IMG/VR virus record: IMGVR_UViG_3300045988_163731
DNA from: a virus
Length of the DNA: 63,234 bases
Strand: one strand, 5' to 3'
In this document: positions 1-63,234 of the stretch, in pieces
Layout: each line of letters begins with the position of its first letter
How positions within the stretch are numbered: the stretch's first letter is position 1
Position numbers and translations under genes: made by a program
The notes under the pieces: model-generated
Databases searched by the model: none
Seen by the model: only the letters and a program-made list of their open reading frames with translations
Told to the model about the DNA's origin: nothing

Positions 1-455
1 AGAAAGGTGGTATAACTGCTACTGCCTCTGCAAATATAGACAAGCAAAAGCTAAAGGTACAGAAAATTCATCATCATATAACAACAATCCGAGAGGATTA
101 TGAAAACAAAACGGTTCACGAAATAGTGAAGCAAAAACCACGCTTCATTACGGTGGAAGATTTGAATGTTAAAGGTATGATGAAGAATCGGCATCTAGCA
201 AAAGCGATAGCGGCACAGAGATTTAATCATCTGTTAGCCAAGCTAAAACGCAAAGCAGAAATAATAGGGATTGAACTTCGGGAAGTTGACAGATTCTATC
301 CAAGTTCTAAAACCTGTCACACTTGTGGACATATACATAAAGGTTTGAAACTCAAAGACAGAATGTATGCTTGTCCAAAATGTGACTATACAGCGGATAG
401 AGATTACAATGCTTCGCTTAATTTGCGGGATGCTAAAGAATATCGGGTAGCTTAA
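1..455 (+). CDS. tnpB: IS607-family TnpB (OrfB, RNA-guided RuvC nuclease), C-terminal part. The ORF enters from the window start and continues the ORF that runs off the window end.
   Basis: Frame-continuous with 62406-63234 through the 75-bp terminal overlap. Contains a CHTCGH...CPKC zinc finger and a DRDYNAS RuvC-III-like motif. Stop codon at 453-455. Confidence 0.85.
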   Translation, partial: KGGITATASANIDKQKLKVQKIHHHITTIREDYENKTVHEIVKQKPRFITVEDLNVKGMMKNRHLAKAIAAQRFNHLLAKLKRKAEIIGIELREVDRFYPSSKTCHTCGHIHKGLKLKDRMYACPKCDYTADRDYNASLNLRDAKEYRVA

Positions 456-634
456 TAACAAAAGTTTCGATATATGTACCGATGGCTAGTCGGGAACAGG
501 CTTGCCTCCTTGTTTAAAACAAGGAGTGTATTGCCAACGCCTTTGGAGTGCTACACAAACGCTAGTAGCTTGCCCCTTTGGGACGGCGAGAGCGAGCACG
601 ATGAACAAGGAATTTTTCTAAGACATATACACTT
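456..634 (+). ncRNA. Candidate TnpB omega-RNA (right-end RNA) scaffold/guide region
   Basis: About 180 nt with no ORF, immediately 3' of tnpB. Holds stable stem-loops such as CTCCTTGTT-TAAA-AACAAGGAG near 503-526. TnpB guide RNAs are known to derive from this position in IS200/605/607 elements. Confidence 0.3.
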
Positions 635-664
635 TTGTCTATGTTTTTAGTAGCAGGAACAGAA

Positions 665-1099
665 ATGAGAAAGAATTGTATTGCGGAAGTTGCTAAGGCT
701 CTCGGTTTAGAGCTGGAAGAAGTGTTTTGTATTGATGGTGATGAGCATTATTTTAGGCTTACCGATACGGGATTAGAAACAAAAAGAAATTTTGAAAGTA
801 AAGATTGGTATCTTGAAATTACTGCTACGCTAAACAGCTTGTTGATTGGAGAAAATGAAGTTATTAAGCTACCCTGGAAACCTGATAATGGTGAAATTTA
901 CTATGTTCCAGATGTTACAACAGATAAAAAATATAGTATATGGAAATGGTTCAATTTTGAGTGTGACCAGTTGCATTACCAAAGGGGAGTTGTATTTAAG
1001 ACCGCTGAGGAAGCCATTACAGTAGCAGATGAAATAATAAGCAATTGCAAAGAGAGATGGAACGTTCAAAAGATGAAATACTCTGGGAAAAGTGTATGA
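665..1099 (+). CDS. Hypothetical protein, paralog of the next gene (shares an LLIG..I.LPWKP..GE.YY.P motif)
   Basis: ORF with AGGAAC-N5-ATG. The internal ATG at 665 is preferred over 635, which has no RBS. Confidence 0.55.
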   Translation: MRKNCIAEVAKALGLELEEVFCIDGDEHYFRLTDTGLETKRNFESKDWYLEITATLNSLLIGENEVIKLPWKPDNGEIYYVPDVTTDKKYSIWKWFNFECDQLHYQRGVVFKTAEEAITVADEIISNCKERWNVQKMKYSGKSV

Positions 1100-1344
1100 G
1101 TGAAGTGCTCGAGCATCTCTTAATAGGTGCAATAGGCATTAAACGGCCTTGGAAACCCCAAGAGGGCGAAGCATATTTTATCCCATGCATAAATTATGTT
1201 GAGTCTCGCATGTCTTTAAAATTTGATTGGCATGGTTCTGATGCAGATTATAAAAGGTATAGGCTTAAAATTGTTTGCAGGACACAAGAGGAGGCTGTAG
1301 AGTTGACTAAGAAAATGATGCTGGTAGCAATAAATGAACAGTAA
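1045..1344 (+). CDS. Hypothetical protein, shorter paralog of 665-1099
   Basis: Shares the motifs LLIGAIGIKRPWKPQEGEAYFIP and EEAVEL with the upstream protein. Overlaps the upstream gene in another frame. Confidence 0.5.
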   Translation: MQREMERSKDEILWEKCMSEVLEHLLIGAIGIKRPWKPQEGEAYFIPCINYVESRMSLKFDWHGSDADYKRYRLKIVCRTQEEAVELTKKMMLVAINEQ

Positions 1345-1912
1345 GCAAAGAAGATGGTTGTTGGTCGGCCCAATCATTTTCTCTTTTGCTATGGCAATGA
1401 CAACGCCAATAATTCAAGTGTATTTCATACAACTTGTAAATCCAAATGTACTCGCAGTTTCAAATATGTTAGCAGTTGGTCTGGCAGCTGTCGTAAATAC
1501 ATCTATCACAAAAGAGAGGTTCTTGAGGTGGTATGATAAGCATTTTACATTCATCATAGTAACAGACATTTTGCTATTTGTAGTTGTATCTTGTGCCGGC
1601 ATGGAAATGGCTGCTATGAGATACATCGGCATGGCTGTGACAAACGCTATATCAACAACATTATGGGTATGCGTTATGCAAAATGCTATCAATAATACTA
1701 TTAAGGGCCAGGATTTAACGATATGGCAGAGTTTGGCTAAGAGCTATGAAATGTATGCTTCTTTAGTAGGCGGTCTAGCAATTCTACTGATTGGTGATAT
1801 ACATATTGAGCTAGCTATAGGAATACAATGCCTGGCCAATTTGTTCATGGGACTGACTGATTTGAGGGCGAGAAAGTTGTTGATGTTAAAGGGCGATGAA
1901 AAGGAGGTTTGA
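1334..1912 (+). CDS. Polytopic membrane protein, unknown function
   Basis: Several hydrophobic spans throughout. Its start overlaps the stop of the previous gene. Confidence 0.6.
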   Translation: MNSKQRRWLLVGPIIFSFAMAMTTPIIQVYFIQLVNPNVLAVSNMLAVGLAAVVNTSITKERFLRWYDKHFTFIIVTDILLFVVVSCAGMEMAAMRYIGMAVTNAISTTLWVCVMQNAINNTIKGQDLTIWQSLAKSYEMYASLVGGLAILLIGDIHIELAIGIQCLANLFMGLTDLRARKLLMLKGDEKEV

Positions 1913-1918
1913 GTATCA

Positions 1919-2128
1919 TTGACAAATAGAGAAAAGGCTATCGCTAGTCTTACGGAATGGTTTAAGTTGTTAAATAATGAGTCACTGGCATTTGCTGTTG
2001 TTGGAATACCCAATGCTGACTTTGTCTGCCAACATTGCATACATGGTACTAGCCGTGGCAAGGCTTGCAAAGCAAAAGGCACTTGTGAAGAAGGTGTTAA
2101 GCAGTGGCTAGAGCAGGAGGAGTCATGA
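1919..2128 (+). CDS. Small Cys-rich hypothetical protein (TTG start)
   Basis: GGAGG about 13 nt upstream. Contains CQHC...CKAKGTC. Confidence 0.4.
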   Translation: MTNREKAIASLTEWFKLLNNESLAFAVVGIPNADFVCQHCIHGTSRGKACKAKGTCEEGVKQWLEQEES

Positions 2129-2316
2129 TTACACATGAAGAAGCTATAAAAGCAGCGAACTTGATATTTGGATTTTGTTGCCAGCAAAAGGATTGTAAGA
2201 GTTGTCCCTTTAAGGGGAAAAGATTTTTTGTACCAGAACAGGGCTATATGACTTGTGGGCTTTATGAGGTGCCTTGTGCATGGAATCGTGTTTGGAATAA
2301 GGGGCGAAAATCATGA
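2125..2316 (+). CDS. Small Cys-rich hypothetical protein
   Basis: Strong RBS GCAGGAGGAG before the ATG at 2125. Contains CC..C..C..C. Confidence 0.5.
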   Translation: MITHEEAIKAANLIFGFCCQQKDCKSCPFKGKRFFVPEQGYMTCGLYEVPCAWNRVWNKGRKS

Positions 2317-2573
2317 AAAATTTAATTATCGGTGCATTAATTGGCATTATAGTTGGTATGCTAGGAACAGCATATGCTTCCAATATTGGTGGTAACAAAA
2401 AGATTACAATTTACACTGACGAGGAAACTAAGATACAGTACATAATTATCGAAGCTTGGGGATCATATATAGGTGAGTATAGTGTAGGAATCTGCCCTAG
2501 ATATACTTCTAATGGAAACTTGTACTATGTAGGTTCAGAGGCTGTAGAAAGGGGAGGGACATATGAAAGATAA
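2313..2573 (+). CDS. Small protein with an N-terminal transmembrane anchor
   Basis: N-terminus is LIIGALIGIIVGMLGTAYA. Its ATGA overlaps the previous stop. Confidence 0.5.
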   Translation: MKNLIIGALIGIIVGMLGTAYASNIGGNKKITIYTDEETKIQYIIIEAWGSYIGEYSVGICPRYTSNGNLYYVGSEAVERGGTYER

Positions 2574-2688
2574 AGCAAAAGAACAGGCGAGTGAACGCAC
2601 AAAGATTCTTAATGATTACAAGAATAAGAAAATCAACTCCCAGGAAGCTATCAAAAGGCTGAGGGAGCTGTGTCAAAGAAAGTAAACT

Positions 2689-2726
2689 AAATGTCTTGCT
2701 GATACCGGCAAGACATTTTTTATGCC
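2689..2726 (+). terminator. Rho-independent terminator
   Basis: Hairpin AATGTCTTGC-N9-GCAAGACATT followed by a TTTTTTAT run. Confidence 0.55.
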
Positions 2727-2805
2727 TTTTTTGTGCTGATACTACATCATTACTACACCCTTGCCAGGCGAAGAATCGTGGCATAATAAGGGTAGAGGTG
2801 ATAGA

Positions 2806-3172
2806 GATGTACGGATATACACAGCAACAGCAGGCACCTGGGCAATGGCTCATGGTGAACAGCTATCAAGATGTACAGCGGGCACTTCTGCCGATGGACG
2901 GCTCACAGATGATGTTTATGATGAAGAATGAGCCTATATTTTATATAGCAAGCATTGTAAATGGGCAGAAATGCATACAGCCGTACACTTTTCAAGAGCT
3001 GACACCGGAGAATATGCCGAAGCAGCCCCCGACAGTAGAGGAGCGTGTACAGAGCTTGGAGAGTAATCTGGCTGACATAGTAGAGCTATTGAAAGGAATG
3101 AGGGCTGATGAATCCAATATTCAAGCAAAGACAAATGAACCAGCAGGGGAACCTACAGCAGTTTCTAAATAA
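2806..3172 (+). CDS. Hypothetical protein with a C-terminal coiled-coil
   Basis: RBS GAGGTGATAGAG before the ATG at 2806. The longer 2696 start has no RBS. Confidence 0.5.
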
Positions 3173-3335
3173 TGTCAAAGACCCAAAACAGCAGGTTATG
3201 ACCATGATACAACATATGTCGCCTGATAAGCGACATATGATACATGATATGCTGCCAAAGGCCAGAGCAATGGCAGGCAGATTTGGCATAAATGACTTTG
3301 ATTCAGTGGCCACTGAAATAAATAAAATCTTATAA
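3108..3335 (+). CDS. Small hypothetical protein
   Basis: RBS-like AAGGAATGAGGG. Overlaps the 3' end of the previous gene in another frame. Confidence 0.4.
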   Translation: MNPIFKQRQMNQQGNLQQFLNNVKDPKQQVMTMIQHMSPDKRHMIHDMLPKARAMAGRFGINDFDSVATEINKIL

Positions 3336-3349
3336 AAGGAGTGATAGAA

Positions 3350-3805
3350 ATGGACGAATCTTTGATTGGCAACATCTTAGGAGGCCTGATTAATCGTGAT
3401 GGAGATAACAACAATTGTATGGGCAACGGCGGTTGGTGGATTATTCTTCTTATGATTTTTTTCTGGGGTGGCAACGGCTTTGGCGGCTGGGGCAATGCAG
3501 GAGCACAGGCAGCAATGGCTAACTATGCTACCCAGGCAGATATTACCAACGGCTTTAACTTCAATCAGTTGCAGAACGACATCAGAGGTGTAGAGCGTGG
3601 ATTGTGTGATACCGGCTATGAAAATGCCCGCCTTATCAATGGTGCTACCAATACCATTGTTGGCCAGGGGCAGAGACTCGGTGAGGCTATTGCGCAGGTT
3701 GGCTTTAATGCCCAGCAGTGCTTGATGAAATTCTTTGAGGCCTTAAAGAATTTCTGCACAAAGATTGAATTGACAAATCTTAATGCAGTAGGCACTTGTG
3801 CATAG
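3350..3805 (+). CDS. Gly/Trp-rich membrane protein (GGWWIILLMIFFWGGNGFGGWGN), unknown function
   Basis: RBS AAAGGAGTGA before the ATG at 3350. One transmembrane span flanked by glycine-rich low-complexity sequence. Confidence 0.5.
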   Translation: MDESLIGNILGGLINRDGDNNNCMGNGGWWIILLMIFFWGGNGFGGWGNAGAQAAMANYATQADITNGFNFNQLQNDIRGVERGLCDTGYENARLINGATNTIVGQGQRLGEAIAQVGFNAQQCLMKFFEALKNFCTKIELTNLNAVGTCA

Positions 3806-3937
3806 TAATATGCACTGGCAATCGGGTGAATTGCTGGAAAATCTAAGTTTACATTTTTGCTCAAATAGCTATATTGATGTATAATTAGCAATGTATAGTT
3901 AACAGAAATATCGATATACTGAGGGGGCAAATGTAAT

Positions 3938-4717
3938 ATGTTTTATGTTTACGAATGGTTTAATACTGAAAATAAAGAAATATTCTATGTTGGAAAAGGC
4001 ACACATAGACGATATAAAGTCAGAAAACATAATGAAAGATTTAATGATTACATCAAAAAATATCCAACTGATAGCAGGATTGTAAAAGAATTTCTTACTG
4101 AAGAAGAAGCATTTAAGTTCGAATATGAATATATACTAAAATTAAAGGCAAAAGGACAGTGTATATGCAATATAGACAAAGGTGGTCATGGAGGTACGAC
4201 TTCATGGTGGAATGATGAAAAGCGTTATCAATATTCAATACATAATGCTATGAAGTCAGAAATTCAAAGGAATCGCATGAAACAAAATAATCCTATGCGT
4301 AATCCTGATGTGGCTAAAAAAACTGCTAAAGCAAAAACAAAACCTGTTATTATAAACGGTAAACGATATGATGGTGTAAAAAGTGCTGCTAAGGCGTTAG
4401 GGATATGGGATATTTCCATATATAGATGGGTAAAAAGAGGCTATGATACAATGGGAAATCCTTGCTATTACGAGGGTGAAAAAGCTAAGAATTTTACCAA
4501 GCATACAACTTGTTCGAAAGCTGTACTAATAGACGATAAGAGATTCCCATCAGTAAAAGCAGCGGCAATTTATTTAGGAACATACTCAGAAAAAATTATT
4601 CGTAATATAAAAGCTGGAAAGCCAGTTTTAGGACATATTTGTAAATACGACAATCAGCAACCAAGCTGCGGGAAATCCGATAACAGTACCGCAGAAGGCT
4701 CAACGACTAACGAGTGA
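3938..4717 (+). CDS. Free-standing GIY-YIG homing endonuclease with C-terminal NUMOD-like DNA-binding repeats
   Basis: N-terminus FYVYEW...EIFYVGKG...R is a GIY-YIG motif. Repeated GKRYDGVKSAAKALGI and KRFPSVKAAAIYLG motifs follow. Confidence 0.85.
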   Translation: MFYVYEWFNTENKEIFYVGKGTHRRYKVRKHNERFNDYIKKYPTDSRIVKEFLTEEEAFKFEYEYILKLKAKGQCICNIDKGGHGGTTSWWNDEKRYQYSIHNAMKSEIQRNRMKQNNPMRNPDVAKKTAKAKTKPVIINGKRYDGVKSAAKALGIWDISIYRWVKRGYDTMGNPCYYEGEKAKNFTKHTTCSKAVLIDDKRFPSVKAAAIYLGTYSEKIIRNIKAGKPVLGHICKYDNQQPSCGKSDNSTAEGSTTNE

Positions 4718-4882
4718 GGACGGAAACCAATAATCTCGACACGAGTGCCCGACTCCTATATTTTTTAGGATGAAGATATAGTCTGAACTTATAGGAAACT
4801 ATAAGATGTATAAGATAAAGAGCTTATACGATAACACAATGGCTGCGAGACTAACCGCAATATTGACAATGTTCGTTATGAG

Positions 4883-5146
4883 ATGAGCAAGAATACTTGC
4901 GACATCACTACCAATGCTACGGCCAATACCCAGAAGATTCTTGACCGCTTGTGTCAGATGGAGGCTACAGCAAAGGATAACACCATTGCACAGCTGAGAA
5001 GTGACTTGCAGGCAGCTCAGTTGACTCTGGGCAACCATGCACAGACTCAGTCCCTTATCGGGGCTTTGAGGCCTACTCCACAACCAGCTTACATTGTGTC
5101 TAGCCCTTACGCTACTAGCTACAATGCTGGTACAACTATCATCTAA
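4883..5146 (+). CDS. Hypothetical protein
   Basis: ORF followed by a terminator. The antisense ORF 4799-5182 is judged spurious. Confidence 0.4.
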   Translation: MSKNTCDITTNATANTQKILDRLCQMEATAKDNTIAQLRSDLQAAQLTLGNHAQTQSLIGALRPTPQPAYIVSSPYATSYNAGTTII

Positions 5147-5173
5147 GAGTGCATATCCGCACCAAACTAAAGG

Positions 5174-5210
5174 CAGGAACATTGCTAAAGTGCGGTGTTC
5201 CTGTTTTTCT
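5174..5210 (+). terminator. Rho-independent terminator
   Basis: CAGGAACA-N14-TGTTCCTG followed by TTTTTCT. Confidence 0.5.
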
Positions 5211-5280
5211 ATTGTAGGGGTGTAGTGAAATGCGACACCCTATACCATTTTCCTGACGTCACGAAAAAGGAGTGATTTTC

Positions 5281-5679
5281 ATGTTAGAAGCAAATTCCCA
5301 GACATTAACAGTAACAGCGAATACAGACCTTACATTCGCAAATATCAACATTCAGACTGGTTTAACAGCAGTCTTGGACAGTGACAATGCAACTATCAGA
5401 CTGAATAGACCAGGTATATACCGTGTAGACTTTACCGCCTATGGCAGTAGCACCGCCGCAGGGACAATTGGAGCCCAGCTGTATGCCAATGATACAGCAG
5501 TCAACAGAGCTTCCAGTGTTGCCACCACCGCAGCAGGGGCACCACAGGCAATAGCTTTTTCTACTCTTGTAGCAGTTGGGAGCACCACGGCAGGCAGAAC
5601 CGCAAAGCTGAATGTAAAATACATCGGTGCAGCTGGTATCTTGAACAATGCTGATGTTATCGTGACAAAGATTGCATAA
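5281..5679 (+). CDS. BclA C-terminal-domain-like / C1q-TNF-like jelly-roll protein
   Basis: Pattern TVTANTDLTF...GIYRVDFTAYGSS...LYANDTAV...AKLNVKY resembles exosporium BclA C-terminal domains. Confidence 0.45.
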   Translation: MLEANSQTLTVTANTDLTFANINIQTGLTAVLDSDNATIRLNRPGIYRVDFTAYGSSTAAGTIGAQLYANDTAVNRASSVATTAAGAPQAIAFSTLVAVGSTTAGRTAKLNVKYIGAAGILNNADVIVTKIA

Positions 5680-5690
5680 GGGGTGATAAC

Positions 5691-6122
5691 ATGAAAGCAG
5701 AAATCAAAGAGGCTTGGCAAAGGATTCTTGCTCATCAGCTGGAGGGGATAATGCTACACAGCAAGTTAAGCACTACATATATGCTGCTAGACTGTAAGAA
5801 GCAGTCAAGGACTCATTCAGCCCACTACATTCAAGAGTGCATTGCACATCAGAATACACTTTTGTACATTGTGAGCGAATATGGCGAGGAAGTACAGCCC
5901 GCAAACCTCACAATCGAGCCTGACAAACATATCTGTATGCCTGTTCGACCACTAGAACGCCATGTAAGGCACGAAAAGGCAAGTGCCCTAGTGAATGTAT
6001 GGAAAGAGTGGGAAACCGCAACAGCGAGCTTCTACGAGGAAATGAAAGCTATTATGCCAGATTGCCCACTGATTAACAAACTTTTGAAGTCGGTCAAGTA
6101 TGAATTGGCCCACATACACTAA
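5691..6122 (+). CDS. Hypothetical protein
   Basis: ORF with an RBS (GGGGTGATAAC) before the ATG. Confidence 0.5.
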   Translation: MKAEIKEAWQRILAHQLEGIMLHSKLSTTYMLLDCKKQSRTHSAHYIQECIAHQNTLLYIVSEYGEEVQPANLTIEPDKHICMPVRPLERHVRHEKASALVNVWKEWETATASFYEEMKAIMPDCPLINKLLKSVKYELAHIH

Positions 6123-6156
6123 AAAAACAGCCCCCACCAATCAAGGTAGGGGCTGT
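6121..6156. terminator. Bidirectional terminator between convergent genes
   Basis: CAGCCCC-N14-GGGGCTG hairpin. An A-run lies upstream and a T-rich stretch downstream. Confidence 0.55.
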
Positions 6157-6160
6157 ACAA

Positions 6161-6940
6161 TTATTCTGTGATTAATGTAATATCGCCTACAAGGTCAGCT
6201 GTTTCGCTGTCAGTGCTGACACAATGGAGTATCTGACGAAATTTCTCAATAGCCTTGGCATTGTACCGGAACGACTCAACCTCTTTGTTTGAGTGCTTGG
6301 CCTTGTCGTGATACCAGGAGCCGTATTCTGCTGTTTTCAGCTTGTGAACATTAGCAAGTCTGCCGATTTTATGAGCCGACACATTAAGCATATTGCCAAT
6401 CTCAGTAGCGGTGTAGGTCTTTTCCTCAGCTTTTGGCAGGGTAACAACATCCTTTTCAGCCAAAGTGTTAGCAGCATAGGCCTTGCAAACTTGCTGATAT
6501 GTACCGCTTGAACCCTCTGCCAGCTTTGCCCAGAGTGCTGCTTCACGGACTTTTGCATTGCGTTCCATGATTGCTAACCGCTTGGTCTTGGATTCGTCCA
6601 ATGGCTTTGCGGTGTAGCTCCCAGTCTTGCGGATAGATGGCAGGACTTCATCAAATACCCAGCTCTCAAACTTCTCTGCTGCTGGCAGTTTTGAATGAGT
6701 GATAAGCCTGTACACATCGCCCTCTGGAATAAAGTTTACCTCTAGTGTACCTTTGCCCTGTGGATGAGGTATGCGGTGTTTTACAGTACACCTGCAATGT
6801 GCAGAAACAGCATCTGCTGGCCGTGCATACCCTAGCATTTTAGCAACATCACTTGCGACAAACATAATCTTGCCGTTATTGTCCCAGGTTCTTAGATTGC
6901 CGAAAACATCACTACTAAAAATTTTTAAATTTTTCTGCAT
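6161..6940 (-). CDS. Phage antirepressor, Bro-N domain plus KilA-C-like C-terminal domain
   Basis: N-terminus FSSDVFGNLRTWDNNGKIMFVASDVAKMLGY...FESWVFDEVLPSIRKTG is a canonical Bro-N domain. The C-terminal domain is shared with 39865-40806. Confidence 0.85.
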   Translation of the reverse strand: MQKNLKIFSSDVFGNLRTWDNNGKIMFVASDVAKMLGYARPADAVSAHCRCTVKHRIPHPQGKGTLEVNFIPEGDVYRLITHSKLPAAEKFESWVFDEVLPSIRKTGSYTAKPLDESKTKRLAIMERNAKVREAALWAKLAEGSSGTYQQVCKAYAANTLAEKDVVTLPKAEEKTYTATEIGNMLNVSAHKIGRLANVHKLKTAEYGSWYHDKAKHSNKEVESFRYNAKAIEKFRQILHCVSTDSETADLVGDITLITE

Positions 6941-7058
6941 GATTTAACCTCTTTTCATTGAAAAAAGGCTATACCTTATGATACAATAATTTCAAGAGGC
7001 ATAGCCTCGTGGATGGATTGTAGCATATTGTCTTTTGTTGGGGAACAGGGGCAATATG

Positions 7059-7235
7059 CTACTCGTTTATACTGGTATATACCTGCTGTATTCCCCGAAT
7101 GACGATTTCGGTTTTTGTTGTATTGAAATGTTTTGCACATTCCTCCAACATATCAGCCTCTTTTTTAGTCATTCTGATTCTAGTTTGAACCTCTCTAGGA
7201 CTTCTTGCAGGTGGTTTACCTGTTTTTGCAACCAT
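7059..7235 (-). CDS. Small ribbon-helix-helix-like DNA-binding protein, first gene of the leftward RHH-antirepressor operon
   Basis: AGGAGGTGAAAAAC-ATG on the minus strand supports the start at 7235 (MVAKTGKPPARSPREV...). The longer ORF starting at 7283 has no RBS. Confidence 0.55.
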   Translation of the reverse strand: MVAKTGKPPARSPREVQTRIRMTKKEADMLEECAKHFNTTKTEIVIRGIQQVYTSINE

Positions 7236-7447
7236 GTTTTTCACCTCCTGTTGCGTGGTTACACAAACATTATAAGAAAACATAGGGAAAGTGTCAAGGA
7301 AAATTTTCCCTAAAACTTAAAGATTGTAAAAAACAGAATTATGATTGCGTTTTTCTTAACAATCATTGCGAATTTTCAACAAATAATTTAAAGTTAATTA
7401 ATTGCTAGTTATGCTAGTGTTGGTATTATTGAACAAGGAAATGTGAT

Positions 7448-8668
7448 ATGACATATTTTATTATAGCGGTGTTGGTTGTAGCTTGTATCGTTATGCACAA
7501 CGACAAAGAGAGATGGCGAGAAGGACACCTGAAAAAACAAGATTTAATAAAAAAAGGGGAAGACTGTTATTATCAAGCGGTCGTGGACGCTAGAAAAATA
7601 AAAGATGAAACTAAAAGAGCAAAAGAACAGATATTGTTTTTAGCAAACAGAGAAGCCAATCTGATAAAGGAAGAGAACAAAAAGAAGATTGCAGATATAG
7701 AGGAAGAACGGAATTTGCTCACGGCTGCAAAAACAGCAGCTATAAAAGATTTTCCAGTGCTTGCTACAATAATAGCAGATTATGAAAATGCCAAAGACCT
7801 TGCAATTGAAAATAATCTTAGATATAAAGACAGGCCAGCGGTAAAGGCTGCTGATGAAGTCAAGAAGATTAGAGGAGAAAAAAGAATACTCATTGTAGAA
7901 AATCACGCATATAAATGGGAGCTGCTGCATTTAAAAAAGCTTTTGCCGTGGCTTGAAGATATTGAGGAAGAAGCGATAACACCAGTCCACGACTATATAA
8001 ATGCAAACTTTGCAGAAAATGATTCTGCTGGATTCTGGCTAACACCTGATGAGTATATGAGATTGCGGAGTACAGAAAAATATCAGCTTGCCCTTAAGAG
8101 ATACTGCACCCGGCATAAATCAAACCAGGAAATAGGCACCGAGTATGAGCGTTTTATAGGCTATATGTACGAAACTAAGGGATATAAGGTTGAGTTTGTA
8201 GGCATAGAAAAAGGCTTAGAGGATTTAGGAAGAGATTTGATTTGTACCAATGACAAAGAAGTTCTCATAGTGCAATGTAAATGCTGGTCGAATAAGAAGA
8301 ACAAAGTTATTCGTGAGAAATACATCAACCAATTATGCGGTACGGCTTTAATGTACAAAATAAAGCATCCAGAATGTAAAAAAACTATAAAGCCTGTGTT
8401 TGTTTCAACAGTGCCATATAGCGATATGGCAAAAGAATTTGCCAAATGCCTAAACATACAATGTATTGTTCAGCCCTTAGAGAAGTACCCAATGGTAAAA
8501 TGTAACATAAATCTCTCGACTAATGAGAAAATATACCATTTGCCATTTGACCAGCAATATGACAAATGCGTTATAAATAAAAAGCTGGGTGAATGTTATG
8601 TAATGACGGTACAAGAGGCAGAAAATAAAGGTTTTAGACGTGCCAGGCGTTGGCTCGGACATAATTAA
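7448..8668 (+). CDS. Membrane-anchored protein with a coiled-coil and an Mrr-cat-like (PD-(D/E)xK) restriction-endonuclease domain
   Basis: N-terminal TM span FIIAVLVVACIVM. The block FIGYMYETKGYKVEFVG...DLGRDLICTNDKEVLIVQCKCWS matches the Mrr catalytic motif (G.D.G.DL...VQCK). Confidence 0.65.
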   Translation: MTYFIIAVLVVACIVMHNDKERWREGHLKKQDLIKKGEDCYYQAVVDARKIKDETKRAKEQILFLANREANLIKEENKKKIADIEEERNLLTAAKTAAIKDFPVLATIIADYENAKDLAIENNLRYKDRPAVKAADEVKKIRGEKRILIVENHAYKWELLHLKKLLPWLEDIEEEAITPVHDYINANFAENDSAGFWLTPDEYMRLRSTEKYQLALKRYCTRHKSNQEIGTEYERFIGYMYETKGYKVEFVGIEKGLEDLGRDLICTNDKEVLIVQCKCWSNKKNKVIREKYINQLCGTALMYKIKHPECKKTIKPVFVSTVPYSDMAKEFAKCLNIQCIVQPLEKYPMVKCNINLSTNEKIYHLPFDQQYDKCVINKKLGECYVMTVQEAENKGFRRARRWLGHN

Positions 8669-8678
8669 CCGCACAATA

Positions 8679-8716
8679 AAACCCCTCTCTATTCCAGAGA
8701 GGGGTTGTTTTTATTT
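8679..8716. terminator. Bidirectional terminator between the convergent Mrr-like and DUF262 genes
   Basis: AACCCCTCTCT-ATTCC-AGAGAGGGGTT, with T-runs on both strands. Confidence 0.6.
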
Positions 8717-8735
8717 TGAAGCCCCCAAAAAAATG

Positions 8736-9455
8736 TTAATTTTGTTGTCTCTTCCCTTTTGCGTTTAAGATTTCAAAAATCATATTAGCTTGTTCTTTAT
8801 CTGTTGTAGATATTGACACGAATATTGTTTGAAGAACTTGATCTCTTATTGCTTTTAATATTTCTACATACTGCGACGAATATACATCTTCCCTACCACA
8901 CCATTTTGTCAAATATTTCCTAATATTTTTTTCTTCTAATTGTTCATAAAAAAACTTATACGCTTCTTCCATACGGCATTCTTCCTCACCCACCGCTTCT
9001 TGAAGATAATTCTTCTCTCTATCTTGTATATAATACGAAAAGAACGGATAATGTGATTGACTTTTTAGAATACGCACAGGCTCTCCATTATCATCTTCAG
9101 TCATTATATATCTAAACAGCTGCTTACTAAGTTTTTCTTCACCAAGCTGGCGAAATCTATCCGAAAGAGCAGAAAAAAGTATTGTAATTGTAGTCAATCG
9201 TTGTTGCCCATCAACTACTTGTATCTCCTTATCAGTCCCTTCGGCATAGTCACCTATAAATAACATAGTTCCCAAGAAATATTGACTATTAACGACCTTT
9301 CCATCCTTTATAGATAAACAACTCAACATATCTTCCAAAAACTCTTTATAATTCTTCTTATCCCATGAATATTCCCTTTGAAACCTCGGAATCAGAAATT
9401 GCCTACCTGAAACTAATACTTCTCTAATCGTCGTATCATATAGTTTTATATTCAT
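8736..9455 (-). CDS. DUF262 (ParB/Srx-like, GmrSD N-terminal type) domain protein. It lacks the DUF1524/HNH half and may be 3'-truncated.
   Basis: IPRFQREYSW...YFLGTMLF...VVDGQQRLTTITILF is the DUF262 signature. The ORF stops at ILNAKGKRQQN, inside the conserved LN.RG..L..DLIKN block as I recall it. Confidence 0.65.
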   Translation of the reverse strand: MNIKLYDTTIREVLVSGRQFLIPRFQREYSWDKKNYKEFLEDMLSCLSIKDGKVVNSQYFLGTMLFIGDYAEGTDKEIQVVDGQQRLTTITILFSALSDRFRQLGEEKLSKQLFRYIMTEDDNGEPVRILKSQSHYPFFSYYIQDREKNYLQEAVGEEECRMEEAYKFFYEQLEEKNIRKYLTKWCGREDVYSSQYVEILKAIRDQVLQTIFVSISTTDKEQANMIFEILNAKGKRQQN

Positions 9456-9526
9456 TTTTTAGTACCTCCACATTTTATTACATCATATCACAATGGGGTG
9501 GCAAATCACCACCCCTATTGCAACCA

Positions 9527-10015
9527 TCACTTCAACCTATATGAAAGTTTTTCAAACTTGCTGGAATAAGCCTCTATACATTCACATGATAAACTACCCA
9601 CGATATTGTTTATCTCTGTAATTTTCTGATTGAGATATTCAATTACACCCTCCACTGACTTCAATTCATATTCCAGGCGAAAAATCGTTTTGTGTCTACT
9701 CTCGACACGCTCGTCAATGTTAGCAATGATTTTTTCAGCATTGATTCTCTTGCCGTCCAACATATCTGACAGCCTTATAGAAAAAATTGTTGCGGCAGAG
9801 TCGTTGTATATTCCATCACGACGGCGGATTGTAATCCAATCACTGTAATTGGATTTATCTTCATAGCAGCCAATATCGGCAAAAGCCTTGCCAAACCTGC
9901 AATTATAGCACTTGCCGTCAAAGGCCTTTACGATAGCCTTTACAGGCTCGACCATATCCAGGGACTTTTTATACTCACGGATACGGACTTGTAATTTTTC
10001 TTGTTCTTTTGTCAT
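9527..10015 (-). CDS. Hypothetical protein
   Basis: ORF in the leftward early operon. Confidence 0.5.
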   Translation of the reverse strand: MTKEQEKLQVRIREYKKSLDMVEPVKAIVKAFDGKCYNCRFGKAFADIGCYEDKSNYSDWITIRRRDGIYNDSAATIFSIRLSDMLDGKRINAEKIIANIDERVESRHKTIFRLEYELKSVEGVIEYLNQKITEINNIVGSLSCECIEAYSSKFEKLSYRLK

Positions 10016-10099
10016 GGTGTAAAACCTCCTTTGATTTAGGCTGATAGCCTTTATCAGTCCTACCAGATGGCGGGTATCTGGTAGGCTAGATAAAATCTA

Positions 10100-10603
10100 T
10101 CATGCGGTTAATGCTTTACGGCCTTTGGAGGTGAAAACCTCACTTCCATGCAAATTTCTAATCTGGTCCATGTCAAGGGTTTTTCTAGTAGTCTTGACAT
10201 AATCGGCAGGCCTCCAATACCACAGCTTCTTTTTAGAAGCCCAGCGGCAGCCAACTTCCTTGATTGCGGTTTTGTTCTGGAAAGTGTTACCACTTATCCA
10301 GATCCAATCGCCGCAAACCTCCAATTCCAGCCCGTCCAGCTTCATTAACTTGTCAAGGGCTGTTCTGAACTCGTCAGACTGGAAGTCATAGCAGGTATTG
10401 GCTTTAGCTCCTCCCTGCTTGCCTCCCTTGCGGTTGCCGTCCTCGTCGAATAGGTGAGCCAAAGCCCATTCATACTCTAGGACAATTGCAACCATAACTT
10501 CATGGTCACCGCCTTTGTCTGGGTGGTTTTTAAGTACCAGCTTGTGGTAAGCCTTTTTTAATTCCTTTACATTCTGAACATCTTTGAAATACTGTAATTT
10601 CAT
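10100..10603 (-). CDS. J-domain (DnaJ-like) protein
   Basis: KELKKAYHKLVLKNHPDKGGDHE carries the HPD motif. RBS GGAGGG precedes the ATG. Confidence 0.85.
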   Translation of the reverse strand: MKLQYFKDVQNVKELKKAYHKLVLKNHPDKGGDHEVMVAIVLEYEWALAHLFDEDGNRKGGKQGGAKANTCYDFQSDEFRTALDKLMKLDGLELEVCGDWIWISGNTFQNKTAIKEVGCRWASKKKLWYWRPADYVKTTRKTLDMDQIRNLHGSEVFTSKGRKALTA

Positions 10604-10639
10604 TTTTAAACCCTCCTAAATCAATTTTGTTTATTTGTC

Positions 10640-10723
10640 CTTAACCTGCACACAGTACCAGGATAATGAAATACACGCTAACCGCTACAAATATGTAGTC
10701 TATAATCTTTTTTACTGTTTTCA
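10640..10723 (-). CDS. Possible 27-aa hydrophobic micro-protein (MKTVKKIIDYIFVAVSVYFIILVLCAG)
   Basis: GAGGAGGTGAAAGC-ATG on the minus strand. Sits between two operon genes. Confidence 0.3.
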
Positions 10724-10918
10724 TGCTTTCACCTCCTCAAGTACAGTGTCAAGCAATTGTTCCGGTGTTAAATTATTAGCCTGGCAGTAAGTTATTATTT
10801 GCCCTACCAGACGTTCAGCGTATGCTTTTTGTGTGAGCTCGTCTCTTGCTGTAGCTACTTGCATAGCTTTAGTGATAATGTCAGTGGCCACTACTCTTTT
10901 GAAATAATCTTTAGTCAT
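10721..10918 (-). CDS. Hypothetical protein, first gene of the leftward early operon
   Basis: ORF with an RBS (GGAGG) before the ATG. Confidence 0.5.
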   Translation of the reverse strand: MTKDYFKRVVATDIITKAMQVATARDELTQKAYAERLVGQIITYCQANNLTPEQLLDTVLEEVKA

Positions 10919-10970
10919 TTTGAAAACCTCCTAAATAAAATTGCTGTTTCAATAAGCAATAACGCTTATT

Positions 10971-11007
10971 TTGATTACATAGTAGCACGGTATTTTTGAC
11001 TTGTCAA
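10971..11007 (-). promoter_or_regulatory. Leftward sigma-A-type promoter (TTGACA-17-TACTAT) with an embedded TTGAC-TT-GTCAA palindrome. Copy 1 of a 37-bp repeat.
   Basis: Exact 37-mer TTGATTACATAGTAGCACGGTATTTTTGACTTGTCAA, present again at 12037-12073. Confidence 0.55.
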
Positions 11008-11041
11008 GCATTTTTTATTATAAAATAAGTTTTTTTGCTTA

Positions 11042-11070
11042 TTGAGTAAGTAGAAAATTTTTGATATAAT
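11042..11070 (+). promoter_or_regulatory. Rightward promoter TTGAGT-17-TATAAT for the small HTH regulator gene
   Basis: Read directly in the sequence: -35 at 11042-11047, -10 at 11065-11070. Confidence 0.45.
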
Positions 11071-11089
11071 TTGTATGGAGGTGTTGAAA

Positions 11090-11293
11090 ATGGATAAAAA
11101 AGAGTTTAAAAAAATGTGGCAGAAATTTTTGATAGACTCAGAAAATACTAATGCTGCCATTGCAGAGGTGGAGGGCTGCACGCCACAAACTCTAGGCAGA
11201 AAAATAAATGACGGTACTATACGACTTTTAGAAGCAGCAAGTATCTTTGAAAAATACGGCTACCGCCTGGAGTTAGTGAAAGATGAGAAGTAG
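11090..11293 (+). CDS. Small HTH DNA-binding regulator
   Basis: RBS GGAGGTG before the ATG at 11090. The helix-turn-helix is AAIAEVEGCTPQTLGRKIN. Confidence 0.55.
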   Translation: MDKKEFKKMWQKFLIDSENTNAAIAEVEGCTPQTLGRKINDGTIRLLEAASIFEKYGYRLELVKDEK

Positions 11294-11328
11294 CACCAGA
11301 ACCGGTACAATAAAAAAGGCATAAGAAA

Positions 11329-11356
11329 AGACCTGCCAAACGGCAGGCCTTTTTGA
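11329..11356. terminator. Bidirectional terminator
   Basis: CCTGCC-AAAC-GGCAGG, with an A-run before and a T-run after. Confidence 0.45.
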
Positions 11357-11366
11357 TTGTATCTTT

Positions 11367-11705
11367 TTATTCGATGTCAAGCACCCATAGAAAATTTGCT
11401 TTTGTGCAAAGTGCTTCCCCGTCCTCGTCGTAGTCTGGGAGTTCGTCTGCACATGGACCGGTACAAATCATTTTGCCGTTTTCTTCCTGGGGGCCGCATA
11501 GCTCACCTACATAATGAGATACAGTCCCAATTATATAATCCTCTATGCTAGAGGTATCCGGGCCGTCATAGTGTCCTTCTTTGATACTCTCTAAAGCGTT
11601 TTCATAATCTTCTTTTAGCTCTTTACGGCAAGCCTCTTTGCTTTCCTCGTCCAAAGCCTCCCAAACCTGCCACCAAAAGCCGAATACTTCTACTTTCTTA
11701 TCCAT
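11367..11705 (-). CDS. Acidic hypothetical protein
   Basis: ORF. Second gene of the short leftward operon driven by the 12037-12073 promoter copy. Confidence 0.5.
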   Translation of the reverse strand: MDKKVEVFGFWWQVWEALDEESKEACRKELKEDYENALESIKEGHYDGPDTSSIEDYIIGTVSHYVGELCGPQEENGKMICTGPCADELPDYDEDGEALCTKANFLWVLDIE

Positions 11706-11949
11706 GATAACTCATCCTTTCCGTCTCCTCCTCAATATCTGTAGCACCTACAGACTTGATAAAGTCTGACATTTCGTCAGACCATGTCTCACCCTCGACC
11801 GTTTCGGCCTTTATAATGGCCGGGTTATCGAAGTAAGGCCCGGCCCAACCTCCGGGATATGCTTTTGCCCAGTCATAGACTAGGGTTGTGGTATGGTAAT
11901 TGTTGCCGTACCACTCTGTACGGCATTCAAATTCAAATCTTTTTTCCAT
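11698..11949 (-). CDS. Hypothetical protein
   Basis: ORF. Its 8-nt overlap with the downstream gene suggests coupling. Confidence 0.5.
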   Translation of the reverse strand: MEKRFEFECRTEWYGNNYHTTTLVYDWAKAYPGGWAGPYFDNPAIIKAETVEGETWSDEMSDFIKSVGATDIEEETERMSYHG

Positions 11950-12036
11950 TTTATACCATCCTTTCTGCCTCCCAGATGGAGGCCTACAAGCCTATAAAAT
12001 AAACTTTAAAGCTGATTTATAAGCTATATTGTTTAT

Positions 12037-12073
12037 CTTGATTACATAGTAGCACGGTATTTTTGACTTGTCA
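12037..12073 (-). promoter_or_regulatory. Copy 2 of the 37-bp leftward promoter/operator repeat
   Basis: Identical 37-mer to 10971-11007. Confidence 0.55.
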
Positions 12074-12399
12074 ATGCTTTTTTGAAAATATTTTGATGTT
12101 CGTTTTTACCTGCATAGCTACAAAGTCAGATGTAGCAAAGGATTGATGGATATATAAAAACATAAAAAAAGAACACAAAAGTATAGACAAAAAAGCTATT
12201 TTAAGGTATAATATTTGTATAGTGATATAGTATATGCAAAGGTCTGGAGAGTGTGCCAGGCCTTTTCTTTTGTCCTTTTACAAATAATTCATTGTACAAA
12301 TTTAATGATTTTTGCTGTATAAATAGAACAAAGATAAAAAATATCCCGACTTAATACAAAAACTATCAAATAATTTGTATAATGACTTAGAAATATAGT

Positions 12400-12840
12400 G
12401 CCATCTGGGGCATGAAAGCATATATAAAGACTATATAGTATATGCGTGTATGTGCTTACATGCGTATGTGACAAAGGAAAGCACTTGAGCCAGCTCACAA
12501 AAGCTATGTATATCATATAGAAGTAAAGCAGCATTGGAGCCATAAAAGGTATGGAGAGCTGAAAGCAAGTGCCAGATGAAAGCATAGGTAAATGCATAGA
12601 GTATATATGTTCGTGCCTATATATCATCATAAAGGTACATAAGTAGATATAAAAGATAGATACCAGGGCATAAGATAGCATATAAAGCCAGATACATAGT
12701 ACAGTGCTATAAAGTCTATAAAGAAGTATAGATATATAGTAAGGATATATCAGTGTAAAGATATTACTATCATTGATATATATCATCAGTATCATAGTAA
12801 AGCACTGTTAGTGATATTGCATTAAAGTCCTGCTATTATC
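12400..12840. repeat. Strand-biased, purine-rich low-complexity tract (ATAG/AAAG/GCATA-rich) with no credible ORF
   Basis: The top strand has almost no C or T runs. The only ORF (12289-12795, minus strand) translates to I/Y/L/S low-complexity sequence. Confidence 0.5.
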
Positions 12841-13213
12841 AATGACATCATAGAGAAGTTTGAGCATTGCCGGTGACATCATAGAGAATCTTTTGGGCTA
12901 TCTAAACAAACTATCCGAAAATCTATTCCTTTTTAATCTGATAGACAAGGATATTCATTATTGTTAATTCAAAAGTATAAATTATTGAAATGAAAGCAAA
13001 GTAGCAAATCTGGAGCTTATTTAAAAGGAAGATAGATGCATAGAACACACTATATAATTTAATGGATATGTTCTGCTATTTTGTCCACCTGCTGCAAACT
13101 GTCAAAAAGTCAAACAATATAATGGTAGATTTTGCCAATGCTGAACGGATTCAATCCATTGATATGACTAGGCTAGAGGGCTTTTCTCTTTACCTCCTAT
13201 AACTGTCAATTAT

Positions 13214-13292
13214 CGGATGTAATAGGCGCGTAGGCAGGCGTGGCGCGCTCGTGTGTAGGCGCGGTCGCTCGCCCCCAGGCGCGTAGTTAATT
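13214..13292. other. GC-rich island with reiterated (T)AGGCGCG motifs. Candidate terminase recognition (cos/pac) site upstream of terS.
   Basis: TAGGCGCGTAGGCAGGCGTGGCGCGCTCGTGTGTAGGCGCGGTCGCTCGCCCCCAGGCGCGTAG sits in an otherwise AT-rich 1.4-kb non-coding region, about 200 bp before terS. Confidence 0.35.
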
Positions 13293-13487
13293 GTTGTTCT
13301 AATAATGTCATATACACATAAAAAACAGGGGGTAGGGGGTGGGGTAGGGACTACCTATATTTACCCCTGTCATTTACCCTATGGAGTCCCCCTCTCGCAC
13401 AAAATATGCAAAATTATAAACTTTGCTTCCATAAAAAACACTAAAGTCAAAAAGATAAATGGAAAGCAAGCAAAGGAGGTGATTTAA

Positions 13488-14042
13488 GTGGCGTTGCTAA
13501 ATGATATGAATTTGGAACTAGGAGTAAATGGCCTAAAGAAAAATGGAGTCATGCCTGAACCAGAGCGAGCTAAAAAAGTTTACGGATTGACTTATAAGAA
13601 GTATCTGTTTTGTAAGTACTATCACGAAACACAGAACGCCACACGGGCAGCAGAAATGGCTGGCTACAAAGGAACCTCCAGAACGGCATTAGGAGTTAAG
13701 GGGAGTAAGCTACTTGACGAAAAGGGCGTATCTGACTACCTGACACATTTGGAAAGCATACAGGAAGCAAAGATGGCTAAAAATGGTATATATAGTCTGT
13801 CCATGACAGAGGTATTTGATATGTATGTAGACTTAGCTCAAAGCACTGAGAATGACAGTGTAAAGAGAGCTGCGTTGGCTGATATGACAAAGATACTAGG
13901 CGGATTTGCTCCAAAGGAAGTGAATATCACCCAGGACATAAATATCAGCAATCAGTTACAGGAAGCTAGGCAGAGGCAGATAGAGTACGCTCACAAGCGC
14001 CTAGCGATGAACACAATAGATGTAAAGGCAAGGGAGTGTTAG
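13488..14042 (+). CDS. terS: Terminase small subunit (Terminase_2/P27-type), GTG start
   Basis: LTYKKYLFCKYYHETQNATRAAEMAGYKGTSRTALGVKGSKLL matches the terS family signature. RBS AAAGGAGGTGA. Confidence 0.85.
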   Translation: MALLNDMNLELGVNGLKKNGVMPEPERAKKVYGLTYKKYLFCKYYHETQNATRAAEMAGYKGTSRTALGVKGSKLLDEKGVSDYLTHLESIQEAKMAKNGIYSLSMTEVFDMYVDLAQSTENDSVKRAALADMTKILGGFAPKEVNITQDINISNQLQEARQRQIEYAHKRLAMNTIDVKAREC

Positions 14043-14262
14043 GCTGCTGTTGTGCGCCAGTGACCTAACATTTTTTAAGGCGGGTAACACCGCCTTTTTA
14101 TATGTCTGCTATGAGGTAATGGCCTTATAGTAGGCTGAGTTTTTCATAATCCTCCTTTTCTTTTATTAGCGGTGTGTCTTTATGGCATACCGCCTTTTTT
14201 ATGGGCGATTCCAGAGTGTGTTGGTGCAACTCCAACTAGCCCTATTATTACGAGGTGAGCAC

Positions 14263-16743
14263 ATGAGTAATCCACAAAGTGAATTAGTAGAGTTCTTGGC
14301 ACAATTTACCCACGACCCATTAGGATTTGTGTATTCCTGCTTTCCTTGGGGTAAGGATGAATTGGCGAATTACAAAGGTCCCGATGCCTGGCAGATTGAG
14401 ATACTTGAAAAGCTAGGTAAAGGCCTCATAAATATTGAAGAAGCAATAAGGCTGGCTGTGGCATCAGGTCATGGGATTGGAAAGGCCAGTACAGATGTTC
14501 TGATTATTGATACGCCTAATGGCAAGCAAAGATGGGGCGATTTAAAAGTAGGTGACTATGTATTTGGGGCTGATGGCAAGCCAGTAAAAATAATTGGCAC
14601 TAGAAAATATAAAGCCATACCTTTCTACAGGGTAACGTTTGATGATGATAGCTATTGCGAGGTTTCCAGCGGCCACTTGTGGAACGTAAAGAACCGCAAT
14701 GACAGGAGAACTGGTAAAGGCTGGCGAACTCTTTCCACTTTGGAAATAGTTGAGGCTGGGGTGCTTCGCAAATCAGGTTACAAGCCTAATGGTGAACAAC
14801 ATTGGGCAAAACAATGGGAGATACCAATACAGGGTGCAGCAGAATTTCCACACAAGGAAACTTTGCTACACCCTTATTTATTAGGGGTATGGTTAGGAGA
14901 TGGCAGCAGAGAACAGCCTACCTACACAAAGCCGTATCCAGAAATTAGGAATAAACTAAAAGCCCTTGGATATAGTGTTAAGCTCTGTAAAGATGACAAA
15001 CGAAACTACATAAAAGGCATAAAACATTTGCTTGTAGATAAGGTGTTTTCCTGCCGTAGCTTTAATCGTTATATCCCTGACGAATACAAATACAACGATG
15101 TTGCTAGTCGTAAAGAGCTGCTATGCGGCTTGCTTGATACTGATGGAGAGATAAACAAAAAAAGTTCTATTCTCTATTCCACCACCAGCAAGCAGTTAGC
15201 AGAAGATGTCCTGTGGTTGGTTCGTTCATTAGGTGGTAAAGCCCAATTGCAGCCAACTGACAAGCAGGGCTGGTACTATGACGACAACCGCAATAGGGTA
15301 AATTGTAGGTTTTGTTATCGCATAACAATGACTTTGCCATTTAACCCTTTCTCAATAAAACATCGCAAGGAAAGGTACAAGCCTAATATTGAGGATAGAT
15401 ACCGCAAGAGGTTCATTGCTTCTATTGAGCCAATAGGCAATGCCGATGGAATGTGCATTACAGTCGATAAGCCTGATGGTTTGTATCTGACTAACGACTT
15501 CATAGTGACTCATAATTCCTGCTTGGTTTCATGGATAGTTCTATGGGCTGTATCTACGCATGAGGATACTAGAGGCATTGTTACAGCCAATACAGAGACA
15601 CAGCTAAGGTCTAAGACTTGGCCAGAGGTGTCTAAGTGGTATCGTATGTTTATAGGCCGTGAGCTGTTTGAGATAACAGCTACAGCCATCTTTTCTGCTG
15701 ATAAAGAGCATGAAAAGACTTGGCGGATAGACGCTATCCCTTGGAGCAAGGAAAACCCCGAGGCATTTGCTGGACTTCATAACCAGGGCAAAAGGATACT
15801 TGTTATCTTCGACGAGGCTTCCGCCATTATCGACGATATATGGGAAGTTACCGAGGGTGCTATGACTGACGCCCACACTGAAATAATCTGGTGTGCTTTC
15901 GGGAATCCTACCCGTAATACTGGCAGGTTCTATGAGTGCTTCCATAGTAAGCACCGCACATGGGATACAAAACAGATTGATTCCAGAACGGTAGCCATTT
16001 CTAACAAAAAGGTACTTAACCAATGGGTAGCGGAATATGGCGAGGATTCTGACTTCGTAAAGGTCAGAGTACGCGGATTGTTCCCAGATGCAGCTGCCAA
16101 TCAGCTGATACCTAGAGGTGTGGTGCAGGAAGCTAGGGAAAGACGACCTGAGAAGAAGCAGTACTCCTTTTCTCCAGTAATCATCGGTGTGGACCCTGCA
16201 TGGACAGGGCAGGATATGTTGGCTATTGTAATGAGGCAGGGGATATATTCTCATGTTTTAAAAACTCTCACAAAGAACGACAATGACCTTGCTGTAGCCA
16301 GAATGATAGCAGGTTTCCAAGACCAATACGGAGCTAGTGCTGTGTTCATAGATATGGGCTATGGTACAGGTATTTACTCTGCCGGCAAGGATATGGGGCG
16401 TGATAATTGGCGTATTGTTCAGTTTGGTGGTAAATCAGACAAAGAAGAATACGTCAACAAGCGTGCTGAAATGTGGTTCGCTATGAAAGAGTGGTTGGTT
16501 AATGGTGGCTGCATTGATAATGAAGCATTAGCTGACGAGCTGGTAGCTCCAGAGGCTTTTGTTAATCGCTATGGTAAACACCAGTTGGAAAGTAAAGACG
16601 ATATGAAGCGCCGTGGCGTACAATCCCCGAATATGGCGGATGCCTTGGCATTGACCTTTGCTTTCCCTGTGCAGAGCGGTTGGAGTCATAAATATAAGAA
16701 ATATAGAAAAGCTGGCAAGATAGCCAAATGGGGTGCACTGTAG
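14263..16743 (+). CDS. terL: Terminase large subunit, interrupted by an in-frame intein in the Walker-A loop
   Basis: RBS GAGGTGAG before the ATG at 14263. Walker-A ASGHGIGK is split from SCLVSWIVLW by about 344 aa. The downstream nuclease region is typical of terL. Confidence 0.9.
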   Translation: MSNPQSELVEFLAQFTHDPLGFVYSCFPWGKDELANYKGPDAWQIEILEKLGKGLINIEEAIRLAVASGHGIGKASTDVLIIDTPNGKQRWGDLKVGDYVFGADGKPVKIIGTRKYKAIPFYRVTFDDDSYCEVSSGHLWNVKNRNDRRTGKGWRTLSTLEIVEAGVLRKSGYKPNGEQHWAKQWEIPIQGAAEFPHKETLLHPYLLGVWLGDGSREQPTYTKPYPEIRNKLKALGYSVKLCKDDKRNYIKGIKHLLVDKVFSCRSFNRYIPDEYKYNDVASRKELLCGLLDTDGEINKKSSILYSTTSKQLAEDVLWLVRSLGGKAQLQPTDKQGWYYDDNRNRVNCRFCYRITMTLPFNPFSIKHRKERYKPNIEDRYRKRFIASIEPIGNADGMCITVDKPDGLYLTNDFIVTHNSCLVSWIVLWAVSTHEDTRGIVTANTETQLRSKTWPEVSKWYRMFIGRELFEITATAIFSADKEHEKTWRIDAIPWSKENPEAFAGLHNQGKRILVIFDEASAIIDDIWEVTEGAMTDAHTEIIWCAFGNPTRNTGRFYECFHSKHRTWDTKQIDSRTVAISNKKVLNQWVAEYGEDSDFVKVRVRGLFPDAAANQLIPRGVVQEARERRPEKKQYSFSPVIIGVDPAWTGQDMLAIVMRQGIYSHVLKTLTKNDNDLAVARMIAGFQDQYGASAVFIDMGYGTGIYSAGKDMGRDNWRIVQFGGKSDKEEYVNKRAEMWFAMKEWLVNGGCIDNEALADELVAPEAFVNRYGKHQLESKDDMKRRGVQSPNMADALALTFAFPVQSGWSHKYKKYRKAGKIAKWGAL
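14485..15516 (+). mobile_element. LAGLIDADG homing-endonuclease intein inside terL (N-terminal boundary approximate)
   Basis: Ends with ...IVTHN followed by S(+1). Two LAGLIDADG motifs: LLGVWLGDGS and LLCGLLDTDGE. Block-A-like STDVLIIDTPNG at the start. Confidence 0.8.
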
Positions 16744-16757
16744 AGAGGAGGAGAGCT

Positions 16758-18956
16758 ATGGAGATAACAGAGGGGTTAGAGATTCTGCAAGGCAGTATAA
16801 AGCAGCCTAGACAGGAAGTGTCTCTAAAAACCCTAAAGAAAAAGGAAAAAGAAAAAATCATGGCTGCTTACAAGCGAAGTCGTGATTCTGCGGAGAAATT
16901 CTATCAAGGCTCAATAGAGCCGTCCTTGATACGGAGGAAGAAAATCTATGACGCTCCCAAAGAATTTTTCAGAAAGAAGTTTCCAAAAATATCTGAGTTA
17001 TCCGATTGGATTAGCCGTGATGTTAAGACCACCATAGATTGGATGTTACCATCTATCATGGAAGTTTTTATTGGCACCGACGACCCTTGCGATATTAAAG
17101 GGCAGTCACTACAGGATGATATAGCAGCCAAAAAGCTACAGTCCATTGTGAAGTACCAGATAAACAAAAAGAATGACTATTTCAGATTCCTCTATTCTTT
17201 CATCAAAGAGGGATTGATTACTAACCTGGGAGTGGCCAAAGTTTACTGGGAGCGGGACGAGACCAGAAATGAAATGGAAGTCATGGTGGATAGTTCCAAT
17301 CTGGACCAATTCTTACAGCTGGAGCAGATGGGGAAAATCGAAATCAAGGAAATGACTATCATAGATGGGCTTGCAGCTATCATTAAGTATGATGAAATAA
17401 AGACTCATTTTAATAACCCTGTTATTGAGAACATGAGTCCGTCAGAACTTCGCTTCACTCCCGATGGGCACACCTTGGCTGAAAGCAAATTTGTAGCCCA
17501 GCGCAAAATGGTCAAAGGAAGCTACCTGAAAAGCAAAGAGCTAGAGGGTGTGTTTCAAGATGTTGATAAAGCCATTAAGGAAGCTGACGACCGCAAGCGT
17601 ACAGGCTACGACCAGTACACCAATAAGTATTTTGATTCCTATGGCAATTTCCTAAACGATGATGATAATGCTTCTAAGGACTTAGTTCTCTATGAGGCAT
17701 ATCTTGATGTTGACTACAACAATGATGGAATATTGGAAAAGGTCATTGTTCATGCTGTTGGCGATGTGCCAATCGCAATACAAGAAAACACCTTTAGAAG
17801 TGTTCCGTTCTTTATCTTTGCCCCTGAGCCTGACCCATATATCCCGTATGGAGAGACTTCATATGCTGATACCTTGGAACAGTTACAGGATTTGAAAACT
17901 GTGCTGATAAGGCAGGTTATCATTGCGGTGGCCAAGAATAATCGACCACAGATGTTCGTTGCAGAACATAAGGTAGACACTGACGCTCTCATTGATGGTG
18001 ATGAGCTTATACCCGTAAGGGACGGGAGTCCAGCGGAGGCTGTCATGTACAGCCCACATATTCCTCTGGACCCTATCACAATGACTCTTGTACAGTACGC
18101 ACAGAATGACATTGAAAGTCAGAGTGGCAGTACAAGGTATAATCAGGGACTTGACTCAAACAGCCTAAACAAAACCGCAAGTGGTATCAACGCTGTAATG
18201 GGTGCTGCTGACAAGAAAATGAAGCTGATAGCACGTATCTTTGCCGAATGTGCATGGGTGCCTATTATCAAGCATATCATTAAGCTGGACCAGCAATTCT
18301 TGGACCCTTATCAGCAGTTTAGGCTAAATGATGAAATGGTCAATATCTCCCCAGAGGAGCTAGATATTGACTATGACTTGGTTGTTAATACAGGCCAGGG
18401 CGCCGCCACAAAAGAAGCCCAAATGAATTATTTAATCATGATAATGCAGCAGCTTTATCCTGCCTTGCAGAATATGGGTGTTGCTACTGAAAAATCATGG
18501 TATGAGACGGCTAAGGACCTGTTGGAGAAAATGGGAATCCGCAATGTGCAGAATTATCTCATTGACCCAGATAGCGACCAGTGGAAGCAGGCACAGGTAC
18601 AGAAACAGCAGGCAGCAGAGCAGGCTGAACAGAAACAGCTTGATACTATGCTAATGCTCCAAAAGGTTAAATTGGAATCTGAATTGCAGAGACAGTCAAT
18701 ACCTCGCATGAATATGACCTCTAATTATAGGGATTTGCCTGTAGAAGCCAAGCAAAGCTATATAGACCAATACTTAAAAGAAAGAGTCCCTGAACCTGAT
18801 ATTTGGGTAAAGGAATTGATGGATGTGTTAGGAGGAAGTTATGCCAAGAGGAATAGCACGCTCCCGAACGGAGCAAAAGAAAGAGAACCTCGCCAAGGTC
18901 AAGAAAGCGGGGCAGGCAGAGGAACTGTTAGCAATGTTATCAGAACTCAAAGCTGA
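16758..18956 (+). CDS. Portal protein (assignment based on position and size)
   Basis: About 730 aa, immediately after terL. RBS GAGAGGAGGAG before the ATG at 16758. C-terminal Q-rich helical region. Confidence 0.6.
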   Translation: MEITEGLEILQGSIKQPRQEVSLKTLKKKEKEKIMAAYKRSRDSAEKFYQGSIEPSLIRRKKIYDAPKEFFRKKFPKISELSDWISRDVKTTIDWMLPSIMEVFIGTDDPCDIKGQSLQDDIAAKKLQSIVKYQINKKNDYFRFLYSFIKEGLITNLGVAKVYWERDETRNEMEVMVDSSNLDQFLQLEQMGKIEIKEMTIIDGLAAIIKYDEIKTHFNNPVIENMSPSELRFTPDGHTLAESKFVAQRKMVKGSYLKSKELEGVFQDVDKAIKEADDRKRTGYDQYTNKYFDSYGNFLNDDDNASKDLVLYEAYLDVDYNNDGILEKVIVHAVGDVPIAIQENTFRSVPFFIFAPEPDPYIPYGETSYADTLEQLQDLKTVLIRQVIIAVAKNNRPQMFVAEHKVDTDALIDGDELIPVRDGSPAEAVMYSPHIPLDPITMTLVQYAQNDIESQSGSTRYNQGLDSNSLNKTASGINAVMGAADKKMKLIARIFAECAWVPIIKHIIKLDQQFLDPYQQFRLNDEMVNISPEELDIDYDLVVNTGQGAATKEAQMNYLIMIMQQLYPALQNMGVATEKSWYETAKDLLEKMGIRNVQNYLIDPDSDQWKQAQVQKQQAAEQAEQKQLDTMLMLQKVKLESELQRQSIPRMNMTSNYRDLPVEAKQSYIDQYLKERVPEPDIWVKELMDVLGGSYAKRNSTLPNGAKEREPRQGQESGAGRGTVSNVIRTQS

Positions 18957-19119
18957 TATTGAGAGGCGGATTTTGAGCCAGATAGCTAAACAGCCAGTGT
19001 GTGACCTTGAAAGTATTCAGTATGAATACAAGGCTTGTCACATGATAATGGATATGCTTCATTCCACTGTGGTTGCTGGTAAGCTGGCTGAGGATAAGTT
19101 AAAGAAAGAGGAGGAGTAA
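18841..19119 (+). CDS. Small coiled-coil protein overlapping the portal 3' end
   Basis: Strong RBS TTAGGAGGAAGTT before the ATG. Confidence 0.4.
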   Translation: MPRGIARSRTEQKKENLAKVKKAGQAEELLAMLSELKADIERRILSQIAKQPVCDLESIQYEYKACHMIMDMLHSTVVAGKLAEDKLKKEEE

Positions 19120-19122
19120 AAC

Positions 19123-20181
19123 ATGGGAGACGAAATGACAGTTAATACCGATGTAACACCAAAGGAAGCACCGGCAACAGAGCCTACTCCAGAGGCTGGT
19201 GGCGAAAGCCATGTTGAAAGCCATGATGATGGTGGTACAAAGTTCACATTTTCAGTTGATGAAAACGGAAATCGTTCTTTGAGCTTGGGAGAGGATAAAC
19301 CTACTGAGCCAGAGGTGCCACAGGAGAGCAATGAACCTGCGGACAATCCACCACAGGAAAATCTTACAGAACCAGCCGTACAGCCTTATGAGAATATGGA
19401 GCAGGTTGTTCAGGCTGCGGGTGCAGGCAATCTTGACCCAGCCAGGCTGACACAAGAACAGCAGCAGTCTATTATTGCTTTACAGCAGAGACAGCAGATG
19501 GAACAACAGCGGCAGCAGTTCATGGCTCAACAGCAGGCGGCAGCCGAGCAGGCACGTCAGCAGGCATTTAGTCAGCTGGCAGTACAGGCCAAAGCGGCTG
19601 CAATGCAGGAGCTAGGCATTAGTGATGATGATTTGACCAATGCTGACTTTATGGAAGATGGTGCTGAGAAAAAGACTAAATTCGAGGCTCTCTACAACAA
19701 GAAGTTGTTAGAGGGGCAGTACAATTACATTCAGAATGAGGTTGTACAGCAGCAGAGAATGGAGGCCTACAATCAGGGCGTTAATGAAATCCAGAGCTTC
19801 TGTGCCGATGAGCGGGTAAAGAATCCTCACTTCCAGCAGACAATTCAGCTGATGGAAACGGCTAAAAATACCATGCCATACAATGTGGCTGCTAAAATCT
19901 TTGCTGCGGAGCATAATATTCAGAATGGAGTATTGACACCTAACGACATTGCGACATTCCGTCAGTATTATGACCACTGCAAAAAGCTGGCCTATCAGAA
20001 TGCTGCTAATGTGACCACCAAGCCAAAGCCTACCGCAAGCGTTCCAAATGTTGAGCGCGCCGGCACCACACAGAACAATGCCGATGTACCACATCTCAAC
20101 ACGGTTAATCTTAGAAGTATGAATCAGTATCAGCGAGATAAAGTTATGCAAAACTATATTTCACAGCTGATAAGTAAATAA
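19123..20181 (+). CDS. Scaffolding protein (acidic N-terminus, Q/A-rich coiled-coil)
   Basis: Composition and position directly upstream of the major capsid gene. Confidence 0.6.
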   Translation: MGDEMTVNTDVTPKEAPATEPTPEAGGESHVESHDDGGTKFTFSVDENGNRSLSLGEDKPTEPEVPQESNEPADNPPQENLTEPAVQPYENMEQVVQAAGAGNLDPARLTQEQQQSIIALQQRQQMEQQRQQFMAQQQAAAEQARQQAFSQLAVQAKAAAMQELGISDDDLTNADFMEDGAEKKTKFEALYNKKLLEGQYNYIQNEVVQQQRMEAYNQGVNEIQSFCADERVKNPHFQQTIQLMETAKNTMPYNVAAKIFAAEHNIQNGVLTPNDIATFRQYYDHCKKLAYQNAANVTTKPKPTASVPNVERAGTTQNNADVPHLNTVNLRSMNQYQRDKVMQNYISQLISK

Positions 20182-20199
20182 TTAATTTTTAGAAAGGAT

Positions 20200-21396
20200 G
20201 TGCATAAAATGCCTATTCCAGAGAAAACAACTTCCCAGTCTGCCTCTTATTTGGCACAGGGTAGCTTGGAACGTGATATGTCAGAGGTGATTACGAACAT
20301 CAGCCCTGCCGATACCCCGTTCCTGTCCAATTTACCTGTTTATGATGAAGCCTACGAAATGAAGATTGAGTGGCAGACTGATGAACTATTGCCACCGGGC
20401 AAGAACCAGCGACCAGAGTTTGATGAGTACAAATTCCCAATGGCTGCTGGTGTTGGTCGTTTACACAATTTCTGTCAGATTATGGCTCAGAGCTGCAAGG
20501 TATCTGATGTAATGCAGAAGGCCCGCAAGACCTACAAGCCTAAAACTGATGAGCTTTCTCGTCAGATTACCAACTACAGCAAGAAACTTGCTTTTGATAT
20601 GGAGTACGCCATTATGAGCAATGCAGAGGCTCATGCAGAAGCTGGCAGCACTCTTGCTATGATGGGTGGTATTCCATACTTTATGAAAGAGGAACTGTTA
20701 GACGTTACATTGTCCACAACTGACGGCAGTGTTACGACCACACAGAAACATGGCTTGTCAACTGGTTCTTGGGTAATGCTCAAAGGAACTAAGCTGCCAA
20801 AGGAACTTACAGCAGGTCAGCGTTATTATGTTCGTTTAGACGATACAACGCCTGATACTAAGTTCACTCTGTTTAACAGCTTGCAGGACGCTGTAGAAAA
20901 GACTAATGGTATTTCTACTCTGACTGACGCTGGCACAGCAGTTAAAGTGTTAATCAACAATGTTGTGGACGCTGGCAATGCCAAGTTCACACTTGATATG
21001 ATTGACGACGCTATGGAGCTGGCTTACTATCGTGGTGGTCACCCTACACAGATTTGGCTTAACCCTACACAGAAGCGCCGGTTTAGCACCCTTGCACGTG
21101 AACTTCATACAGTAAACCGAAATCAGACTGACAAGAAGATTTCTGATGTGACAGATGTCTATGAATCTGATTTTGGTGTGCTGGAAGCAAAGTCCCACCT
21201 CAATTGCTCTGATGATAAGATTTTCCTTATGGACCCGTCTTATTGGGGCTTGCGGTATTTCACTAGACCACATCTGATTCCTAATAGCGAATTGGCCAAG
21301 ACAGGCTCTTATGAGAAGTTTGTTATTACTTCCACTTTGAGTCTACAGGCTTCTCAGCCTCTTGCCTCTGCTGTTATCAATAATGTAGCACGCTGA
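20200..21396 (+). CDS. Major capsid protein (by position and size)
   Basis: About 395 aa after the scaffold gene. A strong terminator follows. Confidence 0.6.
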   Translation: MHKMPIPEKTTSQSASYLAQGSLERDMSEVITNISPADTPFLSNLPVYDEAYEMKIEWQTDELLPPGKNQRPEFDEYKFPMAAGVGRLHNFCQIMAQSCKVSDVMQKARKTYKPKTDELSRQITNYSKKLAFDMEYAIMSNAEAHAEAGSTLAMMGGIPYFMKEELLDVTLSTTDGSVTTTQKHGLSTGSWVMLKGTKLPKELTAGQRYYVRLDDTTPDTKFTLFNSLQDAVEKTNGISTLTDAGTAVKVLINNVVDAGNAKFTLDMIDDAMELAYYRGGHPTQIWLNPTQKRRFSTLARELHTVNRNQTDKKISDVTDVYESDFGVLEAKSHLNCSDDKIFLMDPSYWGLRYFTRPHLIPNSELAKTGSYEKFVITSTLSLQASQPLASAVINNVAR

Positions 21397-21417
21397 TTTT
21401 TTCTTTTCCGGTACATA

Positions 21418-21455
21418 GGAATAGCCCCTTTTTATTAGGGGCTATTTTTATTTTA
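21418..21455 (+). terminator. Rho-independent terminator after the capsid gene
   Basis: AATAGCCCC-TTTTTATTA-GGGGCTATT followed by TTTATTTT. Confidence 0.6.
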
Positions 21456-21469
21456 TGGAGGTGAGACGA

Positions 21470-21781
21470 ATGATTACAAAGCAGGAAGTTGATATTGACG
21501 GAGACAAAATAAGACTGCGAAATACTTTTGATATTGCTGCGGCAAAGGAAGCAGCACACGAGGCCACACAGGAGGGAGATAGCCGTAAGGCTACTTATAA
21601 ATGCATGGGTTACATACCGCCTGAAATGTGGCAGTATGACCCGTGGCTTATACAAGCACGCAAGGCACAGATAGCCGGAGATAGACAGGAATATGCTGAT
21701 TTGCTGCGGAGATTTTTTGATGTGCACAAAGCTCTTAGAGTCACACAAAAAAAGCATTACTTTAATGGGGTGAAATTATGA
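21470..21781 (+). CDS. Hypothetical virion-module protein
   Basis: RBS GGAGGTGA before the ATG at 21470. Confidence 0.5.
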   Translation: MITKQEVDIDGDKIRLRNTFDIAAAKEAAHEATQEGDSRKATYKCMGYIPPEMWQYDPWLIQARKAQIAGDRQEYADLLRRFFDVHKALRVTQKKHYFNGVKL

Positions 21782-22368
21782 TTGCGGTAAAGAATATTTT
21801 CAAGCAGATTCGTATTGACCTCAAAGATATTAATGAGGTTCAGTATTCTGACTGGGATTTAGAAAATGCCATGAACAAAGCTATACGGCTTATGGCCAAC
21901 CACTACTCCATGCATAATACCGACTTTCTGACAAAGTCTATTTTGATTTGTGATACCCCAACCAAACAGCATTTTGCTCCACCTATCAGCGAGCAAATAG
22001 CAGAGAGACTGCACAGCAGTTCATTGCCGGAGGATTTTGTTTCCATAGTGAAAGTTATTCGCCCGGATGGTTATGAATTGCATCCGTCAACAGGCCATTT
22101 GGATGAGCGGAAATATCTTATCTATCGTGGTTGCATTTTTACCCTGGGACCGGTATTGCTGTTCTACAGTTACACACTACCAAATTACAGCAAAGACGAT
22201 ACCGTTGACTTGCCTGTACCATTCTTTGATTTTATCGTGGAGGCCACAAAGATTGTGCTGACTGAAAACTTTTCAGCATTGACAGAATTTATCAATGATA
22301 ATGCAGAGAAGATGATTCCAGCTAGGCGGCTGACAAATGCTAGAGTGCGTTTGCCTTGGAGGGTTTAG
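21778..22368 (+). CDS. Hypothetical head-tail joining-region protein
   Basis: ORF. Its ATGA overlaps the previous stop. Confidence 0.5.
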   Translation: MIAVKNIFKQIRIDLKDINEVQYSDWDLENAMNKAIRLMANHYSMHNTDFLTKSILICDTPTKQHFAPPISEQIAERLHSSSLPEDFVSIVKVIRPDGYELHPSTGHLDERKYLIYRGCIFTLGPVLLFYSYTLPNYSKDDTVDLPVPFFDFIVEATKIVLTENFSALTEFINDNAEKMIPARRLTNARVRLPWRV

Positions 22369-22370
22369 CC

Positions 22371-22859
22371 ATGTTAGTAAGTGAAGCAATGAAACGGATT
22401 CGTTACCGGATTAACGATGATTCTGACACAGGCTACCTTGACGATGTGCTGATAAATTACATTAACGACTCAATCAAGTATTTGTCCCATGCTTTGATAG
22501 CAAGGAACGACCCGATATTGATTAATGAGTTAAGAGTCAGTAAAAACATCGAAAACAAAGTGCCGGATAACTTTGTTAGATTTGCAGGCGGTTTCCCTGT
22601 TGTCAAGAAAGGCAAAAGGTTTTTCCTGGCTGATGATGAAAGTGATTATGTAAACACAAAATACTTCTCTATTCCTCGTGAGGTGGTCTCTGATAGCGAT
22701 GAATTGCCATTCGAGGGTAACGATACCTACCATGCAATTATCATCGACCTAGCGGTAATATATGCCCTCAATCAGCATGAATTTAACGTTGAAAGAGATA
22801 CTGCTATGAGACAGGAACTGGAACAGATTGTTACGCAAGCATTAGGGACGGTGGGCTAA
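22371..22859 (+). CDS. Hypothetical head-tail joining-region protein
   Basis: RBS GGAGGG before the ATG at 22371. Confidence 0.5.
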   Translation: MLVSEAMKRIRYRINDDSDTGYLDDVLINYINDSIKYLSHALIARNDPILINELRVSKNIENKVPDNFVRFAGGFPVVKKGKRFFLADDESDYVNTKYFSIPREVVSDSDELPFEGNDTYHAIIIDLAVIYALNQHEFNVERDTAMRQELEQIVTQALGTVG

Positions 22860-24512
22860 ATGAATTTAAGTTCTAAACACCAACAGAATATTGTTTCTTA
22901 TGGCGATTTCACAGGTGGCTTAAATACCACCACAGTACCAGATATGATTGCTGATAATCAGATGGCTGACTGCGTGAACATGGAGTTCAACCGCACCACA
23001 GGTGCACTACAGACCTGCTGCGGTACTGCTACAGTGTTCCAATGCCCTGACAATATTACCATAGACAAATTGTTTTATGATGAGGTAAACAATGTATTCC
23101 TGTTTACTGATAAGAACACAAAGGCCGTTTATAAAAGTTGCCTTGTAGACATGAGCGGAACTCACATCTATGACAGGGAAAAGGTCGGTTCATTGTCTGG
23201 GAATAAGTCTCCTACAGCTGTTATGTGGGATAATGGCTTGATTATTGCCAGCGGTGGCAGGCTACAGTATTGGAATGGTACGGAGCTGACCACCATAAGA
23301 ATTACCTTTGAGGACGAACAGAATGTTTATCAGTGGGAACAGGTAGAGTCATTGCCTGAAAATACAGTAGCCAATGACTTTTCCCTGGAAACTAATTATA
23401 CCAAAGATGTAAGTTACGTTCGATATAACAATAAGTATTACAAATGCAAAGAAACACACACATCAATTTCTGATTCCCCATCCAAGTGTAATGGTGTGTT
23501 TATTAAGAATGGACGCATTTACACATGGTATGAATACAGATTGCAATGCTCATGTGTGGGCGATATGCGTGGCTGGTACGATGTCAGCAGCGATGATTCT
23601 ACTTCTAAATGGGTTGATATTGGTTATAAAGAGGGCGAGCGGGAGCAGGCATACATTGCTGGTGCCTGTGCATTGTCCTCTGATATTGTAATTATTAAGA
23701 ATGATGGCAAGGTTTATAGACTTGCAGGGGACTACCCCGATTGGACACTGAAAGAAATAGCACGTAATATAACGTGTCTTAACCCACAGTGTTTTACAGC
23801 TGTGCAGGACGGAGTGTTCATAGTTGGCCGTGAGGGTATGTTCTTCCTACAGACCACAGTTGACTATGGCGATGTAAGACCGGCCAATATAGCAAATGGC
23901 ATACTTTCCCTACTATCTACCCTCTCGGTAGAAACAAGCTGGGTAAAGTTTCTGCCAGCATTAAATCAGATTTGGATAGCAGGTTATGAGAATAGATTTA
24001 TTTGCTATGACCTGTCATTCAAAGCATTTTTTCAAAGAAAATTCTATTCCGCTGTAAACGATGTCTGCCCTTACAAGGACTATTTCATGTTGACCAGGGC
24101 ACACAAAGTTGTAGAGCTTTTTGCAGGGATTTACCTTGACGAAAAGTATTCCGAGGACGAAAGCAAGATGGAATGGGCAATGACGGCCAAGAGCCATACT
24201 TCCTTTTATGATTTCTTACTTAAAAGGATTCGTATTACCTATGCGCCTTTGCTGGACGAGTTCGATAGGGCGCAGATGATAACAGCGGAAAACAAAATAA
24301 AGATTGACTTAAAAGAGGCCAACGAAAAGGCTTCTAGGATATATGCAGATGATACCCCTATCATGGAGGACACACGGAATTTGTTCCCAATGAATACACA
24401 GTTTGCCACAAAGTGGCTGGTGTATAGGAAGAATATGTTTGGTGTAGGCTTAGAGGGTGAGGGGTCAGCTGTATTAATAAACCGCATTGATATGGCGGTA
24501 GCAGAGGTATAA
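22860..24512 (+). CDS. Putative tail/virion structural protein
   Basis: 550-aa ORF in the late operon. Confidence 0.45.
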   Translation: MNLSSKHQQNIVSYGDFTGGLNTTTVPDMIADNQMADCVNMEFNRTTGALQTCCGTATVFQCPDNITIDKLFYDEVNNVFLFTDKNTKAVYKSCLVDMSGTHIYDREKVGSLSGNKSPTAVMWDNGLIIASGGRLQYWNGTELTTIRITFEDEQNVYQWEQVESLPENTVANDFSLETNYTKDVSYVRYNNKYYKCKETHTSISDSPSKCNGVFIKNGRIYTWYEYRLQCSCVGDMRGWYDVSSDDSTSKWVDIGYKEGEREQAYIAGACALSSDIVIIKNDGKVYRLAGDYPDWTLKEIARNITCLNPQCFTAVQDGVFIVGREGMFFLQTTVDYGDVRPANIANGILSLLSTLSVETSWVKFLPALNQIWIAGYENRFICYDLSFKAFFQRKFYSAVNDVCPYKDYFMLTRAHKVVELFAGIYLDEKYSEDESKMEWAMTAKSHTSFYDFLLKRIRITYAPLLDEFDRAQMITAENKIKIDLKEANEKASRIYADDTPIMEDTRNLFPMNTQFATKWLVYRKNMFGVGLEGEGSAVLINRIDMAVAEV

Positions 24513-24520
24513 GGAGTGAT

Positions 24521-26464
24521 TTGATGGCAGTAACATTATCTTCTACAGCAAATGGCACATTGAGTAGTGACCTGCTCATAAGCGGTACGCTGAAAATAAC
24601 AGGAGCATTAAATGATGGCACAGAGTCATTAGCGGTATCATTGTATAATGACAATACAGGAGCCACATTTACAGCCTCTGCCCACACCTACAGCAACAGC
24701 CAGACAGTGACTTATTCTTATGCCAATGGCTCCACCATGTCTATTAACCTCAATACTGGCGCATGGGTGTATCAGAGAATTAATAGCGAGGTTGGCAATG
24801 ATAAATACAAATATGTATTTACATTTACCTGGACAGATGGTAACGGCACGCAGACTAATGTGTTGAATGTTGAAACCAAAGAAAACATCACGATTAATGA
24901 ATTTTCTGCCAATGCCCTAGACGACCTCGATGAAACCATTACCGGTAAATGTGATGTGGATATTATTAAGCCAGCAGGGCTAAAGGCAGCCGTTGAAGTT
25001 ACCGCAAACAGTACTAATATGAGCGGTGAGGAAAAGGAAATCACAACTGCTACAGATGTGCTTACCTGGACTTTGCTAGATGATACTGTTTTCACGCTGG
25101 ACTTAGGTAACAAGAAGTTTACCTGCACCAGAAAGGCCGATAACATTGGCGATATGAAGTCTGATGTTTATAGCATAAAAGTATCAATAGGCACTGTAAA
25201 TGCACAGCTAGGCATTATCTCTAATGTGGGATTTCCACCAGATATACAGGACTTCTCTACAGGGAAAGTGTCTGATACGGATACCACCATAAAAGGAACT
25301 TTCAATGCTACCAACATGGATAATTCTGCTGCTAGAGTAACAGTAATTCATAATGGCTATTTGCAGTCAGCAGAAAACAAAGACTATGCTGACACAATGG
25401 AGTGGACCTACAAAGACGGCACCAAGTTTACCTTGAACCCAAAGGATAAGACGTGGACTTACGATAGAGCACAGGCTGACACAACAGACCTACAGCCGGA
25501 TATTTATGTTTTTGAAATTGACATATCCAGCAGATACGGCAAGGATACTGCCACGCTGAATGTTACCACAGACATACCTAAAGCAGAAATTGTTTCTTTC
25601 GTAGCAGAGAATATTGGCGATGATGAGAACCTTATCAACGGAACATTGGAATATACCATGCCTTCCATAGTTCATAACCCAACTATCCGCATTGATGTGA
25701 CAGTTAATGGTATTGCTTATGTTACTACACCATTGCCGATAACTGACCAGGCATTATCCTTTGAATATAGCAATGGTGCAAAGCTGGTAGTCAATCCTGC
25801 TAGCCACACATTCACATACACAAGGGATAGTAATGAGGTAGGCAACAATGAGCCTGACAGCTATGCGTTTGAATTGTCTATAGCGGTAAATGGGCAGACT
25901 ACTACCCAGACTGCTACATCAAAGAGTATGGCTGGCCAAAGAGTTTATGACTATGAGCCTGCCTATCCTGTCAATGTAGCACCTGGCAGTGTTGAACGGC
26001 AAAATACAGCATGGCCAAAGTATGTCATGGAAATTCAGCGAATCTACAGACAGTTCAACGAGAACTTGAACTATTACGAAGCTCTAGCGAACGAGCTAAA
26101 GAAGCAGGTTGCAGAGCTGAAAACCTATGTAGATAATAGGTTCACTGATTATGATAAGACTTTGGATGCTGCGGTAAAGAAACTATCCGCTATCCGTGTT
26201 AAAGCTATTACCGGTGTCGCATATCATGGCGACACAATCCCAGTCCCAGATGGCTCAAAACGTGAGAATTGCGTGTGTCTTGTCAGCTTAAAAGAATGGT
26301 CAAATACACACTCTGACAATAAATATACTTACGATATGTATATTTGGGTAGACCCAAACGGAGTGCTTACTTGTTATACTAAAACTTCTGGCCGTAATGG
26401 CTCAGGAGGTACTTACCCAGGCTGGGCAAATTATCTCGTTATAGATGTTACAACATTAATTTGA
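24521..26464 (+). CDS. Putative tail fibre / host-recognition protein with four tandem beta-sandwich-like repeats of about 110 aa and a C-terminal coiled-coil
   Basis: Repeats end in TVTYSYANGSTMSINLNTGAWVYQR, TDVLTWTLLDDTVFTLDLGNKKFTCTR, TMEWTYKDGTKFTLNPKDKTWTYDR and ALSFEYSNGAKLVVNPASHTFTYTR. Each repeat carries a PD.Y.F block. Confidence 0.5.
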   Translation: MMAVTLSSTANGTLSSDLLISGTLKITGALNDGTESLAVSLYNDNTGATFTASAHTYSNSQTVTYSYANGSTMSINLNTGAWVYQRINSEVGNDKYKYVFTFTWTDGNGTQTNVLNVETKENITINEFSANALDDLDETITGKCDVDIIKPAGLKAAVEVTANSTNMSGEEKEITTATDVLTWTLLDDTVFTLDLGNKKFTCTRKADNIGDMKSDVYSIKVSIGTVNAQLGIISNVGFPPDIQDFSTGKVSDTDTTIKGTFNATNMDNSAARVTVIHNGYLQSAENKDYADTMEWTYKDGTKFTLNPKDKTWTYDRAQADTTDLQPDIYVFEIDISSRYGKDTATLNVTTDIPKAEIVSFVAENIGDDENLINGTLEYTMPSIVHNPTIRIDVTVNGIAYVTTPLPITDQALSFEYSNGAKLVVNPASHTFTYTRDSNEVGNNEPDSYAFELSIAVNGQTTTQTATSKSMAGQRVYDYEPAYPVNVAPGSVERQNTAWPKYVMEIQRIYRQFNENLNYYEALANELKKQVAELKTYVDNRFTDYDKTLDAAVKKLSAIRVKAITGVAYHGDTIPVPDGSKRENCVCLVSLKEWSNTHSDNKYTYDMYIWVDPNGVLTCYTKTSGRNGSGGTYPGWANYLVIDVTTLI

Positions 26465-26475
26465 GGGCACTTCAT

Positions 26476-26889
26476 ATGAGCAAAACATTAGAAGAATACA
26501 TACAAATGTATGAAAAACACACAGGTGAGAAGTTTCAGTTTAACACTGGCTTCTCATTTTTTTATGAGCCAGAACATGGCTTGTGCGAATACAAAATTGA
26601 GGATACAGGCCTTTACTTTTGGCAGATGTGTGGTGACTTAAAGTATTGGGTTGACATTGGTTATAAGGTGTGCCAGCAGTTTGAATTATCATCAATGTCT
26701 GCCTATATCCTGCGGAAGCCTAAACCTTTCATCAGGGCATTGGGATTCAAAATAGAGAGTGAGGAGTGCAAGGATAGGTACAGGCGGTATCACTGCATAA
26801 ATAAAGCAGGCGAGAAGCTGACCGCTACCCAATATGGGAAGAAGTATATTTTTGTTTGGCAGATTCGAGGTGACCAAAACAATGAATGA
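26476..26889 (+). CDS. Hypothetical protein
   Basis: ORF in the late operon. Confidence 0.4.
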   Translation: MSKTLEEYIQMYEKHTGEKFQFNTGFSFFYEPEHGLCEYKIEDTGLYFWQMCGDLKYWVDIGYKVCQQFELSSMSAYILRKPKPFIRALGFKIESEECKDRYRRYHCINKAGEKLTATQYGKKYIFVWQIRGDQNNE

Positions 26890-27577
26890 TTTTAAATTCG
26901 ACCTCCAACTATTCGGCGGAGGAGGTGGTGGCAAAGGCGGTGGAGGAGGTTCTTCTTCTTCATCTTCTTATACGCCTAGTGCACAAGAATTGCAGATAAT
27001 GGAGTACATGAAAGATAATGCCACTAATGCTCAAACTGGCATTACTTCTATGCTTAATCAGTTTAACACAGGAGTAAAAAGCGATGCTTTCAACAATCTG
27101 CTGGGCCAATCAAGTGGCATGATTCAAAGTGGACAGAACACTTATGGTGACTTGCTAAATGGCAAATTACCAACGGCTTACACAGAGAACATGGCTGACG
27201 CTATAAAGTCAGGAGTCAACAGTACAGTAGGTTCTAATATTACCAGTCTTGCTAATCGAGGGGTGCTGAACAGCTCTGTAACTAACAAGGCACTTAATGA
27301 TGTAGAGGGCAATGTAGCAAATGCAATGGCTCAAAACTACAACCAGAATGTCAGCCAGCTTGGCAACTTGGCAGGTCAGCAGATTCAGGCTGCTACAGCA
27401 GGTTATCAGCCATACAGTACCTTGGCTCAATTGGCACAGGGACAGGCTAATACCTTTATTAACAGCCCTGTTAGTGCTTTGCGTGGCAGTGGTACGACTA
27501 AATCTAGTCAGAATAGCGACCCAGGCTTAATGGGTACGATTGGTATGGGCATGAAGATTGCCTCTTTGTTTGCATGA
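26882..27577 (+). CDS. Low-complexity (G/S/N/Q-rich) putative internal virion protein
   Basis: RBS GAGGTGA before the ATG at 26882. Sequence MNDFKFDLQLFGGGGGG. Confidence 0.45.
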   Translation: MNDFKFDLQLFGGGGGGKGGGGGSSSSSSYTPSAQELQIMEYMKDNATNAQTGITSMLNQFNTGVKSDAFNNLLGQSSGMIQSGQNTYGDLLNGKLPTAYTENMADAIKSGVNSTVGSNITSLANRGVLNSSVTNKALNDVEGNVANAMAQNYNQNVSQLGNLAGQQIQAATAGYQPYSTLAQLAQGQANTFINSPVSALRGSGTTKSSQNSDPGLMGTIGMGMKIASLFA

Positions 27578-27593
27578 TAGGAGTGATATAAAT

Positions 27594-28463
27594 ATGAATG
27601 GTTGGGACATGTTCTATGATGGCGCAACTTCATTAGGCGGTAGAATTGCTGAAAATAAAAGAGAGGGTGAGCTTACCGCTGCGTTGCGCAAATTATTTGG
27701 TATGGATAAAAACAGTGGTAACGCCGCTGGCAACAATACGGCAACTAATGATAGTAATGGCAAGATAGACTACGACAATGCTATTGTTAATGGCTTCAAT
27801 CAGTTTACTGCTAATTCCGACAGTCCTTTTACACGGATGATGAGAGCAAATAGTGATGGTACTATTTACAATGTCGACCCAAATTCAGGGACAAAGCTAC
27901 AGGCAACACAGGCTTCTCCATACAATGCTAGTGCAGATTATGGTGTAGACCTTAACAATCCGTATTCTATGGCTATCATGAACGCCAAGAATGATTATGC
28001 TAGAGCACAGAAGCTAGGCGATGAAGCTGCCATGCTCCGTGCTAATGCTGCGGCTGAACAGGCAAGACAGCAGGCACAGGCAGCAGGACTACCACTCCAA
28101 TCTTTCTTGGCAACTAACAATGCCGATTATAACCAAGCAATTGCTATGCAAGATCAGCTAAGAGCAGCACAGGTGGCAGGTAATCAGGGGTTCAGCTATC
28201 AGGATTTGGCAAATGGCAAACTGCTGAATCCGCAAATGACCAATCCAACACAAGGAGTAGTCGAGCAGGCACCTACCAATGCAGGGACAGCACCGGCTAC
28301 CGCTGCCAAGGGTGTTATGACTCCAACAGTGGGCAACCAGCAGACTGTTCAGACACCAACAGCACCTAACACCTACGACATTCAGGCGGGGTGGAACTTG
28401 ATAAAGAACAGACAGAATGGCGGTAGTGCAAATCCTTTTCAGCTGGGGGTCAGGGGGTTTTAA
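27594..28463 (+). CDS. N/Q/A-rich putative internal virion protein
   Basis: RBS TAGGAGTGA before the ATG at 27594. Confidence 0.45.
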   Translation: MNGWDMFYDGATSLGGRIAENKREGELTAALRKLFGMDKNSGNAAGNNTATNDSNGKIDYDNAIVNGFNQFTANSDSPFTRMMRANSDGTIYNVDPNSGTKLQATQASPYNASADYGVDLNNPYSMAIMNAKNDYARAQKLGDEAAMLRANAAAEQARQQAQAAGLPLQSFLATNNADYNQAIAMQDQLRAAQVAGNQGFSYQDLANGKLLNPQMTNPTQGVVEQAPTNAGTAPATAAKGVMTPTVGNQQTVQTPTAPNTYDIQAGWNLIKNRQNGGSANPFQLGVRGF

Positions 28464-28498
28464 ACCCTCTCGACCCCAACTATAAGGCAAAGCTCATT

Positions 28499-29311
28499 TT
28501 GTCATTAAAGGATAAAGGCTTCTCTTATGCTGCCATAGACAAGGCATTGCAATTGTCTGGAGTAGACAGTCAGATTGCTTCTGCCCAAAAGGCTCAATAT
28601 CAGAATATATTCCTTAACGCCATGAGGCAGGGCGATTGGGGTAGCGCTGGCATGGCACTTGCTAATCTGGCAGGGATAGACAAGGCGGGTGCTTCAATGC
28701 TGGGAGCTTACTATCCGTCCTATAAGGATAACTGGGTAGAGGGCAATAAGCGTCAGGACGCTAAAACTAACTTCGGCTATCAGCAACGAATGGCAAAACA
28801 GAAGCATATCTATGGGCAGGAAGATATGCGAACGAAAGCTCAACTGCAAACTATGGCGAATGCTAAAATATTGCAGGATAAAGCCGCTATTGAACAAAAT
28901 GCCAAGCTGGCTTATGCAAAACAGTTGATTAGCATGGGTGTTCCACAGGAACAGGTAATGGCTATGTTGACTGGTGGGGCTAGAAAAACATCAACATCAT
29001 CGTCTGGCGGTAGAGCTAACAAAAATGAGACATATATTGACAATAGTGGCATGGTTCATTATGACAAAGACACTGATAAAGAAATGAGCACCATGCAGGA
29101 CGAGATTAATGGGCTCCAGTACGATATTAAACAGATACAGGGACCTGACGACCCACTCAGAGCAAGCACTGGTGATAAGCACGCAGAATTGCTAAAGAAG
29201 CTGGAGCTTCTACGTCCAAAAATAACAGATGATGATTATCGGACTATGTATGAAACTCTTTATGCACTAAATCAGCAAAGAGACTTAAATTCCGGCTTTA
29301 ATGCAAAATAA
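28499..29311 (+). CDS. Hypothetical virion protein (TTG start, uncertain)
   Basis: ORF directly upstream of the giant gene. Confidence 0.4.
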   Translation: MSLKDKGFSYAAIDKALQLSGVDSQIASAQKAQYQNIFLNAMRQGDWGSAGMALANLAGIDKAGASMLGAYYPSYKDNWVEGNKRQDAKTNFGYQQRMAKQKHIYGQEDMRTKAQLQTMANAKILQDKAAIEQNAKLAYAKQLISMGVPQEQVMAMLTGGARKTSTSSSGGRANKNETYIDNSGMVHYDKDTDKEMSTMQDEINGLQYDIKQIQGPDDPLRASTGDKHAELLKKLELLRPKITDDDYRTMYETLYALNQQRDLNSGFNAK

Positions 29312-29323
29312 GGAGGAAAGTTT

Positions 29324-32300
29324 ATGGCATACTCTAAATATGGTTTATCATTCAAAAATTTTACAGATAGTTATGGTGAATGGGAAGCTAATGGCGGTGT
29401 AGAACAGGCCAACAAAGCCATAGATTTTAAGAATCTACAAAACAATAGCTTTAATGTGCGTGGTTTACCAGGAGGCACTTTTGGCCAATCAGTAATAGAT
29501 AGTGCTCTTGGAGCAGCAGGCAATATTGATGATTTTCTTGGTGGGCCAACAGGACTTGGAGATTATGCCAATAACTATGTCACTGCACAGGAAATGGCTA
29601 TGGGCGAAAAGCCTGAAGCTGATTTCTCTTGGGACTATCTTATAAATGGCCTACCTCGTGATACCGGTAATCTGATAGGCTCTGGAATTGGTTTGGCTGC
29701 ACCTATCGCAGCTGCAACATTGGCAGCACCATTTGTTGGCGTTGGTGCTACTGCTGCTGGTATAGGTGGTGCACTTGCTGGAGCTGGACTGGAGTCTATG
29801 GCTGAGGGTGGTCAAAAAATGCGTGATTCCTTAGCCAATGGTGACTCTCTGGAAACAGCGCAGGATAAAGCAAGGACTGTAGCAGGCGAAAATATGGCGT
29901 TGCTTGCGCCTACAAACATTTTAGGACTGGGAGCGTTAAAGAAAGTAGGGCAGGGATTAAAGACTGCATATAATGGCGGTAAAGCCGTCTCTGCTACTGG
30001 TGGTGCATTAGCAAACTATCCTAAGTTATCACAGGCAGTTGACTTTGCAAAAGGTGCTGGCTGGGCAGGCCTTGGAGCGATGAACGAAGGTGCACAGGAA
30101 GCATGGCAGCAGGGTATTCAAGACAGCGTTGAGCCTGATACTGATTGGGGCATTTTGCCTTGGAATTGGAACGACGAACAGACAGAGGCTTTTGAATCCA
30201 CTATTGGGCCTACAGCTCTTATGGCTGGTGCTGGCGGTGGTGCTAGATTGGCAGCCCGAAAGCTGGGAATGTCTGATGTGCCACAGGTTGATACAGCTCC
30301 ACAGGTTAACAACAACCTCTTCGGTGCTGGCACTGCTGAAATTTCCACACAGGGAGCTGATATTGACGAGCAGGTAGCACACTTGAAAGACGGGTATCAG
30401 TCTGTTATTCCACAGGTTGCAGGTGTGCTGGTTAATGACTTTGGCATTGAGGGTGCTCAAATCTCTAGTGGTTTTAGAACCCGTGAACACAACAGGGAAG
30501 TAGGCGGTGTAGAGAACTCCAACCATGTTGGCGATGGTGAACATGGCGACGCTTTGGACATTGTTCTGCCTGATGGTGTTTCTGCTGAAACAGCAGAAGC
30601 AATCAAACAGAGATTTGAGAACAGTGGTGTATTTGACGAGGTATTGTTCCATGACGCTGGCAGTGGCTACCACCTGCATTTAGGCGGACTGAAAACAGAT
30701 AACATCGGCAACAGCTATGGCTCTTACTCCGGTGATGCTGATGTGGATTCTGCTATCAATGAAATGGCTGAGAAGTACAATCTTGACCCTGCACTATTGG
30801 CAGCAATAGCAGAGCAGGAAAGCGGATTCAATCAGTCTGCACAGTCAGGGGCAGGCGCAATGGGCATTATGCAGTTAATGCCTGACACTGCCGAGGGGCT
30901 AGGAGTGGACCCTAGCGACCTCCGAGGCAACTTAGAGGGTGGAGCAAAATATCTCCGTCAGATGTTGGATAAGTACGATGGTGATGTAGAAAAGGCCCTT
31001 GCTGCTTACAATGCTGGCCCTGGTAGTCTTGATAGCGTAAATGGGGATATTTCCCAGCTGTCAGGTGAAACACAGAAGTATATTCCCTCTGTCATGGAGC
31101 GGTATAATAAGTTCAAAAACAAATCAGGCGGTGGCATTAGCAGTAGTGGCAATATCCTTGATTGGGACTCTACCAATGAGGACTTTTCCAAGCTGGACTT
31201 CTTCCCTAAAGATGGTGAGCAGTCACAGGGGACAGTCAATGAGTTCCTTGAAAACCTTGCCAAGCTGGAGGAAAGTGACGATAAGGCCACCAAGGAAAAG
31301 GGCAGACAGGCACAGGATATTCTACAGCAGTATGGTGATGATACTGAAAAGCTGACAGAAAAGGCTAAGGAATTAGGCTATCAGCAGATAGTAGACCCAG
31401 CAGAGGTACATGGCCGTATTCCTATGAGGCGCATTGTGTCTACAGCTCTGGACAAGGGGCAGGTAACATTTGCCACCAAAAAGGCTGCTGATATTTTCGC
31501 TTCTTCTCCTATCGGCCAGACTATGGAACGGCAGGGGAAAACATTTAAGGTTACTGACAATTTCAAGATGAATGAGCAGGTCAACGCTATTAGTCAGCAG
31601 GTTTATTCTGACAATACAGCTAGGACCAAAACTGTCAAAAATGGTGTTATGGCGGATGCTGCGGCTGCAAATAGAGAACTAAATGGGCAGGCAAGACCTC
31701 CTATCCAGCAAAACGATTCTGTGCTTACTGATGAGGATAGGGGTAGACTCATCAGTGTTATGCCTAATCTGCCACCACAGGTACAACAGCAAATACAGGA
31801 AGCTCTTGCTGAGAACGACATAAAGTCTGTACGCCAGTTGCTTGATGAAGCGACTAATAGCACACCTCTAAACGCTGAAACAGATATTGAAAAAGCAAAA
31901 GCTATAACGAGAGCCTTACTGCAAAATCCAGAAGCAACAACCAGCTGGGACGGCAACGGGGCTGTTAGAACTGCTGCTATAGAGGGATTTATCAACAGCA
32001 ATAATTTAGATGGACTGAATCGTGCTAACAAATACATGGCTCAAAACCTGCGTGACAAAGGCATCAACCCGCTGGAGGTATTGAATCAGAATATAGAAAA
32101 GCCAAACACTTTACCAGCTGTGCAGGGGGAGCGTATGCCATCTACCGATGTACAGCGTGAAGAACCTGCCATTGAGGGAACAGTGGAAGATACTGTCATT
32201 ACTCCTCCGTATAATGGCAATGAGGTAAAAGTTAATAAAGGCGAGCATAACTACTATAAGTGGTTAAGACAAAATGGCTTTGCCCAGCAGGATAGGGCAC

Positions 32301-35300
32301 CAGAAGGCGCACCACAGCTAGCAGAAAACAAAGAATCCACTGGCACGAATAGTGAAAATCAGACCAATTCCCCAACAAGCAAAAATACTGAAATAGAACT
32401 TGCAGATGGATATTCAACTGAATCTGGCAAACCTCTTAATGAAGCAAATGAGCGAGAGTTCATTGTGAAACCTGATGGGAGCAAGGATTTTGGTGAGATT
32501 TCAAGCGATATTTCAGAAGCTACTCATGGTGCGTTAAAATCAGCTCCTATACGGCTACAAGTAGGCAATGAAGTTTTTGGGTATATTCATCTGCTTAAAC
32601 ATGCTAGCCAAATGAAACAAAAAGGATATGATGTGATGGGTTACATCAATCATATCCTAAATAATTTCAATCAAATATACAGCCAGCAAAGTGATAAAAA
32701 GCCAAACCGTTTTGTATTATATTGCAAAGATGATTCAAAAGGCTTTATGCCTATAGACTTGGAATTTGAAAAAGGAAGCGATGATTACTATACGATAGTA
32801 TCTGCAATGCCACATAGAGCAAAAATAAAAGGAACATTGCTCTATGATGGGAGTGCAAATCCATCTATCGCTACCACCGGCGATACCCTTCTTGCAGAGG
32901 CTGACAATAAAGGTGGAGTCAGCAACACTGCGAACACGCATGGGAAGAACAATGTTCCTTCTTCTACCTCTACTATACCACAGAATCAGGATAAGGGCAA
33001 TGAAAATCCTAATGCTTCTAATGAGCCAATGCGTAAGGAACTTATAGAGCAGGCTGCTGCCAATGAAGATACCTGGGTAAATAGCAAGAAAAGCGAGCTT
33101 CACCTTGAAGATGATAACGATACTGTTGTCAAACTCACTCCACAGGAACTGAAATATTATCAAGACTTGATAAAAAAAGGTGTGGTAGCAAAGCCTGAAC
33201 TGTACGAGGAAGCCCAAGAAGATGTTGGCGAAATGGACGACAATGTGGAGATGTCTAAAGAGCAAAAGCAACTCTATGACGAAAGTAGCGACGATAGGGA
33301 TATGCCAAGTGTTGAAGATGAGGCAGAACCTACAGCTGATGAACCACGCACTAAATATAGTAGGGAGAAAAGTCCTGTTGACAAAAAAAAGCCTACTCAC
33401 CATAATGTAGAGTGTAGGGATGTAAAGGAACAAGCGAAACGTTATGTCCAGAGCAGACTTGATAACGGTGCATTAAAAACACTCAAACCGACTGATGATG
33501 TAAATACTGCTATTGAAAAGATTATTGCTCCTATAAAAAGGGAAGTTGATAATCAAGCTGCTAGGTATTTAGAAACTGGCCATGAGCCAGAATATTATCA
33601 GGCTCGTTTAAATATGATTAATTATTACAAGCAACTTGTTGATGAAATAAGGAGGGATTTCAATGCAGGTGATAGACAGTCTGATGTCTACGGACGAGTT
33701 ATTAACGATACTTGGTTCAAACAATCCGCAGGAGAGGGAAGCAACCTCCGAAAAAGTGTTCAAAAGAGAAATGCAGAGATTGAAACACGAGAAGATGAAA
33801 ACTCAGGAGTAAATTCATCCTCTGCAAAAACGGGCAAGACATATGAGAATTATAACCCTAAAACACAAAAGGTATTAGATATGATGTATAAGCACTCTTC
33901 ACGTGATAAGAGTGCTTTTTCTATTGAGCCTATAAATCCACATTCTGCCGAAGCTCAAAAGGAGAACGGCAACAGCAACACTGAACTTGATAGGTTGCCA
34001 AAGGTGCCTATTGCCAAGCTCCGCCAGAGCGAGCAAAGGATTGTCAGATTTGGTAAAGCTATTGGTGTGCCTGTCCATTTTGTTGAGTCAAACGAAACGA
34101 CTAATCGTGGTGTATTCACCCACAATGGTGAAATCTTCATTAACCGCAAGGCAACGGTTCCAGCTCATTCTATCTTTGTACATGAGTTTGTGCATTGGCT
34201 AAAGGCCAGCCCTGAAAATGCTGGTGCATATGATGTGCTTCATGCGTGCTTGGAGAACTCTAGCGGGCTTTTCAATGAGGCACGAATCAATAAGTATCGG
34301 AATAAAATTTTCGATGGCAATAAGATGACTGACGAGGAAATAGTGGAGGAGATTATCTGCGACGCTATGACACAAACCGAGTCAGCCGAAAAGTTAATGC
34401 GTGCTGTTAATAATGTTGATGGTAGCCTTGTCACTAGGATTGCTGGCTGTCTAAAGGCTATGTGGGATAAGTTCTGCGAGTACATGAATTTCAAGCAGCA
34501 TAAAATGAGCAATGAACAGCAGCTGCCAAATGAGTTATCAGTAGCAGAGTTCCAGAGAGCTGATACAGCTTTCAACAAAATTCTGATGAATCTGAAAAAC
34601 GATAATGGCGAGCCTGTATTCCATCGGGTAGGCACAGAGCTTTTGCTGCGTGACAACAACGCAAAGCCTGCAGATACATACCAGCTAAACCCTATCAGCT
34701 ATACTTATGCAGTTGCATACTCCAAGGAAAATAAGGACAATAAGCCTATTGATGAAAAGGCAAAAAACATTCAAAATGAGTATGAGGAGTTATCCGATGA
34801 AGATAAAAAAATCATTGATGACAAAGTGCAAAAACGGCTAGCTGTATTTCAGAATACAGTAGCTGAGAAGATAAGGCAGTCATTCTTAGAACGCTTTACT
34901 GACAGTGATAAGAATTTATCGATTCAGGAATTAAAGAACGATAGTAGAGAACGTGAATGTTTACGAGTATTGTATGAACAATCAAGTAGATATAGTGGCA
35001 AGGTAAGTAATTATAAGGAAGCCCTCCATACATTAGTACCGTGGTATGATACCAATGGGAAAAGTAGGGACCAATTAGTAGAGGATTATAATAGGTTTAA
35101 ACGGCTAGCAGAGGAGATGTTGAATTATGGAACATACACCTTTACCGAACTCTGTAGACAATTTTGCGGACGCGGCAGAGATAATGTTATTAAAAATTCT
35201 GGAAGAAATGTCGAATCAGACCGCGACCTCGAACGCAGAACAAAAGCAACCAAAGGCTTAAGGCAACTGTTCTTAGAGCAGGAGCTAAATAATCTAAAAC

Positions 35301-38300
35301 GTGACAAGCACTCTGAACAGGGTGCTTTTTCTAATGGCAACAAATATTCCCGTGGTGTTGACCTTAGCCCATCGACTGATGGTGTGGCTATTGCTGCCAG
35401 AGCCAACAATAATCTTGTGGCCAACATGAAAGGCATTGTCAAAAAGGCAAATGCCAAGTTTAATCCATTCCACCATGAGGAGCTGGAAAACCTGCGTATT
35501 GATAAGCGTGACGAGAAGAAAGACCTTAACCTTATTGAGTATCAGTTTGTTTCCCCGACCAGGGAGAGCAAGAAGTACAAAGTTATCCAGCCGTTTGTTA
35601 TGAAAGGCAAGCAGGCTATGGCCAAGCAGGAAAAGCTAAGGTTCGAGTTCAATGAGGGCATGAACGAACTTGATAGGCTGCTAGGCTGGCGAGAGGGATT
35701 CCATCGGAATGACCCTAAGTTCAAAGAGCGAAAGGAAGCCCTGAACGAAATACTGTTAAAGGGCGACCTAGAGAGAAAGAATTTCACCAATAAAGAATTA
35801 ATTGAGGCTGGCTATGACGCTGAAACCATCAAGGGCTACCGCAAAATGAGAGCACTCCTGGATAAGGCTTGGAAACTTGCCAATGACATCAAGTCAAGAA
35901 TCAAGTATCAGAGCATAACCAGCTCCACCCTGCGCCGTGCCGAGGCTGATTTTGCAGACTTAAAGGATAAGAACCCATTTGCTGAAATCATCAGCAAGGT
36001 ACACAATCCTGATGGAACTGTGACCATTAACTACAAGGCACCTCATGTAAGGCGTGTGGCAAAGCAGACTGTGCTGCCATCCGAGCTGGAAAACCTCCGC
36101 AAGAACAAAGATGTTCACATTGTGGAAACCACCCAGAGCCTAAAGGGGACTACACAGGTAACTTACTATCAGCGTGAAGCAGGCATGGGCAAATTAGAGG
36201 GATATATCCCTCATATCTTCCACGGCTGGTATGTCTGCAAGGTAGACAAGGACGGCAAGGCCATTGTAGACAAGGACGGCAATGTAGCTATGGATAATAT
36301 CATGACTACAGCCAATTCCCTGTCAGAAGCAGCCAAGCTAGGGCGTGAGCTTGCCAAGGAAAACCCTAACGCTAACTATCGTGTTGTTCCACAGACGTTC
36401 AGCGCACCTGGGGCACAAGAACAGGCTATTGTCATGGGTGACTTTGACTATGCCAAGATAGTAGGCAAAGTGGCTGACTCTATGTCCATGAGTATAACTG
36501 ACGCTCAGGCAATGCTTGATAACACTGTCAAGATGAAAAATCGTGGCAGGTTCTATGGCTATGCTAAACAGCGTAAGGGCTTCAAGGGATTCGAGCAGAA
36601 TGTTTACCTTGCCACTATGAAGTATTTCAACCAGACTGCACGCTATGCAGCTATGGACTCTTTCAAGAGGGATTCCATTAGTATGTATAACCGCATTTTT
36701 GGAGCCTTTGACGATGAGAATGTAACAAAGAGAAGTGCTATGGCCAAGTGGACCAAGCAGTATATCAGTGATATGAATGGTACTCCAACTTGGATTGAGA
36801 AGATGATAAATAACACCTTGCACAATTTCGGGTTGGGCGAGGAGAGAGCAGGGGGCAGACCTGCCTTGTGGTTACAGCAAAAAATCTTCACATATCCTAT
36901 GACCATTCTAAAGCTGGGTGTATTTAACCCGTCCTCTGCCCTGCTGAACCTCACACAGCTCTTTAACCTTTATGGAGCTATGGGAGAAAAGGTACTTAGC
37001 CCACAGGCCTACCAGCGACTCCTACACAAAGGATTTGCTGATACATTCAGGGCAATGAACAATAAGGATAGTGAGCTGGGCAAGTTGCTATGGAAAGACC
37101 TTGGCCTTGATTACCAGATTGGCATGGATATAGCCTCTGGTTATTCCAATGCAGAGGTCAACAACCTTGCTTCCCTGCGAGGTTTTGCAGGTCGTTTGGC
37201 TGGCAAGTCTATGTATTTGTTCAGACAGACCGATGCCTTTGCCAGAGGTGTTACCTTACTGACAGCCTATAACAAGGCGTTAGACGAGGGTAAGAGCAAA
37301 GCAGAGGCCATTGAGTATGCCAAGGAGATAAACGACAAGGTAAACTTTGATGGCTCTGTTGCCGACGAGCCTACCATATTCAGAGCACTTGGCCCAATAT
37401 CCAAGGTTTTCTTGCAGTTCAAAAAATACCCTGTTAAGCAGTTAGAATTGTTCCAGGACTTCTACCTTGATGGCAGGGAACTTGGACTCAACCGCAAGCA
37501 GTCATGGATGCGAATGGCGAAATACATGGCACCATATATGGCAATGTCAGGCATGATGGGTATTCCGTTTGTCAGCCTAGCTAACGGATTGTTCTCCTAC
37601 CTTACAGGTATTTTTATCGGTGATGATGATTGGGATTGGGAGAAGAAAATTAAACAGTTCATGATTACGGAGTTTGGCGAGGACTGTCCTTTGACTCAGT
37701 GGTGGTTGTATGGTGCAGGTTCTTTCATTGGGCTAAACCTTGGCAGCCGTGTAGGTGTTGGCGATTTCTTAGGCTCCGACTCTTACAACTCCGCTGACGG
37801 ATTGGCTGGCCTTGCGTGGAATCAGACCACTCTTGGCTCCACTGTTAATCAGGTGCTAAAGCAGATGTCTTACCGCAATTATGCGGAAGCTCTAAAGGCT
37901 GTTAATCCTACTATGGGTAACATCGTACAGGCATACAAGGGCGAGGTTAGAACCACTAGAGGCCGTATGAAGTATCAGTATCAGAATATGGCTGAAAGAA
38001 TGTGGCGGGCCATTGGCTTTACTCCACTCAATGAAACTTTGGCTGGCGACCTTGCAAGCAATGAGTATGCTGAAAAGCAGGAGCAGACCAAGGCAAAGCA
38101 GGAAGCTGTAGATGATTTCTTAGCAAATCCAAGCAGTGAAAATGCTGACAGACTGAATGAGCTGGGTGTTACTCCAAAATCCTTGGAGAATGAATCAGCC
38201 AGACGGACAATGAACCGCCATCAGCTGAATGAGTTAGCTAAGGAAAAGGAAGCAGCAAAGAAAAAGAAGAAACCAAAGACATACTCTGCCAGCGATTACT

Positions 38301-38317
38301 TAAAAGCTGTGCAATAA
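29324..38317 (+). CDS. Giant (2997 aa) multidomain virion-associated protein. Carries a Gly-rich hydrophobic N-terminus, a Peptidase_M15-like domain, an SLT lytic-transglycosylase domain, and a central HExxH zincin-like motif.
   Basis: RBS AAGGAGGAAAG before the ATG. The M15 motifs are SGFRTREHN...HVGDGEHGDALDIV. The SLT motif is AIAEQESGFNQSAQSGAGAMGIMQLMPDTA. The zincin motif is IFVHEFVHWL. The ORF is unbroken. Confidence 0.8.
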   Translation: MAYSKYGLSFKNFTDSYGEWEANGGVEQANKAIDFKNLQNNSFNVRGLPGGTFGQSVIDSALGAAGNIDDFLGGPTGLGDYANNYVTAQEMAMGEKPEADFSWDYLINGLPRDTGNLIGSGIGLAAPIAAATLAAPFVGVGATAAGIGGALAGAGLESMAEGGQKMRDSLANGDSLETAQDKARTVAGENMALLAPTNILGLGALKKVGQGLKTAYNGGKAVSATGGALANYPKLSQAVDFAKGAGWAGLGAMNEGAQEAWQQGIQDSVEPDTDWGILPWNWNDEQTEAFESTIGPTALMAGAGGGARLAARKLGMSDVPQVDTAPQVNNNLFGAGTAEISTQGADIDEQVAHLKDGYQSVIPQVAGVLVNDFGIEGAQISSGFRTREHNREVGGVENSNHVGDGEHGDALDIVLPDGVSAETAEAIKQRFENSGVFDEVLFHDAGSGYHLHLGGLKTDNIGNSYGSYSGDADVDSAINEMAEKYNLDPALLAAIAEQESGFNQSAQSGAGAMGIMQLMPDTAEGLGVDPSDLRGNLEGGAKYLRQMLDKYDGDVEKALAAYNAGPGSLDSVNGDISQLSGETQKYIPSVMERYNKFKNKSGGGISSSGNILDWDSTNEDFSKLDFFPKDGEQSQGTVNEFLENLAKLEESDDKATKEKGRQAQDILQQYGDDTEKLTEKAKELGYQQIVDPAEVHGRIPMRRIVSTALDKGQVTFATKKAADIFASSPIGQTMERQGKTFKVTDNFKMNEQVNAISQQVYSDNTARTKTVKNGVMADAAAANRELNGQARPPIQQNDSVLTDEDRGRLISVMPNLPPQVQQQIQEALAENDIKSVRQLLDEATNSTPLNAETDIEKAKAITRALLQNPEATTSWDGNGAVRTAAIEGFINSNNLDGLNRANKYMAQNLRDKGINPLEVLNQNIEKPNTLPAVQGERMPSTDVQREEPAIEGTVEDTVITPPYNGNEVKVNKGEHNYYKWLRQNGFAQQDRAPEGAPQLAENKESTGTNSENQTNSPTSKNTEIELADGYSTESGKPLNEANEREFIVKPDGSKDFGEISSDISEATHGALKSAPIRLQVGNEVFGYIHLLKHASQMKQKGYDVMGYINHILNNFNQIYSQQSDKKPNRFVLYCKDDSKGFMPIDLEFEKGSDDYYTIVSAMPHRAKIKGTLLYDGSANPSIATTGDTLLAEADNKGGVSNTANTHGKNNVPSSTSTIPQNQDKGNENPNASNEPMRKELIEQAAANEDTWVNSKKSELHLEDDNDTVVKLTPQELKYYQDLIKKGVVAKPELYEEAQEDVGEMDDNVEMSKEQKQLYDESSDDRDMPSVEDEAEPTADEPRTKYSREKSPVDKKKPTHHNVECRDVKEQAKRYVQSRLDNGALKTLKPTDDVNTAIEKIIAPIKREVDNQAARYLETGHEPEYYQARLNMINYYKQLVDEIRRDFNAGDRQSDVYGRVINDTWFKQSAGEGSNLRKSVQKRNAEIETREDENSGVNSSSAKTGKTYENYNPKTQKVLDMMYKHSSRDKSAFSIEPINPHSAEAQKENGNSNTELDRLPKVPIAKLRQSEQRIVRFGKAIGVPVHFVESNETTNRGVFTHNGEIFINRKATVPAHSIFVHEFVHWLKASPENAGAYDVLHACLENSSGLFNEARINKYRNKIFDGNKMTDEEIVEEIICDAMTQTESAEKLMRAVNNVDGSLVTRIAGCLKAMWDKFCEYMNFKQHKMSNEQQLPNELSVAEFQRADTAFNKILMNLKNDNGEPVFHRVGTELLLRDNNAKPADTYQLNPISYTYAVAYSKENKDNKPIDEKAKNIQNEYEELSDEDKKIIDDKVQKRLAVFQNTVAEKIRQSFLERFTDSDKNLSIQELKNDSRERECLRVLYEQSSRYSGKVSNYKEALHTLVPWYDTNGKSRDQLVEDYNRFKRLAEEMLNYGTYTFTELCRQFCGRGRDNVIKNSGRNVESDRDLERRTKATKGLRQLFLEQELNNLKRDKHSEQGAFSNGNKYSRGVDLSPSTDGVAIAARANNNLVANMKGIVKKANAKFNPFHHEELENLRIDKRDEKKDLNLIEYQFVSPTRESKKYKVIQPFVMKGKQAMAKQEKLRFEFNEGMNELDRLLGWREGFHRNDPKFKERKEALNEILLKGDLERKNFTNKELIEAGYDAETIKGYRKMRALLDKAWKLANDIKSRIKYQSITSSTLRRAEADFADLKDKNPFAEIISKVHNPDGTVTINYKAPHVRRVAKQTVLPSELENLRKNKDVHIVETTQSLKGTTQVTYYQREAGMGKLEGYIPHIFHGWYVCKVDKDGKAIVDKDGNVAMDNIMTTANSLSEAAKLGRELAKENPNANYRVVPQTFSAPGAQEQAIVMGDFDYAKIVGKVADSMSMSITDAQAMLDNTVKMKNRGRFYGYAKQRKGFKGFEQNVYLATMKYFNQTARYAAMDSFKRDSISMYNRIFGAFDDENVTKRSAMAKWTKQYISDMNGTPTWIEKMINNTLHNFGLGEERAGGRPALWLQQKIFTYPMTILKLGVFNPSSALLNLTQLFNLYGAMGEKVLSPQAYQRLLHKGFADTFRAMNNKDSELGKLLWKDLGLDYQIGMDIASGYSNAEVNNLASLRGFAGRLAGKSMYLFRQTDAFARGVTLLTAYNKALDEGKSKAEAIEYAKEINDKVNFDGSVADEPTIFRALGPISKVFLQFKKYPVKQLELFQDFYLDGRELGLNRKQSWMRMAKYMAPYMAMSGMMGIPFVSLANGLFSYLTGIFIGDDDWDWEKKIKQFMITEFGEDCPLTQWWLYGAGSFIGLNLGSRVGVGDFLGSDSYNSADGLAGLAWNQTTLGSTVNQVLKQMSYRNYAEALKAVNPTMGNIVQAYKGEVRTTRGRMKYQYQNMAERMWRAIGFTPLNETLAGDLASNEYAEKQEQTKAKQEAVDDFLANPSSENADRLNELGVTPKSLENESARRTMNRHQLNELAKEKEAAKKKKKPKTYSASDYLKAVQ

Positions 38318-38319
38318 AA

Positions 38320-38356
38320 AAGAGGGCTAGGAGAAATCCTAGCCCTTTATTTTTAT
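38320..38356. terminator. Strong bidirectional terminator at the end of the late operon
   Basis: AGGGCTAGGA-GAAA-TCCTAGCCCT, with TTATTTTTAT after it and AAAAA before it. Confidence 0.65.
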
Positions 38357-38724
38357 GAAATTTTTACTTTTCTATTTAGTTCCATGTAGCAGAACTTCCA
38401 TTGGCTGCCATCTTGCAGAGGGAATCTTAACTCACTGACCGCATTTACGACCACGGTATGTATGATGGGATAGAGCTGCAAAGTCATTTTGCTAACAGAT
38501 AGCAGTTTGATGATTTGATTGTTTTTACAATTCAGCATACCAGGAGAATTAAGAAGTTCTTTAAACATATTCATAGTGAACAAAAATGATAGTGGCAATA
38601 CACACATTCCTAGAAAAAAACTAGATGTTATGTTTTGCGTTCGCTGGTAGGCCTTTAAAAAACCAGCTATGTAGATTGCTACAACAATCAGCAAAGCAAG
38701 ATACACGCAAACTTCTTTCAACAT
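38353..38724 (-). CDS. Membrane protein (about 3 TM spans), unknown function
   Basis: Minus-strand RBS AAAAGGAGGGGTTGAG-ATG supports the start at 38724. Overlaps the upstream gene by 4 nt. Confidence 0.5.
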   Translation of the reverse strand: MLKEVCVYLALLIVVAIYIAGFLKAYQRTQNITSSFFLGMCVLPLSFLFTMNMFKELLNSPGMLNCKNNQIIKLLSVSKMTLQLYPIIHTVVVNAVSELRFPLQDGSQWKFCYMELNRKVKIS

Positions 38725-38725
38725 C

Positions 38726-39223
38726 TCAACCCCTCCTTTTAAAATCATTCATGCCACAATCTGGCAACATCCAATCTACCACACTTAACAACACGGCACT
38801 TCCTAGCCATCGCCATATGTTCTGTATGGGAATATCTTTCAATGAAAAACCTATGAACGCTTCTGATGTACTTATTGTCATTGTAGAAACATTTATTTGT
38901 AATATGCCAAACAAACCCATTACAGCAAAGATACACCACAGACCAGAAACTACTAACTCAGTATAGCGTATCTTCTGTCTTATCGGTGTGAGTGGAGTTA
39001 ATTTTAGGCAGTCTATAAACAGAGGAAAGACAAACAGAAAAATTCCCACAAACAATCCGTCCCCAACATTTAAGGCAAGCACTAGCCAGCTCAATGTAGT
39101 GAGAACTACCCTCAACCCTAAATGTGCTATCAGGTTGGGCTGGTCATGCGCTGTTAATGGATTCCGCCTATACTTGCAGCCATCATAAAATTCACAATAC
39201 CTATCTATTTCACTCAACCACAT
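38726..39223 (-). CDS. Polytopic membrane protein, unknown function
   Basis: Hydrophobic spans throughout. Translationally coupled to the 38353-38724 gene. Confidence 0.5.
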   Translation of the reverse strand: MWLSEIDRYCEFYDGCKYRRNPLTAHDQPNLIAHLGLRVVLTTLSWLVLALNVGDGLFVGIFLFVFPLFIDCLKLTPLTPIRQKIRYTELVVSGLWCIFAVMGLFGILQINVSTMTISTSEAFIGFSLKDIPIQNIWRWLGSAVLLSVVDWMLPDCGMNDFKRRG

Positions 39224-39519
39224 TCACCGCCTATTCACAATCATTTTACCATACTTGGGCTTTTTTGCAAACAAAAAGAACCCTGCCGTCTGATACAGGG
39301 TTCTTCTTGCTTGCTATTCATTTTAGAGAGTTCAGCCATTGCGTGGCAATTAACTACTCTTTTATTATACATCAAGTATTTCAAAAATGCAAATATTATT
39401 TTATTGCTACTTATGCTATTTATGTTCAATTAATTATTTTGATATTTAATTGCTAGTTTTAAAAGTTTTGTTCATTAGAAATGTAGAAAAAATAATTTAG
39501 GATTTGAGAAAATTTTCCT

Positions 39520-39555
39520 TGACTTTTGTCGATAAAATTATTAATATGATTATGT
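39520..39555 (+). promoter_or_regulatory. Promoter TTGACT-17-TAATAT upstream of the RHH gene
   Basis: Read directly in the sequence. A TTAATTGCTAGTT motif lies 65 bp upstream. Confidence 0.4.
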
Positions 39556-39575
39556 CGACCGAAAGTGAGGTGAAA

Positions 39576-39746
39576 AATGTTGGCAAAAAAAATTGGTCGC
39601 CCAGTCGTTGGGCAACCCAAACCAATAAAGCTGACTGTACGAGTAACGGAACAGGCTTTACAGGCATTAGATACATATTGTACTAAACATAATTTATCTC
39701 GTGCTGATGGCGTACGGTTAGCCCTTAACGACTTGCGAAACAAATA
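39576..39746 (+). CDS. Small ribbon-helix-helix-like protein (57 aa), paralogous in type to 7059-7235
   Basis: RBS AAGTGAGGTG before the ATG at 39576. Product is MLAKKIGRPVVGQPKPIKLTVRVTEQALQALDTYCTKHNLSRADGVRLALNDLRNK. Confidence 0.5.
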
Positions 39747-39864
39747 AAGAAGTTCGCCCCTCCGACCAAGAACGAGCGAACTTCACAAGAAAGGAAAAGA
39801 ATACTTTCCTCAAATCTATTTTATCATGAGGTCAGTATTCTTTCAATAAGAAAGGAAAACTGCA

Positions 39865-40806
39865 ATGACAAATATTTTAAACCATGATAATGTAAAACCT
39901 GTAGTAGCTGTAGCCACTGAATACATTGTTGATTACCATCAGGCTGATAGAGCTGTATTGAATCAATTAGTTACCAGCAGTCAGATAGTAGCGTTTTATT
40001 TCAATAAACAGCACAAGCATGTACTTCGAGCAATAGACAATATCATTGCTGAATTTTCAGCGATGACCTCAGAAAACATCAAAGCCCAAAATTGGGCTTT
40101 GACCTCTATGTTCTATACAGCTTCGTACAAGACAGGCACAGGCAAACGCTATCCAATGTACTTTATGAACAGGGATGGATTCTCTCTGCTGGCAATGGGC
40201 TTCACCGGGAAGAAAGCCTTGGAATGGAAGATACGGTATATCCAGGCTTTCAATGAAATGGAAAGGAAGCTGAAAGAACAGGGTATGCTCAAAAATGAGC
40301 ATACCCCTAAACATTCCTCGGCTAACAGCAAGGCTCCCGATGTCGCTCCACCAGAGGTACTGGCACAGGCCAGAGCCAAGACCATGTTAATGAACGCAAG
40401 GACTAGACAGGCAAAGCTATGGAAAACATTAGCTGACGAATCCACAGGAACCTACAGGGAGATTTGCAAAGTGTATGCTGCCAATATCCTAGCAGGGAAA
40501 GAAGTATTGCCACTACCCAAGCCACCCCAAAAGACAATGACTGCAACGGAGCTGGGAGAGGCAACTGGGCTGACTGCAATGAATGTAGGCCTGCTGGCTA
40601 ATAAGTACAATCTAAAAACTGCCGCCTTTGGCCAGTGGGTGTACGATACATTGAAAAATGGCAGGCAGGTAGAATCGTTCAGATACTATGAGTCTGCCAT
40701 ACCGGTAATCAAGGAAATAGCAGAGGCAGAGAGAAAGAATAAAAAGCTGGTAATTAAGACGCCCCTAGCGGAGCTTTTAGGGGATATTATCATATTCACT
40801 AAATGA
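39865..40806 (+). CDS. Phage regulatory protein Rha (N-terminal) with an antirepressor C-terminal domain
   Basis: KRYPMYFMNRDGFSLLAMGFTGKKALEWKIRYIQAFNEME is the Rha signature. The C-terminal half aligns with the C-terminus of 6161-6940. Confidence 0.85.
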   Translation: MTNILNHDNVKPVVAVATEYIVDYHQADRAVLNQLVTSSQIVAFYFNKQHKHVLRAIDNIIAEFSAMTSENIKAQNWALTSMFYTASYKTGTGKRYPMYFMNRDGFSLLAMGFTGKKALEWKIRYIQAFNEMERKLKEQGMLKNEHTPKHSSANSKAPDVAPPEVLAQARAKTMLMNARTRQAKLWKTLADESTGTYREICKVYAANILAGKEVLPLPKPPQKTMTATELGEATGLTAMNVGLLANKYNLKTAAFGQWVYDTLKNGRQVESFRYYESAIPVIKEIAEAERKNKKLVIKTPLAELLGDIIIFTK

Positions 40807-41055
40807 TTGTATGGCCTACAGTCTTTACCCCGCTTGTAGGGGCTGTAGGCCTAAATCAGGGCAAAGAAAAACAACCTGCTCTCGGATACTCGAACTAAAG
40901 AAGAACAGGTTGCTTTTCTCTCACGTAGCCCTAATGGGAATAGACTTTTGAAGAAACGTACCGAAAAAAATTTAAGGGATAATTCTCTTTTATTATAGCA
41001 AAACTAGCAATTAATTTCAAGAGTTTTATTTGCTAATATTGCTAAAGTTGAACAA

Positions 41056-41367
41056 TTATTGTCCAAACATTTTCTTTGACATTAATTCAAACTGCTGGAG
41101 AATAGGCTTCCATTGCTCCATGTGGGAATCTATCAGGCCTTTCATGAATTGGTTTACGGATACATTGTTAATCTTTGCCAGCTGCTTTATGGCTTCGATT
41201 TGTTCCTCTGGGACAATAAGGTGAAGATGTTTTAACTCTACATCTGGGTTGTCAGGTTTCCTGCCTCTTTTCTTTGGCTCCTCCAGCTTGGGTTTTGTGA
41301 TTATATCCTTGGCAGCCTCTTTGTAAACATCAAAAGGGCTAGCAACTTTACTAAAATCTTTCGCCAT
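41056..41367 (-). CDS. ParG-like RHH partition/centromere-binding protein
   Basis: C-terminal RHH HLIVPEEQIEAIKQLAKINNVSVNQFMKGLI. Start codon overlaps the parA stop. RBS GGAGGTAG. Confidence 0.65.
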   Translation of the reverse strand: MAKDFSKVASPFDVYKEAAKDIITKPKLEEPKKRGRKPDNPDVELKHLHLIVPEEQIEAIKQLAKINNVSVNQFMKGLIDSHMEQWKPILQQFELMSKKMFGQ

Positions 41368-42167
41368 TATTCTACCTCCGTTTCAGGCTCTTGATAGTTG
41401 AAGATTTCTTGTATCAAACTCAGGTAGTCTTTAGCAGCATTGCTGTTTTTATCGTAAGAGAAAATATCCTTAACACTGGCTTGGGCTTCCTTAATGGCTA
41501 CATTTTCTCTGATACCTGTTTCAAAAACTTTTGTTTTCATTTTCGTGGCAGCACTCTTAAAGAGTTTGTTCATATCCTGTGCAATGCGGGTGCGCTCATT
41601 GTAGCGTGTCATTATTATGCCCGCTATCCTCAACCTGGAGTTGCAGTATTCCCTGACTGACTCAACGGTAGCATACAGCTGACTCACACCTTGCAGACTC
41701 AGAATGTCGGCCTGTGCAGGAATGATTACCCTGTCTGCTGCGGTCAGCGCATTTGCTGTCAGAGTCCCCAGGGCAGGTGGGGTGTCTATTATGATGAAGT
41801 CATACTCCTTGGCTTTACTGCTACCTTTAATGGCCTCCTGTAGCTTATATGACCTGCTTATAGGGTCTGTCAGTCTGCCATCAATGGAAGCAAGAAACAT
41901 GGAGGCAGGAACAATGTCATACTTCTCTAACTGCTGGATTCCCTCAAACAGCCTTGCCTCACCAACAAGGCACTCCAATATGGTAACGACATCAGCATTC
42001 TGAGTGTCAGTTACAGCGCCACATACTTGTGATAGATTACTCTGTGGGTCCAGGTCTAAAAGAAGAACCCTCTTTCCGTAATAGTCCCAAAGCCCAGCGG
42101 CCAGATTTTGAGCGGTGGTGGATTTTCCTACTCCTCCCTTTTGGTTAGCGATGGCGAAAACCTGCAT
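41367..42167 (-). CDS. parA: ParA/Soj-type partition ATPase
   Basis: Deviant Walker A NQKGGVGKSTT, plus LLLDLDPQ. Confidence 0.9.
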   Translation of the reverse strand: MQVFAIANQKGGVGKSTTAQNLAAGLWDYYGKRVLLLDLDPQSNLSQVCGAVTDTQNADVVTILECLVGEARLFEGIQQLEKYDIVPASMFLASIDGRLTDPISRSYKLQEAIKGSSKAKEYDFIIIDTPPALGTLTANALTAADRVIIPAQADILSLQGVSQLYATVESVREYCNSRLRIAGIIMTRYNERTRIAQDMNKLFKSAATKMKTKVFETGIRENVAIKEAQASVKDIFSYDKNSNAAKDYLSLIQEIFNYQEPETEVE

Positions 42168-42242
42168 GATAATACCCCTTTCAAAAAATTTTTTAAAAAT
42201 TTCTCCAAAACATTTATACAGAAAATACTTTCCAAACTGAAC

Positions 42243-42260
42243 ATAACTAGCATAACTAGC
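42243..42260. repeat. Tandem ATAACTAGC x2 (TAGCA-core sites) about 75 bp upstream of parA. Candidate partition operator/centromere site.
   Basis: Reverse complement GCTAGTTATGCTAGT recurs at 7405-7419. Core spacing is 9 bp. Confidence 0.5.
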
Positions 42261-42689
42261 AGCTTGGGAATGTTGGTATTTATGAATATTCTATACTATT
42301 ATTACATGAATAGCAACAAAAAACTCATGCTAGTTATGAATTAATTGTTCAATAATAGCATGAGTAACAATAATAGCAATAGTAGCAGTTTTTATTATTT
42401 CTATTCCTTGAATAAGTTGTTGTGTTGACAAGTTTCCAGAGATGTAGTATTATGTCTGTAAAAGTTCTTTGAAAATAAAAAAGAGCAGGTCTTGTATGAG
42501 ATGCCAATCTCATACAAGCCTTAGAGTACGATTGCACCATAATCATACACCAAGTTTTCCTGCATATCTTTATGTAGGAATTATAACATAAAAGGTCAGC
42601 GTTGGTCAATCGTACCAGCGCTTTTTTAGTGGAACAATTTAAATAAATTTCAAATAATAAAGTATAAACCAAAAAGATTAATAAGTAAG

Positions 42690-43230
42690 CATTTTGGTTG
42701 TTTGGCGGCGGTTCAGATTATTGTTAGTTTTCTTGACCGTTTGCGACAAGTGGAGAGCGACCACTATAAAAAGGCAGTCTAATCCAGCTCATGCAGAGAA
42801 TGGATTCGTCTTAACGCGATTGTCTTATGTTTGTGTTGCGTTACGGCGTCAGCAGGTAAAGAGTACCAAGCCTGTGTTAAGCCTAAGTCTTGGTATCAGG
42901 ATAAGCTGTTAGCAATAGCAGCGTGGCAAAAGGGAACGGGGGTATCGTCAGGGCCAGCACCATACTAACCAAGGCTGGGGAGGTACATCAGATAAGCGAA
43001 AGCCAAGCAGTCAGACGCTCGATAACGACTGTAGAACGATGTATGATAAGTCACAAACAGAAACACGGATACTCAAACGACGGGGCATTTTATATACTCT
43101 AGTTCCATGTTTAGGCAGACTTTCTTACGCTTGTCGTAGGAGTAGTCTGTCCAAAAGCCGTTGCTCTCACTCCGAAGCATTTTATATACTCTACAACTCC
43201 GAAGTCAACTCTATTCGTTAAAGTTTTTTT
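42690..43230 (+). ncRNA. Candidate structured non-coding RNA region (function unknown)
   Basis: About 540 bp with GC visibly above the neighbouring sequence. Internal 17-bp direct repeat GCATTTTATATACTCTA (about 43084 and 43173). Several hairpins. Only short R-rich ORFs that look spurious. Confidence 0.25.
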
Positions 43231-43264
43231 AATAGCTTGGCTCAATATTTCAGAATGAGTATAT

Positions 43265-43307
43265 ACTACATATAGTGTTTAATGGATAAAGGAATACTAT
43301 ATGTAGT
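43265..43307. promoter_or_regulatory. Perfect 12-bp inverted repeat ACTACATATAGT / ACTATATGTAGT with a 19-bp spacer, upstream of the lysis cassette
   Basis: Read directly in the sequence. Confidence 0.35.
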
Positions 43308-43512
43308 GGTTAATTTAATTAGTTAATTTTAATATGAGTAGTTAAGAATGATACGCATTATCTTCATTGTGTTAATATAAAACATTTGATATAATATAAT
43401 TGCGCACATAAATGAATAAGACCAGCCGTATTTGAAGCCTAACGCGCTCCCCAGATACGGCATGTCTTGTTTGTATATGTGCTTTTTTTATTATCTTTTT
43501 TGGAGGTGGCAC

Positions 43513-43773
43513 ATGGAGAATGAGGACGTCAGGGCTGAAATTCAAGAGATAAAAGAACAACTGATTCAGATTAGGACGATGCTTGAAATTTTAAACAAGC
43601 AGTTCGGTGAGAATCAGCCAAGGCTGGCGTATCTTGAACGTGAAACCGAGAGGCAGAAGGATAGTTTGAAGCAGGCCCACCATAGGATAGATGAGGTGAA
43701 CACCAGAACTTATTGGCTTATCGGTGCCTGCATTACACTGTTGGGTATTTTTGTTAGTGCATTTGTGAGGTGA
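43513..43773 (+). CDS. XhlA-like lysis-associated protein (coiled-coil plus C-terminal TM)
   Basis: RBS GGAGGTGG before the ATG at 43513. C-terminal TM span YWLIGACITLLGIFVSAFV. Confidence 0.55.
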   Translation: MENEDVRAEIQEIKEQLIQIRTMLEILNKQFGENQPRLAYLERETERQKDSLKQAHHRIDEVNTRTYWLIGACITLLGIFVSAFVR

Positions 43774-43779
43774 TTGCTT

Positions 43780-44061
43780 ATGGAGAAATTAAAACAGCTG
43801 TTTACGGCTATTCAGACAAAACAGATTGGGGTACTTGTAACAGTTATGATGGTATTCCTGGCACTGGTAATGTTTAGCTGGCTTATTGGCTTCTGGGCCA
43901 ATGGACTGTGTGGAGCGAAGTTTGATTTGGGTAGCTGTTGGCAGGGGATTTCTGCAGTAGTAGCAGGCATGACAGGTGTAGCTGCCTTGGCTGGCACAAA
44001 GTATGCCCGATACTATCTTGATAGCAAGTATAATTCTGGTGACGGGGAACGACCAGAGTGA
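43780..44061 (+). CDS. Holin-like protein (two TM spans)
   Basis: RBS GTGAGGTGA before the ATG at 43780. Two hydrophobic helices. Confidence 0.6.
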   Translation: MEKLKQLFTAIQTKQIGVLVTVMMVFLALVMFSWLIGFWANGLCGAKFDLGSCWQGISAVVAGMTGVAALAGTKYARYYLDSKYNSGDGERPE

Positions 44062-44079
44062 TTATTAGGAGGTAATATT

Positions 44080-44516
44080 ATGCAGAAGTATATTGGTGTA
44101 GAAAGATTTGAAGCAAGACCTATGACACTCGGCGATTATAATACTTATCGTGGCTGGCAGATGAAAATCCTGCCGACGAGGGATACCTTATAAAGTATCG
44201 TGGCGGCTATGAAAACTGGTGTTCCAAAGAGCATTTCGAAAAATCCTGTGTTGCGGAAGATGATTCTCCATTGATGGCCACAGTATTCAACATGAAGAGC
44301 CCCGATTATAAGAAACGTTTTGAAGCTGAGTACCGTCAGCTAGAAATTCGCTATGAGAGATTGAAGAAGATGTGTGAAAAGTGGGATGCAGGGGAGCTGG
44401 ATTTCACGCCTACATGTCCGAGAGCCACTTACGATAAGCAGATGGCAGCTATGGTTGACTATTTGAGTGTTTTGGAAGTGCGGGCACATTACGAAGATAT
44501 TGATTTGCAGGAGTGA
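44080..44516 (+). pseudogene. Gene split over two frames (44080-44193 and 44142/44271-44516). Either a frameshifted single gene or two small genes.
   Basis: The frame-0 continuation ...ENPADEGYLIKYRGGYENWCSKEHFEKS is open from 44142 with no ATG until 44271, and follows MQKYIGVERFEARPMTLGDYNTYRGW at a -1 offset. Confidence 0.3.
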
Positions 44517-45010
44517 TTGATATGCAGAGAGCAAAGATTATTGAAACTGATTTGAACTTTAGAGGGCTTGATAACCGCAGGGTGACTGATATGATTGTCA
44601 TTCATCATACGGGCAACCCGACTGATGATGATTTGTCTGCTCATGAAATACATGAGAGCCACAGGGCACAGGGGTGGGCTGGTATCGGCTATCACTACGT
44701 TGTGCGGAAAGATGGCAGCATTGAGAGAGGTCGTCCACATTGGACGATTGGTGCTCATGCTGTTGGCGAAAATTCTCATACTATTGGTATCCATGTGAGC
44801 GGTAACTTTGAAGTTGGTCAGCCAACTGACAAGCAGATTGAGGCATTGGCCATGTTGCTGGGGACTATCTGCTATGAGTACCAGCTCCCCATCGACGGCG
44901 ACCATGTAGTAGGACATCGTGATTTGATGGCTACTGCCTGCCCTGGTGAAAATCTGTACAACATTTTGCAGACTGTACGAGGCAAGGCTATTTGGTATCA
45001 GCAGAATTAA
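44513..45010 (+). CDS. Endolysin, N-acetylmuramoyl-L-alanine amidase (Amidase_2/PGRP fold)
   Basis: DMIVIHHTGNP...GIGYHYVV...GAHAVGENSHTIGIH...DGDHVVGHRDL...ACPG carries the zinc-amidase motifs. Confidence 0.9.
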   Translation: MIDMQRAKIIETDLNFRGLDNRRVTDMIVIHHTGNPTDDDLSAHEIHESHRAQGWAGIGYHYVVRKDGSIERGRPHWTIGAHAVGENSHTIGIHVSGNFEVGQPTDKQIEALAMLLGTICYEYQLPIDGDHVVGHRDLMATACPGENLYNILQTVRGKAIWYQQN

Positions 45011-45020
45011 GGAGAGCACA

Positions 45021-45632
45021 ATGCAGAAAATAAAGGATTGGATTTTAAATAACAAATATAAAACAGCCCAGATTATTACCGCTGTAATCCTGATTGTTCT
45101 GCTTGTATTTTTTGTGGTTAAGGCTTGGGAGGCGCACACAACCAAGCCTGTAACTACAATCCCACAGCAACAGGCGGAAACACCGGCAGGAGTTGAAAAG
45201 GCTGCCAGCAATGCTCACATCAAGCTGGATAGCGGGCAGACTAAGCAGGTGTCGGAAACTATCAGGGAAATCAGGGTGACTGAAAAGGAACCGGTATATA
45301 TAATCCAGACAACAGGTGACAAAGCTCAGGAGGCTTCTGAAAAGGCCAGTAAGCAGGAAAAGGCAGACTTCTCTATAGTCACTGATAAAGACCACCCAGA
45401 CGAGGCCGTAGAGCTTGACAAGTTGGATAAGAACACGACTGTTAATCTGAATCAGTATAATGTTCAGGCTTACAAGAAGCACATCAATACAATAGAGTAT
45501 TACCCTGCTGAAAAGATTGTTGGATATACCCACCAATGGAAAATCAGCAAAAGCGGAAAATATATGGGCGTTGGCGTCGATTATGATACGGACGACCAGC
45601 GTATAATGGCGAAAGTGACATATTCTTGGTGA
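45021..45632 (+). CDS. Membrane-anchored protein after the endolysin gene (possible lysis accessory)
   Basis: RBS GGAGAG before the ATG at 45021. TM span IITAVILIVLLVFFVV. Confidence 0.45.
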   Translation: MQKIKDWILNNKYKTAQIITAVILIVLLVFFVVKAWEAHTTKPVTTIPQQQAETPAGVEKAASNAHIKLDSGQTKQVSETIREIRVTEKEPVYIIQTTGDKAQEASEKASKQEKADFSIVTDKDHPDEAVELDKLDKNTTVNLNQYNVQAYKKHINTIEYYPAEKIVGYTHQWKISKSGKYMGVGVDYDTDDQRIMAKVTYSW

Positions 45633-45732
45633 GCTGATTTGCCTAGAAGTGTAACGATATAGATAATTTGTTCGGCAAAATATTGTCAAAAGGAACATAT
45701 AATCTGAACAAATTTACTAAATATATATTTGT

Positions 45733-45954
45733 TGCTATTATTGCTATTTCTGATTATCAAGAACATGAAAATCAATGTTAGCATAACTATCATAATTATC
45801 AAGATTATAGAATATAATTTATTTATCATTTATATCATGACTAGCATTGTTAACATGATTAGCATGAATATCAATGTTATCAATAATAGCATAAAATATA
45901 ATAATGAAAATAAGAACATAATTACCGATATTAGCATGATTAGCAAGTTTAGCA
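45733..45954. repeat. Iteron-like array of at least 10 TAGCA (and TGCTA) core sites, all in a 9-bp register. Candidate centromere (parS) or origin.
   Basis: TGCTA cores at 45733 and 45742. TAGCA cores at 45779, 45842, 45860, 45887, 45932, 45941 and 45950. Every inter-site distance is a multiple of 9. Confidence 0.7.
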
Positions 45955-45983
45955 TAATTACCAAAGAACGGAGGTGATATTTT

Positions 45984-46724
45984 ATGAGTTTTACAAAAGA
46001 TACACTTGGCACTACGGAATCTGTCGGCGGTGTAAGTCTGTTTGAATCCCTACGCTCTAACCAAAATGCCAGCGGAAGCTACAGTGGATTAATGTCTGCT
46101 GGTGACAAAGCTAAGCTGGATGGGATTGAGGAGGGAGCGAATAAATACATCCATCCTGATTCTCTGGCAGAAGTCGGAACATATATGCAGGTTGTTACTG
46201 ACGAACAAGGACATGTAGTTGGCGGCAGGCTGTTACAAGACAGTATGTTAGCTGATTATAGAATAGTGGATGCATATATTACCGATAACAAAGAGATTGT
46301 ACTTGGAGCTAAAAGGCTTAGGCCGCAAATGCCAGGTGAAAATATAAGCTGGAAGCAGGTTGTCGAAAGACCAAATACAATTGCGGGATATGGTATTAAA
46401 GATGCATATATAGCGGAAAGACTGACAGGAACTATTAATGAGAAAAACCTTCCAGCAAGACTGCAAATAGAGCTTGCTGGTCAGCAGTATGCGGATGGTA
46501 TCGATGCTAAGGTTGAAGCCTTAAAGACAATATCTTATGAAAACTTTAGATATCTGTTTGACGAGATGAAAAATATGGCAGATACGATTGCATTGTTAGC
46601 GAAACAGCTCAGCAATATGCAGAGCAAGTTAGATAATATGAGCGGTTCAGGGGGTTCAGGAGGGACATGCCAATGCACCGATGAAGATGTACAAGACACA
46701 GATGTTGACCAGATATTTAACTAA
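45984..46724 (+). CDS. Tail-fibre protein (contains an LMSAGDKAKLDGIE fibre motif)
   Basis: RBS GGAGGTGA before the ATG. The SA.DK.KLD motif is typical of phage tail fibres. Confidence 0.5.
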   Translation: MSFTKDTLGTTESVGGVSLFESLRSNQNASGSYSGLMSAGDKAKLDGIEEGANKYIHPDSLAEVGTYMQVVTDEQGHVVGGRLLQDSMLADYRIVDAYITDNKEIVLGAKRLRPQMPGENISWKQVVERPNTIAGYGIKDAYIAERLTGTINEKNLPARLQIELAGQQYADGIDAKVEALKTISYENFRYLFDEMKNMADTIALLAKQLSNMQSKLDNMSGSGGSGGTCQCTDEDVQDTDVDQIFN

Positions 46725-46770
46725 ATCTGGCTTATCATAATAATTTATTTTTTTCAAGGAGGACAATAAT

Positions 46771-47340
46771 ATGTCTATTTCAAAAAACACTCTACTTACA
46801 ACTCTCAAGAAAATGCGTCAGAAGCAGGATGTCAATTATGCGGTTGCTGTTGAAAAGCTGACACAGGCTACAGATGGCTTTATTGCGAGCTACGCTGTAA
46901 AGCAGAATGGTGTGCAGGTAGGCGAAACCATTAATATTCCTAAGGACTATTTGGTAAAGTCCGCTGCTATCAAAGAGGCAACCAACACCGATGTTCCATA
47001 TACTGGTGCCAAAAAGGGCGATAAGTATATTGATTTTATTATCAATACTACCGATGGTGCAGGCAATGAATCTCATGTTTATCTGGCAGTAAATGATTTG
47101 GTTGATACTTATACTGGCGGCGAAGGCATTGTTGTAGGTGCGGATAACGCTATCAAAGTGAGCATTGATACAGCAAATGCAAATGGACTGGCTGTAGGTG
47201 CTGCTGGTGTGTCCCTGGCTGTCGCTACTGCGTCTGCTGCGGGAGCAATGAGCGCTGCGGATAAGACTGCCTTGGACAATCTTGCAGCAAATAGCGATGA
47301 GCAGGTTACTAATGAGGACATTAATGGTATCTTTGCGTAA
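46771..47340 (+). CDS. Tail-fibre-associated protein (shares the MSAADKTALDNL motif with the upstream gene)
   Basis: RBS AAGGAGGA before the ATG. A/G-rich C-terminus. Confidence 0.5.
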   Translation: MSISKNTLLTTLKKMRQKQDVNYAVAVEKLTQATDGFIASYAVKQNGVQVGETINIPKDYLVKSAAIKEATNTDVPYTGAKKGDKYIDFIINTTDGAGNESHVYLAVNDLVDTYTGGEGIVVGADNAIKVSIDTANANGLAVGAAGVSLAVATASAAGAMSAADKTALDNLAANSDEQVTNEDINGIFA

Positions 47341-47410
47341 GTAAGATTTATGCTGCCATCTGGCAATGGCTAGGTGGCAGCATAAAAACTTAAAAGATAA
47401 AGAGGTTTTT

Positions 47411-47656
47411 ATGGCTATAACTAAAAAAACTTTATTAAAAACCTTATCAACTTTTCTTCGTGAAGTTGATGAAAGGTATTTTGGCACCGATTCAGTAGCC
47501 ACATCAGTTACAGTTTCAAAACGGGTGCCAACAAACCCCAAAAGCCACTGGGGTAGGCTGGGTGATACTACAGAAGGCGAACTGTTTACAAATTTATTGG
47601 CAGTGTCACAAAGTGCTCCAACTACTCAAAATACAATATGGATAAAGTTCATATAG
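47411..47656 (+). CDS. Small hypothetical protein
   Basis: ATG at 47411 (MAITKK...). Confidence 0.35.
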   Translation: MAITKKTLLKTLSTFLREVDERYFGTDSVATSVTVSKRVPTNPKSHWGRLGDTTEGELFTNLLAVSQSAPTTQNTIWIKFI

Positions 47657-47672
47657 AAAGAAGGAATGTTTT

Positions 47673-48542
47673 ATGTCAACTGATGCAAGTATTATTGGCG
47701 TTGAAAAAGGCCAATACAATGTACCGACAAAAGAAGCTGGTAAATATGTAACTGTTCACTGGGAAACAGAGGTAGGCCAGCTTACAGACCTCACAGGTAT
47801 TTCTCATAACGGCATCTACCGGGGTAAAGACCTGACTAACTATTATGCCAGCGGGGAAATGTCCAAGGCTATCGCAAATGGCAGCTTTAAGGATATCTAT
47901 ATCGGTGACTATATCACCAAGAATATCGTTGTTGGCGGTACTACCTATCAGGTTAAGTGGGAAGTTGCTGATATAGATTACTTCTATAAGTCCGGTGATG
48001 CTTCTTGTGATACTCACCATGTAGTCCTGCTTCCATCAAAGGCTGTGTTTGTTAATATTAAGATGAATGATACCGACACCACTAAAGGCGGCTATGCAGG
48101 CAGCAAAATGTGGAAAGAAACCATTCCTGCTGTTGTTACCGGTATCAAGGCCGCGTTTGGTGCAGACCATGTGGTAAAGCATAGAGAATTGCTGACTATC
48201 AAAGTTTCTGCCACTGCTCAGTCTGTTGCTGGAGCTGGTTGGACTGGCAGTAGTACAGGACAGGCTTGGGCTGATGTAGAAGCTAACATTCCGACTGAGC
48301 CTATGGTTTATGGCGGTACTGTATTTGGTTCTAGTGGATATGATGTTGGAAGTGGCGGGAAACAGTTTGCTATCTTCAGATTCAAGAAGGACTGTTATCC
48401 TGATAGAATGTGGTTTTGGCTTAGAGCGGTGGCTTCGGCGTCTAGGTTCTGCCGCGTCAGCGCTAGTGGCTTTGCGAGCTCCCACGATGCTTCTATTTCG
48501 AACTCCTCTGGCGGCTGTCGCCCGTATTTCCTGTTCCGCTAA
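47673..48542 (+). CDS. DGR target protein (putative receptor-binding protein) with a C-terminal variable region
   Basis: Its 3' 100 bp is the VR. RBS AAGGAATG before the ATG. The C-terminus RAVASASRFCRVSASGFASSHDASISNSSGGCRPY corresponds to TR-encoded IAVASASRFCNVSENGNANYNDASNSNSSGGCRP. Confidence 0.8.
   Translation: MSTDASIIGVEKGQYNVPTKEAGKYVTVHWETEVGQLTDLTGISHNGIYRGKDLTNYYASGEMSKAIANGSFKDIYIGDYITKNIVVGGTTYQVKWEVADIDYFYKSGDASCDTHHVVLLPSKAVFVNIKMNDTDTTKGGYAGSKMWKETIPAVVTGIKAAFGADHVVKHRELLTIKVSATAQSVAGAGWTGSSTGQAWADVEANIPTEPMVYGGTVFGSSGYDVGSGGKQFAIFRFKKDCYPDRMWFWLRAVASASRFCRVSASGFASSHDASISNSSGGCRPYFLFR
48425..48524 (+). repeat. DGR variable repeat (VR)
   Basis: 100 bp, 88% identical to 49059-49158. 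All 12 mismatches lie opposite TR adenines. A GC hairpin GTCGCCCC-CTTC-GTGGGGCGAC follows 24 bp downstream. Confidence 0.85.
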
Positions 48543-48596
48543 CCTTGTCGTCGCCCCCTTCGTGGGGCGACATAATCGCCATTTTTAGGAGGTAAA

Positions 48597-49037
48597 ATGT
48601 CAGTATTAGCGAGAAATAGAAGTCTGTCGAAATTGGAGTTCTATACGACAGCTATAACTTTACGCAGAAAAATTACCAGAGAGCTTTTGATTAATTTTCA
48701 TATTAAGAAAAAGAATCAGGAGCTTGATGAATACTCAATTTGGCTGCTATCAAAACTTCGCGAGTCAATTTATGACATAATGCATGATATTGTACTTAAC
48801 ATCACGCGTGCGTATACAATCTGGGCTACAAGCCGTGCTGAAGCAGACGAAAGAAGGATAGCTCAGGACAGGGCTATTGCAGGGTGCGAAAGCATACTAA
48901 AAGAGCTGGAATTTGCTTATCAGGTACTGCCAGTAAGTGTTGAAAGGTATATGGTTTATGTAGAACTGGTTGAGAAAGAAATCGCCCTCATTAAAGGCTG
49001 GCGAAAATCAGACAACAAACGATATAAAAATTTATAA
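48597..49037 (+). CDS. avd: DGR accessory variability determinant (Avd-like small basic helical protein)
   Basis: 146-aa basic protein between the target gene and TR, the canonical Avd position. RBS AGGAGG before the ATG. Confidence 0.65.
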   Translation: MSVLARNRSLSKLEFYTTAITLRRKITRELLINFHIKKKNQELDEYSIWLLSKLRESIYDIMHDIVLNITRAYTIWATSRAEADERRIAQDRAIAGCESILKELEFAYQVLPVSVERYMVYVELVEKEIALIKGWRKSDNKRYKNL

Positions 49038-49058
49038 TTCTATAGGGTATCAGCTAAT

Positions 49059-49158
49059 AGCGGTGGCTTCGGCGTCTAGGTTCTGCAACGTCAGCGAAAA
49101 TGGCAATGCGAACTACAACGATGCTTCTAATTCGAACTCCTCTGGCGGCTGTCGCCCG
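49059..49158 (+). repeat. DGR template repeat (TR)
   Basis: Intergenic copy of the VR. Its AAC codons read as Asn in the VR frame. Confidence 0.85.
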
Positions 49159-49296
49159 CTTCTCATATCAGTCTACTCATAGACACATAACAGGGAATGA
49201 GCGGATATCCTTCCTTTAAAAGGTAAATAACAGTTGTGTGCAGTCCGTCTAAGGGCGCTGATTGCATATGCACAGCTATCCCCTAGGGGTTGATTA

Positions 49297-50490
49297 ATGA
49301 GAGATTTTACAAATGCAAATAGCTTGATGAGTGCCTACGAGCGTGTCAGAAAAACCAGCGGTTGGAAGGAAAGCACACAGCGGTATGGGCTTAATCTTTT
49401 GCGTGAAACCTACTGGTTACAGAAGGCTTTGCGGGAAAGAAACTACGCACAGCATGAGTGCAATACTTTCAAACTATGTGAAAGAGGTCATCTGAGGTTG
49501 GTAAAGGCTTTAGTCACAAGAGATATGGTTATGCAGCACTCTCTTTGCGATACGGTGCTTGTGCCAGAACTGCTAAAGTACATCATTCACGATAACGGCG
49601 CTAGCATAAAGGGCAAAGGCATTAGCTTTACAAGAAGGCGTTTTGAGCAACACCTTCGCTGGCATTATCGAAGATATAGTACCGAGGGGTATATTTTGAA
49701 AATTGACTTCAGGAAATATTTCGATAACATCCAGCATGGTATCTTGAAAAAGCTGATAGCCGAAAAGATACATAATGAAGATGTACAGTATGTATTGAAT
49801 GAAATTTTCAAAGCTAATGAGGTTGATGTCTCATACACTGATGACACGGACATTTTGCAAAAAGTGTTCAGTTCACTCGAGCAAGAAAAAATTGATACAG
49901 CGCTGCTTACCGGTAAAAGATTTATGCCTAAATCCTTAGGTATAGGTTCTCCGGTATCGCAGATTGCAGGTATCTTCTTTCCTTACAAAATAGACAATTT
50001 TTGTAAAACAGTTAAAGGCATTCATTGTTATGATGCATATATGGATGACAGAATTGTGATTCATAAGTCAAAAGAATTTTTGTGGAACTTGCTTGAAGAA
50101 ATAAAGGTACTTGCAGAAAAGCAGGGTATCACAATTCATCAAGATAAAACACAGATTATTAAGCTGTCCCATGGATTCACATTTCTAAAAACTAAATATA
50201 TTCTTACAGAAACCGGCAAAATAGTTAAGAAAATACCCCGCGATGTTGTTACAGTTGAGAGAAGAAAGCTCAAAAAGCTGGCCACACTGGTAGTATCGGG
50301 GGCTATGAGTCGGGAAAAATTCATTACACAGTATAAGTCGTGGAAAGGAGATAAGCAGAGATACTATAACGCTTATCATACTTTGAAAAATATGGATAAA
50401 ATTTTTAGGAGGCTACTAAAATGGATAACGCAACAAGAGAAACTATTAGACGCAAGCAGCAGGAAATCATCGACCTCATCGGAGAGCTGA
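49297..50490 (+). CDS. DGR reverse transcriptase
   Basis: YMDD box (CYDAYMDDRIVIH), DGR-type LGIGSPVSQIAGIFF motif, and ILKIDFRKYFDNI (RT motif 2). Confidence 0.9.
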   Translation: MRDFTNANSLMSAYERVRKTSGWKESTQRYGLNLLRETYWLQKALRERNYAQHECNTFKLCERGHLRLVKALVTRDMVMQHSLCDTVLVPELLKYIIHDNGASIKGKGISFTRRRFEQHLRWHYRRYSTEGYILKIDFRKYFDNIQHGILKKLIAEKIHNEDVQYVLNEIFKANEVDVSYTDDTDILQKVFSSLEQEKIDTALLTGKRFMPKSLGIGSPVSQIAGIFFPYKIDNFCKTVKGIHCYDAYMDDRIVIHKSKEFLWNLLEEIKVLAEKQGITIHQDKTQIIKLSHGFTFLKTKYILTETGKIVKKIPRDVVTVERRKLKKLATLVVSGAMSREKFITQYKSWKGDKQRYYNAYHTLKNMDKIFRRLLKWITQQEKLLDASSRKSSTSSES

Positions 50491-50666
50491 CAAGCCCCGT
50501 TTCTAAAATAGGTGATTATCGTGTAATCAAGTGCTATGAAGCCACTCTTTCTGGTGCCAAGACTATGCCTTATGACACTTCGACTCTTCTGGCAGAGCGT
50601 CAGAAGGTGCGGGACAAGATTAATGCCCTGCAGGCCGAGGTTGCTCAGCTTGAAGCTGAGCAGTGA
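50421..50666 (+). CDS. Small coiled-coil protein
   Basis: Strong RBS TTAGGAGG before the ATG. Overlaps the RT 3' end in another frame. Confidence 0.4.
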   Translation: MDNATRETIRRKQQEIIDLIGELTSPVSKIGDYRVIKCYEATLSGAKTMPYDTSTLLAERQKVRDKINALQAEVAQLEAEQ

Positions 50667-50825
50667 TACAGGTGAAGATTATGCAGCATGATTTTCAGAA
50701 GATTAAGCAGAAAACTGACTTGCAGCTGCAAGAAGAGTTGAGCGTAAGAACCAATGAAGAGCTGATTGAAATGAACATCCGGCTGTTGAGATTGCTTAGT
50801 CTATATGTAATAAGGAGTGATGGTT

Positions 50826-51104
50826 ATGGACAGGCGGTATGATTTAGGGAAGCTGGGGACAGTTTTAGCTGTACTGACTAACAGGGTGACAAAGGATATG
50901 CGGTGTGTATTGGCGGTTGGCATTATGACTCTTGTGGTCAGCTTAATAACTATGGTGATGGTGCTATACATGGCAACGAATGAGTACCGTGCTGGCGCCT
51001 GCATAGTAGGCACTACGGCTATTACTAGCATATGCAAAACAGCTAAGGCAAAGGCAGGTGCACGCGTAGAGTATGCCAAGCATACAATAGATTGTGTGGT
51101 GTAA
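50826..51104 (+). CDS. Small membrane protein
   Basis: RBS AAGGAGTGA before the ATG at 50826. TM spans present. Confidence 0.4.
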   Translation: MDRRYDLGKLGTVLAVLTNRVTKDMRCVLAVGIMTLVVSLITMVMVLYMATNEYRAGACIVGTTAITSICKTAKAKAGARVEYAKHTIDCVV

Positions 51105-51107
51105 GCT

Positions 51108-51356
51108 ATGTTGTGGCACAGAAAACTGGCTAAGAAATTTCTCAATGAGTCAACTCTCACGGACTTCTGGGACATTGTTAAGGAAGCCAAAATCACAACG
51201 CTAGATATGGAGATATTGGATGCCGTATTCATTGATGGCAAAAGTATGGTGCAGGTTTCGATGGAGCAGGGGTATTCTGTGGAAAAAGTAAAAACCACAT
51301 TGCAGCGTGGCTATGACAAGGTGTATCGTGCGCTGGAAAAGCATAATAAGCTATAA
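51108..51356 (+). CDS. Sigma-70 region-4-like small transcription factor (candidate late-gene activator)
   Basis: LDMEILDAVFIDGKSMVQVSMEQGYSVEKVKTTLQRGYDKV reads as an HTH of sigma region-4 type. Confidence 0.5.
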   Translation: MLWHRKLAKKFLNESTLTDFWDIVKEAKITTLDMEILDAVFIDGKSMVQVSMEQGYSVEKVKTTLQRGYDKVYRALEKHNKL

Positions 51357-51364
51357 GTACATTA

Positions 51365-51400
51365 AAAAAGAGACTCCCATTGCAGAGCCTCTTTTTTGTT
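51365..51400. terminator. Bidirectional terminator
   Basis: AAGAGACTC-N9-GAGCCTCTT followed by TTTTTGTT. Confidence 0.45.
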
Positions 51401-51408
51401 ACAAAATA

Positions 51409-51801
51409 TTATTTCATCAAAAAATAAATTAATATAATTATACCTACTGTTATGAAAAAATATTTAGCACAGCTTCCTGTAGATGATGATATTTTTTTAT
51501 GTGCATAAACTGCCCATTCTTCACGACAACCCATCATTCGGTAGTGCATTTCTCCGATGTTTAACAATAACATATTAGCACTCTGTGTGCTAATACCCAT
51601 TTCTGTAAATAATGCACCTGCTTCTTCTCTTAGGGCGAGTAATTCTTGCTTTTCTGATGGCGGGACAATTTTTAATAAATTTCTAATATCTTCTTTCTCC
51701 ATGCCTGCCATCAGAAGATAGATTTTAGGAACTGTGATATTAAGATTGTTTTCGCCACCTATAGATACAGGCTCCATATCCCATTCAAACATTCCTGCCA
51801 A
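51409..51801 (-). CDS. Hypothetical protein with a C-terminal TM
   Basis: ORF. Confidence 0.4.
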   Translation of the reverse strand: MAGMFEWDMEPVSIGGENNLNITVPKIYLLMAGMEKEDIRNLLKIVPPSEKQELLALREEAGALFTEMGISTQSANMLLLNIGEMHYRMMGCREEWAVYAHKKISSSTGSCAKYFFITVGIIILIYFLMK

Positions 51802-51841
51802 TTCCTTTCTTATCTAATGATTTATGCTGAAATATATTATT

Positions 51842-52204
51842 TTAAGAGTTTTTATTTCTTCCTAGCCGTGGGTGGAACTGTAACATTATAGCTCGTACCA
51901 TCTTCTTACCGCAGTACTCTATATGACTTTTTCGCCTATTAGTGTTTAGCAATGGTAGGCCGATGAATACAAATGCTATATCGTTAATATGATTTGCATT
52001 ATTGGTTGACAGTGACAACACAATTCCAGTAATTCTCAGCTTGTCCCAACACAACGCTTGGTCGGTGTCAGCTATTATGGTTCCCGTAGTTAGGTATTGT
52101 GTAGTTATTGCACTTCTATAATCCTGCTCTGGGATAATGTGCCTTGCATGGAAGCTCATTAACATCAGAGGGAGGACTAAGAAAATGGTCAACCGTTTTC
52201 TCAT
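51842..52204 (-). CDS. Secreted protein or lipoprotein candidate
   Basis: N-terminal signal-like MRKRLTIFLVLPLMLMSFHA. Confidence 0.4.
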   Translation of the reverse strand: MRKRLTIFLVLPLMLMSFHARHIIPEQDYRSAITTQYLTTGTIIADTDQALCWDKLRITGIVLSLSTNNANHINDIAFVFIGLPLLNTNRRKSHIEYCGKKMVRAIMLQFHPRLGRNKNS

Positions 52205-52370
52205 GTGTGCTCCTTACTCGGCAGTAATGATGATAACATCGCCGACAAGCTCGACAATGTCCTCTGTGGTTTCAATGTTCTTACCCACGGGTTTATCCTC
52301 CACAATATATATTTCACCTGCTGCGTTGTCCTTTCATCAGCACAGATTGAATTGGGTGATGGCTATGTGG

Positions 52371-53051
52371 TTATTTGGAAACAGTATGCCCTAAACCTAT
52401 ACCGCCATTTCTAACGGCTTCTTCATAAGTTAGGGTAATGATGTCCCGAATCCTATCCTGTTGTTGCTTAGTGAGCTTGGCTATTTTCCCAGGCTCATTT
52501 ATTGTGCCAGTCATTTCTATATGGCTGATTTTCTTTAGAAATGCTGGGTTGTCTTTAAAGAGGACTTCCAGCAGATTGTAAGATGGAGTGTCTTTATCGT
52601 CTTCAATATTTTGAGCTGCCATTATGCTAAGAGGGTCAACCTGTAGAATCTCAGATAGTTTCTCTATCTTATCTCTACGCATATTGCAGCCTTCCCCAGA
52701 TTCCCAGCAGGACACAGTTGCTTCTGTGACACCTGCATAATCAGCAACCTCTTTTTGAGTTAATCCTAAGTGCAGGCGGCGCTCTTTTATAAATTTAGCC
52801 ATTTCCGAAAAATCCGTTGCCCCCATCAAAACAGCGGGTGTAGTGTGCAATGCTTCGGCAATTTTATATAGCTTTATTTGTTTTGGTACATATTTACCTT
52901 TTAAATATTCGCTTAATGTACCTCCACTTATGCCTGTGGCACGTGATAAGTCTACAGCTCTCAGTCCTGCCCTATCCATATAGCGTTTTAGTCGTGCGGC
53001 AAATTCTTTATTATAAGTAGCACGGTCTTTCACAATAACACCGCCTTTCAT
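52371..53051 (-). CDS. CI-like repressor with two tandem XRE-type HTH domains and no S24 peptidase domain
   Basis: Two HTH_3-like blocks: GLRAVDLSRATGISGGTLSEYLKG and GLTQKEVADYAGVTEATVSCWESG. Divergent from a Cro-like gene. Confidence 0.7.
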   Translation of the reverse strand: MKGGVIVKDRATYNKEFAARLKRYMDRAGLRAVDLSRATGISGGTLSEYLKGKYVPKQIKLYKIAEALHTTPAVLMGATDFSEMAKFIKERRLHLGLTQKEVADYAGVTEATVSCWESGEGCNMRRDKIEKLSEILQVDPLSIMAAQNIEDDKDTPSYNLLEVLFKDNPAFLKKISHIEMTGTINEPGKIAKLTKQQQDRIRDIITLTYEEAVRNGGIGLGHTVSK

Positions 53052-53137
53052 GTATACATATATTATACATAAAAATTATGAAAAAGTACATTAAAAATTT
53101 GGAAAACCATAACTTAAATGTTTGTAAAAAAATAATC

Positions 53138-53166
53138 TTGCATAAAAGCTCAAAATGAGTTATAAT
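53138..53166 (+). promoter_or_regulatory. Rightward promoter TTGCAT-17-TATAAT in the repressor/cro intergenic region
   Basis: Read directly in the sequence. Confidence 0.45.
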
Positions 53167-53228
53167 AAAACTCGGAAATACGAAGAAAACAAAATCCGTT
53201 TCCCAAAAAATAAGAAAGGATTAAGACT

Positions 53229-53468
53229 ATGGAATTTGATTACAGCAAACTCCGAGGACGAATTAGAGAGATTCTAGGTTCAGAAGCAAATTTTTGTGAT
53301 AGAATGCCACTAACTCGCTCCTCAGTAAGCCTAAAGTTAAATGGCAAAGTGGAATTTACTCAAAGCGAAATTGCAGCTGCAATGGAAGTTCTTAAACTAC
53401 CTAAGAGCGCAATAGGCGACTATTTTTTTAAAGAAAAACTTCGGAAAACAGAGGAAGTAAAAATCTGA
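53229..53468 (+). CDS. Cro-like small XRE-family HTH protein
   Basis: MPLTRSSVSLKLNGKVEFTQSEI; divergent from the repressor gene. Confidence 0.65.
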   Translation: MEFDYSKLRGRIREILGSEANFCDRMPLTRSSVSLKLNGKVEFTQSEIAAAMEVLKLPKSAIGDYFFKEKLRKTEEVKI

Positions 53469-53485
53469 AAACAAAGGAGGCTAGT

Positions 53486-54292
53486 ATGAATTTAGTAGTT
53501 ATTGAACACGCAGGAGAGCGTGTGCTAACAACAGAACAGTTGGCAGAGGTTTATGAATGTGATGTAAAACGCATATCGGAAAACTTCAAACGCAATGAAG
53601 ATAGATTCGTTGAAAATAAACATTATTTCAAACTAACAGGGGACTCACTTAAAGTATTCAAGGCTTCATTAGGTAATCAGCAAATTGCGGAAAACCTAAA
53701 ATTTGCTCCTACAATCTATCTTTGGACTCGTCGAGGAGCTTCCAGACATTGCAAGATGTTAGGTACAGATAAAGCGTGGGAAATGTTTGACCGGCTGGAG
53801 GAAACATATTTCAATCCAAAACCTAAACAGTTGACACTAACAGAGCAGATGGCTCAGGGCTTGTTGGCTGCCAAGGAACTATTAGAGGTCAAGAACAAGC
53901 AGGTCAAAGAACTTACAGAAACTTGCTCCCAGCAACAACAGGTGATTGGCGAGCTAAAGCCAAAGGCTGATTATGTTGACAAGATTCTGAAAAGCGATTC
54001 CCTAGTAACCATTACACAGATTGCCAAGGACTATGGCATGAGCGGTCAGGGAATGAACAAAGTGCTTCACGACCTGCATATCATCTACAGCTGTAATAAG
54101 CAGTGGCTTTTGTACAGTCAACATCAGGCCAAGGGATATACATTCTCTGAAACAGTGGATATTCCCAGAGAGGACGGGACTACCAAGGTTGTGATGAACA
54201 CCAAGTGGACACAAAAGGGCAGGTTGTTCTTGTATGAAACCTTGAAGAAACGAAACCTGCTTCCGCTGATTGAGAGAAAAGAACAGGAGTAG
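53486..54292 (+). CDS. Antirepressor with an ORF6N N-terminal domain and a KilA-C-like C-terminal domain
   Basis: ERVLTTEQLAEVYECDVKRISENFKRNEDRFVENKHYFKL matches ORF6N. ITQIAKDYGMSGQGMNKVLHDLHII matches KilA-C. Confidence 0.8.
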   Translation: MNLVVIEHAGERVLTTEQLAEVYECDVKRISENFKRNEDRFVENKHYFKLTGDSLKVFKASLGNQQIAENLKFAPTIYLWTRRGASRHCKMLGTDKAWEMFDRLEETYFNPKPKQLTLTEQMAQGLLAAKELLEVKNKQVKELTETCSQQQQVIGELKPKADYVDKILKSDSLVTITQIAKDYGMSGQGMNKVLHDLHIIYSCNKQWLLYSQHQAKGYTFSETVDIPREDGTTKVVMNTKWTQKGRLFLYETLKKRNLLPLIERKEQE

Positions 54293-54295
54293 AAG

Positions 54296-54502
54296 ATGGC
54301 AGAGATAAAGAAAGCAAGAATCCTATACAGCAATATGTGGATAGGGTTCACAGAAGATAAAAGGAACATTGCAGGGGCTTTCAAAAGTATCTGTGATGGT
54401 TTATCCGAGGCAAACAACTTGGGATACTACCGAGGATATTTGGCAGAGATAGCTGCTAAGTTAGGATTGTTCTTGGAAGATGGTGAGAAGCATGACGGAT
54501 AA
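54296..54502 (+). CDS. Hypothetical protein
   Basis: ORF with an RBS (GGAG) before the ATG. Confidence 0.4.
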   Translation: MAEIKKARILYSNMWIGFTEDKRNIAGAFKSICDGLSEANNLGYYRGYLAEIAAKLGLFLEDGEKHDG

Positions 54503-54665
54503 GGTATGGAATGTCCTCTCAACAAAAGAGAGGGTGGCAATCAAGCGCAAAGTCATATCTGATAGACGAAAGGTAGAGGTTTTTGATTTCGTAAGAGATT
54601 GCTTACTTATTATTGGCTATTTCATTATAGTTGGCTTAGCCTGTGGATTTGGAGGGAAGCCATGA
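54492..54665 (+). CDS. Small membrane protein
   Basis: ORF with a C-terminal TM span. Confidence 0.3.
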   Translation: MTDKVWNVLSTKERVAIKRKVISDRRKVEVFDFVRDCLLIIGYFIIVGLACGFGGKP

Positions 54666-54781
54666 GATATTTACAGATAAAAGCCTGTGAGCGAAAGAAA
54701 ACAATGAATGTTGATTTGCTGGCTGTGTTCTTGGGGGGCTGTGTATTAGGCTTCCTGGCTGGTGTTTACATCTGGGGGTAA
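54662..54781 (+). CDS. Small membrane protein
   Basis: GGAGGG before the ATG. Hydrophobic C-terminus. Confidence 0.3.
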   Translation: MRYLQIKACERKKTMNVDLLAVFLGGCVLGFLAGVYIWG

Positions 54782-54786
54782 ATAAA

Positions 54787-55302
54787 ATGGAAACACTTTA
54801 TGAGATTAACGCAAGATATAACGCTGCAATTCAGATGCATGAAGATGGGGTCAGCGAGCTGGTTGATACCGAGACTGGCGAGATAATTCCCATTGAGGAT
54901 TGGCTGGCAGCGTTGCAAATGTCTAAAGAGGAAAAGATAGACAACACTATCAAGTACCTGAAAAACTGCAAAGCATTTTGTGAAGCTGCCAAGGCTGAGG
55001 TCGAGGTCTTAGAGGAACGCATTGCTAAAAAAGCAAAGAAAGCAGAGCATTTAGAAAAGTACCTGCTTTCACAGCTGGGTGATACAAAGAAGATTGAAAC
55101 CCCGCTGTACTGCTTAAAGGTGCGTACTAGCAAGAGGACGATTGTGCCGAAAGATGAAAAGTTTATTCGAGAGCTGCCACATAAGTATTGGAATGAGAAA
55201 ACCACTGTGGCTGCCGATAAGAAAGCTATCAAGAAAGCATTGGAAAGCGGTGTAGAGCTGGCAGGGTGCTCCATTGTAGAGAACAAAACCTTGTCATACT
55301 AA
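54787..55302 (+). CDS. Sipho_Gp157-family protein
   Basis: About 170 aa, coiled-coil, directly upstream of an AAA_24 ATPase. This is the classic arrangement. Confidence 0.6.
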   Translation: METLYEINARYNAAIQMHEDGVSELVDTETGEIIPIEDWLAALQMSKEEKIDNTIKYLKNCKAFCEAAKAEVEVLEERIAKKAKKAEHLEKYLLSQLGDTKKIETPLYCLKVRTSKRTIVPKDEKFIRELPHKYWNEKTTVAADKKAIKKALESGVELAGCSIVENKTLSY

Positions 55303-55321
55303 AAGGAGGAACAAATTAAGA

Positions 55322-55993
55322 ATGTCAAGAGGAATATTAGTAATGGGGGAGAGTGGTTCTGGCAAGACAACAAGCCTGAGAACCCTTAACCCTGAAACAA
55401 CTTTTATTATTGAGTGTGACGGCAAGGGCCTGAGCTGGCGGGGTTGGAAAAACCAGTACGCCAAGGCCAAGAAGAATTATTTCGAGACTGACAATGCCCC
55501 GATGATAGAGGACTTGCTGGACAGGATTAATTCTGGCTTGCCAAATATCAAGGTAGTAGTAATAGACACTCTTAACATGATTATGGTGAATGATGAAATT
55601 CGCCGTATGAAAGAGAGGGGCTATGACAAGTGGGCAGATTTGGCTACTTGTATTTGGGGGTTGATTGATACAGCCCACAACCTGCGTGACGACCTGACTG
55701 TAGTGTGTATGGCACACACACAGACGGAAAGGGACGATTCGGGCTATCAGTTTACCAGAATGAAAACTTCTGGTAAGAAGCTGGACAAGCTGTGTGTAGA
55801 GAGTAAGTTCTCCACGGTACTGTTATCTAAGTGCCTTGACGGAGAGTATATCTTTGAAACGCAAGCGGATAAGAGTACAGCAAAAAGCCCTATGGGCTGC
55901 TTCGAAAAACAAATTCCTAATGACATGGATTTTGTCATTAGGAAAATGAATGAATATGAATATGGAGAATGTGAAAGCGAGGAAAAGAAATGA
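55322..55993 (+). CDS. AAA_24 / Sak4-like RecA-type recombination ATPase
   Basis: Walker A ILVMGESGSGKTT. Walker B VVVIDTLN. Confidence 0.8.
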   Translation: MSRGILVMGESGSGKTTSLRTLNPETTFIIECDGKGLSWRGWKNQYAKAKKNYFETDNAPMIEDLLDRINSGLPNIKVVVIDTLNMIMVNDEIRRMKERGYDKWADLATCIWGLIDTAHNLRDDLTVVCMAHTQTERDDSGYQFTRMKTSGKKLDKLCVESKFSTVLLSKCLDGEYIFETQADKSTAKSPMGCFEKQIPNDMDFVIRKMNEYEYGECESEEKK

Positions 55994-56580
55994 TTGAAAG
56001 ACCTAATGATTGGAATGAAGCCCCAGCAATTATTGGCGGTGCTAGAACCCTGCCAGCAGGCAATTATAAGTGCAAGATTGTAAATGTGGAAGATTCTCTT
56101 TCCAAGGCTGGCAATAAGATGTTAAAGATTTTTTTTGACATTGATGAGGGCGATTATGCAGGTATCTACATGGATAGATACCTCAGTGATAAAAAAAGTA
56201 ATGAGGGAGCAAATTATCCAAGTGCTGGAGTATATTACCAGCTCCTGGGAGAGGGACAGACTGGCAGATTGAAAGGCCTTGTGCAGTGTCTTGAAATGTC
56301 TAACCCAGCATTTAAGTGGAATTGGGATGAACATGCAATGGAGGGCTGTGTATTCGCTGGTCAGTTCCGTGAGGAAGAATATTTCAATCAGAAAGATGAG
56401 CGGAGAACTTCCACTAGACTGGTGTATATTCATCCTCTGGAAGAGCTGGCCAACCTCGATGTACTGCCAGCGAAGCAGGCTAGCAAGGCAGGTGCACCAC
56501 GAACCAGCGCAGATGCAGAACGACAGCTCGAGTCCATTTTTGGTGGGCCTGCTGCTCCACCTGAACAGATTCCATTCTAA
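55990..56580 (+). CDS. DUF669-like protein (ssDNA-binding candidate)
   Basis: Position in the Gp157-AAA_24-DUF669 triad. Confidence 0.55.
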   Translation: MIERPNDWNEAPAIIGGARTLPAGNYKCKIVNVEDSLSKAGNKMLKIFFDIDEGDYAGIYMDRYLSDKKSNEGANYPSAGVYYQLLGEGQTGRLKGLVQCLEMSNPAFKWNWDEHAMEGCVFAGQFREEEYFNQKDERRTSTRLVYIHPLEELANLDVLPAKQASKAGAPRTSADAERQLESIFGGPAAPPEQIPF

Positions 56581-57248
56581 TGTTACTCAGTGGCAGGGTG
56601 ATTGGTGCCAAGGGTGGAAACATATTTGTTTCTATCCCTGTCACCGACACCCAAAAGGAACAAATAGCAACCACTTCAAGGCCTGATGTGGTGGTTGAGT
56701 TTGAGGACGGCAGGCAGATAACAGTCAAGCAAAGGAAAAAAATCTATGTGCTGATAAAGTGCATAGCGGATTGGCAGGGGTACACTCCTACAGAGGTAAC
56801 AAAGGAACTGTTGAAATATGAGTTCATTTCCTCACCGATTAGGGAAGCTATTTCCTCTGACGATTCCTTTTCCTTGTCAGACTGTGATAGAACGACTGCA
56901 AGGCTGTTTATAACGTGGCTCATAGAGTTCTGCTTAACACATGATATACCATGTGGAGAACCGCTCTGGAAGCTCTGTGAGGATATTGAGAAGTATATGT
57001 GGGTGTGTGCAGTAACAAAGCATTGTGCAGTGTGTGGCAAAAAAGCAGAGCTGCACCACTATGACACTGTAGGCACCGGCAGAAACAGAAAAGAGATTTG
57101 TCACATCGGCATGAGGTGTTTACCTCTTTGCAGAGAGCACCATATCCAGATACACAATATCGGGCGCGATGAATTTTGCAAGAGATACATTCTGAAGCCG
57201 ATAAAGATAGACGAACAAATAGCACAAGCATATAAGTTAAAGGGGTGA
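56580..57248 (+). CDS. Cys/His-rich putative HNH-like nuclease / zinc-finger protein
   Basis: CAVCGKK...HHYD...CH...C..C.EHH cluster. Confidence 0.4.
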   Translation: MLLSGRVIGAKGGNIFVSIPVTDTQKEQIATTSRPDVVVEFEDGRQITVKQRKKIYVLIKCIADWQGYTPTEVTKELLKYEFISSPIREAISSDDSFSLSDCDRTTARLFITWLIEFCLTHDIPCGEPLWKLCEDIEKYMWVCAVTKHCAVCGKKAELHHYDTVGTGRNRKEICHIGMRCLPLCREHHIQIHNIGRDEFCKRYILKPIKIDEQIAQAYKLKG

Positions 57249-57252
57249 GAAC

Positions 57253-57798
57253 GTGATATTCAAGCTGAGTGAAAAGAACAATGGGAAAATCGTTACAGAT
57301 GGAAAAGTTAGTCTAAAGGCTAAGGGGCTTTATTTCTTCTTAATGCATTTGGATTTAGAAAAGGATTACTCAATAGAGGCCATTGCTTCGTGCAATAAAG
57401 GCACTAGCGAAACAATCAGAACCGCAATTAATGAGCTGCGAGATTTGAGCTATATAGAGACTTTCGCAGGAAACTCCCGCAATAAAAAAGCGATGAGTTC
57501 TATTCCATATTATGAGGTTATAAGCCACCTGAACAAAGTCTGTGACAGAGAGTTCAAGTGGCAGTCGGAAGCTACCAGGCGATTAATTCGAGCCAGATGG
57601 AAAGAGGGCTATAGACTGGACGACTTCAAAAAAGTTATTGATGTTATGTATGCCGAATGGCACAACACTAACTTTGAAAAGTATCTAAGACCAGAGACTT
57701 TGTTTAGGGCAACTAAGTTCGAGTCGTATTTAAACAGAGATAGTTCCAAGATAAATAAGATACAGAATACTGAGAAACTGGCGGGGACATACTTATGA
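57253..57798 (+). CDS. DnaD-like phage replisome organiser (Phg_2220_C-type C-terminus), GTG start
   Basis: VIDVMYAEWHNTNFEKYLRPETLFRATKFESYLN matches the conserved phage C-terminal domain. Confidence 0.7.
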   Translation: MIFKLSEKNNGKIVTDGKVSLKAKGLYFFLMHLDLEKDYSIEAIASCNKGTSETIRTAINELRDLSYIETFAGNSRNKKAMSSIPYYEVISHLNKVCDREFKWQSEATRRLIRARWKEGYRLDDFKKVIDVMYAEWHNTNFEKYLRPETLFRATKFESYLNRDSSKINKIQNTEKLAGTYL

Positions 57799-58598
57799 CA
57801 GATAAAGATGATTTGGAGCGAAAGCTCATGGTAGATTATCTCCAAACAAGGGCAAAATACTTCAATGAGGATGTAGGCAACTTGGACAAGGTAGATGGCT
57901 ATGACTGCCCCAAATGCAAAAACAAAGGGGCTATAGCGGTGCTGGGCGAGCATGATAATAAGTTTGCCTTGGATATAGTCATGTGTGACTGTACCAAGAT
58001 TAGAAAAACAATCCAGCTTATGAAACAGAGCGGGCTGGAAGAAATGCTAAAGAAATACAAGCTGGAGGAGTTCGAAACCGACGAGGCTTGGCAGAAAACC
58101 ATCAAAGCAAAAGCTATGGGATTCCTGCAAGTGCCTGTGGGAATGTTCTTTATCGGCGGGCAGAGTGGCTGCGGTAAAACATTTATCTGTACAGCCATTG
58201 CCAGGAAGTTGCTATATGAGGGACGGGAGCTGCGCTATGAGATATGGCGGGAAATGTCAACACAGCTCAAAAAGAATATCGGTGACAAAGAGTACACCGA
58301 CCTGATTGACCAGATAAAAAAGGTTGACATTCTGTATATTGACGACTTCCTAAAAGTTCCTGTTGGTGATGAAATAGGCAGGCCGAGTCAAGCGGATTTG
58401 TCACTTGCCCTGGAGATAATCAATTACCGGTACAACAACAAGCTGGTAACACTCATATCAAGCGAGTGGACCAGCAATGAAATTATAGGTTTTGACGAGG
58501 CTTTAGGCAGTCGGATATGTGAAATGGCTGGCAAGTCAAACCTTAATATCCGACGGGACAGAAACAAAAACATGAGAATGAGGGCTATGGAATTATGA
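57795..58598 (+). CDS. DnaC/IstB-like helicase loader ATPase
   Basis: Walker A GGQSGCGKT. Walker B DILYIDDF. Confidence 0.85.
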   Translation: MTDKDDLERKLMVDYLQTRAKYFNEDVGNLDKVDGYDCPKCKNKGAIAVLGEHDNKFALDIVMCDCTKIRKTIQLMKQSGLEEMLKKYKLEEFETDEAWQKTIKAKAMGFLQVPVGMFFIGGQSGCGKTFICTAIARKLLYEGRELRYEIWREMSTQLKKNIGDKEYTDLIDQIKKVDILYIDDFLKVPVGDEIGRPSQADLSLALEIINYRYNNKLVTLISSEWTSNEIIGFDEALGSRICEMAGKSNLNIRRDRNKNMRMRAMEL

Positions 58599-58999
58599 AG
58601 TACCACAACAAAAAGGTAGAGTATGGTGGCAGGCTGTTTGACAGCAAGGCCGAGGCAGATTTCTACAGGTTTTTACTAGAAAAGGTAAAGCTGGTTGAGG
58701 TAATATGTCAGCCTACCGTAGAGTTGCAGCCATCTTTTAAAAAGGATGGAAAAACAGTTAGAGCCATTACCTACACCCCTGATTTCTTCGTTAAGTTCGC
58801 TAACGGCAAAGAAGTTTATGTGGATGTAAAGGGCATGAGTACCCAGCAGGGGGAGCTAAAGCGGAAAATCTGGTGGTACAAATACCCTGACAAGAAATTG
58901 ATATGGGTGGCCACATCAAAGAAATATAGCCTTAGTGGCTGGATTGAATGGGGCTGTTTACATAAGCAGCGGAGGCTGAACAGAAAGGCGAAGAAATGA
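58595..58999 (+). CDS. DUF1064-family protein
   Basis: KYHNKKVEYGGRLFDSKAEADFYRFL...YTPDFFV matches DUF1064. Confidence 0.6.
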   Translation: MKYHNKKVEYGGRLFDSKAEADFYRFLLEKVKLVEVICQPTVELQPSFKKDGKTVRAITYTPDFFVKFANGKEVYVDVKGMSTQQGELKRKIWWYKYPDKKLIWVATSKKYSLSGWIEWGCLHKQRRLNRKAKK

Positions 59000-59193
59000 C
59001 AAGATTGGAAGAAGCAAGTCACGATGTAGCCGAATATATAAGCACATTATCAGAGTATGGTATGACAAAAGTTATGTGCGCTATCTCTTACCCAGGTAAA
59101 TGCTTGTTTTGTAAATGGGCAGAGAATGAAGAAAAGTGCTTAAAGAGTCGGTGTGAGGACGGGATAAAGGCATATTTGGAGGCTGACGAATGA
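58996..59193 (+). CDS. Small Cys-containing hypothetical protein
   Basis: ORF; ATGA overlap with the upstream gene. Confidence 0.4.
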   Translation: MTRLEEASHDVAEYISTLSEYGMTKVMCAISYPGKCLFCKWAENEEKCLKSRCEDGIKAYLEADE

Positions 59194-59912
59194 GTGCAGC
59201 AAGAAAAAAACGGCGGGCAAAAGAAAAGGCTGTAGATAAGGCTATCAAAAAAACTGTTGTACCTGTTGCTAAAGCCAAGGCGGCTGCTCAAATGCTTTTC
59301 AAAATGAATGAGGGCAGAATTAAGCGGTATTGTGAGTGCCGTGTGTTACCCGCCATAGCATTTACAATGCATAGGCGTTTTGGCTGGGGAGCAAAAAAGA
59401 TTGGCAGAATGGCTCTGAAAATAGAGTGGTTCATCAAAGAGTATATAGAGGCTGGGATAAAAGACAAGCGAGTGTATATAACGGTTCCGTGGCTATGGGA
59501 CGGACTAAACGAGGAGTGCAAAATAAACTACATTCCTAGAGAAGTCAACCAAGAGCCAAAAGATGAATCGGATTGCAGGTCATGGCTGGATATTCACGCT
59601 AAGCAGTGTTCAATAAACTGCTTGGAATATTTGGAATGTATATGGCTTTGGATTTTACACACTGAATTTGGGTTTGGTCACAAAAGAATCTTGCAAGCCA
59701 GAGAGGAAATCAGCAAAATCAACCCACTGGAAGTTCCCATCAAAATGATTTACGACATGATGGACATCGTGGAGAAGCTAAAGGCTGCCACAGAAGAAGA
59801 AAAGATAAGATTTACTACTCTACGTGAGGACCTAGAGAAAATGGACATTACTCATAACGGATTTGAGGAAGGTCTGGTGCTTGCGTTTAAAAAGCAAAGA
59901 AAGGGGACATAA
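59190..59912 (+). CDS. Hypothetical protein
   Basis: ORF; ATGA overlap with the upstream gene. Confidence 0.5.
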   Translation: MSAARKKRRAKEKAVDKAIKKTVVPVAKAKAAAQMLFKMNEGRIKRYCECRVLPAIAFTMHRRFGWGAKKIGRMALKIEWFIKEYIEAGIKDKRVYITVPWLWDGLNEECKINYIPREVNQEPKDESDCRSWLDIHAKQCSINCLEYLECIWLWILHTEFGFGHKRILQAREEISKINPLEVPIKMIYDMMDIVEKLKAATEEEKIRFTTLREDLEKMDITHNGFEEGLVLAFKKQRKGT

Positions 59913-60212
59913 ATGTTAAGTGTATATAGAAAAGGTACTAGAAGATATTTTCTAGCTAGAATCATTGAGGAACACGATAATATAACAAGTTCAAAGTTTG
60001 CTATCTGCTACAGCAACAATGCTGACAATACCAAAGCAAAATGCACTGTCAAGATGATAAATGAGGCTTATGGGGATTTGCAAAAGGCTCAGGAAAAGCT
60101 GGATGAGCGGGCAGATTCTCACGGTTGGTCATGGACAGGGGAAAACAAAACAATGCCCCAGTACAAATTGGTGTACAAGGCTGGTAAAACAGTGTTTGCG
60201 CTGGAGGAATAG
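59913..60212 (+). CDS. Hypothetical protein
   Basis: ORF. Confidence 0.4.
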   Translation: MLSVYRKGTRRYFLARIIEEHDNITSSKFAICYSNNADNTKAKCTVKMINEAYGDLQKAQEKLDERADSHGWSWTGENKTMPQYKLVYKAGKTVFALEE

Positions 60213-60688
60213 TGATGGCAGAAAATGTAACGATACCCCATTTTACTTATGTAAGGGATATGTTTTCTAATTACCTTGCTATAAAAAAAGCTGTGCAGGA
60301 GTACCGGCAGGACGCTGGCACAGCAAAGGAAATGTCGCAGCAGTCTCTCAGTAAAACCGACAAGATTCCTATGAAGCAGGTAGAAGCGGAAGCCTTTAAA
60401 GAAATGTTGCCGGTGCCAGCCGTAAGACTCCCTGACGGGACGAAGATTAGCAATCCTGAACGATGGATTGATGTTGTCAATAGTGCATTGAATCACATTA
60501 CAGACAATAACCATAGAGCAGCTATTGCAATGTGGATAATGCATTTCCGTATTGCTGCAATCCTTGAAGAAACAAAAATGAACAAAGCTTTGTTCTATGT
60601 CTTGAAAAGCAGGGTGATTGATTGTGGTGTGGTTCTGGCATACCAAAGGGGGCTGTTGAAAGTTGAGCGCACGAATAAGCCCATGTAA
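60212..60688 (+). CDS. Hypothetical protein
   Basis: ORF. Confidence 0.45.
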   Translation: MMAENVTIPHFTYVRDMFSNYLAIKKAVQEYRQDAGTAKEMSQQSLSKTDKIPMKQVEAEAFKEMLPVPAVRLPDGTKISNPERWIDVVNSALNHITDNNHRAAIAMWIMHFRIAAILEETKMNKALFYVLKSRVIDCGVVLAYQRGLLKVERTNKPM

Positions 60689-60872
60689 AGACTGTGAAAG
60701 CAGGGAAGTAGGCTGCCATGCAGGGTGTGGAAGCTATCTCACATGGCGTGCTGATTTAGACTGTACGATAGCAGAGAAAGCACGCCAGGCAGAGATTAAC
60801 AGTTGGACCGCAACAAGAGCCAAGACGACAGATGAGTGGTTCAGAATCCGTCACATAACATATTATGTTTAG
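60663..60872 (+). CDS. Small Cys-rich hypothetical protein
   Basis: CKDCESREVGCHAGCGSY. Confidence 0.35.
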   Translation: MSARISPCKDCESREVGCHAGCGSYLTWRADLDCTIAEKARQAEINSWTATRAKTTDEWFRIRHITYYV

Positions 60873-60895
60873 CATATTGAGGAGGAACACAATAA

Positions 60896-61201
60896 ATGAT
60901 TCAGTTATCAGAAAATTGGAGATTAACAGCAGATGAAGTACAGTTCATCTTACAGAAGAAGAACATCAGAAAACAATCTGATGGCGGGGCAGAAGAAGTG
61001 TGGGTGAACAAATACTATTATCCCACATTGCAGATGGCATTGCTGGCATACATGACAAAGCAGACCAGAGCCAAGGTGAGAAACTACCAGCCTGATGAAC
61101 TCCGTGAGATTGTAGACCACGTCGATAGCGTGTATGAGAAGCTGGCTAAATTGGCTGGGGAATGGCAGAGAAACATTGAGAGAGGTACAGAAAATGAGTG
61201 A
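60896..61201 (+). CDS. Hypothetical protein
   Basis: RBS GAGGAGG before the ATG. Confidence 0.45.
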   Translation: MIQLSENWRLTADEVQFILQKKNIRKQSDGGAEEVWVNKYYYPTLQMALLAYMTKQTRAKVRNYQPDELREIVDHVDSVYEKLAKLAGEWQRNIERGTENE

Positions 61202-61535
61202 TTATGAAAAGAGCAGAGATTTCATTTTAGAGAAGCTGGATGAGCGTACTTTGTTGGAACAGCTTGCAGAAGAAGCCAGCGAATTATCCCAGGCAGCATT
61301 AAAGCTAATTAGAGCCAAGGGACTGAACAATAATAATACTCCCGTCGGAGAGCAGGAGGCTATGTTATCACTTGCTTTAGAATATATGGATTTACTTATG
61401 GTCTATAGTATGCTACTAGAAAAGGATAGGAAAATTCTTAGAATCACAAAAGCCAATTCTATATTACCAGAGAAAGATATGGAAAACTATTTCAAGTGGA
61501 ATAGGTGGGCTGAACGGCTGGGATATGAGGATTAA
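61194..61535 (+). CDS. MazG-like all-alpha NTP pyrophosphohydrolase (tentative)
   Basis: LAEEASELSQAALKLIR...EAMLSLALEYMDLL resembles the MazG family. RBS GAGAGAGG. Confidence 0.4.
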   Translation: MSDYEKSRDFILEKLDERTLLEQLAEEASELSQAALKLIRAKGLNNNNTPVGEQEAMLSLALEYMDLLMVYSMLLEKDRKILRITKANSILPEKDMENYFKWNRWAERLGYED

Positions 61536-61804
61536 CCATGATAGACAGAACGGCAAAAATAAAAATCATACAGCTAAAAAATATAGTTATTGCAAAAACG
61601 CAACGGCATTAAAGCTAAAGCTTATTACTGTGATTGTGATTTTGATGTAGCAAAAACAATAAAAAGGGCTATTGATTATCTCACAATGGCAGAAGATTTC
61701 AAAGCTGTGCGTGAAGTTATCGGTTGAGGAGGAGATATTAAGTAACTGATTTTATAGATAAATATGTATATTGGTGATATAATGTGTCTATGGAGGTTAG
61801 AGCC

Positions 61805-62452
61805 ATGAACACATCAAATATTACTAATTACAAGCCTAAAGAATTTGCAGAGCTTCTCAATGTCACAGTCAAGACACTTCAACGCTGGGACAGGGAGAAA
61901 ACGCTTGTAGCAAACAGAACCCCCACAAATAGACGATATTACACCTACGACCAGTATCTACAGTTCAAAGGCATTGGCAAAGATGCTGATTCTAGAAAGG
62001 TAGTCATTTACGCACGGGTGTCAACTAGAAATCAGACAGATGACCTTGAGAATCAAGTGGATTTTCTTCAACAGTATGTCAACGCCAAAGGTCTTATAGC
62101 TGATGATATTATCAGAGATTATGGCAGTGGTTTGAACTACAACCGAAAGAAATGGAATCAGCTTCTAAGCGAAGTTATGGAAAACAAAATCAAGATGATT
62201 CTCGTATCTCACAAGGATAGATTTGTCCGCTTCGGCTTTGACTGGTTTGAGAAATTCTGCAACAAGTTCAATGTAGAGATAGTAGTCGTCAAAAATGAGA
62301 AACTGTCTCCACACGAAGAGCTTGTGCAGGATATAGTAAGTATTCTTCATGTATTTTCATGTAGGCTGTATGGCTTACGAAAATACAAAAAACAGATTGA
62401 GGGGGATGAGACTATTGCTAAAGGCGTTCAAAACGGAGATAGCCCCAACTGA
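61805..62452 (+). CDS. tnpA: IS607-family TnpA (MerR-like HTH plus serine recombinase)
   Basis: VVIYARVSTRNQTDDLENQ carries the catalytic Ser. N-terminal HTH FAELLNVTVKTLQRWDRE. GGAGG RBS before the ATG at 61805, with TGGTGATATAAT as an extended -10. Confidence 0.85.
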   Translation: MNTSNITNYKPKEFAELLNVTVKTLQRWDREKTLVANRTPTNRRYYTYDQYLQFKGIGKDADSRKVVIYARVSTRNQTDDLENQVDFLQQYVNAKGLIADDIIRDYGSGLNYNRKKWNQLLSEVMENKIKMILVSHKDRFVRFGFDWFEKFCNKFNVEIVVVKNEKLSPHEELVQDIVSILHVFSCRLYGLRKYKKQIEGDETIAKGVQNGDSPN

Positions 62453-63234
62453 AGTACAGAAAACCAAAATCATTCGTTCTATCGGTGTGGCTAGATTTCT
62501 GTATAACCAATATATCGCCTACAATCTCCGTCTGTATAAGATGTATCAGCGTGGCATACTTGACGAAAAACAGAAACGTTTTGTTACTGCCAACGATTTT
62601 GACAAGTATGTTAATCATAAGCTGAAAAAGGAACTGCCATGGATTGCCCAGTGCGGTTCTAAGGCACGTAAGAAAGCCTTGGTAAACGCTGAACAGGCAT
62701 TTCGGCGGTTCTTCTCTGGTACGTCTGGGTTTCCGAACTTCAAAAAGAAAGCGAATCAGGACGTAAAGCTGTATTTTCCCAAGAATAATAATGGCGACTG
62801 GACAATATGGCGACATAAACTAATGATACCTACGCTAAAACAAGTCAGGCTTAAAGAGTTTGGCTATTTGCCTGTGGGTGCTAAAGTCACCAATGGTACA
62901 GTATCTTATGTGGCTGGACGGTTTTATGTCTCCGTTGTGGTGGATATTGACGAAAAATCCAAGTATAACAAGGATTTGGAAGCATCGTATCATACGGTGA
63001 CGGATGGTGTGGGCATAGATTTAGGCGTGAAAGACCTTGCTATTGTCAGTGATGGCAAAGCTTTTAAAAATATTAATAAGGGTTCAAAGGTCAAACGACT
63101 GGAGAAACGGCTTCGTAGAGAGCAGAGGCGACTTAGCCGTAAATATGAGTTTAGAAAAAAGAAAGGTGGTATAACTGCTACTGCCTCTGCAAATATAGAC
63201 AAGCAAAAGCTAAAGGTACAGAAAATTCATCATC
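62406..63234 (+). CDS. tnpB: IS607-family TnpB, N-terminal part (ORF open to the window end, continues at 1-455)
   Basis: MRLLLKAFKTEIAPTEVQKTKIIRSIGVARFLYNQ is the classic TnpB N-terminus. Overlaps the tnpA 3' end. Confidence 0.85.
   Translation, partial: MRLLLKAFKTEIAPTEVQKTKIIRSIGVARFLYNQYIAYNLRLYKMYQRGILDEKQKRFVTANDFDKYVNHKLKKELPWIAQCGSKARKKALVNAEQAFRRFFSGTSGFPNFKKKANQDVKLYFPKNNNGDWTIWRHKLMIPTLKQVRLKEFGYLPVGAKVTNGTVSYVAGRFYVSVVVDIDEKSKYNKDLEASYHTVTDGVGIDLGVKDLAIVSDGKAFKNINKGSKVKRLEKRLRREQRRLSRKYEFRKKKGGITATASANIDKQKLKVQKIHH
63160..63234. repeat. 75-bp terminal redundancy identical to bases 1-75 (circular assembly overlap)
   Basis: Exact match read directly in the sequence. Confidence 0.95.

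Follow-up and report, generated by a model that had tools for sequence, protein, structure and literature searches.

The locus is a minus-strand operon in which parA is followed by the gene of a 103-aa protein; repeats with a TAGCA core flank it on both sides, a candidate small RNA diverges from it, and further repeat units stand at a distance. The window in which it lies (the whole stretch of 63,234 nucleotides that was analysed) holds the entire genome, 63,159 bp, of a temperate gut phage with portal and capsid genes of the SU10 type, whose host probably belongs to the Selenomonadaceae (Anaerovibrio or Selenomonas).

The partition operon and its repeats

The features of the partition region and the outlying repeat units are:
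7403-7425: three units (TGCTA, TGCTA, TGGTA) within the Mrr_cat promoter region
39400-39424: three units (repeat cluster at 39405-39418) upstream of the cassette of an Arc-like ribbon-helix-helix (RHH) protein (39577-39747) and Rha
40996-41044: two inverted TAGCA doublets, immediately downstream of the operon
41056-41367, minus strand: candidate centromere-binding protein, 103 aa, overlapping parA and with evidence of an RHH fold
41367-42167, minus strand: parA, a Soj-like small Walker-type partition ATPase of 266 aa
42248-42387: upstream of parA, about eight units with a TAGCA core, spaced at a 9-bp period and pointing in either direction
42455-42632, plus strand: candidate structured small RNA of about 175 nt, divergent from parA
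45725-45976: non-coding stretch in which about 27 units of 9 bp (core TAnCA) form an array, 3.6 kb from parA

The original prediction of a ParA ATPase is confirmed by full-length matches to the Pfam families AAA_31 (1.6e-48) and CbiA (3e-21) and by a deviant Walker A motif, KGGVGKST, starting at residue 10; the NCBIfam model ParA_partition also matches, at 1.9e-33, which lies under the model's cut-off. No N-terminal HTH domain was found in the protein, and such a small ParA with a deviant Walker A motif is of the type Ib kind. Among solved structures it comes closest to a ParA family protein (8ray) and to Soj of T. thermophilus; chromosomal Soj (E = 7e-38) is a better match than delta (E = 3e-11). 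Compared with the relative L119, parA has a pN/pS of 0.057/0.53 (about 0.11); the gene and the partition cassette are intact and under purifying selection across the lineage.

The gene of the 103-aa protein stands directly downstream of parA in one operon, again as in type Ib systems, and its ATG overlaps the parA stop codon by a single base (TAATG), an overlap also kept in a relative of about 84% nucleotide identity. Indeed, the pairing of ParA with this partner is kept both in the lineage and in distant homologues. The protein begins with a conserved KDF..NPF motif, followed by a basic KKRGRKP patch, a C-terminal RHH and an extra C-terminal helix. Several lines of evidence, each weak and all in agreement, predict that its C-terminal half adopts the RHH fold: Pfam RHH families match residues 46-84 below threshold; a family profile compared with the PDB retrieves DUF1778/AtaR, HP0222, KacA, AvtR and Arc (E from 0.0035 to 1); and RHH proteins (Arc, CopG, AmrZ, TacA) lead a Foldseek search with an AlphaFold model, with a target-normalised TM of 0.75-0.89, an rmsd of about 1 Å and a probability of about 1, at E values of at least 0.1. 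This model, built from 20 sequences, reaches a pLDDT of 86-92 over residues 50-90 and is low over residues 1-45, while a model built from five near-identical sequences was poor (pLDDT 59). The partner had been described as a translationally coupled, ParG-like RHH protein; coupling, fold and role stand, and membership of the Pfam family ParG (PF09274) does not, since this family gives no match to the window protein and a single one of 21 family members reaches E = 0.0096. The family is narrow, with only 16 representatives among 1.8 billion proteins.

As originally noted, TAGCA repeats stand beside the operon, and it is as units with a 9-bp period that they are enriched: TAGCAnnnnTAGCA, when at most one mismatch is allowed, is found 29 times where 7.85 ± 2.59 would be expected, with none of 100 shuffles reaching 29, and single TAGCA pentamers show no enrichment in the window. 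Upstream of parA, the minus strand has two promoter-like sites (42379-42352 and 42316-42288), whose -35-like hexamers, TTGCTA, are overlapped by the units at 42248-42387, and this stretch is near-invariant in the relatives L003, L005 and L006, with only scattered substitutions, located between the repeat cores. We propose that these units are the operator and the proximal part of the centromere. Downstream of the operon, the doublets TAGCAAAACTAGCA at 40996 and TGCTAATATTGCTA at 41031 are both retained in relatives. The large array, directly upstream of a tail-fibre/DGR operon, comprises seven TAGCA and six TATCA cores, with a TAGCA cluster at 45733-45963; in L119, which is 83% identical here, no indel disturbs its 9-bp register, and conservation is highest at unit positions 1, 2 and 4. 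An apparent 82-aa ORF over this array was rejected as a gene, as it has a stop codon in L003 and no codon-position bias (9/16/10). We infer that the array is the main centromere, and that the TAGCA arrays would be bound by a DNA-binding protein and act as centromeres.

On the other side of the parA promoter region, the small-RNA candidate has a promoter of its own (TTGACA-17-TATTAT, 42425-42453), an intrinsic terminator (42598-42622) and a stable predicted fold (MFE -59 kcal/mol, z = -7.7), and it matches no Rfam family. The 546 nt free of ORFs at 42690-43235 were considered as a possible large non-coding RNA, integrase pseudogene or plasmid origin; the fold z is about 0 on both strands, Rfam gives no match, the ORF fragments have no Pfam match, and the only similarity is a stretch of 53 nt shared with a Butyrivibrio plasmid.

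Lysogeny control and the search for an integrase

Outside the partition region, the genes that bear on lysogeny and the single mobile element are:
6161-6940, minus strand: Bro-N antirepressor, preceded by an Arc-like protein
7059-7235, minus strand: this Arc-like protein, 58 aa
39577-39747: Arc-like RHH repressor, 56 aa (PHROG 876, transcriptional repressor)
39865-40806, plus strand: Rha-type antirepressor, preceded by the Arc-like RHH repressor
52371-53051, minus strand: CI-like repressor with two HTH_3 domains and without an S24 peptidase domain
53229-53468, plus strand: Cro-like protein (DUF739), divergent from the CI-like gene
53486-54292, plus strand: antirepressor with ORF6N and ANT/KilAC domains
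61728-63234, plus strand: IS607-family element, left part, with TnpA (61784-62452) and the start of TnpB
1-651, plus strand: IS607-family element, right part, with the C-terminus of TnpB (to 455) and a RAGATH-18 RNA (540-612)

A CI/Cro-like switch and three antirepressors had been predicted, and a profile scan finds the corresponding domains; repeats with a 21-23-bp period occupy 53066-53135, between the CI-like and the Cro-like genes. The packaging, virion and lysis genes include TerS, the SU10-type portal and capsid, Amidase_2 and XhlA, and the candidate large terminase, assigned by position, bears an intein (its family matches are to the LAGLIDADG intein only). Packaging, virion, lysis and lysogeny control are thus all represented in the genome, as expected of a phage-plasmid. 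Its portal is at most 28% identical to that of any cultured phage. Regarding replication, only a phage DnaD-like/DnaC-like module was recognised: Pfam and NCBIfam profiles recognise no plasmid-type replication initiator among the ORFs of the window, and neither a multimer-resolution system nor an addiction module was found in the phage genome. About half of the ORFs match no family, for example that of a 240-aa protein at 59190-59912.

The original reading recognised no integrase, and the profile search of all ORFs for integrases and protelomerases that it called for returned no match. Scanning all ORFs with Pfam, PHROGs and NCBIfam revealed neither an integrase (tyrosine or large-serine) nor a DDE transposase or protelomerase, and no match to Phage_integrase, Recombinase or rve; the absence of an integration module is again what a phage-plasmid would show. 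Integration of the Xer/dif type was rejected as well, no dif-like site having been found in the genome, and a linear plasmid prophage like that of N15 is not indicated, with no protelomerase match and circular assemblies.

The only serine recombinase is that of the IS607 element, as had been stated. Its TnpA (61784-62452) scores 223 bits against the NCBIfam IS607 transposase model (cut-off 110; 1.6e-66), its TnpB matches OrfB_IS605 and Cas12f1-like_TNB, and a serine-recombinase TnpA that begins with an HTH of the MerR type and is followed by TnpB, in one mobile unit, is the organisation of the IS607 family. The element spans the assembly junction (61728-63234 runs on into 1-651) and is a 2,084-bp insertion, polymorphic among siblings: the otherwise near-identical sibling ERZ1748966 NODE_101 has the empty site GGTTGAGGAGGA|ACAGAAATG. 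As a sibling genome does without the whole element, its recombinase is dispensable and was discounted as the integrase of the phage. A 269-aa gene of related phages (PHROG 4285 'transposase', Pfam Transposase_20) was likewise rejected as a hidden integrase, since the window does not contain it; the gene corresponds to an indel of 1,346 bp with 99% identity between phages that otherwise diverge, has no DEDD catalytic domain, and all 21 contigs with an exact copy carry it inside phage DNA.

Circular closure had been predicted from a 75-bp overlap, and the window does have an exact 75-bp terminal repeat (bases 1-75 equal 63160-63234). The circle is closed in four assemblies, namely the window (63,159 + 75), NODE_1 (63,159 + 55), NODE_101 (by what appears to be a 55-nt overlap) and NODE_65 (by a 2.8-kb wrap-around), and their break points are arbitrary. 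Such circular assemblies are equally well compatible with a circularly permuted, headful-packaged virion genome. No host junction was found among the long contigs of the close lineage: exact-copy queries with three phage proteins returned 7-11 long contigs each, none in the size classes above 200 kb, and host genes are absent from those of their flanks that were read. One 100.7-kb contig, ORPK01000052, was considered as a possible integrated sibling prophage; its IMG/VR entry is the terminal 58.3 kb, the left 42 kb lying outside what was read. The contig ends 81 nt into the 269-aa gene and has a complete exact copy of this gene just outside the IMG/VR cut, so that it spans more than one genome length, and it was rejected as evidence of integration. 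The search of isolate genomes found no carrier of the phage, and no relatives of the portal gene were found on sequenced plasmids.

Plasmid relatives of the cassette

The annotated ParA nearest to that of the phage is encoded by the Selenomonas plasmid pSRC7 (59.5% identity), in the layout parA-orf-rep, and the ORF downstream of this parA is homologous to the 103-aa protein (E = 3e-7). The homologues P0008 and P0011, like the pSRC7 ORF, are also located directly downstream of a ParA gene. Two ParA homologues with 64-67% identity, one on a plasmid-like contig with Rep_3 and MobA and the other on a contig with a restriction-modification system and a resolvase, are both followed by a small overlapping ORF, and the contigs of the 120 nearest ParA clusters all measure 65 kb or less. 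The homologous plasmid loci have their own arrays of 9-bp period upstream of parA, with the cores CAACA or ATGTA. The cassettes of pSRC7 and of the metagenomic plasmids are thus true homologues of that of the phage, sharing a ParA of 59-67% identity, the KDF/NPF motif, the RHH, the C-terminal helix and the 9-bp-period arrays; they differ in their Rep/Mob neighbours, in their cores (ATGTA/CAACA) and in the longer low-complexity linkers of the partner proteins. Judging from these relatives on plasmids of Selenomonadaceae, the partition cassette is of plasmid type and of plasmid ancestry.

In the type Ib systems of TP228 (ParF/ParG/parH) and pSM19035 (delta/omega), the ATPase gene is followed by that of an RHH protein, repeat arrays overlap the promoter, and the same protein autoregulates the operon and marks the centromere; in pSM19035, arrays are found at several promoters. 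The phage operon has the same gene order and arrays that also overlap the promoter, and its extra TAGCA sites resemble the several promoter arrays of pSM19035. It differs in having no match to Pfam ParG and in a period of 9 bp instead of 8 or 7. A 9-bp period is known from plasmid pCXC100 of Leifsonia xyli, whose ParB is an RHH centromere-binding protein of type Ib that binds nine 9-bp direct repeats (PMC3074162). The N-terminal part of this ParB is flexible, its C-terminal RHH escapes sequence searches, and dimers bind successively to the uninterrupted direct repeats of the centromere (PMC3074162). With its small Walker-type ParA, RHH partner and 9-bp repeats, the phage cassette appears by analogy to match the pCXC100 paradigm, although the two binding proteins have no detectable sequence similarity, the phage units are split among several clusters and run in either direction, about 27 of them (versus nine) make up the largest array, at 3.6 kb from the operon, and the replicon is a phage.

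Inheritance of the prophage

A repressor/antirepressor switch, combined with the lack of an integrase, transposase or protelomerase of its own, makes inheritance of an extrachromosomal circular prophage the most likely use of the cassette. Gene content hence tilts us towards the reading that the phage persists as a plasmid-like prophage, i.e., as a phage-plasmid, which we hold to be somewhat likelier true than false. This is also the lifestyle of the original prediction, whose factual premises have stood; the plasmid state itself is still deduced from them, and the lack of a recognised plasmid replicase and the integration of a distant relative (see below) speak against it. The phage has acquired a plasmid-type, type Ib-like cassette in which a small protein is translationally coupled to the Soj-like ParA ATPase; dimers of the small protein would bind the arrays of 9-bp TAGCA-core units cooperatively. 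Binding to the proximal units, which overlap the parA promoter, would lead to autoregulation; the arrays, including that of about 27 units at 45.7-46.0 kb, would form the centromere, and nucleoid-bound ParA would separate the replicated copies.

Similar combinations are found in the phage-plasmids P1, N15, SSU5 and the cluster A mycobacteriophages, which are likewise temperate, control lysogeny, encode a partition system and lack an integrase. The present phage is unlike these groups in that it shares no structural-gene similarity with them, has an RHH partner instead of an HTH ParB and has neither a plasmid replicase nor a protelomerase, and that its plasmid state is one we infer. About 20% of cluster A actinophages have no integration module, cluster A mycobacteriophages having parABS in place of the integration cassette, and known phage-plasmids are often without recognisable replicases (Pfeifer et al. 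2021, PMC7969092). The concept is thus well established (P1, N15 and the cluster A mycobacteriophages with parABS), and the gain would be one of breadth, not of principle. If our reading is true, the phage-plasmid lifestyle also occurs in Selenomonadaceae (Negativicutes) of gut and rumen and in a structural lineage far removed from all cultured phages, the locus is a clear case of a phage capturing a partition cassette from host plasmids, and tools based on integrases or host flanks would misjudge such phages. Moreover, a narrow new family of putative RHH centromere-binding proteins with 9-bp arrays becomes testable.

We consider it unlikely that the phage instead integrates, by a novel or host-encoded recombinase or by homologous recombination between IS607 copies, the cassette being accessory. 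Room for such a recombinase is left by the half of the ORFs that match no family, and no plasmid replicase was detected; the profile scans came back without an integrase, DDE transposase or protelomerase, a dif-like site was likewise not found, and the long contigs of the close lineage show no host junction. An IS607 copy 99.5% identical to that of the phage is present in the putative host, in Anaerovibrio lipolyticus, and against its use for recombination stands the sibling genome that lacks the element. A distant mosaic relative (40-78% amino acid identity) is integrated in a 325-kb chromosomal contig, where it adjoins a host transporter gene. Fragments of the giant gene of the phage, 91-96% identical, also occur in Anaerovibrio chromosomes, in a 10-kb island; this island is, however, a scrambled piece from the middle of one gene and no prophage. 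Under integration, the cassette might stabilise the excised or replicating genome or act as a plasmid-incompatibility weapon, roles that we find improbable, and its purifying selection across the lineage argues against an accessory part.

Less probable still is that there would be no stable lysogen, the cassette prolonging the carriage of an unstable episome (carrier state or pseudolysogeny) while the host grows slowly. This would account for the lack of a dedicated plasmid replicon, of a multimer-resolution system and of an addiction module, and all the contigs seen could come from virions or replicating DNA. By contrast, a CI-like/Cro-like switch with operator-like repeats, together with three antirepressor cassettes of which two are controlled by Arc-like repressors, is what a true temperate phage carries, and replicases are often unrecognisable in known phage-plasmids (PMC7969092).

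That the TAGCA arrays are operators of Arc-like repressors or phage promoter elements, with ParA and its RHH partner forming a regulatory or positioning module unrelated to inheritance, is quite improbable: the two Arc-like RHH repressors are alternative candidate binders, given the TAGCA doublets that stand beside both of their antirepressor cassettes and overlap TTGCTA -35-like hexamers, and the large array immediately precedes the tail-fibre/DGR operon, but the homologous plasmid ParA-RHH pairs have their own 9-bp arrays directly upstream of parA, the arrays persist in the relative L003, from which the Arc-like/Rha cassette of 39.5-40.8 kb is absent, and 27 units in preserved phase are typical of centromeres, not of promoters (PMC3074162).

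Within the phage-plasmid reading, a more speculative extension, which we would not expect to hold, is that the 103-aa RHH protein is, like omega, a global regulator as well as a centromere binder, coupling segregation to the lysis-lysogeny decision, and that the phage represents a new group of phage-plasmids. The protein would then bind at its own promoter, beside both antirepressor cassettes (the units at 7403-7425 adjoin the Arc-like and Bro-N cassette) and before the tail-fibre/DGR operon, and the group would be marked by its SU10-type portal and capsid, a giant polyvalent virion protein, the DGR and its place in the Negativicutes. We know of no phage-plasmid in the Negativicutes, and searching the literature for Anaerovibrio together with phage-plasmid yielded no papers. 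The two cassettes, in each of which a small RHH repressor is followed immediately by an antirepressor, resemble immI of P22 (Arc/Mnt controlling Ant), a likeness that concerns these cassettes and not the partition operon; in a sibling genome, a Rha-type gene occupies the position of the Bro-N antirepressor.

The ParA cassette and its repeats

The parA gene (41367-42167, minus strand) encodes a 266-residue Walker-type ATPase whose KGGVGKST motif starts at residue 10, which leaves no room for an N-terminal DNA-binding domain; a ParA family protein and Soj are its closest solved structures. Its stop codon overlaps the ATG of the next gene (41056-41367, minus strand) as TAATG, and the 103-residue product of that gene is a candidate centromere-binding partner. 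Against Pfam, this protein has sub-threshold matches only, every one of them to an RHH family and over residues 46-84. Its family profile matches RHH proteins in the PDB (AtaR/DUF1778, HP0222, KacA, AvtR and Arc), and an AlphaFold model built on the family alignment, confident over residues 50-90, places RHH repressors on top in Foldseek (best rmsd about 1 Å, target-normalised TM 0.75-0.89). The original prediction of a ParA ATPase beside a translationally coupled RHH gene is confirmed. Its "ParG-like" label holds for the RHH fold but not for Pfam ParG, of which the protein, when tested, is not a member. The family, with only 16 representatives among 1.8 billion proteins in an exhaustive HMMER search, shares an N-terminal KDF..NPF motif, a variable-length linker followed by a basic patch, and the RHH with an additional C-terminal helix. 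Within the phage lineage, the one-base overlap is kept and purifying selection acts on parA (pN 0.057, pS 0.53).

TAGCA repeats had been reported beside the operon, and they are indeed present. Single pentamers are not enriched; pairs at exact 9-bp spacing are (29 versus 7.9 ± 2.6 expected), with clusters at the following positions, the last of which had escaped the first reading.

Clusters of TAGCA pairs at 9-bp spacing
42248-42387: upstream of parA, overlapping two promoter-like sites at their TTGCTA -35-like hexamers
40996-41044: immediately downstream of the operon, two doublets in inverted orientation
7403-7425 and 39400-39424: two promoter regions adjoining antirepressor cassettes
45725-45976: main cluster, about 27 uninterrupted 9-bp units with a TAnCA core

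An 82-aa ORF lying over the main array is not a gene, because a relative carries a stop codon and substitutions show no codon-position bias. In an 83%-identical relative, the array keeps its 9-bp register with zero indels, unit positions 1, 2 and 4 being best conserved. The 9-bp TAGCA arrays are very probably the centromere and operator of the cassette. Competing candidate binders are two Arc-like RHH proteins from the antirepressor cassettes (39577-40806 and 6161-7235); in each of these cassettes, as in P22 immI, an antirepressor goes together with an Arc-like RHH repressor, here of 56-58 aa. The position at 6-7 kb holds a Bro-N antirepressor in the window versus a Rha-type one in the near-identical sibling NODE_101, and the cassette at 39.5-40.8 kb is absent from another relative, L003.

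Regarding ancestry, the nearest annotated ParA (59.5% identity) is from the Selenomonas ruminantium plasmid pSRC7, with the order parA-orf-rep, where the ORF downstream of parA is a homologue of the 103-aa protein. ParA homologues at 64-67% identity have plasmid-like surroundings, and each has a small ORF overlapping its downstream end; one contig also carries Rep_3, a MobA relaxase and SSB, and another homologue adjoins a restriction-modification system and a resolvase. Further RHH-family members also lie directly downstream of a ParA gene, and not one of the nearest 120 ParA clusters lies on a contig longer than 65 kb. The homologous plasmid loci have their own 9-bp-period arrays immediately upstream of parA, with different cores (CAACA in two loci, ATGTA in pSRC7), as expected for cognate centromeres diverged in specificity. 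This agrees with pCXC100, the solved paradigm, in which a run of nine contiguous 9-bp repeats is bound by the RHH ParB (PMC3074162). We conclude with high confidence that the phage took this cassette from host plasmids and that it is a type Ib-like partition module, predicted to be functional.

A complete phage genome with an IS607 element

The window is a complete phage genome. Bases 1-75 are identical to the last 75, which confirms the predicted self-closure and gives a 63,159-bp circle; since the junction sits within the 421-aa TnpB reading frame, the overlap reflects assembly closure and no physical end. Profile scans covered every non-overlapping ORF of at least 50 aa, as well as ORFs masked by greedy selection. 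They identified the following modules, including the switch and antirepressors already proposed.

Phage modules
Packaging: small terminase
14182-16743: packaging, 853-aa terminase-large-subunit candidate, assigned by position, with family matches only to a LAGLIDADG intein
Virion: SU10-type portal and major capsid protein
29324-38317: virion, 2,997-aa protein with SLT and M15 domains
Lysis: Amidase_2/XhlA region
Replication: Sipho_Gp157, AAA_24, DUF669-like, HNHc_6, DnaD-like, DnaC-like and DUF1064
Immunity: CI-like/Cro-like (DUF739) switch and three antirepressors

No cultured phage has a portal more than 28% identical to this one, and the portal gene has no relatives on any sequenced plasmid. 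A LAGLIDADG/Hom_end intein splits the terminase candidate (residues about 290-385), and the window also encodes a free-standing GIY-YIG homing endonuclease (3938-4717). Two genes face each other at 7448-9455 on opposite strands. A 406-aa protein ends in an Mrr_cat nuclease domain; on the opposite strand, a 239-aa GmrSD_N (DUF262) protein is missing its usual C-terminal nuclease domain. The two are possibly a defence or counter-defence pair.

As predicted, no ORF scanned matches a tyrosine or large-serine integrase in Pfam, PHROGs or NCBIfam; the same holds for DDE transposases and protelomerases, and the window has no dif-like site. A recombinase could be hidden among the ORFs without known function. 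The sole serine recombinase (61784-62452) was correctly attributed to IS607: it is a TnpA, scoring 223 bits where the cut-off is 110, and TnpB follows it. Compared with NODE_101 (ERZ1748966), both genes form a discrete 2,084-bp IS607-family insertion (61728-63234 plus 1-651), which separates the ATG of a 144-aa gene from its ribosome-binding site. The element is polymorphic among near-identical siblings and, as NODE_101 is free of it, the phage exists without it. The sequences point to a Selenomonadaceae host, because a copy of the element with 99.5% identity occurs there (in Anaerovibrio lipolyticus An883 and in a Selenomonas MAG) and because of the plasmid affinities of ParA. Within the element, shortly after tnpB, a RAGATH-18 RNA (Rfam, 67 bits; 540-612) may be the guide or omega RNA of the element.

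Plasmid prophage or integrated prophage

The reading that the evidence supports best, and towards which we lean slightly, is that the phage is maintained as a plasmid prophage. The premises of the original prediction (cassette, repeats, lack of integrase and circle) all stand, but no plasmid replicon was found in the window. Temperate phages with partition systems and no integrase are well known, including P1, N15, SSU5 and cluster A mycobacteriophages (PMC7969092); this phage therefore adds a case to a known kind, from a host group and a phage lineage that are both under-sampled. ParA and three other phage proteins each recur as exact copies on several long contigs, which all fall in the 50-200-kb size class, with none above it. 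On three of these, the same circle closed independently, a result that would be the same for an episome and for permuted virion DNA.

Independent closures
63,214 bp: 63,159 + 55
61,088 bp: IS-less version, inferred start/end overlap of about 55 nt
65,966 bp: 63,159 plus a 2.8-kb wrap-around

A candidate integrated sibling occupies one end of a 100.7-kb contig (L118, ENA ORPK01000052.1; 100,744 bp, SPAdes), of which the IMG/VR entry is exactly the terminal 58.3 kb (58,336 bp). As evidence of integration it was rejected, the contig having been read to the right of its left 42 kb: only the first 81 nt of a 269-aa gene fit before the contig stops, and a second, complete and exact copy of that gene lies inside the contig, just past the IMG/VR cut. 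In all contigs with this exact gene, phage DNA surrounds it, with the replication module on one side and DUF3310 on the other. Because the gene recurs and always lies in phage DNA, the contig most likely spans more than one sibling genome length (about 1.7). The IMG/VR cut drops 890 bp relative to the true circle.

The 269-aa gene belongs to a 1,346-bp mobile indel absent from the window and found around window position 60880 in many sibling and more distant phages (7377-8723 in phage L188), together with about 530 nt of repeat-rich non-coding DNA. Its product is assigned to PHROG 4285 "transposase" and Pfam Transposase_20, without a DEDD domain. Its 99% identity across phages whose neighbouring genes share only 58% points to a mobile element, possibly one with a guide RNA.

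Two chromosomal finds call for caution on the plasmid-prophage reading. One is a distant mosaic relative (40-78% aa identity), which sits integrated beside a host transporter gene in a 325-kb contig. The other is a 10-kb island in Anaerovibrio chromosomes, located between leuD and thiH and made of scrambled giant-gene fragments at 91-96% nucleotide identity. The first (L205, ERZ27287383 k141_194735) is rearranged, has a host SDF transporter gene at its right edge, and shares the early-gene block, a holin-like gene and a DGR-type RT; no replication module was found within the 20 kb read. The island (8900-19200 of chromosomal contig L105), present in at least five independent assemblies, contains partly duplicated fragments of residues 1140-2997 of the 2,997-aa protein and lacks an integrase; possible explanations for it are a cassette store, a remnant or a decoy. 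Homologues of this giant protein bear PF18809, PF18798 and PF18763, which we take to be domains of phage "polyvalent proteins".

Other elements

A complete diversity-generating retroelement occupies 47673-50490, with 14 of the 16 template/variable differences at template adenines.

Parts of the retroelement
47673-48542: target gene, variable repeat at 48412-48524
48597-49037: Avd-like gene
49046-49158: template repeat
49297-50490: reverse transcriptase

A candidate structured small RNA (42455-42632, plus strand), about 175 nt long and located between parA and the lysis genes, has a near-consensus promoter, an intrinsic terminator and a fold z of -7.7, and matches no Rfam family. The 546 nt at 42690-43235 are ORF-free and higher in G+C than their surroundings, with no significant fold and no protein-family or Rfam match; within them, a 53-nt piece (42761-42811) matches a Butyrivibrio fibrisolvens plasmid at 87% identity, in a part that carries no annotation.

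Follow-up and report, generated by a model that had tools for sequence, protein, structure and literature searches.

A phased 26-unit array of 9-bp repeats in a candidate phage-plasmid, most likely a centromere or operator of a type Ib ParA/RHH system

What is a long array of short repeats doing between the lysis and tail-fibre genes of a phage? The question is raised by a viral DNA of 63,234 nucleotides (the window, which is the whole stretch analysed here), in which a 351-bp spacer separates the last ORF of the lysis cassette (44946-45632) from a tail-fibre-like ORF (45984-46724). The GC content of this spacer is 24.5%, compared with 41.7% for the whole 63,234-nt stretch. An earlier note had drawn attention to TAGCA and TGCTA pentamers in the spacer, and had rightly placed them downstream of the lysis cassette and upstream of a tail-fibre-like gene and a DGR. 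The original observation is real and was understated: the array is larger than first described. We propose that it is most likely an accessory centromere (parS) or operator of a type Ib ParA/RHH system in a phage-plasmid, and probably serves as the principal centromere.

Layout and natural variation of the array

The spacer is largely made of repeats. Twenty-six contiguous 9-bp units fill positions 45731-45965 (235 bp). The first three are inverted (45731-45757, minus strand; reverse complements AATAGCAAC, AATAGCAAT and ATAATCAGA), and the 23 that follow are direct and contiguous (45759-45965, plus strand), in a register that is kept in four related loci (L001, L135, L136 and L141). The unit has the consensus A-W-T-A-n-C-A-W-n, with TAnCA as its core. 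TAGCA occurs seven times, TGCTA twice and TATCA six times, the rest of the boxes being TAACA, TACCA, GAACA and similar, and an exact TAGCA box on either strand is found in only nine of the 26 units. These nine are the pentamers that the earlier note had listed, all of which are present (TAGCA at 45779, 45842, 45860, 45887, 45932, 45941 and 45950; TGCTA at 45733 and 45742); its count of at least ten was too high. Its statement that every distance between sites is a multiple of 9 holds among the seven TAGCA sites and between the two TGCTA sites, and fails between the orientations, whose registers are 1 bp out of step (the distance from 45742 to 45779 is 37 bp). The same offset is present in L001.

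Within the 23 direct units, three box-rich blocks of five, eight and six units (45759-45803, 45822-45893 and 45912-45965) are separated by two box-poor stretches of 18 bp each (45804-45821 and 45894-45911), through which the register is kept. The array is preceded by a non-repeat, AT-rich leader (45633-45730) that comes and goes together with it and contains an inverted repeat (45657-45673 and 45706-45722, TTGTTC...GAACAA). At the other end, the last block overlaps a promoter-like TTAGCA-16-CATAAT just 5' of the ribosome-binding site of the tail-fibre gene.

Chance never approaches this phasing. Periodicity at 9, 18 and 27 bp was reported both by a repeat search and by TRF, and base identity in the array at these three lags is 0.57, 0.52 and 0.51, compared with ∼0.28 off period. 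We ran the shuffling control that had been named beforehand as a potential refutation, as Markov simulations (n=5000) of the 351-bp spacer with its own dinucleotide composition. The simulated spacers held a mean of 1.5 exact boxes (nine observed), at most four exact boxes in one register (seven observed) and at most six TAnCA/TGnTA boxes in one register (15 observed). Simulations of the whole stretch filled no more than three of six phased slots, and the array fills all six. Moreover, same-orientation TAGCA pairs at exactly 9 bp occur six times outside the focal array, where 0.19 are expected (Poisson p ∼6e-8), and all six (at 7403, 39405, 40996, 41031, 42248 and 42374) are intergenic.

A periodic sequence could be a minisatellite, made by slippage and without function, or this one could encode an 82-aa ORF (45729-45977). 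An open frame on the plus strand does span the array, and a deletion of exactly one 9-bp unit in L136 (alignment columns 190-198) shows that slippage happens. The array also diverges faster than its surroundings, differing from L001 at 14% of positions, against 3.9% for the neighbouring gene. Nevertheless, we consider this pair of explanations highly improbable. The ORF is stopped by an in-frame TAA in L001, and all six frames compared with L001 have 21-26 nonsynonymous and 3-9 synonymous codon changes, against 5 and 20 in the neighbouring gene, so the coding reading was rejected. Constraint falls on the box positions and drift on the spacer positions: between relatives, unit positions 3, 4 and 6 (T, A and C) changed 1, 2 and 0 times, compared with 3-5 changes at each of positions 2, 5, 8 and 9. 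Furthermore, the box is common to four other intergenic sites and is restricted to parA-carrying relatives. Judged from these alignments, the array is evolving by unit slippage and point drift.

We also rejected the idea that the array is a DGR repeat. The only long repeat pair is 48412-48524 and 49046-49158; no second copy of the array exists, and the positions at which it differs from L001 are not biased towards adenine. Rfam placed no family in or near the array, its sole match in the whole genome being RAGATH-18, and no tRNAs were found. The DGR itself is complete (47673-50490). It comprises a VR (48412-48524) in the target gene, a 146-aa accessory ORF (48597-49037), a TR (49046-49158) that is 86% identical to the VR, and a reverse transcriptase gene (49297-50490).

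Natural variants tie the array to parA. A homologue of the upstream lysis gene is present in 15 metagenomic loci. In L135, L136 and L141, as in L001, parA precedes this gene and the array follows it, with sites in one register within each locus. The array is present in five of the six relatives of the lysis cassette that are parA-positive (these are related, non-independent genomes). In relatives without parA in reach (L137, L138, L140 and L142-L145), the array and phased TAGCA pairs are both absent. The sixth parA-positive relative is L139. Its ParA is 99.5% identical and it has the same parA-proximal sites, yet the entire 315-bp leader and array are absent (L139 3642-3750 aligned with 45633-45965), leaving 37 bp from the lysis stop codon to the tail-fibre ATG. 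The array is therefore dispensable, and a five-unit array upstream of parA (described below) may be the true centromere. Together, the periodic constraint, the 9-bp indels, the linkage to parA and the example of L139 describe a constrained periodic DNA site that is tied to partition genes and can be lost.

One human-gut contig (ORPK01000052, 100.7 kb) contains two versions of the lysis cassette 50 kb apart, L135 with parA and the array and L143 without. It may hold two related prophages or be a chimeric assembly, a point that bears on whether these phages are always extrachromosomal.

The TAGCA box, parA and the 103-aa partner

The same box recurs elsewhere in the genome. It forms 9-bp pairs and quartets 5' of parA, 3' of the gene encoding a 103-aa partner protein and 5' of two other operons. 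All of the additional sites in the earlier note are present (42248/42257, 7403/7412, 40996/41005, 41031/41040 and 39451), and to these we add 39405/39414, 42311, 42328 (inverted) and 42356/42374/42383.

The sites cluster most densely around the partition genes. Upstream of parA are five contiguous direct units (42345-42389, plus strand; TTGTTCAAT, AATAGCATG, AGTAACAAT, AATAGCAAT and AGTAGCAGT), which are kept in L135, L136, L139, L141, L003 and L004. The parA-proximal sites (42246-42334) comprise a pair (ACTAGCATA-ACTAGCAGC, 42246-42263), a single unit (42309-42317) whose box falls on a TTGCTA that is -35-like for the parA strand, and an inverted unit (42326-42334); they are invariant among TAGCA-type relatives. 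Just 3' of the partner gene stop codon (40994-41055), two direct units (40994-41011) face two or three inverted units (41029-41055), a head-to-head layout that is also found in L003, L004 and the CAACA-type relatives introduced below. In total there are nine units 5' of parA and four or five 3' of the partner gene, and both sets are kept in six relatives. Farther away, an inverted pair (39403-39420) and a single TGCTA at 39451 (39403-39456, minus strand) lie 5' of an operon encoding a small RHH protein and a Rha-like protein (39577-40806), and another inverted pair (7401-7418, minus strand; reverse complements ACTAGCAAT and ACTAGCATA) lies 30 bp 5' of the ATG of a Mrr_cat-domain gene (7448-8668).

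Two further motifs, TTGTTCAA and TTGAACAA, sit in register at the edges of TAGCA arrays (41047-41055, 42345-42353 and 39421-39429) and also occur in the leader (45668-45673 and 45706-45711). In the CAACA-type relatives, inverted units give way to direct ones at these motifs, which may be low-affinity sites or remnants of an ancestral box.

The interval between parA and the holin gene has other features. Two strong promoter-like sites face each other (TTGACA-17-TATTAT at 42425 on the plus strand and TTGACC-18-TATAAT at 42609 on the minus strand), accompanied by a terminator-like hairpin (42598-42622), and L003 and L004 contain similar sequence; the segment 42425-42625 may be a sense/antisense small-RNA pair. 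Beyond it, 540 bp of ordinary GC content (42690-43230) contained no notable ORF and no Rfam match (E <= 1), and was predicted to fold no more stably than expected (z = 0.5). The matching interval in L003 holds two small called genes.

The genes at the centre of these sites resemble a partition operon. The parA gene (41367-42167, minus strand) encodes a 266-aa Walker-type ATPase without an N-terminal DNA-binding domain, which matches Pfam AAA_31 (1.4e-49, spanning residues 1-181), CbiA and the ParA-like phrog_164. Among solved structures, the best matches are ParA/Soj proteins (255-276 aa), aligned over their full length. Directly after parA is the gene for the 103-aa partner (41056-41367, minus strand), whose start overlaps the parA stop codon (41367). 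At its N-terminus the partner carries a conserved peptide (MAKDFSK..NPF); a flexible, basic linker (KKRGRKP) and a predicted C-terminal RHH domain follow, a layout shared with type Ib centromere-binding proteins (PMC3074162).

The fold of the partner was predicted with AlphaFold (AF2), as a monomer and from a 16-sequence alignment. The RHH part of the model (about residues 46-100) has pLDDT values of 87-93, a range read over residues 51-90, and consists of a strand (LKHLHLIVP) and two helices (54-66 and 71-100); residues 1-45 are of low confidence. Its top 50 Foldseek matches in the PDB are almost exclusively RHH proteins, among them Arc, CopG, AmrZ, RHH antitoxins and ParG (1p94), with an rmsd of ∼1 Å over ∼41 residues and with E-values (0.07-2) that are weak because the RHH domain has only ∼45 aa. 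The family alignment has the same three parts: a conserved MAKKDFS..NPF peptide, a variable basic linker and a conserved RHH core.

Sequence searches were silent. The partner matches no Pfam family at E <= 0.01, and a family profile searched against all PDB sequences met only a ribosomal protein (E = 0.55). No matches to the 103-aa protein were returned by tblastn against 72,556 plasmids and 50,697 phages, or to positions 41000-46100 by megablast against phages. Lacking sequence similarity to ParG, omega or pCXC100 ParB, and to their Pfam models, the partner is thus an analogue with the same fold rather than a member of any of these families. The label 'ParG-like', which the earlier note had given it, suits its predicted fold and role but not its sequence, in which no ParG homology is detectable. 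Assignment to type Ib is based on the small Walker-type ParA, on a partner that is RHH according to the AF2 model and on the repeat array adjacent to the operon.

Distant homologues of the partner reveal how box and protein vary. A word-indexed protein search found only four close homologues, and an exhaustive search found 14 representatives, all of them small proteins. A genome scan with a six-sequence alignment added relatives in Anaerovibrio, Mitsuokella, Selenomonas and a Veillonellaceae MAG, so that the distant homologues come from Negativicutes genomes (Selenomonadaceae and Veillonellaceae) and human-gut metagenomes. Wherever the DNA context was recovered (L003-L005 and L007-L013), the homologue is encoded directly after parA, and 9-bp arrays lie 5' of parA, 3' of the partner gene or both, often with inverted units running up against direct ones. 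Across these loci the pitch stays at 9 bp, and the box varies with the beta-strand of the partner. The strand ELKHLHLIVP goes with TAGCA (this genome, L001-L004 and L135-L141), G(R/K)QH(M/I/L)HLI goes with CAACA or TCCAAC (L005 and L008-L013), and GKQSLHVILP goes with ACACA-type units (L007). When viral contigs were scanned for three phased TAGCA boxes, at least 120 matches were obtained, mostly unrelated (coding repeats or chance), and, the known relative aside, none of them came with a homologue of parA or of the partner.

The CAACA-type relatives have an additional feature. An inverted-then-direct 9-bp array is placed in frame within the partner gene itself (L012 9717-9790, L008 6132-6175 and L010 8121-8141). 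The in-gene array of L012 encodes DIGHIGTVGYVDNVEQQNQHIQQVQQ, and a 'VEQQxQ..IQQ' linker is found in all CAACA-type proteins. In these relatives the array of putative binding sites appears to double as coding sequence for a disordered linker.

From the sequence comparisons and the RHH model, we think it likely that the 103-aa protein binds the array. Another protein could do so instead, such as the small RHH repressor (39577-39747), the Rha-like protein, the cI-like repressor or a host protein, with the likeness to the parA-flanking sites being incidental; we regard this as very unlikely. There is indeed a second RHH-like gene, with TGCTA sites 5' of it. However, the 56-aa small RHH-like protein of L004 is only 36% identical, while its TAGCA arrays at parA are unchanged and its 103-aa protein is 98% identical. 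Moreover, no homologue of the small RHH protein was found near the arrays of distant relatives, and the arrays accompany parA and the partner in every lineage.

A candidate centromere in a late-gene region

The array is carried by what looks to be a phage-plasmid. The ends of the genome overlap (by at least 50 nt) and a TnpB-like ORF crosses the junction, which indicates a circular genome of ∼63.2 kb, although a circular assembly can also arise from permuted virion DNA. The gene content includes a terminase, a portal, a long structural block, a holin, an amidase, the DGR reverse transcriptase, a cI-like repressor, antirepressors and a replication module, with parA between the tail and lysis modules. 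No integrase was present among the ORFs searched, the sole recombinase being an IS607-type TnpA. It is this gene content that points to a phage-plasmid with a plasmid lifestyle.

Several other genes of the element were noted. The IS607-like element (61784-63234 joined to 1-612) comprises a MerR-HTH/Resolvase TnpA gene (61784-62452) and the 449-aa TnpB-like ORF over the junction, and has a RAGATH-18 RNA (540-612, 67 bits) at its 3' end. Two defence-like genes are found in the early/lysogeny region, the Mrr_cat-domain gene (7448-8668) with its 5' TAGCA pair and a GmrSD_N-domain gene (8736-9455, minus strand). A single ORF of 2997 aa (29324-38317), presumably a giant tail or tape-measure-like protein, ends the structural module.

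The earlier note had suggested a centromere or operator family bound by the ParG-like RHH protein. Computationally this is the best-supported reading, on the strength of the RHH model, the flanking arrays, the co-variation of box and beta-strand and the co-occurrence with parA. The mechanism we infer covers binding, cooperativity, ParA activation and plasmid lifestyle. The ParA/RHH system would keep an integrase-less, circular, 63-kb temperate phage as a plasmid prophage. At every TAnCA box an RHH dimer would enter the major groove with its paired beta-strands, and the 4-bp AT-rich spacers would let adjacent dimers touch, so that the 5-8 contiguous units of each block would be coated cooperatively to give a protein-DNA filament. 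The flexible N-terminal tails (the MAK..F..NPF peptide and the basic patch) would stimulate nucleoid-bound ParA-ATP, and plasmid copies would be moved and separated.

The short sites would have a different part to play. Those of 2-5 units (at parA, after the partner gene, 5' of the small-RHH/Rha operon and 5' of the Mrr-like gene) would be mainly operators, which would make the 103-aa protein an omega-like global regulator as well. By analogy with known systems, the pairs seem better suited to repression: they cover the promoter-like region of parA, follow the partner gene and precede both the RHH/Rha operon and the Mrr_cat gene.

How probable is it that the array is a centromere? We find this reasonably likely. 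In pSM19035, which has several parS copies on the plasmid, omega needs at least four contiguous repeats to activate ParA (PMC9499535). If that rule applies here, only the focal array, with its 5-8-unit blocks, and the five-unit array upstream of parA would qualify as centromeres. Counting against the centromere reading, the array is 3.6 kb from parA, and type Ib centromeres are normally upstream of the operon (PMC5016525). This distance, the overlap of the last block with a promoter-like site and the absence of the array from L139 leave room for a regulatory role.

Such a role would have the same protein binding the array as a silencer or roadblock, acting in the prophage on the tail-fibre/DGR promoter or on read-through from the lysis genes. 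A role of this omega-like, global-regulator kind is compatible with the centromere reading, and could apply alongside it or instead of it; we judge it possible, though unlikely. The array abuts the tail-fibre ribosome-binding site and has promoter-like hexamers inside it, TTAGCA itself being -35-like, and this very AT-rich spacer holds 14 promoter-like sites, where 4.0 would be expected from shuffled sequence. Small sites sharing this box sit directly at the probable promoters of the RHH/Rha operon, parA and the Mrr-like gene, and L139 indicates that the array is not required alongside parA. On the other hand, 26 units far exceed the need of any operator, and L139 expresses the same tail-fibre gene from its 37-bp junction, so that no promoter is needed there. 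A terminator scan of this AT-rich DNA found no terminator upstream of the array, and promoter-like matches are to be expected because the DNA has 24.5% GC and is made of TTAGCA/CATAAT-like units. It is a good deal more doubtful that the array is a dual-purpose element, in which occupancy by the partition protein gates the tail-fibre/DGR operon, and with it host-range diversification, in the plasmid-prophage state. If it were, the presence or absence of the array and its number of units would tune both stability and tropism switching.

The earlier description of the array as iteron-like is not supported. Tandem short repeats within an AT-rich spacer might suggest a replication origin, but the replication module (DnaD-like initiator, DnaC-like loader, Sak4 and SSB; 55322-58999) is 10 kb off, with the initiator and loader genes at 57253-58598. 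Typical iterons are 17-22 bp, much longer than the 9-bp unit. The repeats instead track the partition genes, flanking parA in all relatives, and the close relative L139 lacks the array. We therefore assign an iteron origin only the slightest chance.

The protein family, the box and the unusual location of the array are new here; its architecture is of a known type Ib centromere/operator kind. An unnamed family without a Pfam model (14 representative clusters) gains a testable predicted role: its members would be RHH adaptors that bind centromeres on an unvarying 9-bp pitch, with TAGCA, CAACA and ACACA as the three predicted specificities. The analysis also marks a group of DGR-carrying temperate phages of the human gut as probable phage-plasmids. 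The natural variants (no array, 25 units, 26 units and arrays in coding sequence) bear on the number of contiguous RHH sites that a ParA system requires and on whether a late operon can accommodate a centromere, and the in-gene arrays of the CAACA-type relatives would imply that 9-bp centromere arrays can double as coding sequence. These loci should be useful to partition and phage-plasmid specialists.

Comparison with known partition systems

The principle is not new, since pCXC100, TP228 and pSM19035 have already established such an architecture. The closest parallel in repeat length is pCXC100 of Leifsonia xyli, whose RHH ParB coats nine uninterrupted 9-bp direct repeats, with one RHH dimer per repeat that also reads half of each neighbouring repeat (PMC3074162). 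In both systems a small Walker-type ParA is paired with a small partner whose N-terminal half is flexible, whose C-terminal domain is RHH and in which no sequence motif can be recognised, and the array is made of unspaced, non-palindromic 9-bp units; cooperative coating by dimers is known for pCXC100 and would be expected here. They differ in that there is no detectable sequence homology and that our array has both orientations and 26 units rather than nine. Moreover, the largest array here is 3.6 kb from the operon, in the late-gene region of a phage, and small sites are scattered round the genome.

TP228 offers the closest parallel in site degeneracy. Its ParG coats degenerate 4-bp boxes with AT-rich spacers, direct and inverted, in centromere and operator alike, and inversion of sites is tolerated (PMC3130281). 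As in the TP228 ParF-ParG system (parH and OF), the boxes here are short and degenerate, the spacers are AT-rich and 4 bp long, both orientations occur and the organization is elastic. One RHH protein serves both a long array (the centromere) and a shorter promoter array (the operator) in TP228, and may do so here. However, the box here is 5 bp with a 9-bp period, compared with the 4-bp ACTC box and 4-bp spacers of ParG, the partner has no Pfam ParG match, and the ParA is Soj-like (266 aa) rather than ParF-like. Both TP228 arrays are directly upstream of the operon, unlike our focal array.

The delta/omega system of pSM19035 shares the dispersal of sites, with several contiguous arrays of short repeats in mixed orientation placed before different promoters (PMC9499535, PMC2441792). 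There, one RHH protein is both centromere binder and global repressor, as we propose for the 103-aa protein. The period here is 9 bp rather than the 7 bp of the heptads, the two genes are in one operon, and the carrier is a phage rather than a resistance plasmid.

The location among phage genes has its parallel in the plasmid-prophage N15, whose centromere sites are reportedly dispersed over the genome. N15 is a temperate phage kept as a plasmid, as we suppose for this one, and in both the known or candidate partition sites are found away from the par operon, amid phage genes. The machinery is different: N15 uses a type Ia SopA/SopB system, with an HTH ParB and single inverted-repeat sites, where this genome pairs a predicted RHH protein with long tandem arrays.

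What the first reader, a model, noticed from the sequence alone, without database searches (positions are those of the whole stretch)
47673..50490. Complete diversity-generating retroelement targeting a tail-fibre-cluster gene
The 100-bp segment 48425-48524 (VR), at the 3' end of the 289-aa gene, is 88% identical to the intergenic 100 bp at 49059-49158 (TR). All 12 mismatches have A in the TR and a different base in the VR, which is the adenine-specific mutagenesis signature. The TR is flanked by an Avd-like gene and an RT with YMDD and an SQ-type motif. The variable TR adenines sit in AAC codons. A GC hairpin GTCGCCCC-CTTC-GTGGGGCGAC lies 24 bp after the VR, in the position of a DGR homing-enhancing structure.
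Basis: partly seen in the sequence, partly recalled or inferred. Interest (0 to 1): 0.85.

Follow-up and report, generated by a model that had tools for sequence, protein, structure and literature searches.

The report
Active phage diversity-generating retroelement
This is a genuine, complete and recently active diversity-generating retroelement in a ~63 kb uncultivated phage that rewrites 12 codons of a small lectin-fold surface protein; it is a well-understood kind of system, so it is a solid but ordinary find.

Summary
The cassette is target (289 aa), GC hairpin, avd, TR, a 138-nt structured spacer, then RT. This is the classic avd-TR-RT layout.

- **RT:** its best solved relative is the Bordetella DGR RT, and it keeps IGxxxSQ and YMDD.
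- **Avd-like protein:** it has almost no sequence signal, but it folds as a four-helix bundle whose top structural matches include Bordetella Avd.
- **Target:** a C-type-lectin-fold, DUF6273-like protein.

Activity is shown by comparison:
- A near-isogenic genome has an identical TR but 15 VR differences, all at TR adenines.
- A 92%-identical relative shows 11 non-A TR changes, each copied into its own VR.
- A sister population is hypervariable at the homologous positions.

Caveats. The "tail-fibre cluster" context could not be verified, because the gene lies after the lysis cassette beside unannotatable ORFs. The VR-proximal hairpin has a CTTGT-type 5-6 nt loop rather than the published 4-nt GRNA loop.

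Verdict: a new member of a known kind, of modest interest.

The parts
47673..48542 (+). DGR target gene (289 aa): a C-type-lectin-fold, DUF6273-like variable protein with a low-confidence N-terminus (residues 1-45)
48425..48524 (+). Variable repeat (VR), residues 251-284 of the target; a possible degenerate 5' extension runs from 48412
   Evidence: 11 of 100 mismatches to the TR, all at TR adenines. 15 differences from near-isogenic L036, all at TR adenines. Homologous positions are hypervariable in the sister cluster.
48510..48524 (+). GC-rich 3' end of the VR (GGCGGCTGTCGCCCG), an IMH-like element; its TR counterpart is 49144-49158, after which VR and TR diverge
   Evidence: Alignment. The core G/C columns are invariant in 19 relatives. 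Its role is inferred by analogy with the BPP-1 IMH (PMC5758913, PMC3240598).
48550..48571 (+). GC-rich hairpin/cruciform 25 nt after the VR (8-bp stem, CTTCGT loop); candidate target-recognition element
   Evidence: DNA fold. Present 12-26 nt after the VR in 28 of 32 distinct relatives, with 19 different stem sequences; the loop is CTTGT in 12. No T-run directly follows the stem.
48597..49037 (+). avd (accessory variability determinant), 146 aa, four-helix bundle
49009..49038 (+). Best sigma-70-like promoter match in the region (CAGACA-18-TATAAT), 20 nt upstream of the TR; a possible TR-spacer-RT promoter
   Evidence: Consensus scan only, 10 of 12 matches. Not evidence of function.
49059..49158 (+). 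Template repeat (TR), non-coding, 21 adenines
   Evidence: Identical in L036 while the VR differs. Its non-A substitutions relative to L001 are mirrored in each cognate VR.
49159..49296 (+). 138-nt spacer RNA between TR and RT. Contains a hairpin at 49213-49223 and a three-tier stem at 49233-49276; a further hairpin at 49171-49184 is inferred only
   Evidence: Spacers are 128-157 nt in 21 relatives and share conserved blocks. Covariation: 94.5% of cells paired against 35-46% in slid controls, 13 compensatory pairs, and 0 of 500 shuffles as high.
49297..50490 (+). DGR reverse transcriptase, 397 aa
   Evidence: RVT_1 E 1.4e-11. phrog_1423 E 4e-53. Best PDB match is 8ub7_A, the Bordetella DGR RT. 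R67, I216 and Q222 align with bRT R74, I181 and Q187, and YMDD is at 248-251. 30 of 35 viral relatives and 21 of the closest viral and genome relatives carry their own A-biased TR/VR pair.

Best explanation
This is a complete, functional diversity-generating retroelement of the avd-TR-RT (Bordetella phage BPP-1-like) architecture, carried by a ~63 kb circularly assembled phage.

Proposed mechanism. The TR and the structured spacer are transcribed, possibly together with the 3' end of avd. The RT-Avd complex binds this RNA and reverse-transcribes the TR, misincorporating opposite adenines. The mutagenised cDNA replaces the VR at the 3' end of gene 47673-48542, with homing directed by the GC-rich VR end and the downstream GC hairpin. 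Twelve codons, seven of them AAY, are randomised. They lie on the C-terminal beta-strands and loops of a C-type-lectin-fold, DUF6273-like protein. This gives about 1.6e11 possible peptides, and no stop codon can arise. The protein is most likely a virion-exposed ligand- or receptor-binding protein, so diversification would alter binding specificity.

Shown here: all the parts, the adenine specificity, TR-to-VR information flow, and natural VR diversification. Inferred by analogy with BPP-1: cis-priming from the spacer, the hairpin's role in homing, and receptor binding by the target.
For: - **TR/VR:** 11 of 11 mismatches fall at TR adenines (P about 2.5e-9), and the window holds only one VR and one TR.
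- **Activity, near-isogenic genome:** L036 has an identical TR. Over window 42866-58542 it differs at 2 positions outside the VR and at 15 positions inside it, all at TR adenines. Between them the two VRs have changed 18 of the 21 adenine positions.
- **Activity, 92%-identical relative:** L001's TR differs at 11 non-A sites, and each VR carries its own TR's variant at all 11.
- **Activity, sister population:** 15 sister-cluster proteins are hypervariable, with up to 9 residue types per position, at the homologous positions.
- **RT:** the best solved match is the Bordetella DGR RT, with the conserved fingertip Arg, IGxxxSQ and YMDD.
- **Relatives:** they almost all carry A-biased TR/VR pairs in the same layout.
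- **Avd:** the fold matches 8ub7_B and 4dwl.
- **Target:** CLec fold, with hits to the known DGR variable proteins.
- **Hairpin:** conserved with varying stems.
- **Spacer:** covariation supports a structured RNA.
- **Published precedent:** DUF6273 targets with a C-terminal VR are described in PMC11792537 and PMC10743442.
Against: - There are no read-level or experimental data for this genome, so activity is inferred from comparison between assemblies.
- Avd has no Pfam, NCBIfam or PDB sequence match, and it lacks about 32 residues present in most relatives.
- The hairpin loop (CTTCGT, 6 nt) departs from the 4-nt GRNA loop. Changes of that kind abolished homing in BPP-1 (PMC3240598).
- The target does not reach the Pfam DUF6273 threshold (13.7 bits against 23.5).
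- The target's place on the virion is unknown, and its neighbours could not be annotated.
- The single-sequence fold of TR plus spacer is no better than shuffled sequence (z -0.97).
Confidence: 0.93

Rival explanations
1. The cassette is a decayed or currently inactive DGR relic. On this view the A-specific TR/VR pattern is a fossil of past activity, and the element no longer diversifies in this genome.
For: There are no read-level data. Avd is shortened by about 32 aa relative to most clade members. The hairpin loop is 6 nt, where most relatives have 5.
Against: All ORFs are intact. A genome 99.7% identical overall, with only 2 other differences across about 15.7 kb, has 15 VR differences confined to TR adenines and an identical TR, so homing happened very recently on the scale of genome divergence. 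L001 shares the short Avd and still shows concerted TR-to-VR copying.
Confidence: 0.05
2. The RT belongs to another retroelement class (group II intron, retron, or a defence-associated DRT/UG or Abi RT), and the TR/VR similarity is an unrelated duplication.
For: NCBIfam's best hit is the group II intron RT/maturase model, followed by Drt2, Drt3a and retron models. PADLOC lists generic RT and DRT hits.
Against: All of these hits fall far below the family cut-offs: 55 bits against 300 for group II, 30 against 390 for Drt2, and 24 against 235 for the retron model. There is no intron RNA or other Rfam match near the cassette. The repeat's mismatches are exclusively at adenines. The best solved homologue is the DGR RT. 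Relatives of this RT consistently carry TR/VR pairs.
Confidence: 0.01
3. The element is a DGR, but the target is not a tail-fibre receptor-binding protein. It may instead be a capsid or collar decoration protein, or an adhesin that binds something other than the bacterial receptor (for example mucus or other host-environment ligands).
For: The gene lies after the lysis cassette, not in the main tail module at 22-38 kb. It is small (289 aa) and has no recognisable fibre-attachment domain. Neighbouring ORFs have no fibre annotation. The published literature leaves the role of such DUF6273 targets open (PMC10743442).
Against: The target is 35% identical over 84% of its length to the C-terminal part of Lactobacillus phage JCL1032 ORF23, annotated as a tail fiber or structural protein possibly associated with host specificity. 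Structural neighbours include proteins named 'Receptor Binding Protein' and 'Tail-collar fiber protein'. In Acutalibacter phage Fontainebleau the homologous cassette directly follows the minor tail genes.
Confidence: 0.25

Closest known systems
Bordetella phage BPP-1 DGR (mtd-avd-TR-brt)
   Same: Same gene order: target with a 3' VR, a GC hairpin, avd, TR, a ~140-nt spacer, then RT (138 nt here against 140 nt in BPP-1; 10.1101/2023.10.23.563531). Mutagenesis is adenine-specific. The RT aligns to bRT with R74, I181, Q187 and YMDD conserved. The Avd fold matches 8ub7_B and 4dwl. The target has a CLec fold with a C-terminal VR.
DUF6273-type DGR targets of gut Firmicutes phages (nd4/nd12 'tgt2'; Faecalibacterium prophages Lelie, CP11, Roos, Pioen)
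   Same: A small single-domain CLec-like protein of 234-294 aa with the VR at the C-terminus of the DUF6273 domain, inside a phage DGR cassette (PMC10743442, PMC11792537). The RTs of nd12 and nd4 are detectable homologues at 32% and 28% identity.
   Different: The window protein itself is below the Pfam DUF6273 threshold. There is only one target gene and no tentaclin-type second target. The closest relatives sit in Selenomonadaceae and other Negativicutes genomes rather than in Faecalibacterium.
Prophage DGRs of Selenomonas ruminantium S137 (L040, same as L002) and related rumen or gut Negativicutes MAGs
   Same: RT 59-62% identical. Identical layout, a homologous target and Avd, the same conserved spacer blocks and structure, and the same hairpin position.
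   Different: Those Avd proteins are about 175 aa and include a ~32-aa segment absent from the window. TR sequences and hairpin stems differ. They are integrated in bacterial contigs, whereas the window is a circularly assembled phage genome.
Acutalibacter phage Fontainebleau (ON453893) cassette
   Same: A target homologue (36% identity), a small ORF in the avd position, and an RT (38% identity) occur in the same order.
   Different: That cassette sits between the minor tail genes and the holin/amidase genes. In the window the cassette follows the lysis genes.

Membership tests
Diversity-generating retroelement (DGR) | A TR/VR repeat pair whose mismatches are (almost) exclusively at TR adenines | tested here: met
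   11 of 11 mismatches at TR adenines over 100 bp. Only one pair in the window.
Diversity-generating retroelement (DGR) | A DGR-clade reverse transcriptase (YxDD active site and the [ILV]GxxxSQ motif; closest to known DGR RTs) | tested here: met
   IGSPVSQ at 216-222 and YMDD at 248-251. Best PDB hit is the Bordetella DGR RT 8ub7_A. 30 of 35 viral relatives and 21 of the closest viral and genome relatives have an A-biased TR/VR pair. No formal phylogeny against curated DGR RT sets was made.
Diversity-generating retroelement (DGR) | VR within the coding sequence of a target gene, with TR adenines concentrated in AAY codons | tested here: met
   The VR covers residues 251-284 of a 289-aa ORF. 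7 of the 12 adenine-containing codons are AAC or AAT, and no stop codon is reachable.
Diversity-generating retroelement (DGR) | An accessory protein (Avd-type four-helix bundle) adjacent to the TR | tested here: met
Diversity-generating retroelement (DGR) | A GC-rich inverted repeat (hairpin/cruciform) a few to ~34 bp downstream of the VR, with a 7-10 bp stem | tested here: met
   8-bp GC stem 25 nt after the VR. Conserved position with 19 different stems in relatives. Criteria from PMC3240598.
Diversity-generating retroelement (DGR) | A 4-nt hairpin loop of consensus GRNA on the sense strand (the phage DGRs surveyed by Guo et al. 2011) | tested here: not met
   The loop is CTTCGT (6 nt). The clade's loops are 4-8 nt, mostly 5, with CTTGT in 12 of the 28 relatives that have a hairpin and other T-rich loops in most of the rest. 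This is a feature of the published subset rather than a defining requirement of DGRs.
Diversity-generating retroelement (DGR) | A structured spacer RNA downstream of the TR that supports cis-primed reverse transcription | tested here: inconclusive
   A conserved 128-157 nt spacer with strong covariation is shown. Homology to the BPP-1 Sp, or a priming role, could not be tested.
Diversity-generating retroelement (DGR) | Ongoing mutagenic retrohoming (TR-to-VR transfer with A-to-N changes) | tested here: met
   Comparative evidence only. L036 has an identical TR and 15 VR differences, all at adenines. L001's TR changes are mirrored in its cognate VR. The sister population is hypervariable. Experimental demonstration is not possible with these tools.
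C-type-lectin-fold DGR variable proteins | A CLec fold with the VR forming the C-terminal strands and loops | tested here: met
Pfam DUF6273 (PF19789) | Score at or above the Pfam gathering threshold (23.5 bits) | tested here: not met
   13.7 bits, E 0.057, over residues 225-286. Homologue P0082 reaches 23.5 bits, and BFVD structural neighbours are DUF6273 proteins. The protein is therefore a divergent relative by fold, not a member by the sequence threshold.
Mtd (BPP-1 major tropism determinant) | An N-terminal beta-prism plus beta-sandwich domain preceding the CLec domain; detectable homology to Mtd | tested here: not met
Group II intron RT/maturase; retron RT; defence DRT/UG RTs | Score above the curated family cut-off | tested here: not met
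   TIGR04416 scores 55 bits against 300, Drt2 30 against 390, Drt3a 27 against 200, and retron St85 24 against 235. PADLOC hits reach 68 bits at most and are generic.

The most novel reading that the evidence does not exclude
This RT/Avd clade runs from about 33% to 97% RT identity and occurs in phages and prophages of Selenomonadaceae, Dialister, Acutalibacteraceae and related gut or rumen Firmicutes. It may use a distinct target-recognition hairpin: a GC stem with a conserved pyrimidine-rich 5-nt loop (CTTGT) in place of the 4-nt GRNA loop that is sequence-critical in BPP-1. That difference may have co-evolved with its highly divergent Avd and its own conserved spacer RNA architecture. If so, this would be a mechanistic sub-type of DGR homing with different loop-protein or loop-RNA contacts.
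Probability: 0.35. Interest if true: 0.45.

Novelty: new member of a known kind. Interest (0 to 1): 0.3.

Why it matters
This is a clean, fully annotated example of a naturally active DGR in an uncultivated ~63 kb phage whose closest relatives are prophages of rumen and gut Negativicutes. It offers three things of practical value.
- Direct between-sample evidence of adenine-restricted diversification and of concerted TR-to-VR copying.
- A compact 289-aa lectin-fold scaffold with about 1e11 stop-free variants, of potential use for DGR-based protein engineering.
- Comparative definitions of two cis elements, a CTTGT-loop hairpin and a covarying spacer RNA, that can be tested against the Bordetella paradigm.

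It does not change what is known about how DGRs work.

Tried and rejected
- **Deposited phages:** megablast of the cassette found no match.
- **More VR variants:** exact-pattern scans with the TR, N at every A, found 0 hits in viral contigs and in metagenome contigs, so no further variants of this exact element came from those collections.
- **Target by sequence:** Pfam, NCBIfam and PHROGs gave nothing above threshold. PDB sequence search gave only noise.
- **Avd by sequence:** a single-sequence and an 18-sequence profile search against the PDB, Pfam and NCBIfam found no Avd. Only PHROG 3206 and the fold comparison identified it.
- **Spacer RNA:** the single-sequence RNA fold of TR plus spacer was not better than shuffles (z -0.97), so structure had to be shown by covariation. 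Rfam has no family for the spacer; the only window hit is RAGATH-18, elsewhere.
- **Hairpin as terminator:** I considered that the hairpin is just an intrinsic terminator. No T-run directly follows the 8-bp stem, and only a weaker overlapping 5-bp stem at 48566-48580 is followed by a T-run. The loop is conserved while the stems vary, which fits a recognition element better, though a dual role is not excluded.
- **Second, remote VR:** none was found, even with a sensitive BLAST.
- **Upstream neighbours:** attempts to annotate 45984-46724 and 46771-47340 as fibre proteins failed.
- **Spacer helix rejected:** RNAalifold's helix pairing GGGAAUGAG with AUCCUUCC rests only on invariant pairs, and its 3' end (alignment columns 108-109) is also claimed by the better-supported CC...GG hairpin. 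I left it out of the structure tested.
Full report
**1. Observation**

The segment 48425-48524 aligns without gaps to 49059-49158. All 11 have A in the intergenic copy (TR) and a different base in the coding copy (VR). The TR holds 21 adenines, so 11 random mismatch positions would all fall on A with probability about 2.5e-9. A pattern made from the TR with N at every A matches only these two places in the window, against 0 expected in shuffles. A sensitive BLAST finds no further VR. Upstream of 48425 the homology continues weakly to 48412, with 3 A mismatches and 2 non-A mismatches, which is a typical fuzzy 5' edge.

The VR is in frame at the 3' end of ORF 47673-48542, covering residues 251-284 of 289. 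The TR adenines occupy 12 codons: 4 AAC, 3 AAT, and AGG, AGC, GAA, TAC, GAT. Randomising them gives about 1.6e11 peptides, and no stop codon is reachable.

**2. The protein components**

*RT (49297-50490, 397 aa).*
- It matches RVT_1 and phage RT phrog_1423 at E 4e-53.
- Its best solved relative is 8ub7_A. The entry title and the residue numbering (I181, Q187, YMDD at 213-216; 10.1101/2023.10.23.563531, PMC3240598) identify that chain as the Bordetella phage DGR RT.
- In the alignment, R67, I216 and Q222 of the window RT correspond to bRT R74, I181 and Q187. IGSPVSQ is at 216-222 and YMDD at 248-251.
- Hits to group II intron, retron and DRT models are far below their cut-offs.

*Avd-like ORF (48597-49037, 146 aa).*
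- It has only a weak PHROG 'Avd protein of DGR' hit (E 2e-6), which 17 of 18 orthologues share.
- It has no Pfam, NCBIfam or PDB sequence match, even with a profile.
- The window and L001 versions lack about 32 residues that other clade members have between helices 1 and 2.

*Target protein.*
- It models well, with pLDDT 86.6 overall and 90-97 across the VR.
- Predicted viral structures that match include DUF6273 proteins, a 'Receptor Binding Protein' and a 'Tail-collar fiber protein'.
- By sequence it stays below the DUF6273 threshold.
- DUF6273 targets with a C-terminal VR are already described for gut phages (PMC10743442, PMC11792537).

**3. Evidence that the element works**

- *Relatives.* 30 of 35 viral relatives of the RT and 21 of the closest viral and genome relatives carry their own TR/VR pair with A-biased mismatches, and 20 of those 21 show an avd-like ORF between VR and TR. 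The prophages include Selenomonas ruminantium S137, Anaerovibrio slackiae, Dialister and Selenomonadaceae MAGs.
- *L001 (about 92% nucleotide identity).* Its TR differs from the window's at 11 non-adenine positions. In each genome the VR carries its own TR's base at all 11. The VRs also differ from each other at adenine positions. This is concerted TR-to-VR copying in both lineages.
- *L036.* This 61-kb contig from another sample is 99.7% identical to the window. Between window 42866 and 58542 it differs at two positions outside the VR (48391 and 58243), and its TR is identical. Inside the VR it differs at 15 positions, every one a TR adenine. The two VRs together have changed 18 of the 21 adenine positions.
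- *Sister cluster.* In a cluster 81% identical to the target, 15 variants from different samples show up to 9 residue types at positions 251, 254, 256-258, 260, 262-265, 268, 270 and 272. With the 7-residue offset, the first 12 of these are exactly the window's adenine-containing codons, and the last maps to residue 279. The other 235 residues or so show a few biallelic sites.
- *L037.* It is the same genome as the window (100% identity over 21 kb), and the window protein is itself in the public collection.

**4. Cis elements**

*GC-rich VR end.* The VR and TR both end in GGCGGCTGTCGCCCG and then diverge. The core G and C positions of this block are invariant in 19 relatives. By analogy it is the IMH-like element (PMC5758913).

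*Hairpin.* Twenty-five nucleotides after the VR, and 7 nt after the stop codon, lies an 8-bp GC hairpin with a 6-nt loop at 48550-48571. A comparable hairpin lies 12-26 nt after the VR in 28 of 32 distinct relatives. There are 19 different stem sequences but a conserved loop: CTTGT in 12, with other T-rich loops of 4-8 nt, mostly 5, in most of the rest. This matches the published rule that stem structure matters while the loop is sequence-constrained (PMC3240598). The loop itself does not match the published 4-nt GRNA consensus, and a CTTT loop or a loop enlarged by 2 nt abolished BPP-1 homing in that study. No T-run directly follows the stem. A weaker overlapping 5-bp stem at 48566-48580 is followed by ATTTTT, so a terminator role is not excluded.

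*Spacer.* The TR-RT spacer is 138 nt (49159-49296), against 140 nt in BPP-1. It is 128-157 nt in relatives and carries conserved blocks (CTTCTCA, CAGGGAATGAG, ATCCTTCC, GGTAAATA). A hairpin at 49213-49223 and a three-tier stem at 49233-49276 are supported by covariation:
- 94.5% of cells are paired, against 35-46% with slid partners.
- 13 of 17 pairs show compensatory changes, against 4-6 in the slid controls.
- 0 of 500 shuffles reached the observed values.

Whether this RNA cis-primes as the BPP-1 Sp does is an inference.

*Promoter.* The best promoter-like match in the region (49009-49038) lies just upstream of the TR. This is suggestive only.

**5. Context**

The window has a 75-bp exact terminal overlap, so it is a circular assembly of about 63,159 bp. 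It is a phage:
- large terminase, portal and major head protein at 14-21 kb, and a 2997-aa protein with a lytic transglycosylase domain at 29-38 kb;
- an XhlA-like protein and an amidase at 42-45 kb;
- a cI-like HTH protein, antirepressors and replication genes after 52 kb.

The DGR follows the lysis genes. The three small ORFs between the amidase region and the target (45984-46724, 46771-47340, 47366-47656) match nothing annotated. The 'tail-fibre cluster' label is therefore unverified.

The fibre link rests on the target's own homology. It is 35% identical to the C-terminal half of Lactobacillus phage JCL1032 ORF23, annotated 'tail fiber protein; possibly associated in host specificity'. The homologous cassette in Acutalibacter phage Fontainebleau sits between the minor tail genes and the holin.

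**6. Comparison and verdict**

The element works like the Bordetella BPP-1 DGR and belongs to the avd-TR-RT architecture class (B1 in PMC5758913). Its target is of the DUF6273/CLec kind already reported for gut Firmicutes phages. Three things differ from the paradigm:
- the small single-domain target;
- an Avd that only fold comparison recognises;
- a clade-specific hairpin loop.

None of these changes the category, so this is a new member of a known kind. The most novel reading still open is that the CTTGT-loop hairpin, together with the divergent Avd and spacer RNA, marks a mechanistic sub-type of target recognition. That needs experiments.

Confidence that this is a bona fide and recently active DGR is about 0.93. 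Confidence that the target is specifically a tail receptor-binding protein is much lower, about 0.6.

Noticed in passing
window 540-612 (+): Full-length RAGATH-18 RNA (Rfam RF03064), 67.1 bits against a gathering score of 44.9, near the start of the window.
   Followed up: no
window 1-75 and 63160-63234: The first and last 75 bases are identical. The window is therefore a circularly closed assembly, or has a short terminal repeat, of about 63,159 bp. The ENA copy of the same genome is 63,214 bp.
   Followed up: partly
window 29324-38317 (+): A giant 2997-aa ORF whose only recognisable part is a lytic transglycosylase / 'lytic tail protein' domain at residues ~470-600. In L036 the corresponding product is called at 2173 residues.
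   Followed up: no
window 48597-49037; alignment A3: The window and L001 Avd proteins (146 aa) lack a ~32-residue segment, located between the first two helices, that all 16 other clade members (~175 aa) have. L001 still shows TR-to-VR copying, so the short form appears functional.
   Followed up: partly
window 48391: The only non-VR difference from L036 inside the target gene is A to G (D240G), 34 nt upstream of the VR boundary and outside the TR homology. It is probably an ordinary SNP, but it lies next to the diversified surface.
   Followed up: no
window 39284-39514 and 40188-40339: Against the otherwise 99.7%-identical L036 there are two short, indel-rich, highly divergent patches, in and upstream of the Rha-like gene 39865-40806. 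The changes are not adenine-specific, so they are unrelated to the DGR.
   Followed up: no
window 49009-49038 (+): The best sigma-70-like promoter match in the region (10 of 12) lies inside the 3' end of avd, 20 nt before the TR. It could give a separate TR-spacer-RT transcript.
   Followed up: no
window 50421-50666 (+): An 81-aa ORF overlapping the last 70 nt of the RT gene matches phrog_17180 (unknown function) at E 1e-15. It was not called as a gene in the public annotation of the same genome.
   Followed up: no
window 41367-42167 (-): A ParA/CbiA-family ATPase gene lies near Rha and cI-like regulators. I did not see an integrase in the parts examined, so a plasmid-like prophage lifestyle is possible.
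   Followed up: no
window 45984-46724 and 46771-47340 (+): Both ORFs upstream of the target carry a similar short motif, SAGDKAKLDGIEEGANKY and SAADKTALDNLA. The first gives motif-level hits to unknown-function PHROGs. From memory the motif resembles fibre-protein motifs, but I could not verify this.
   Followed up: partly
sister cluster P0003 and P0242-P0255, residue 272 (window residue 279): The sister population varies at one extra position (D, G or V) that is not an adenine codon in the window's TR. This implies that its TR has an additional A there.
   Followed up: no
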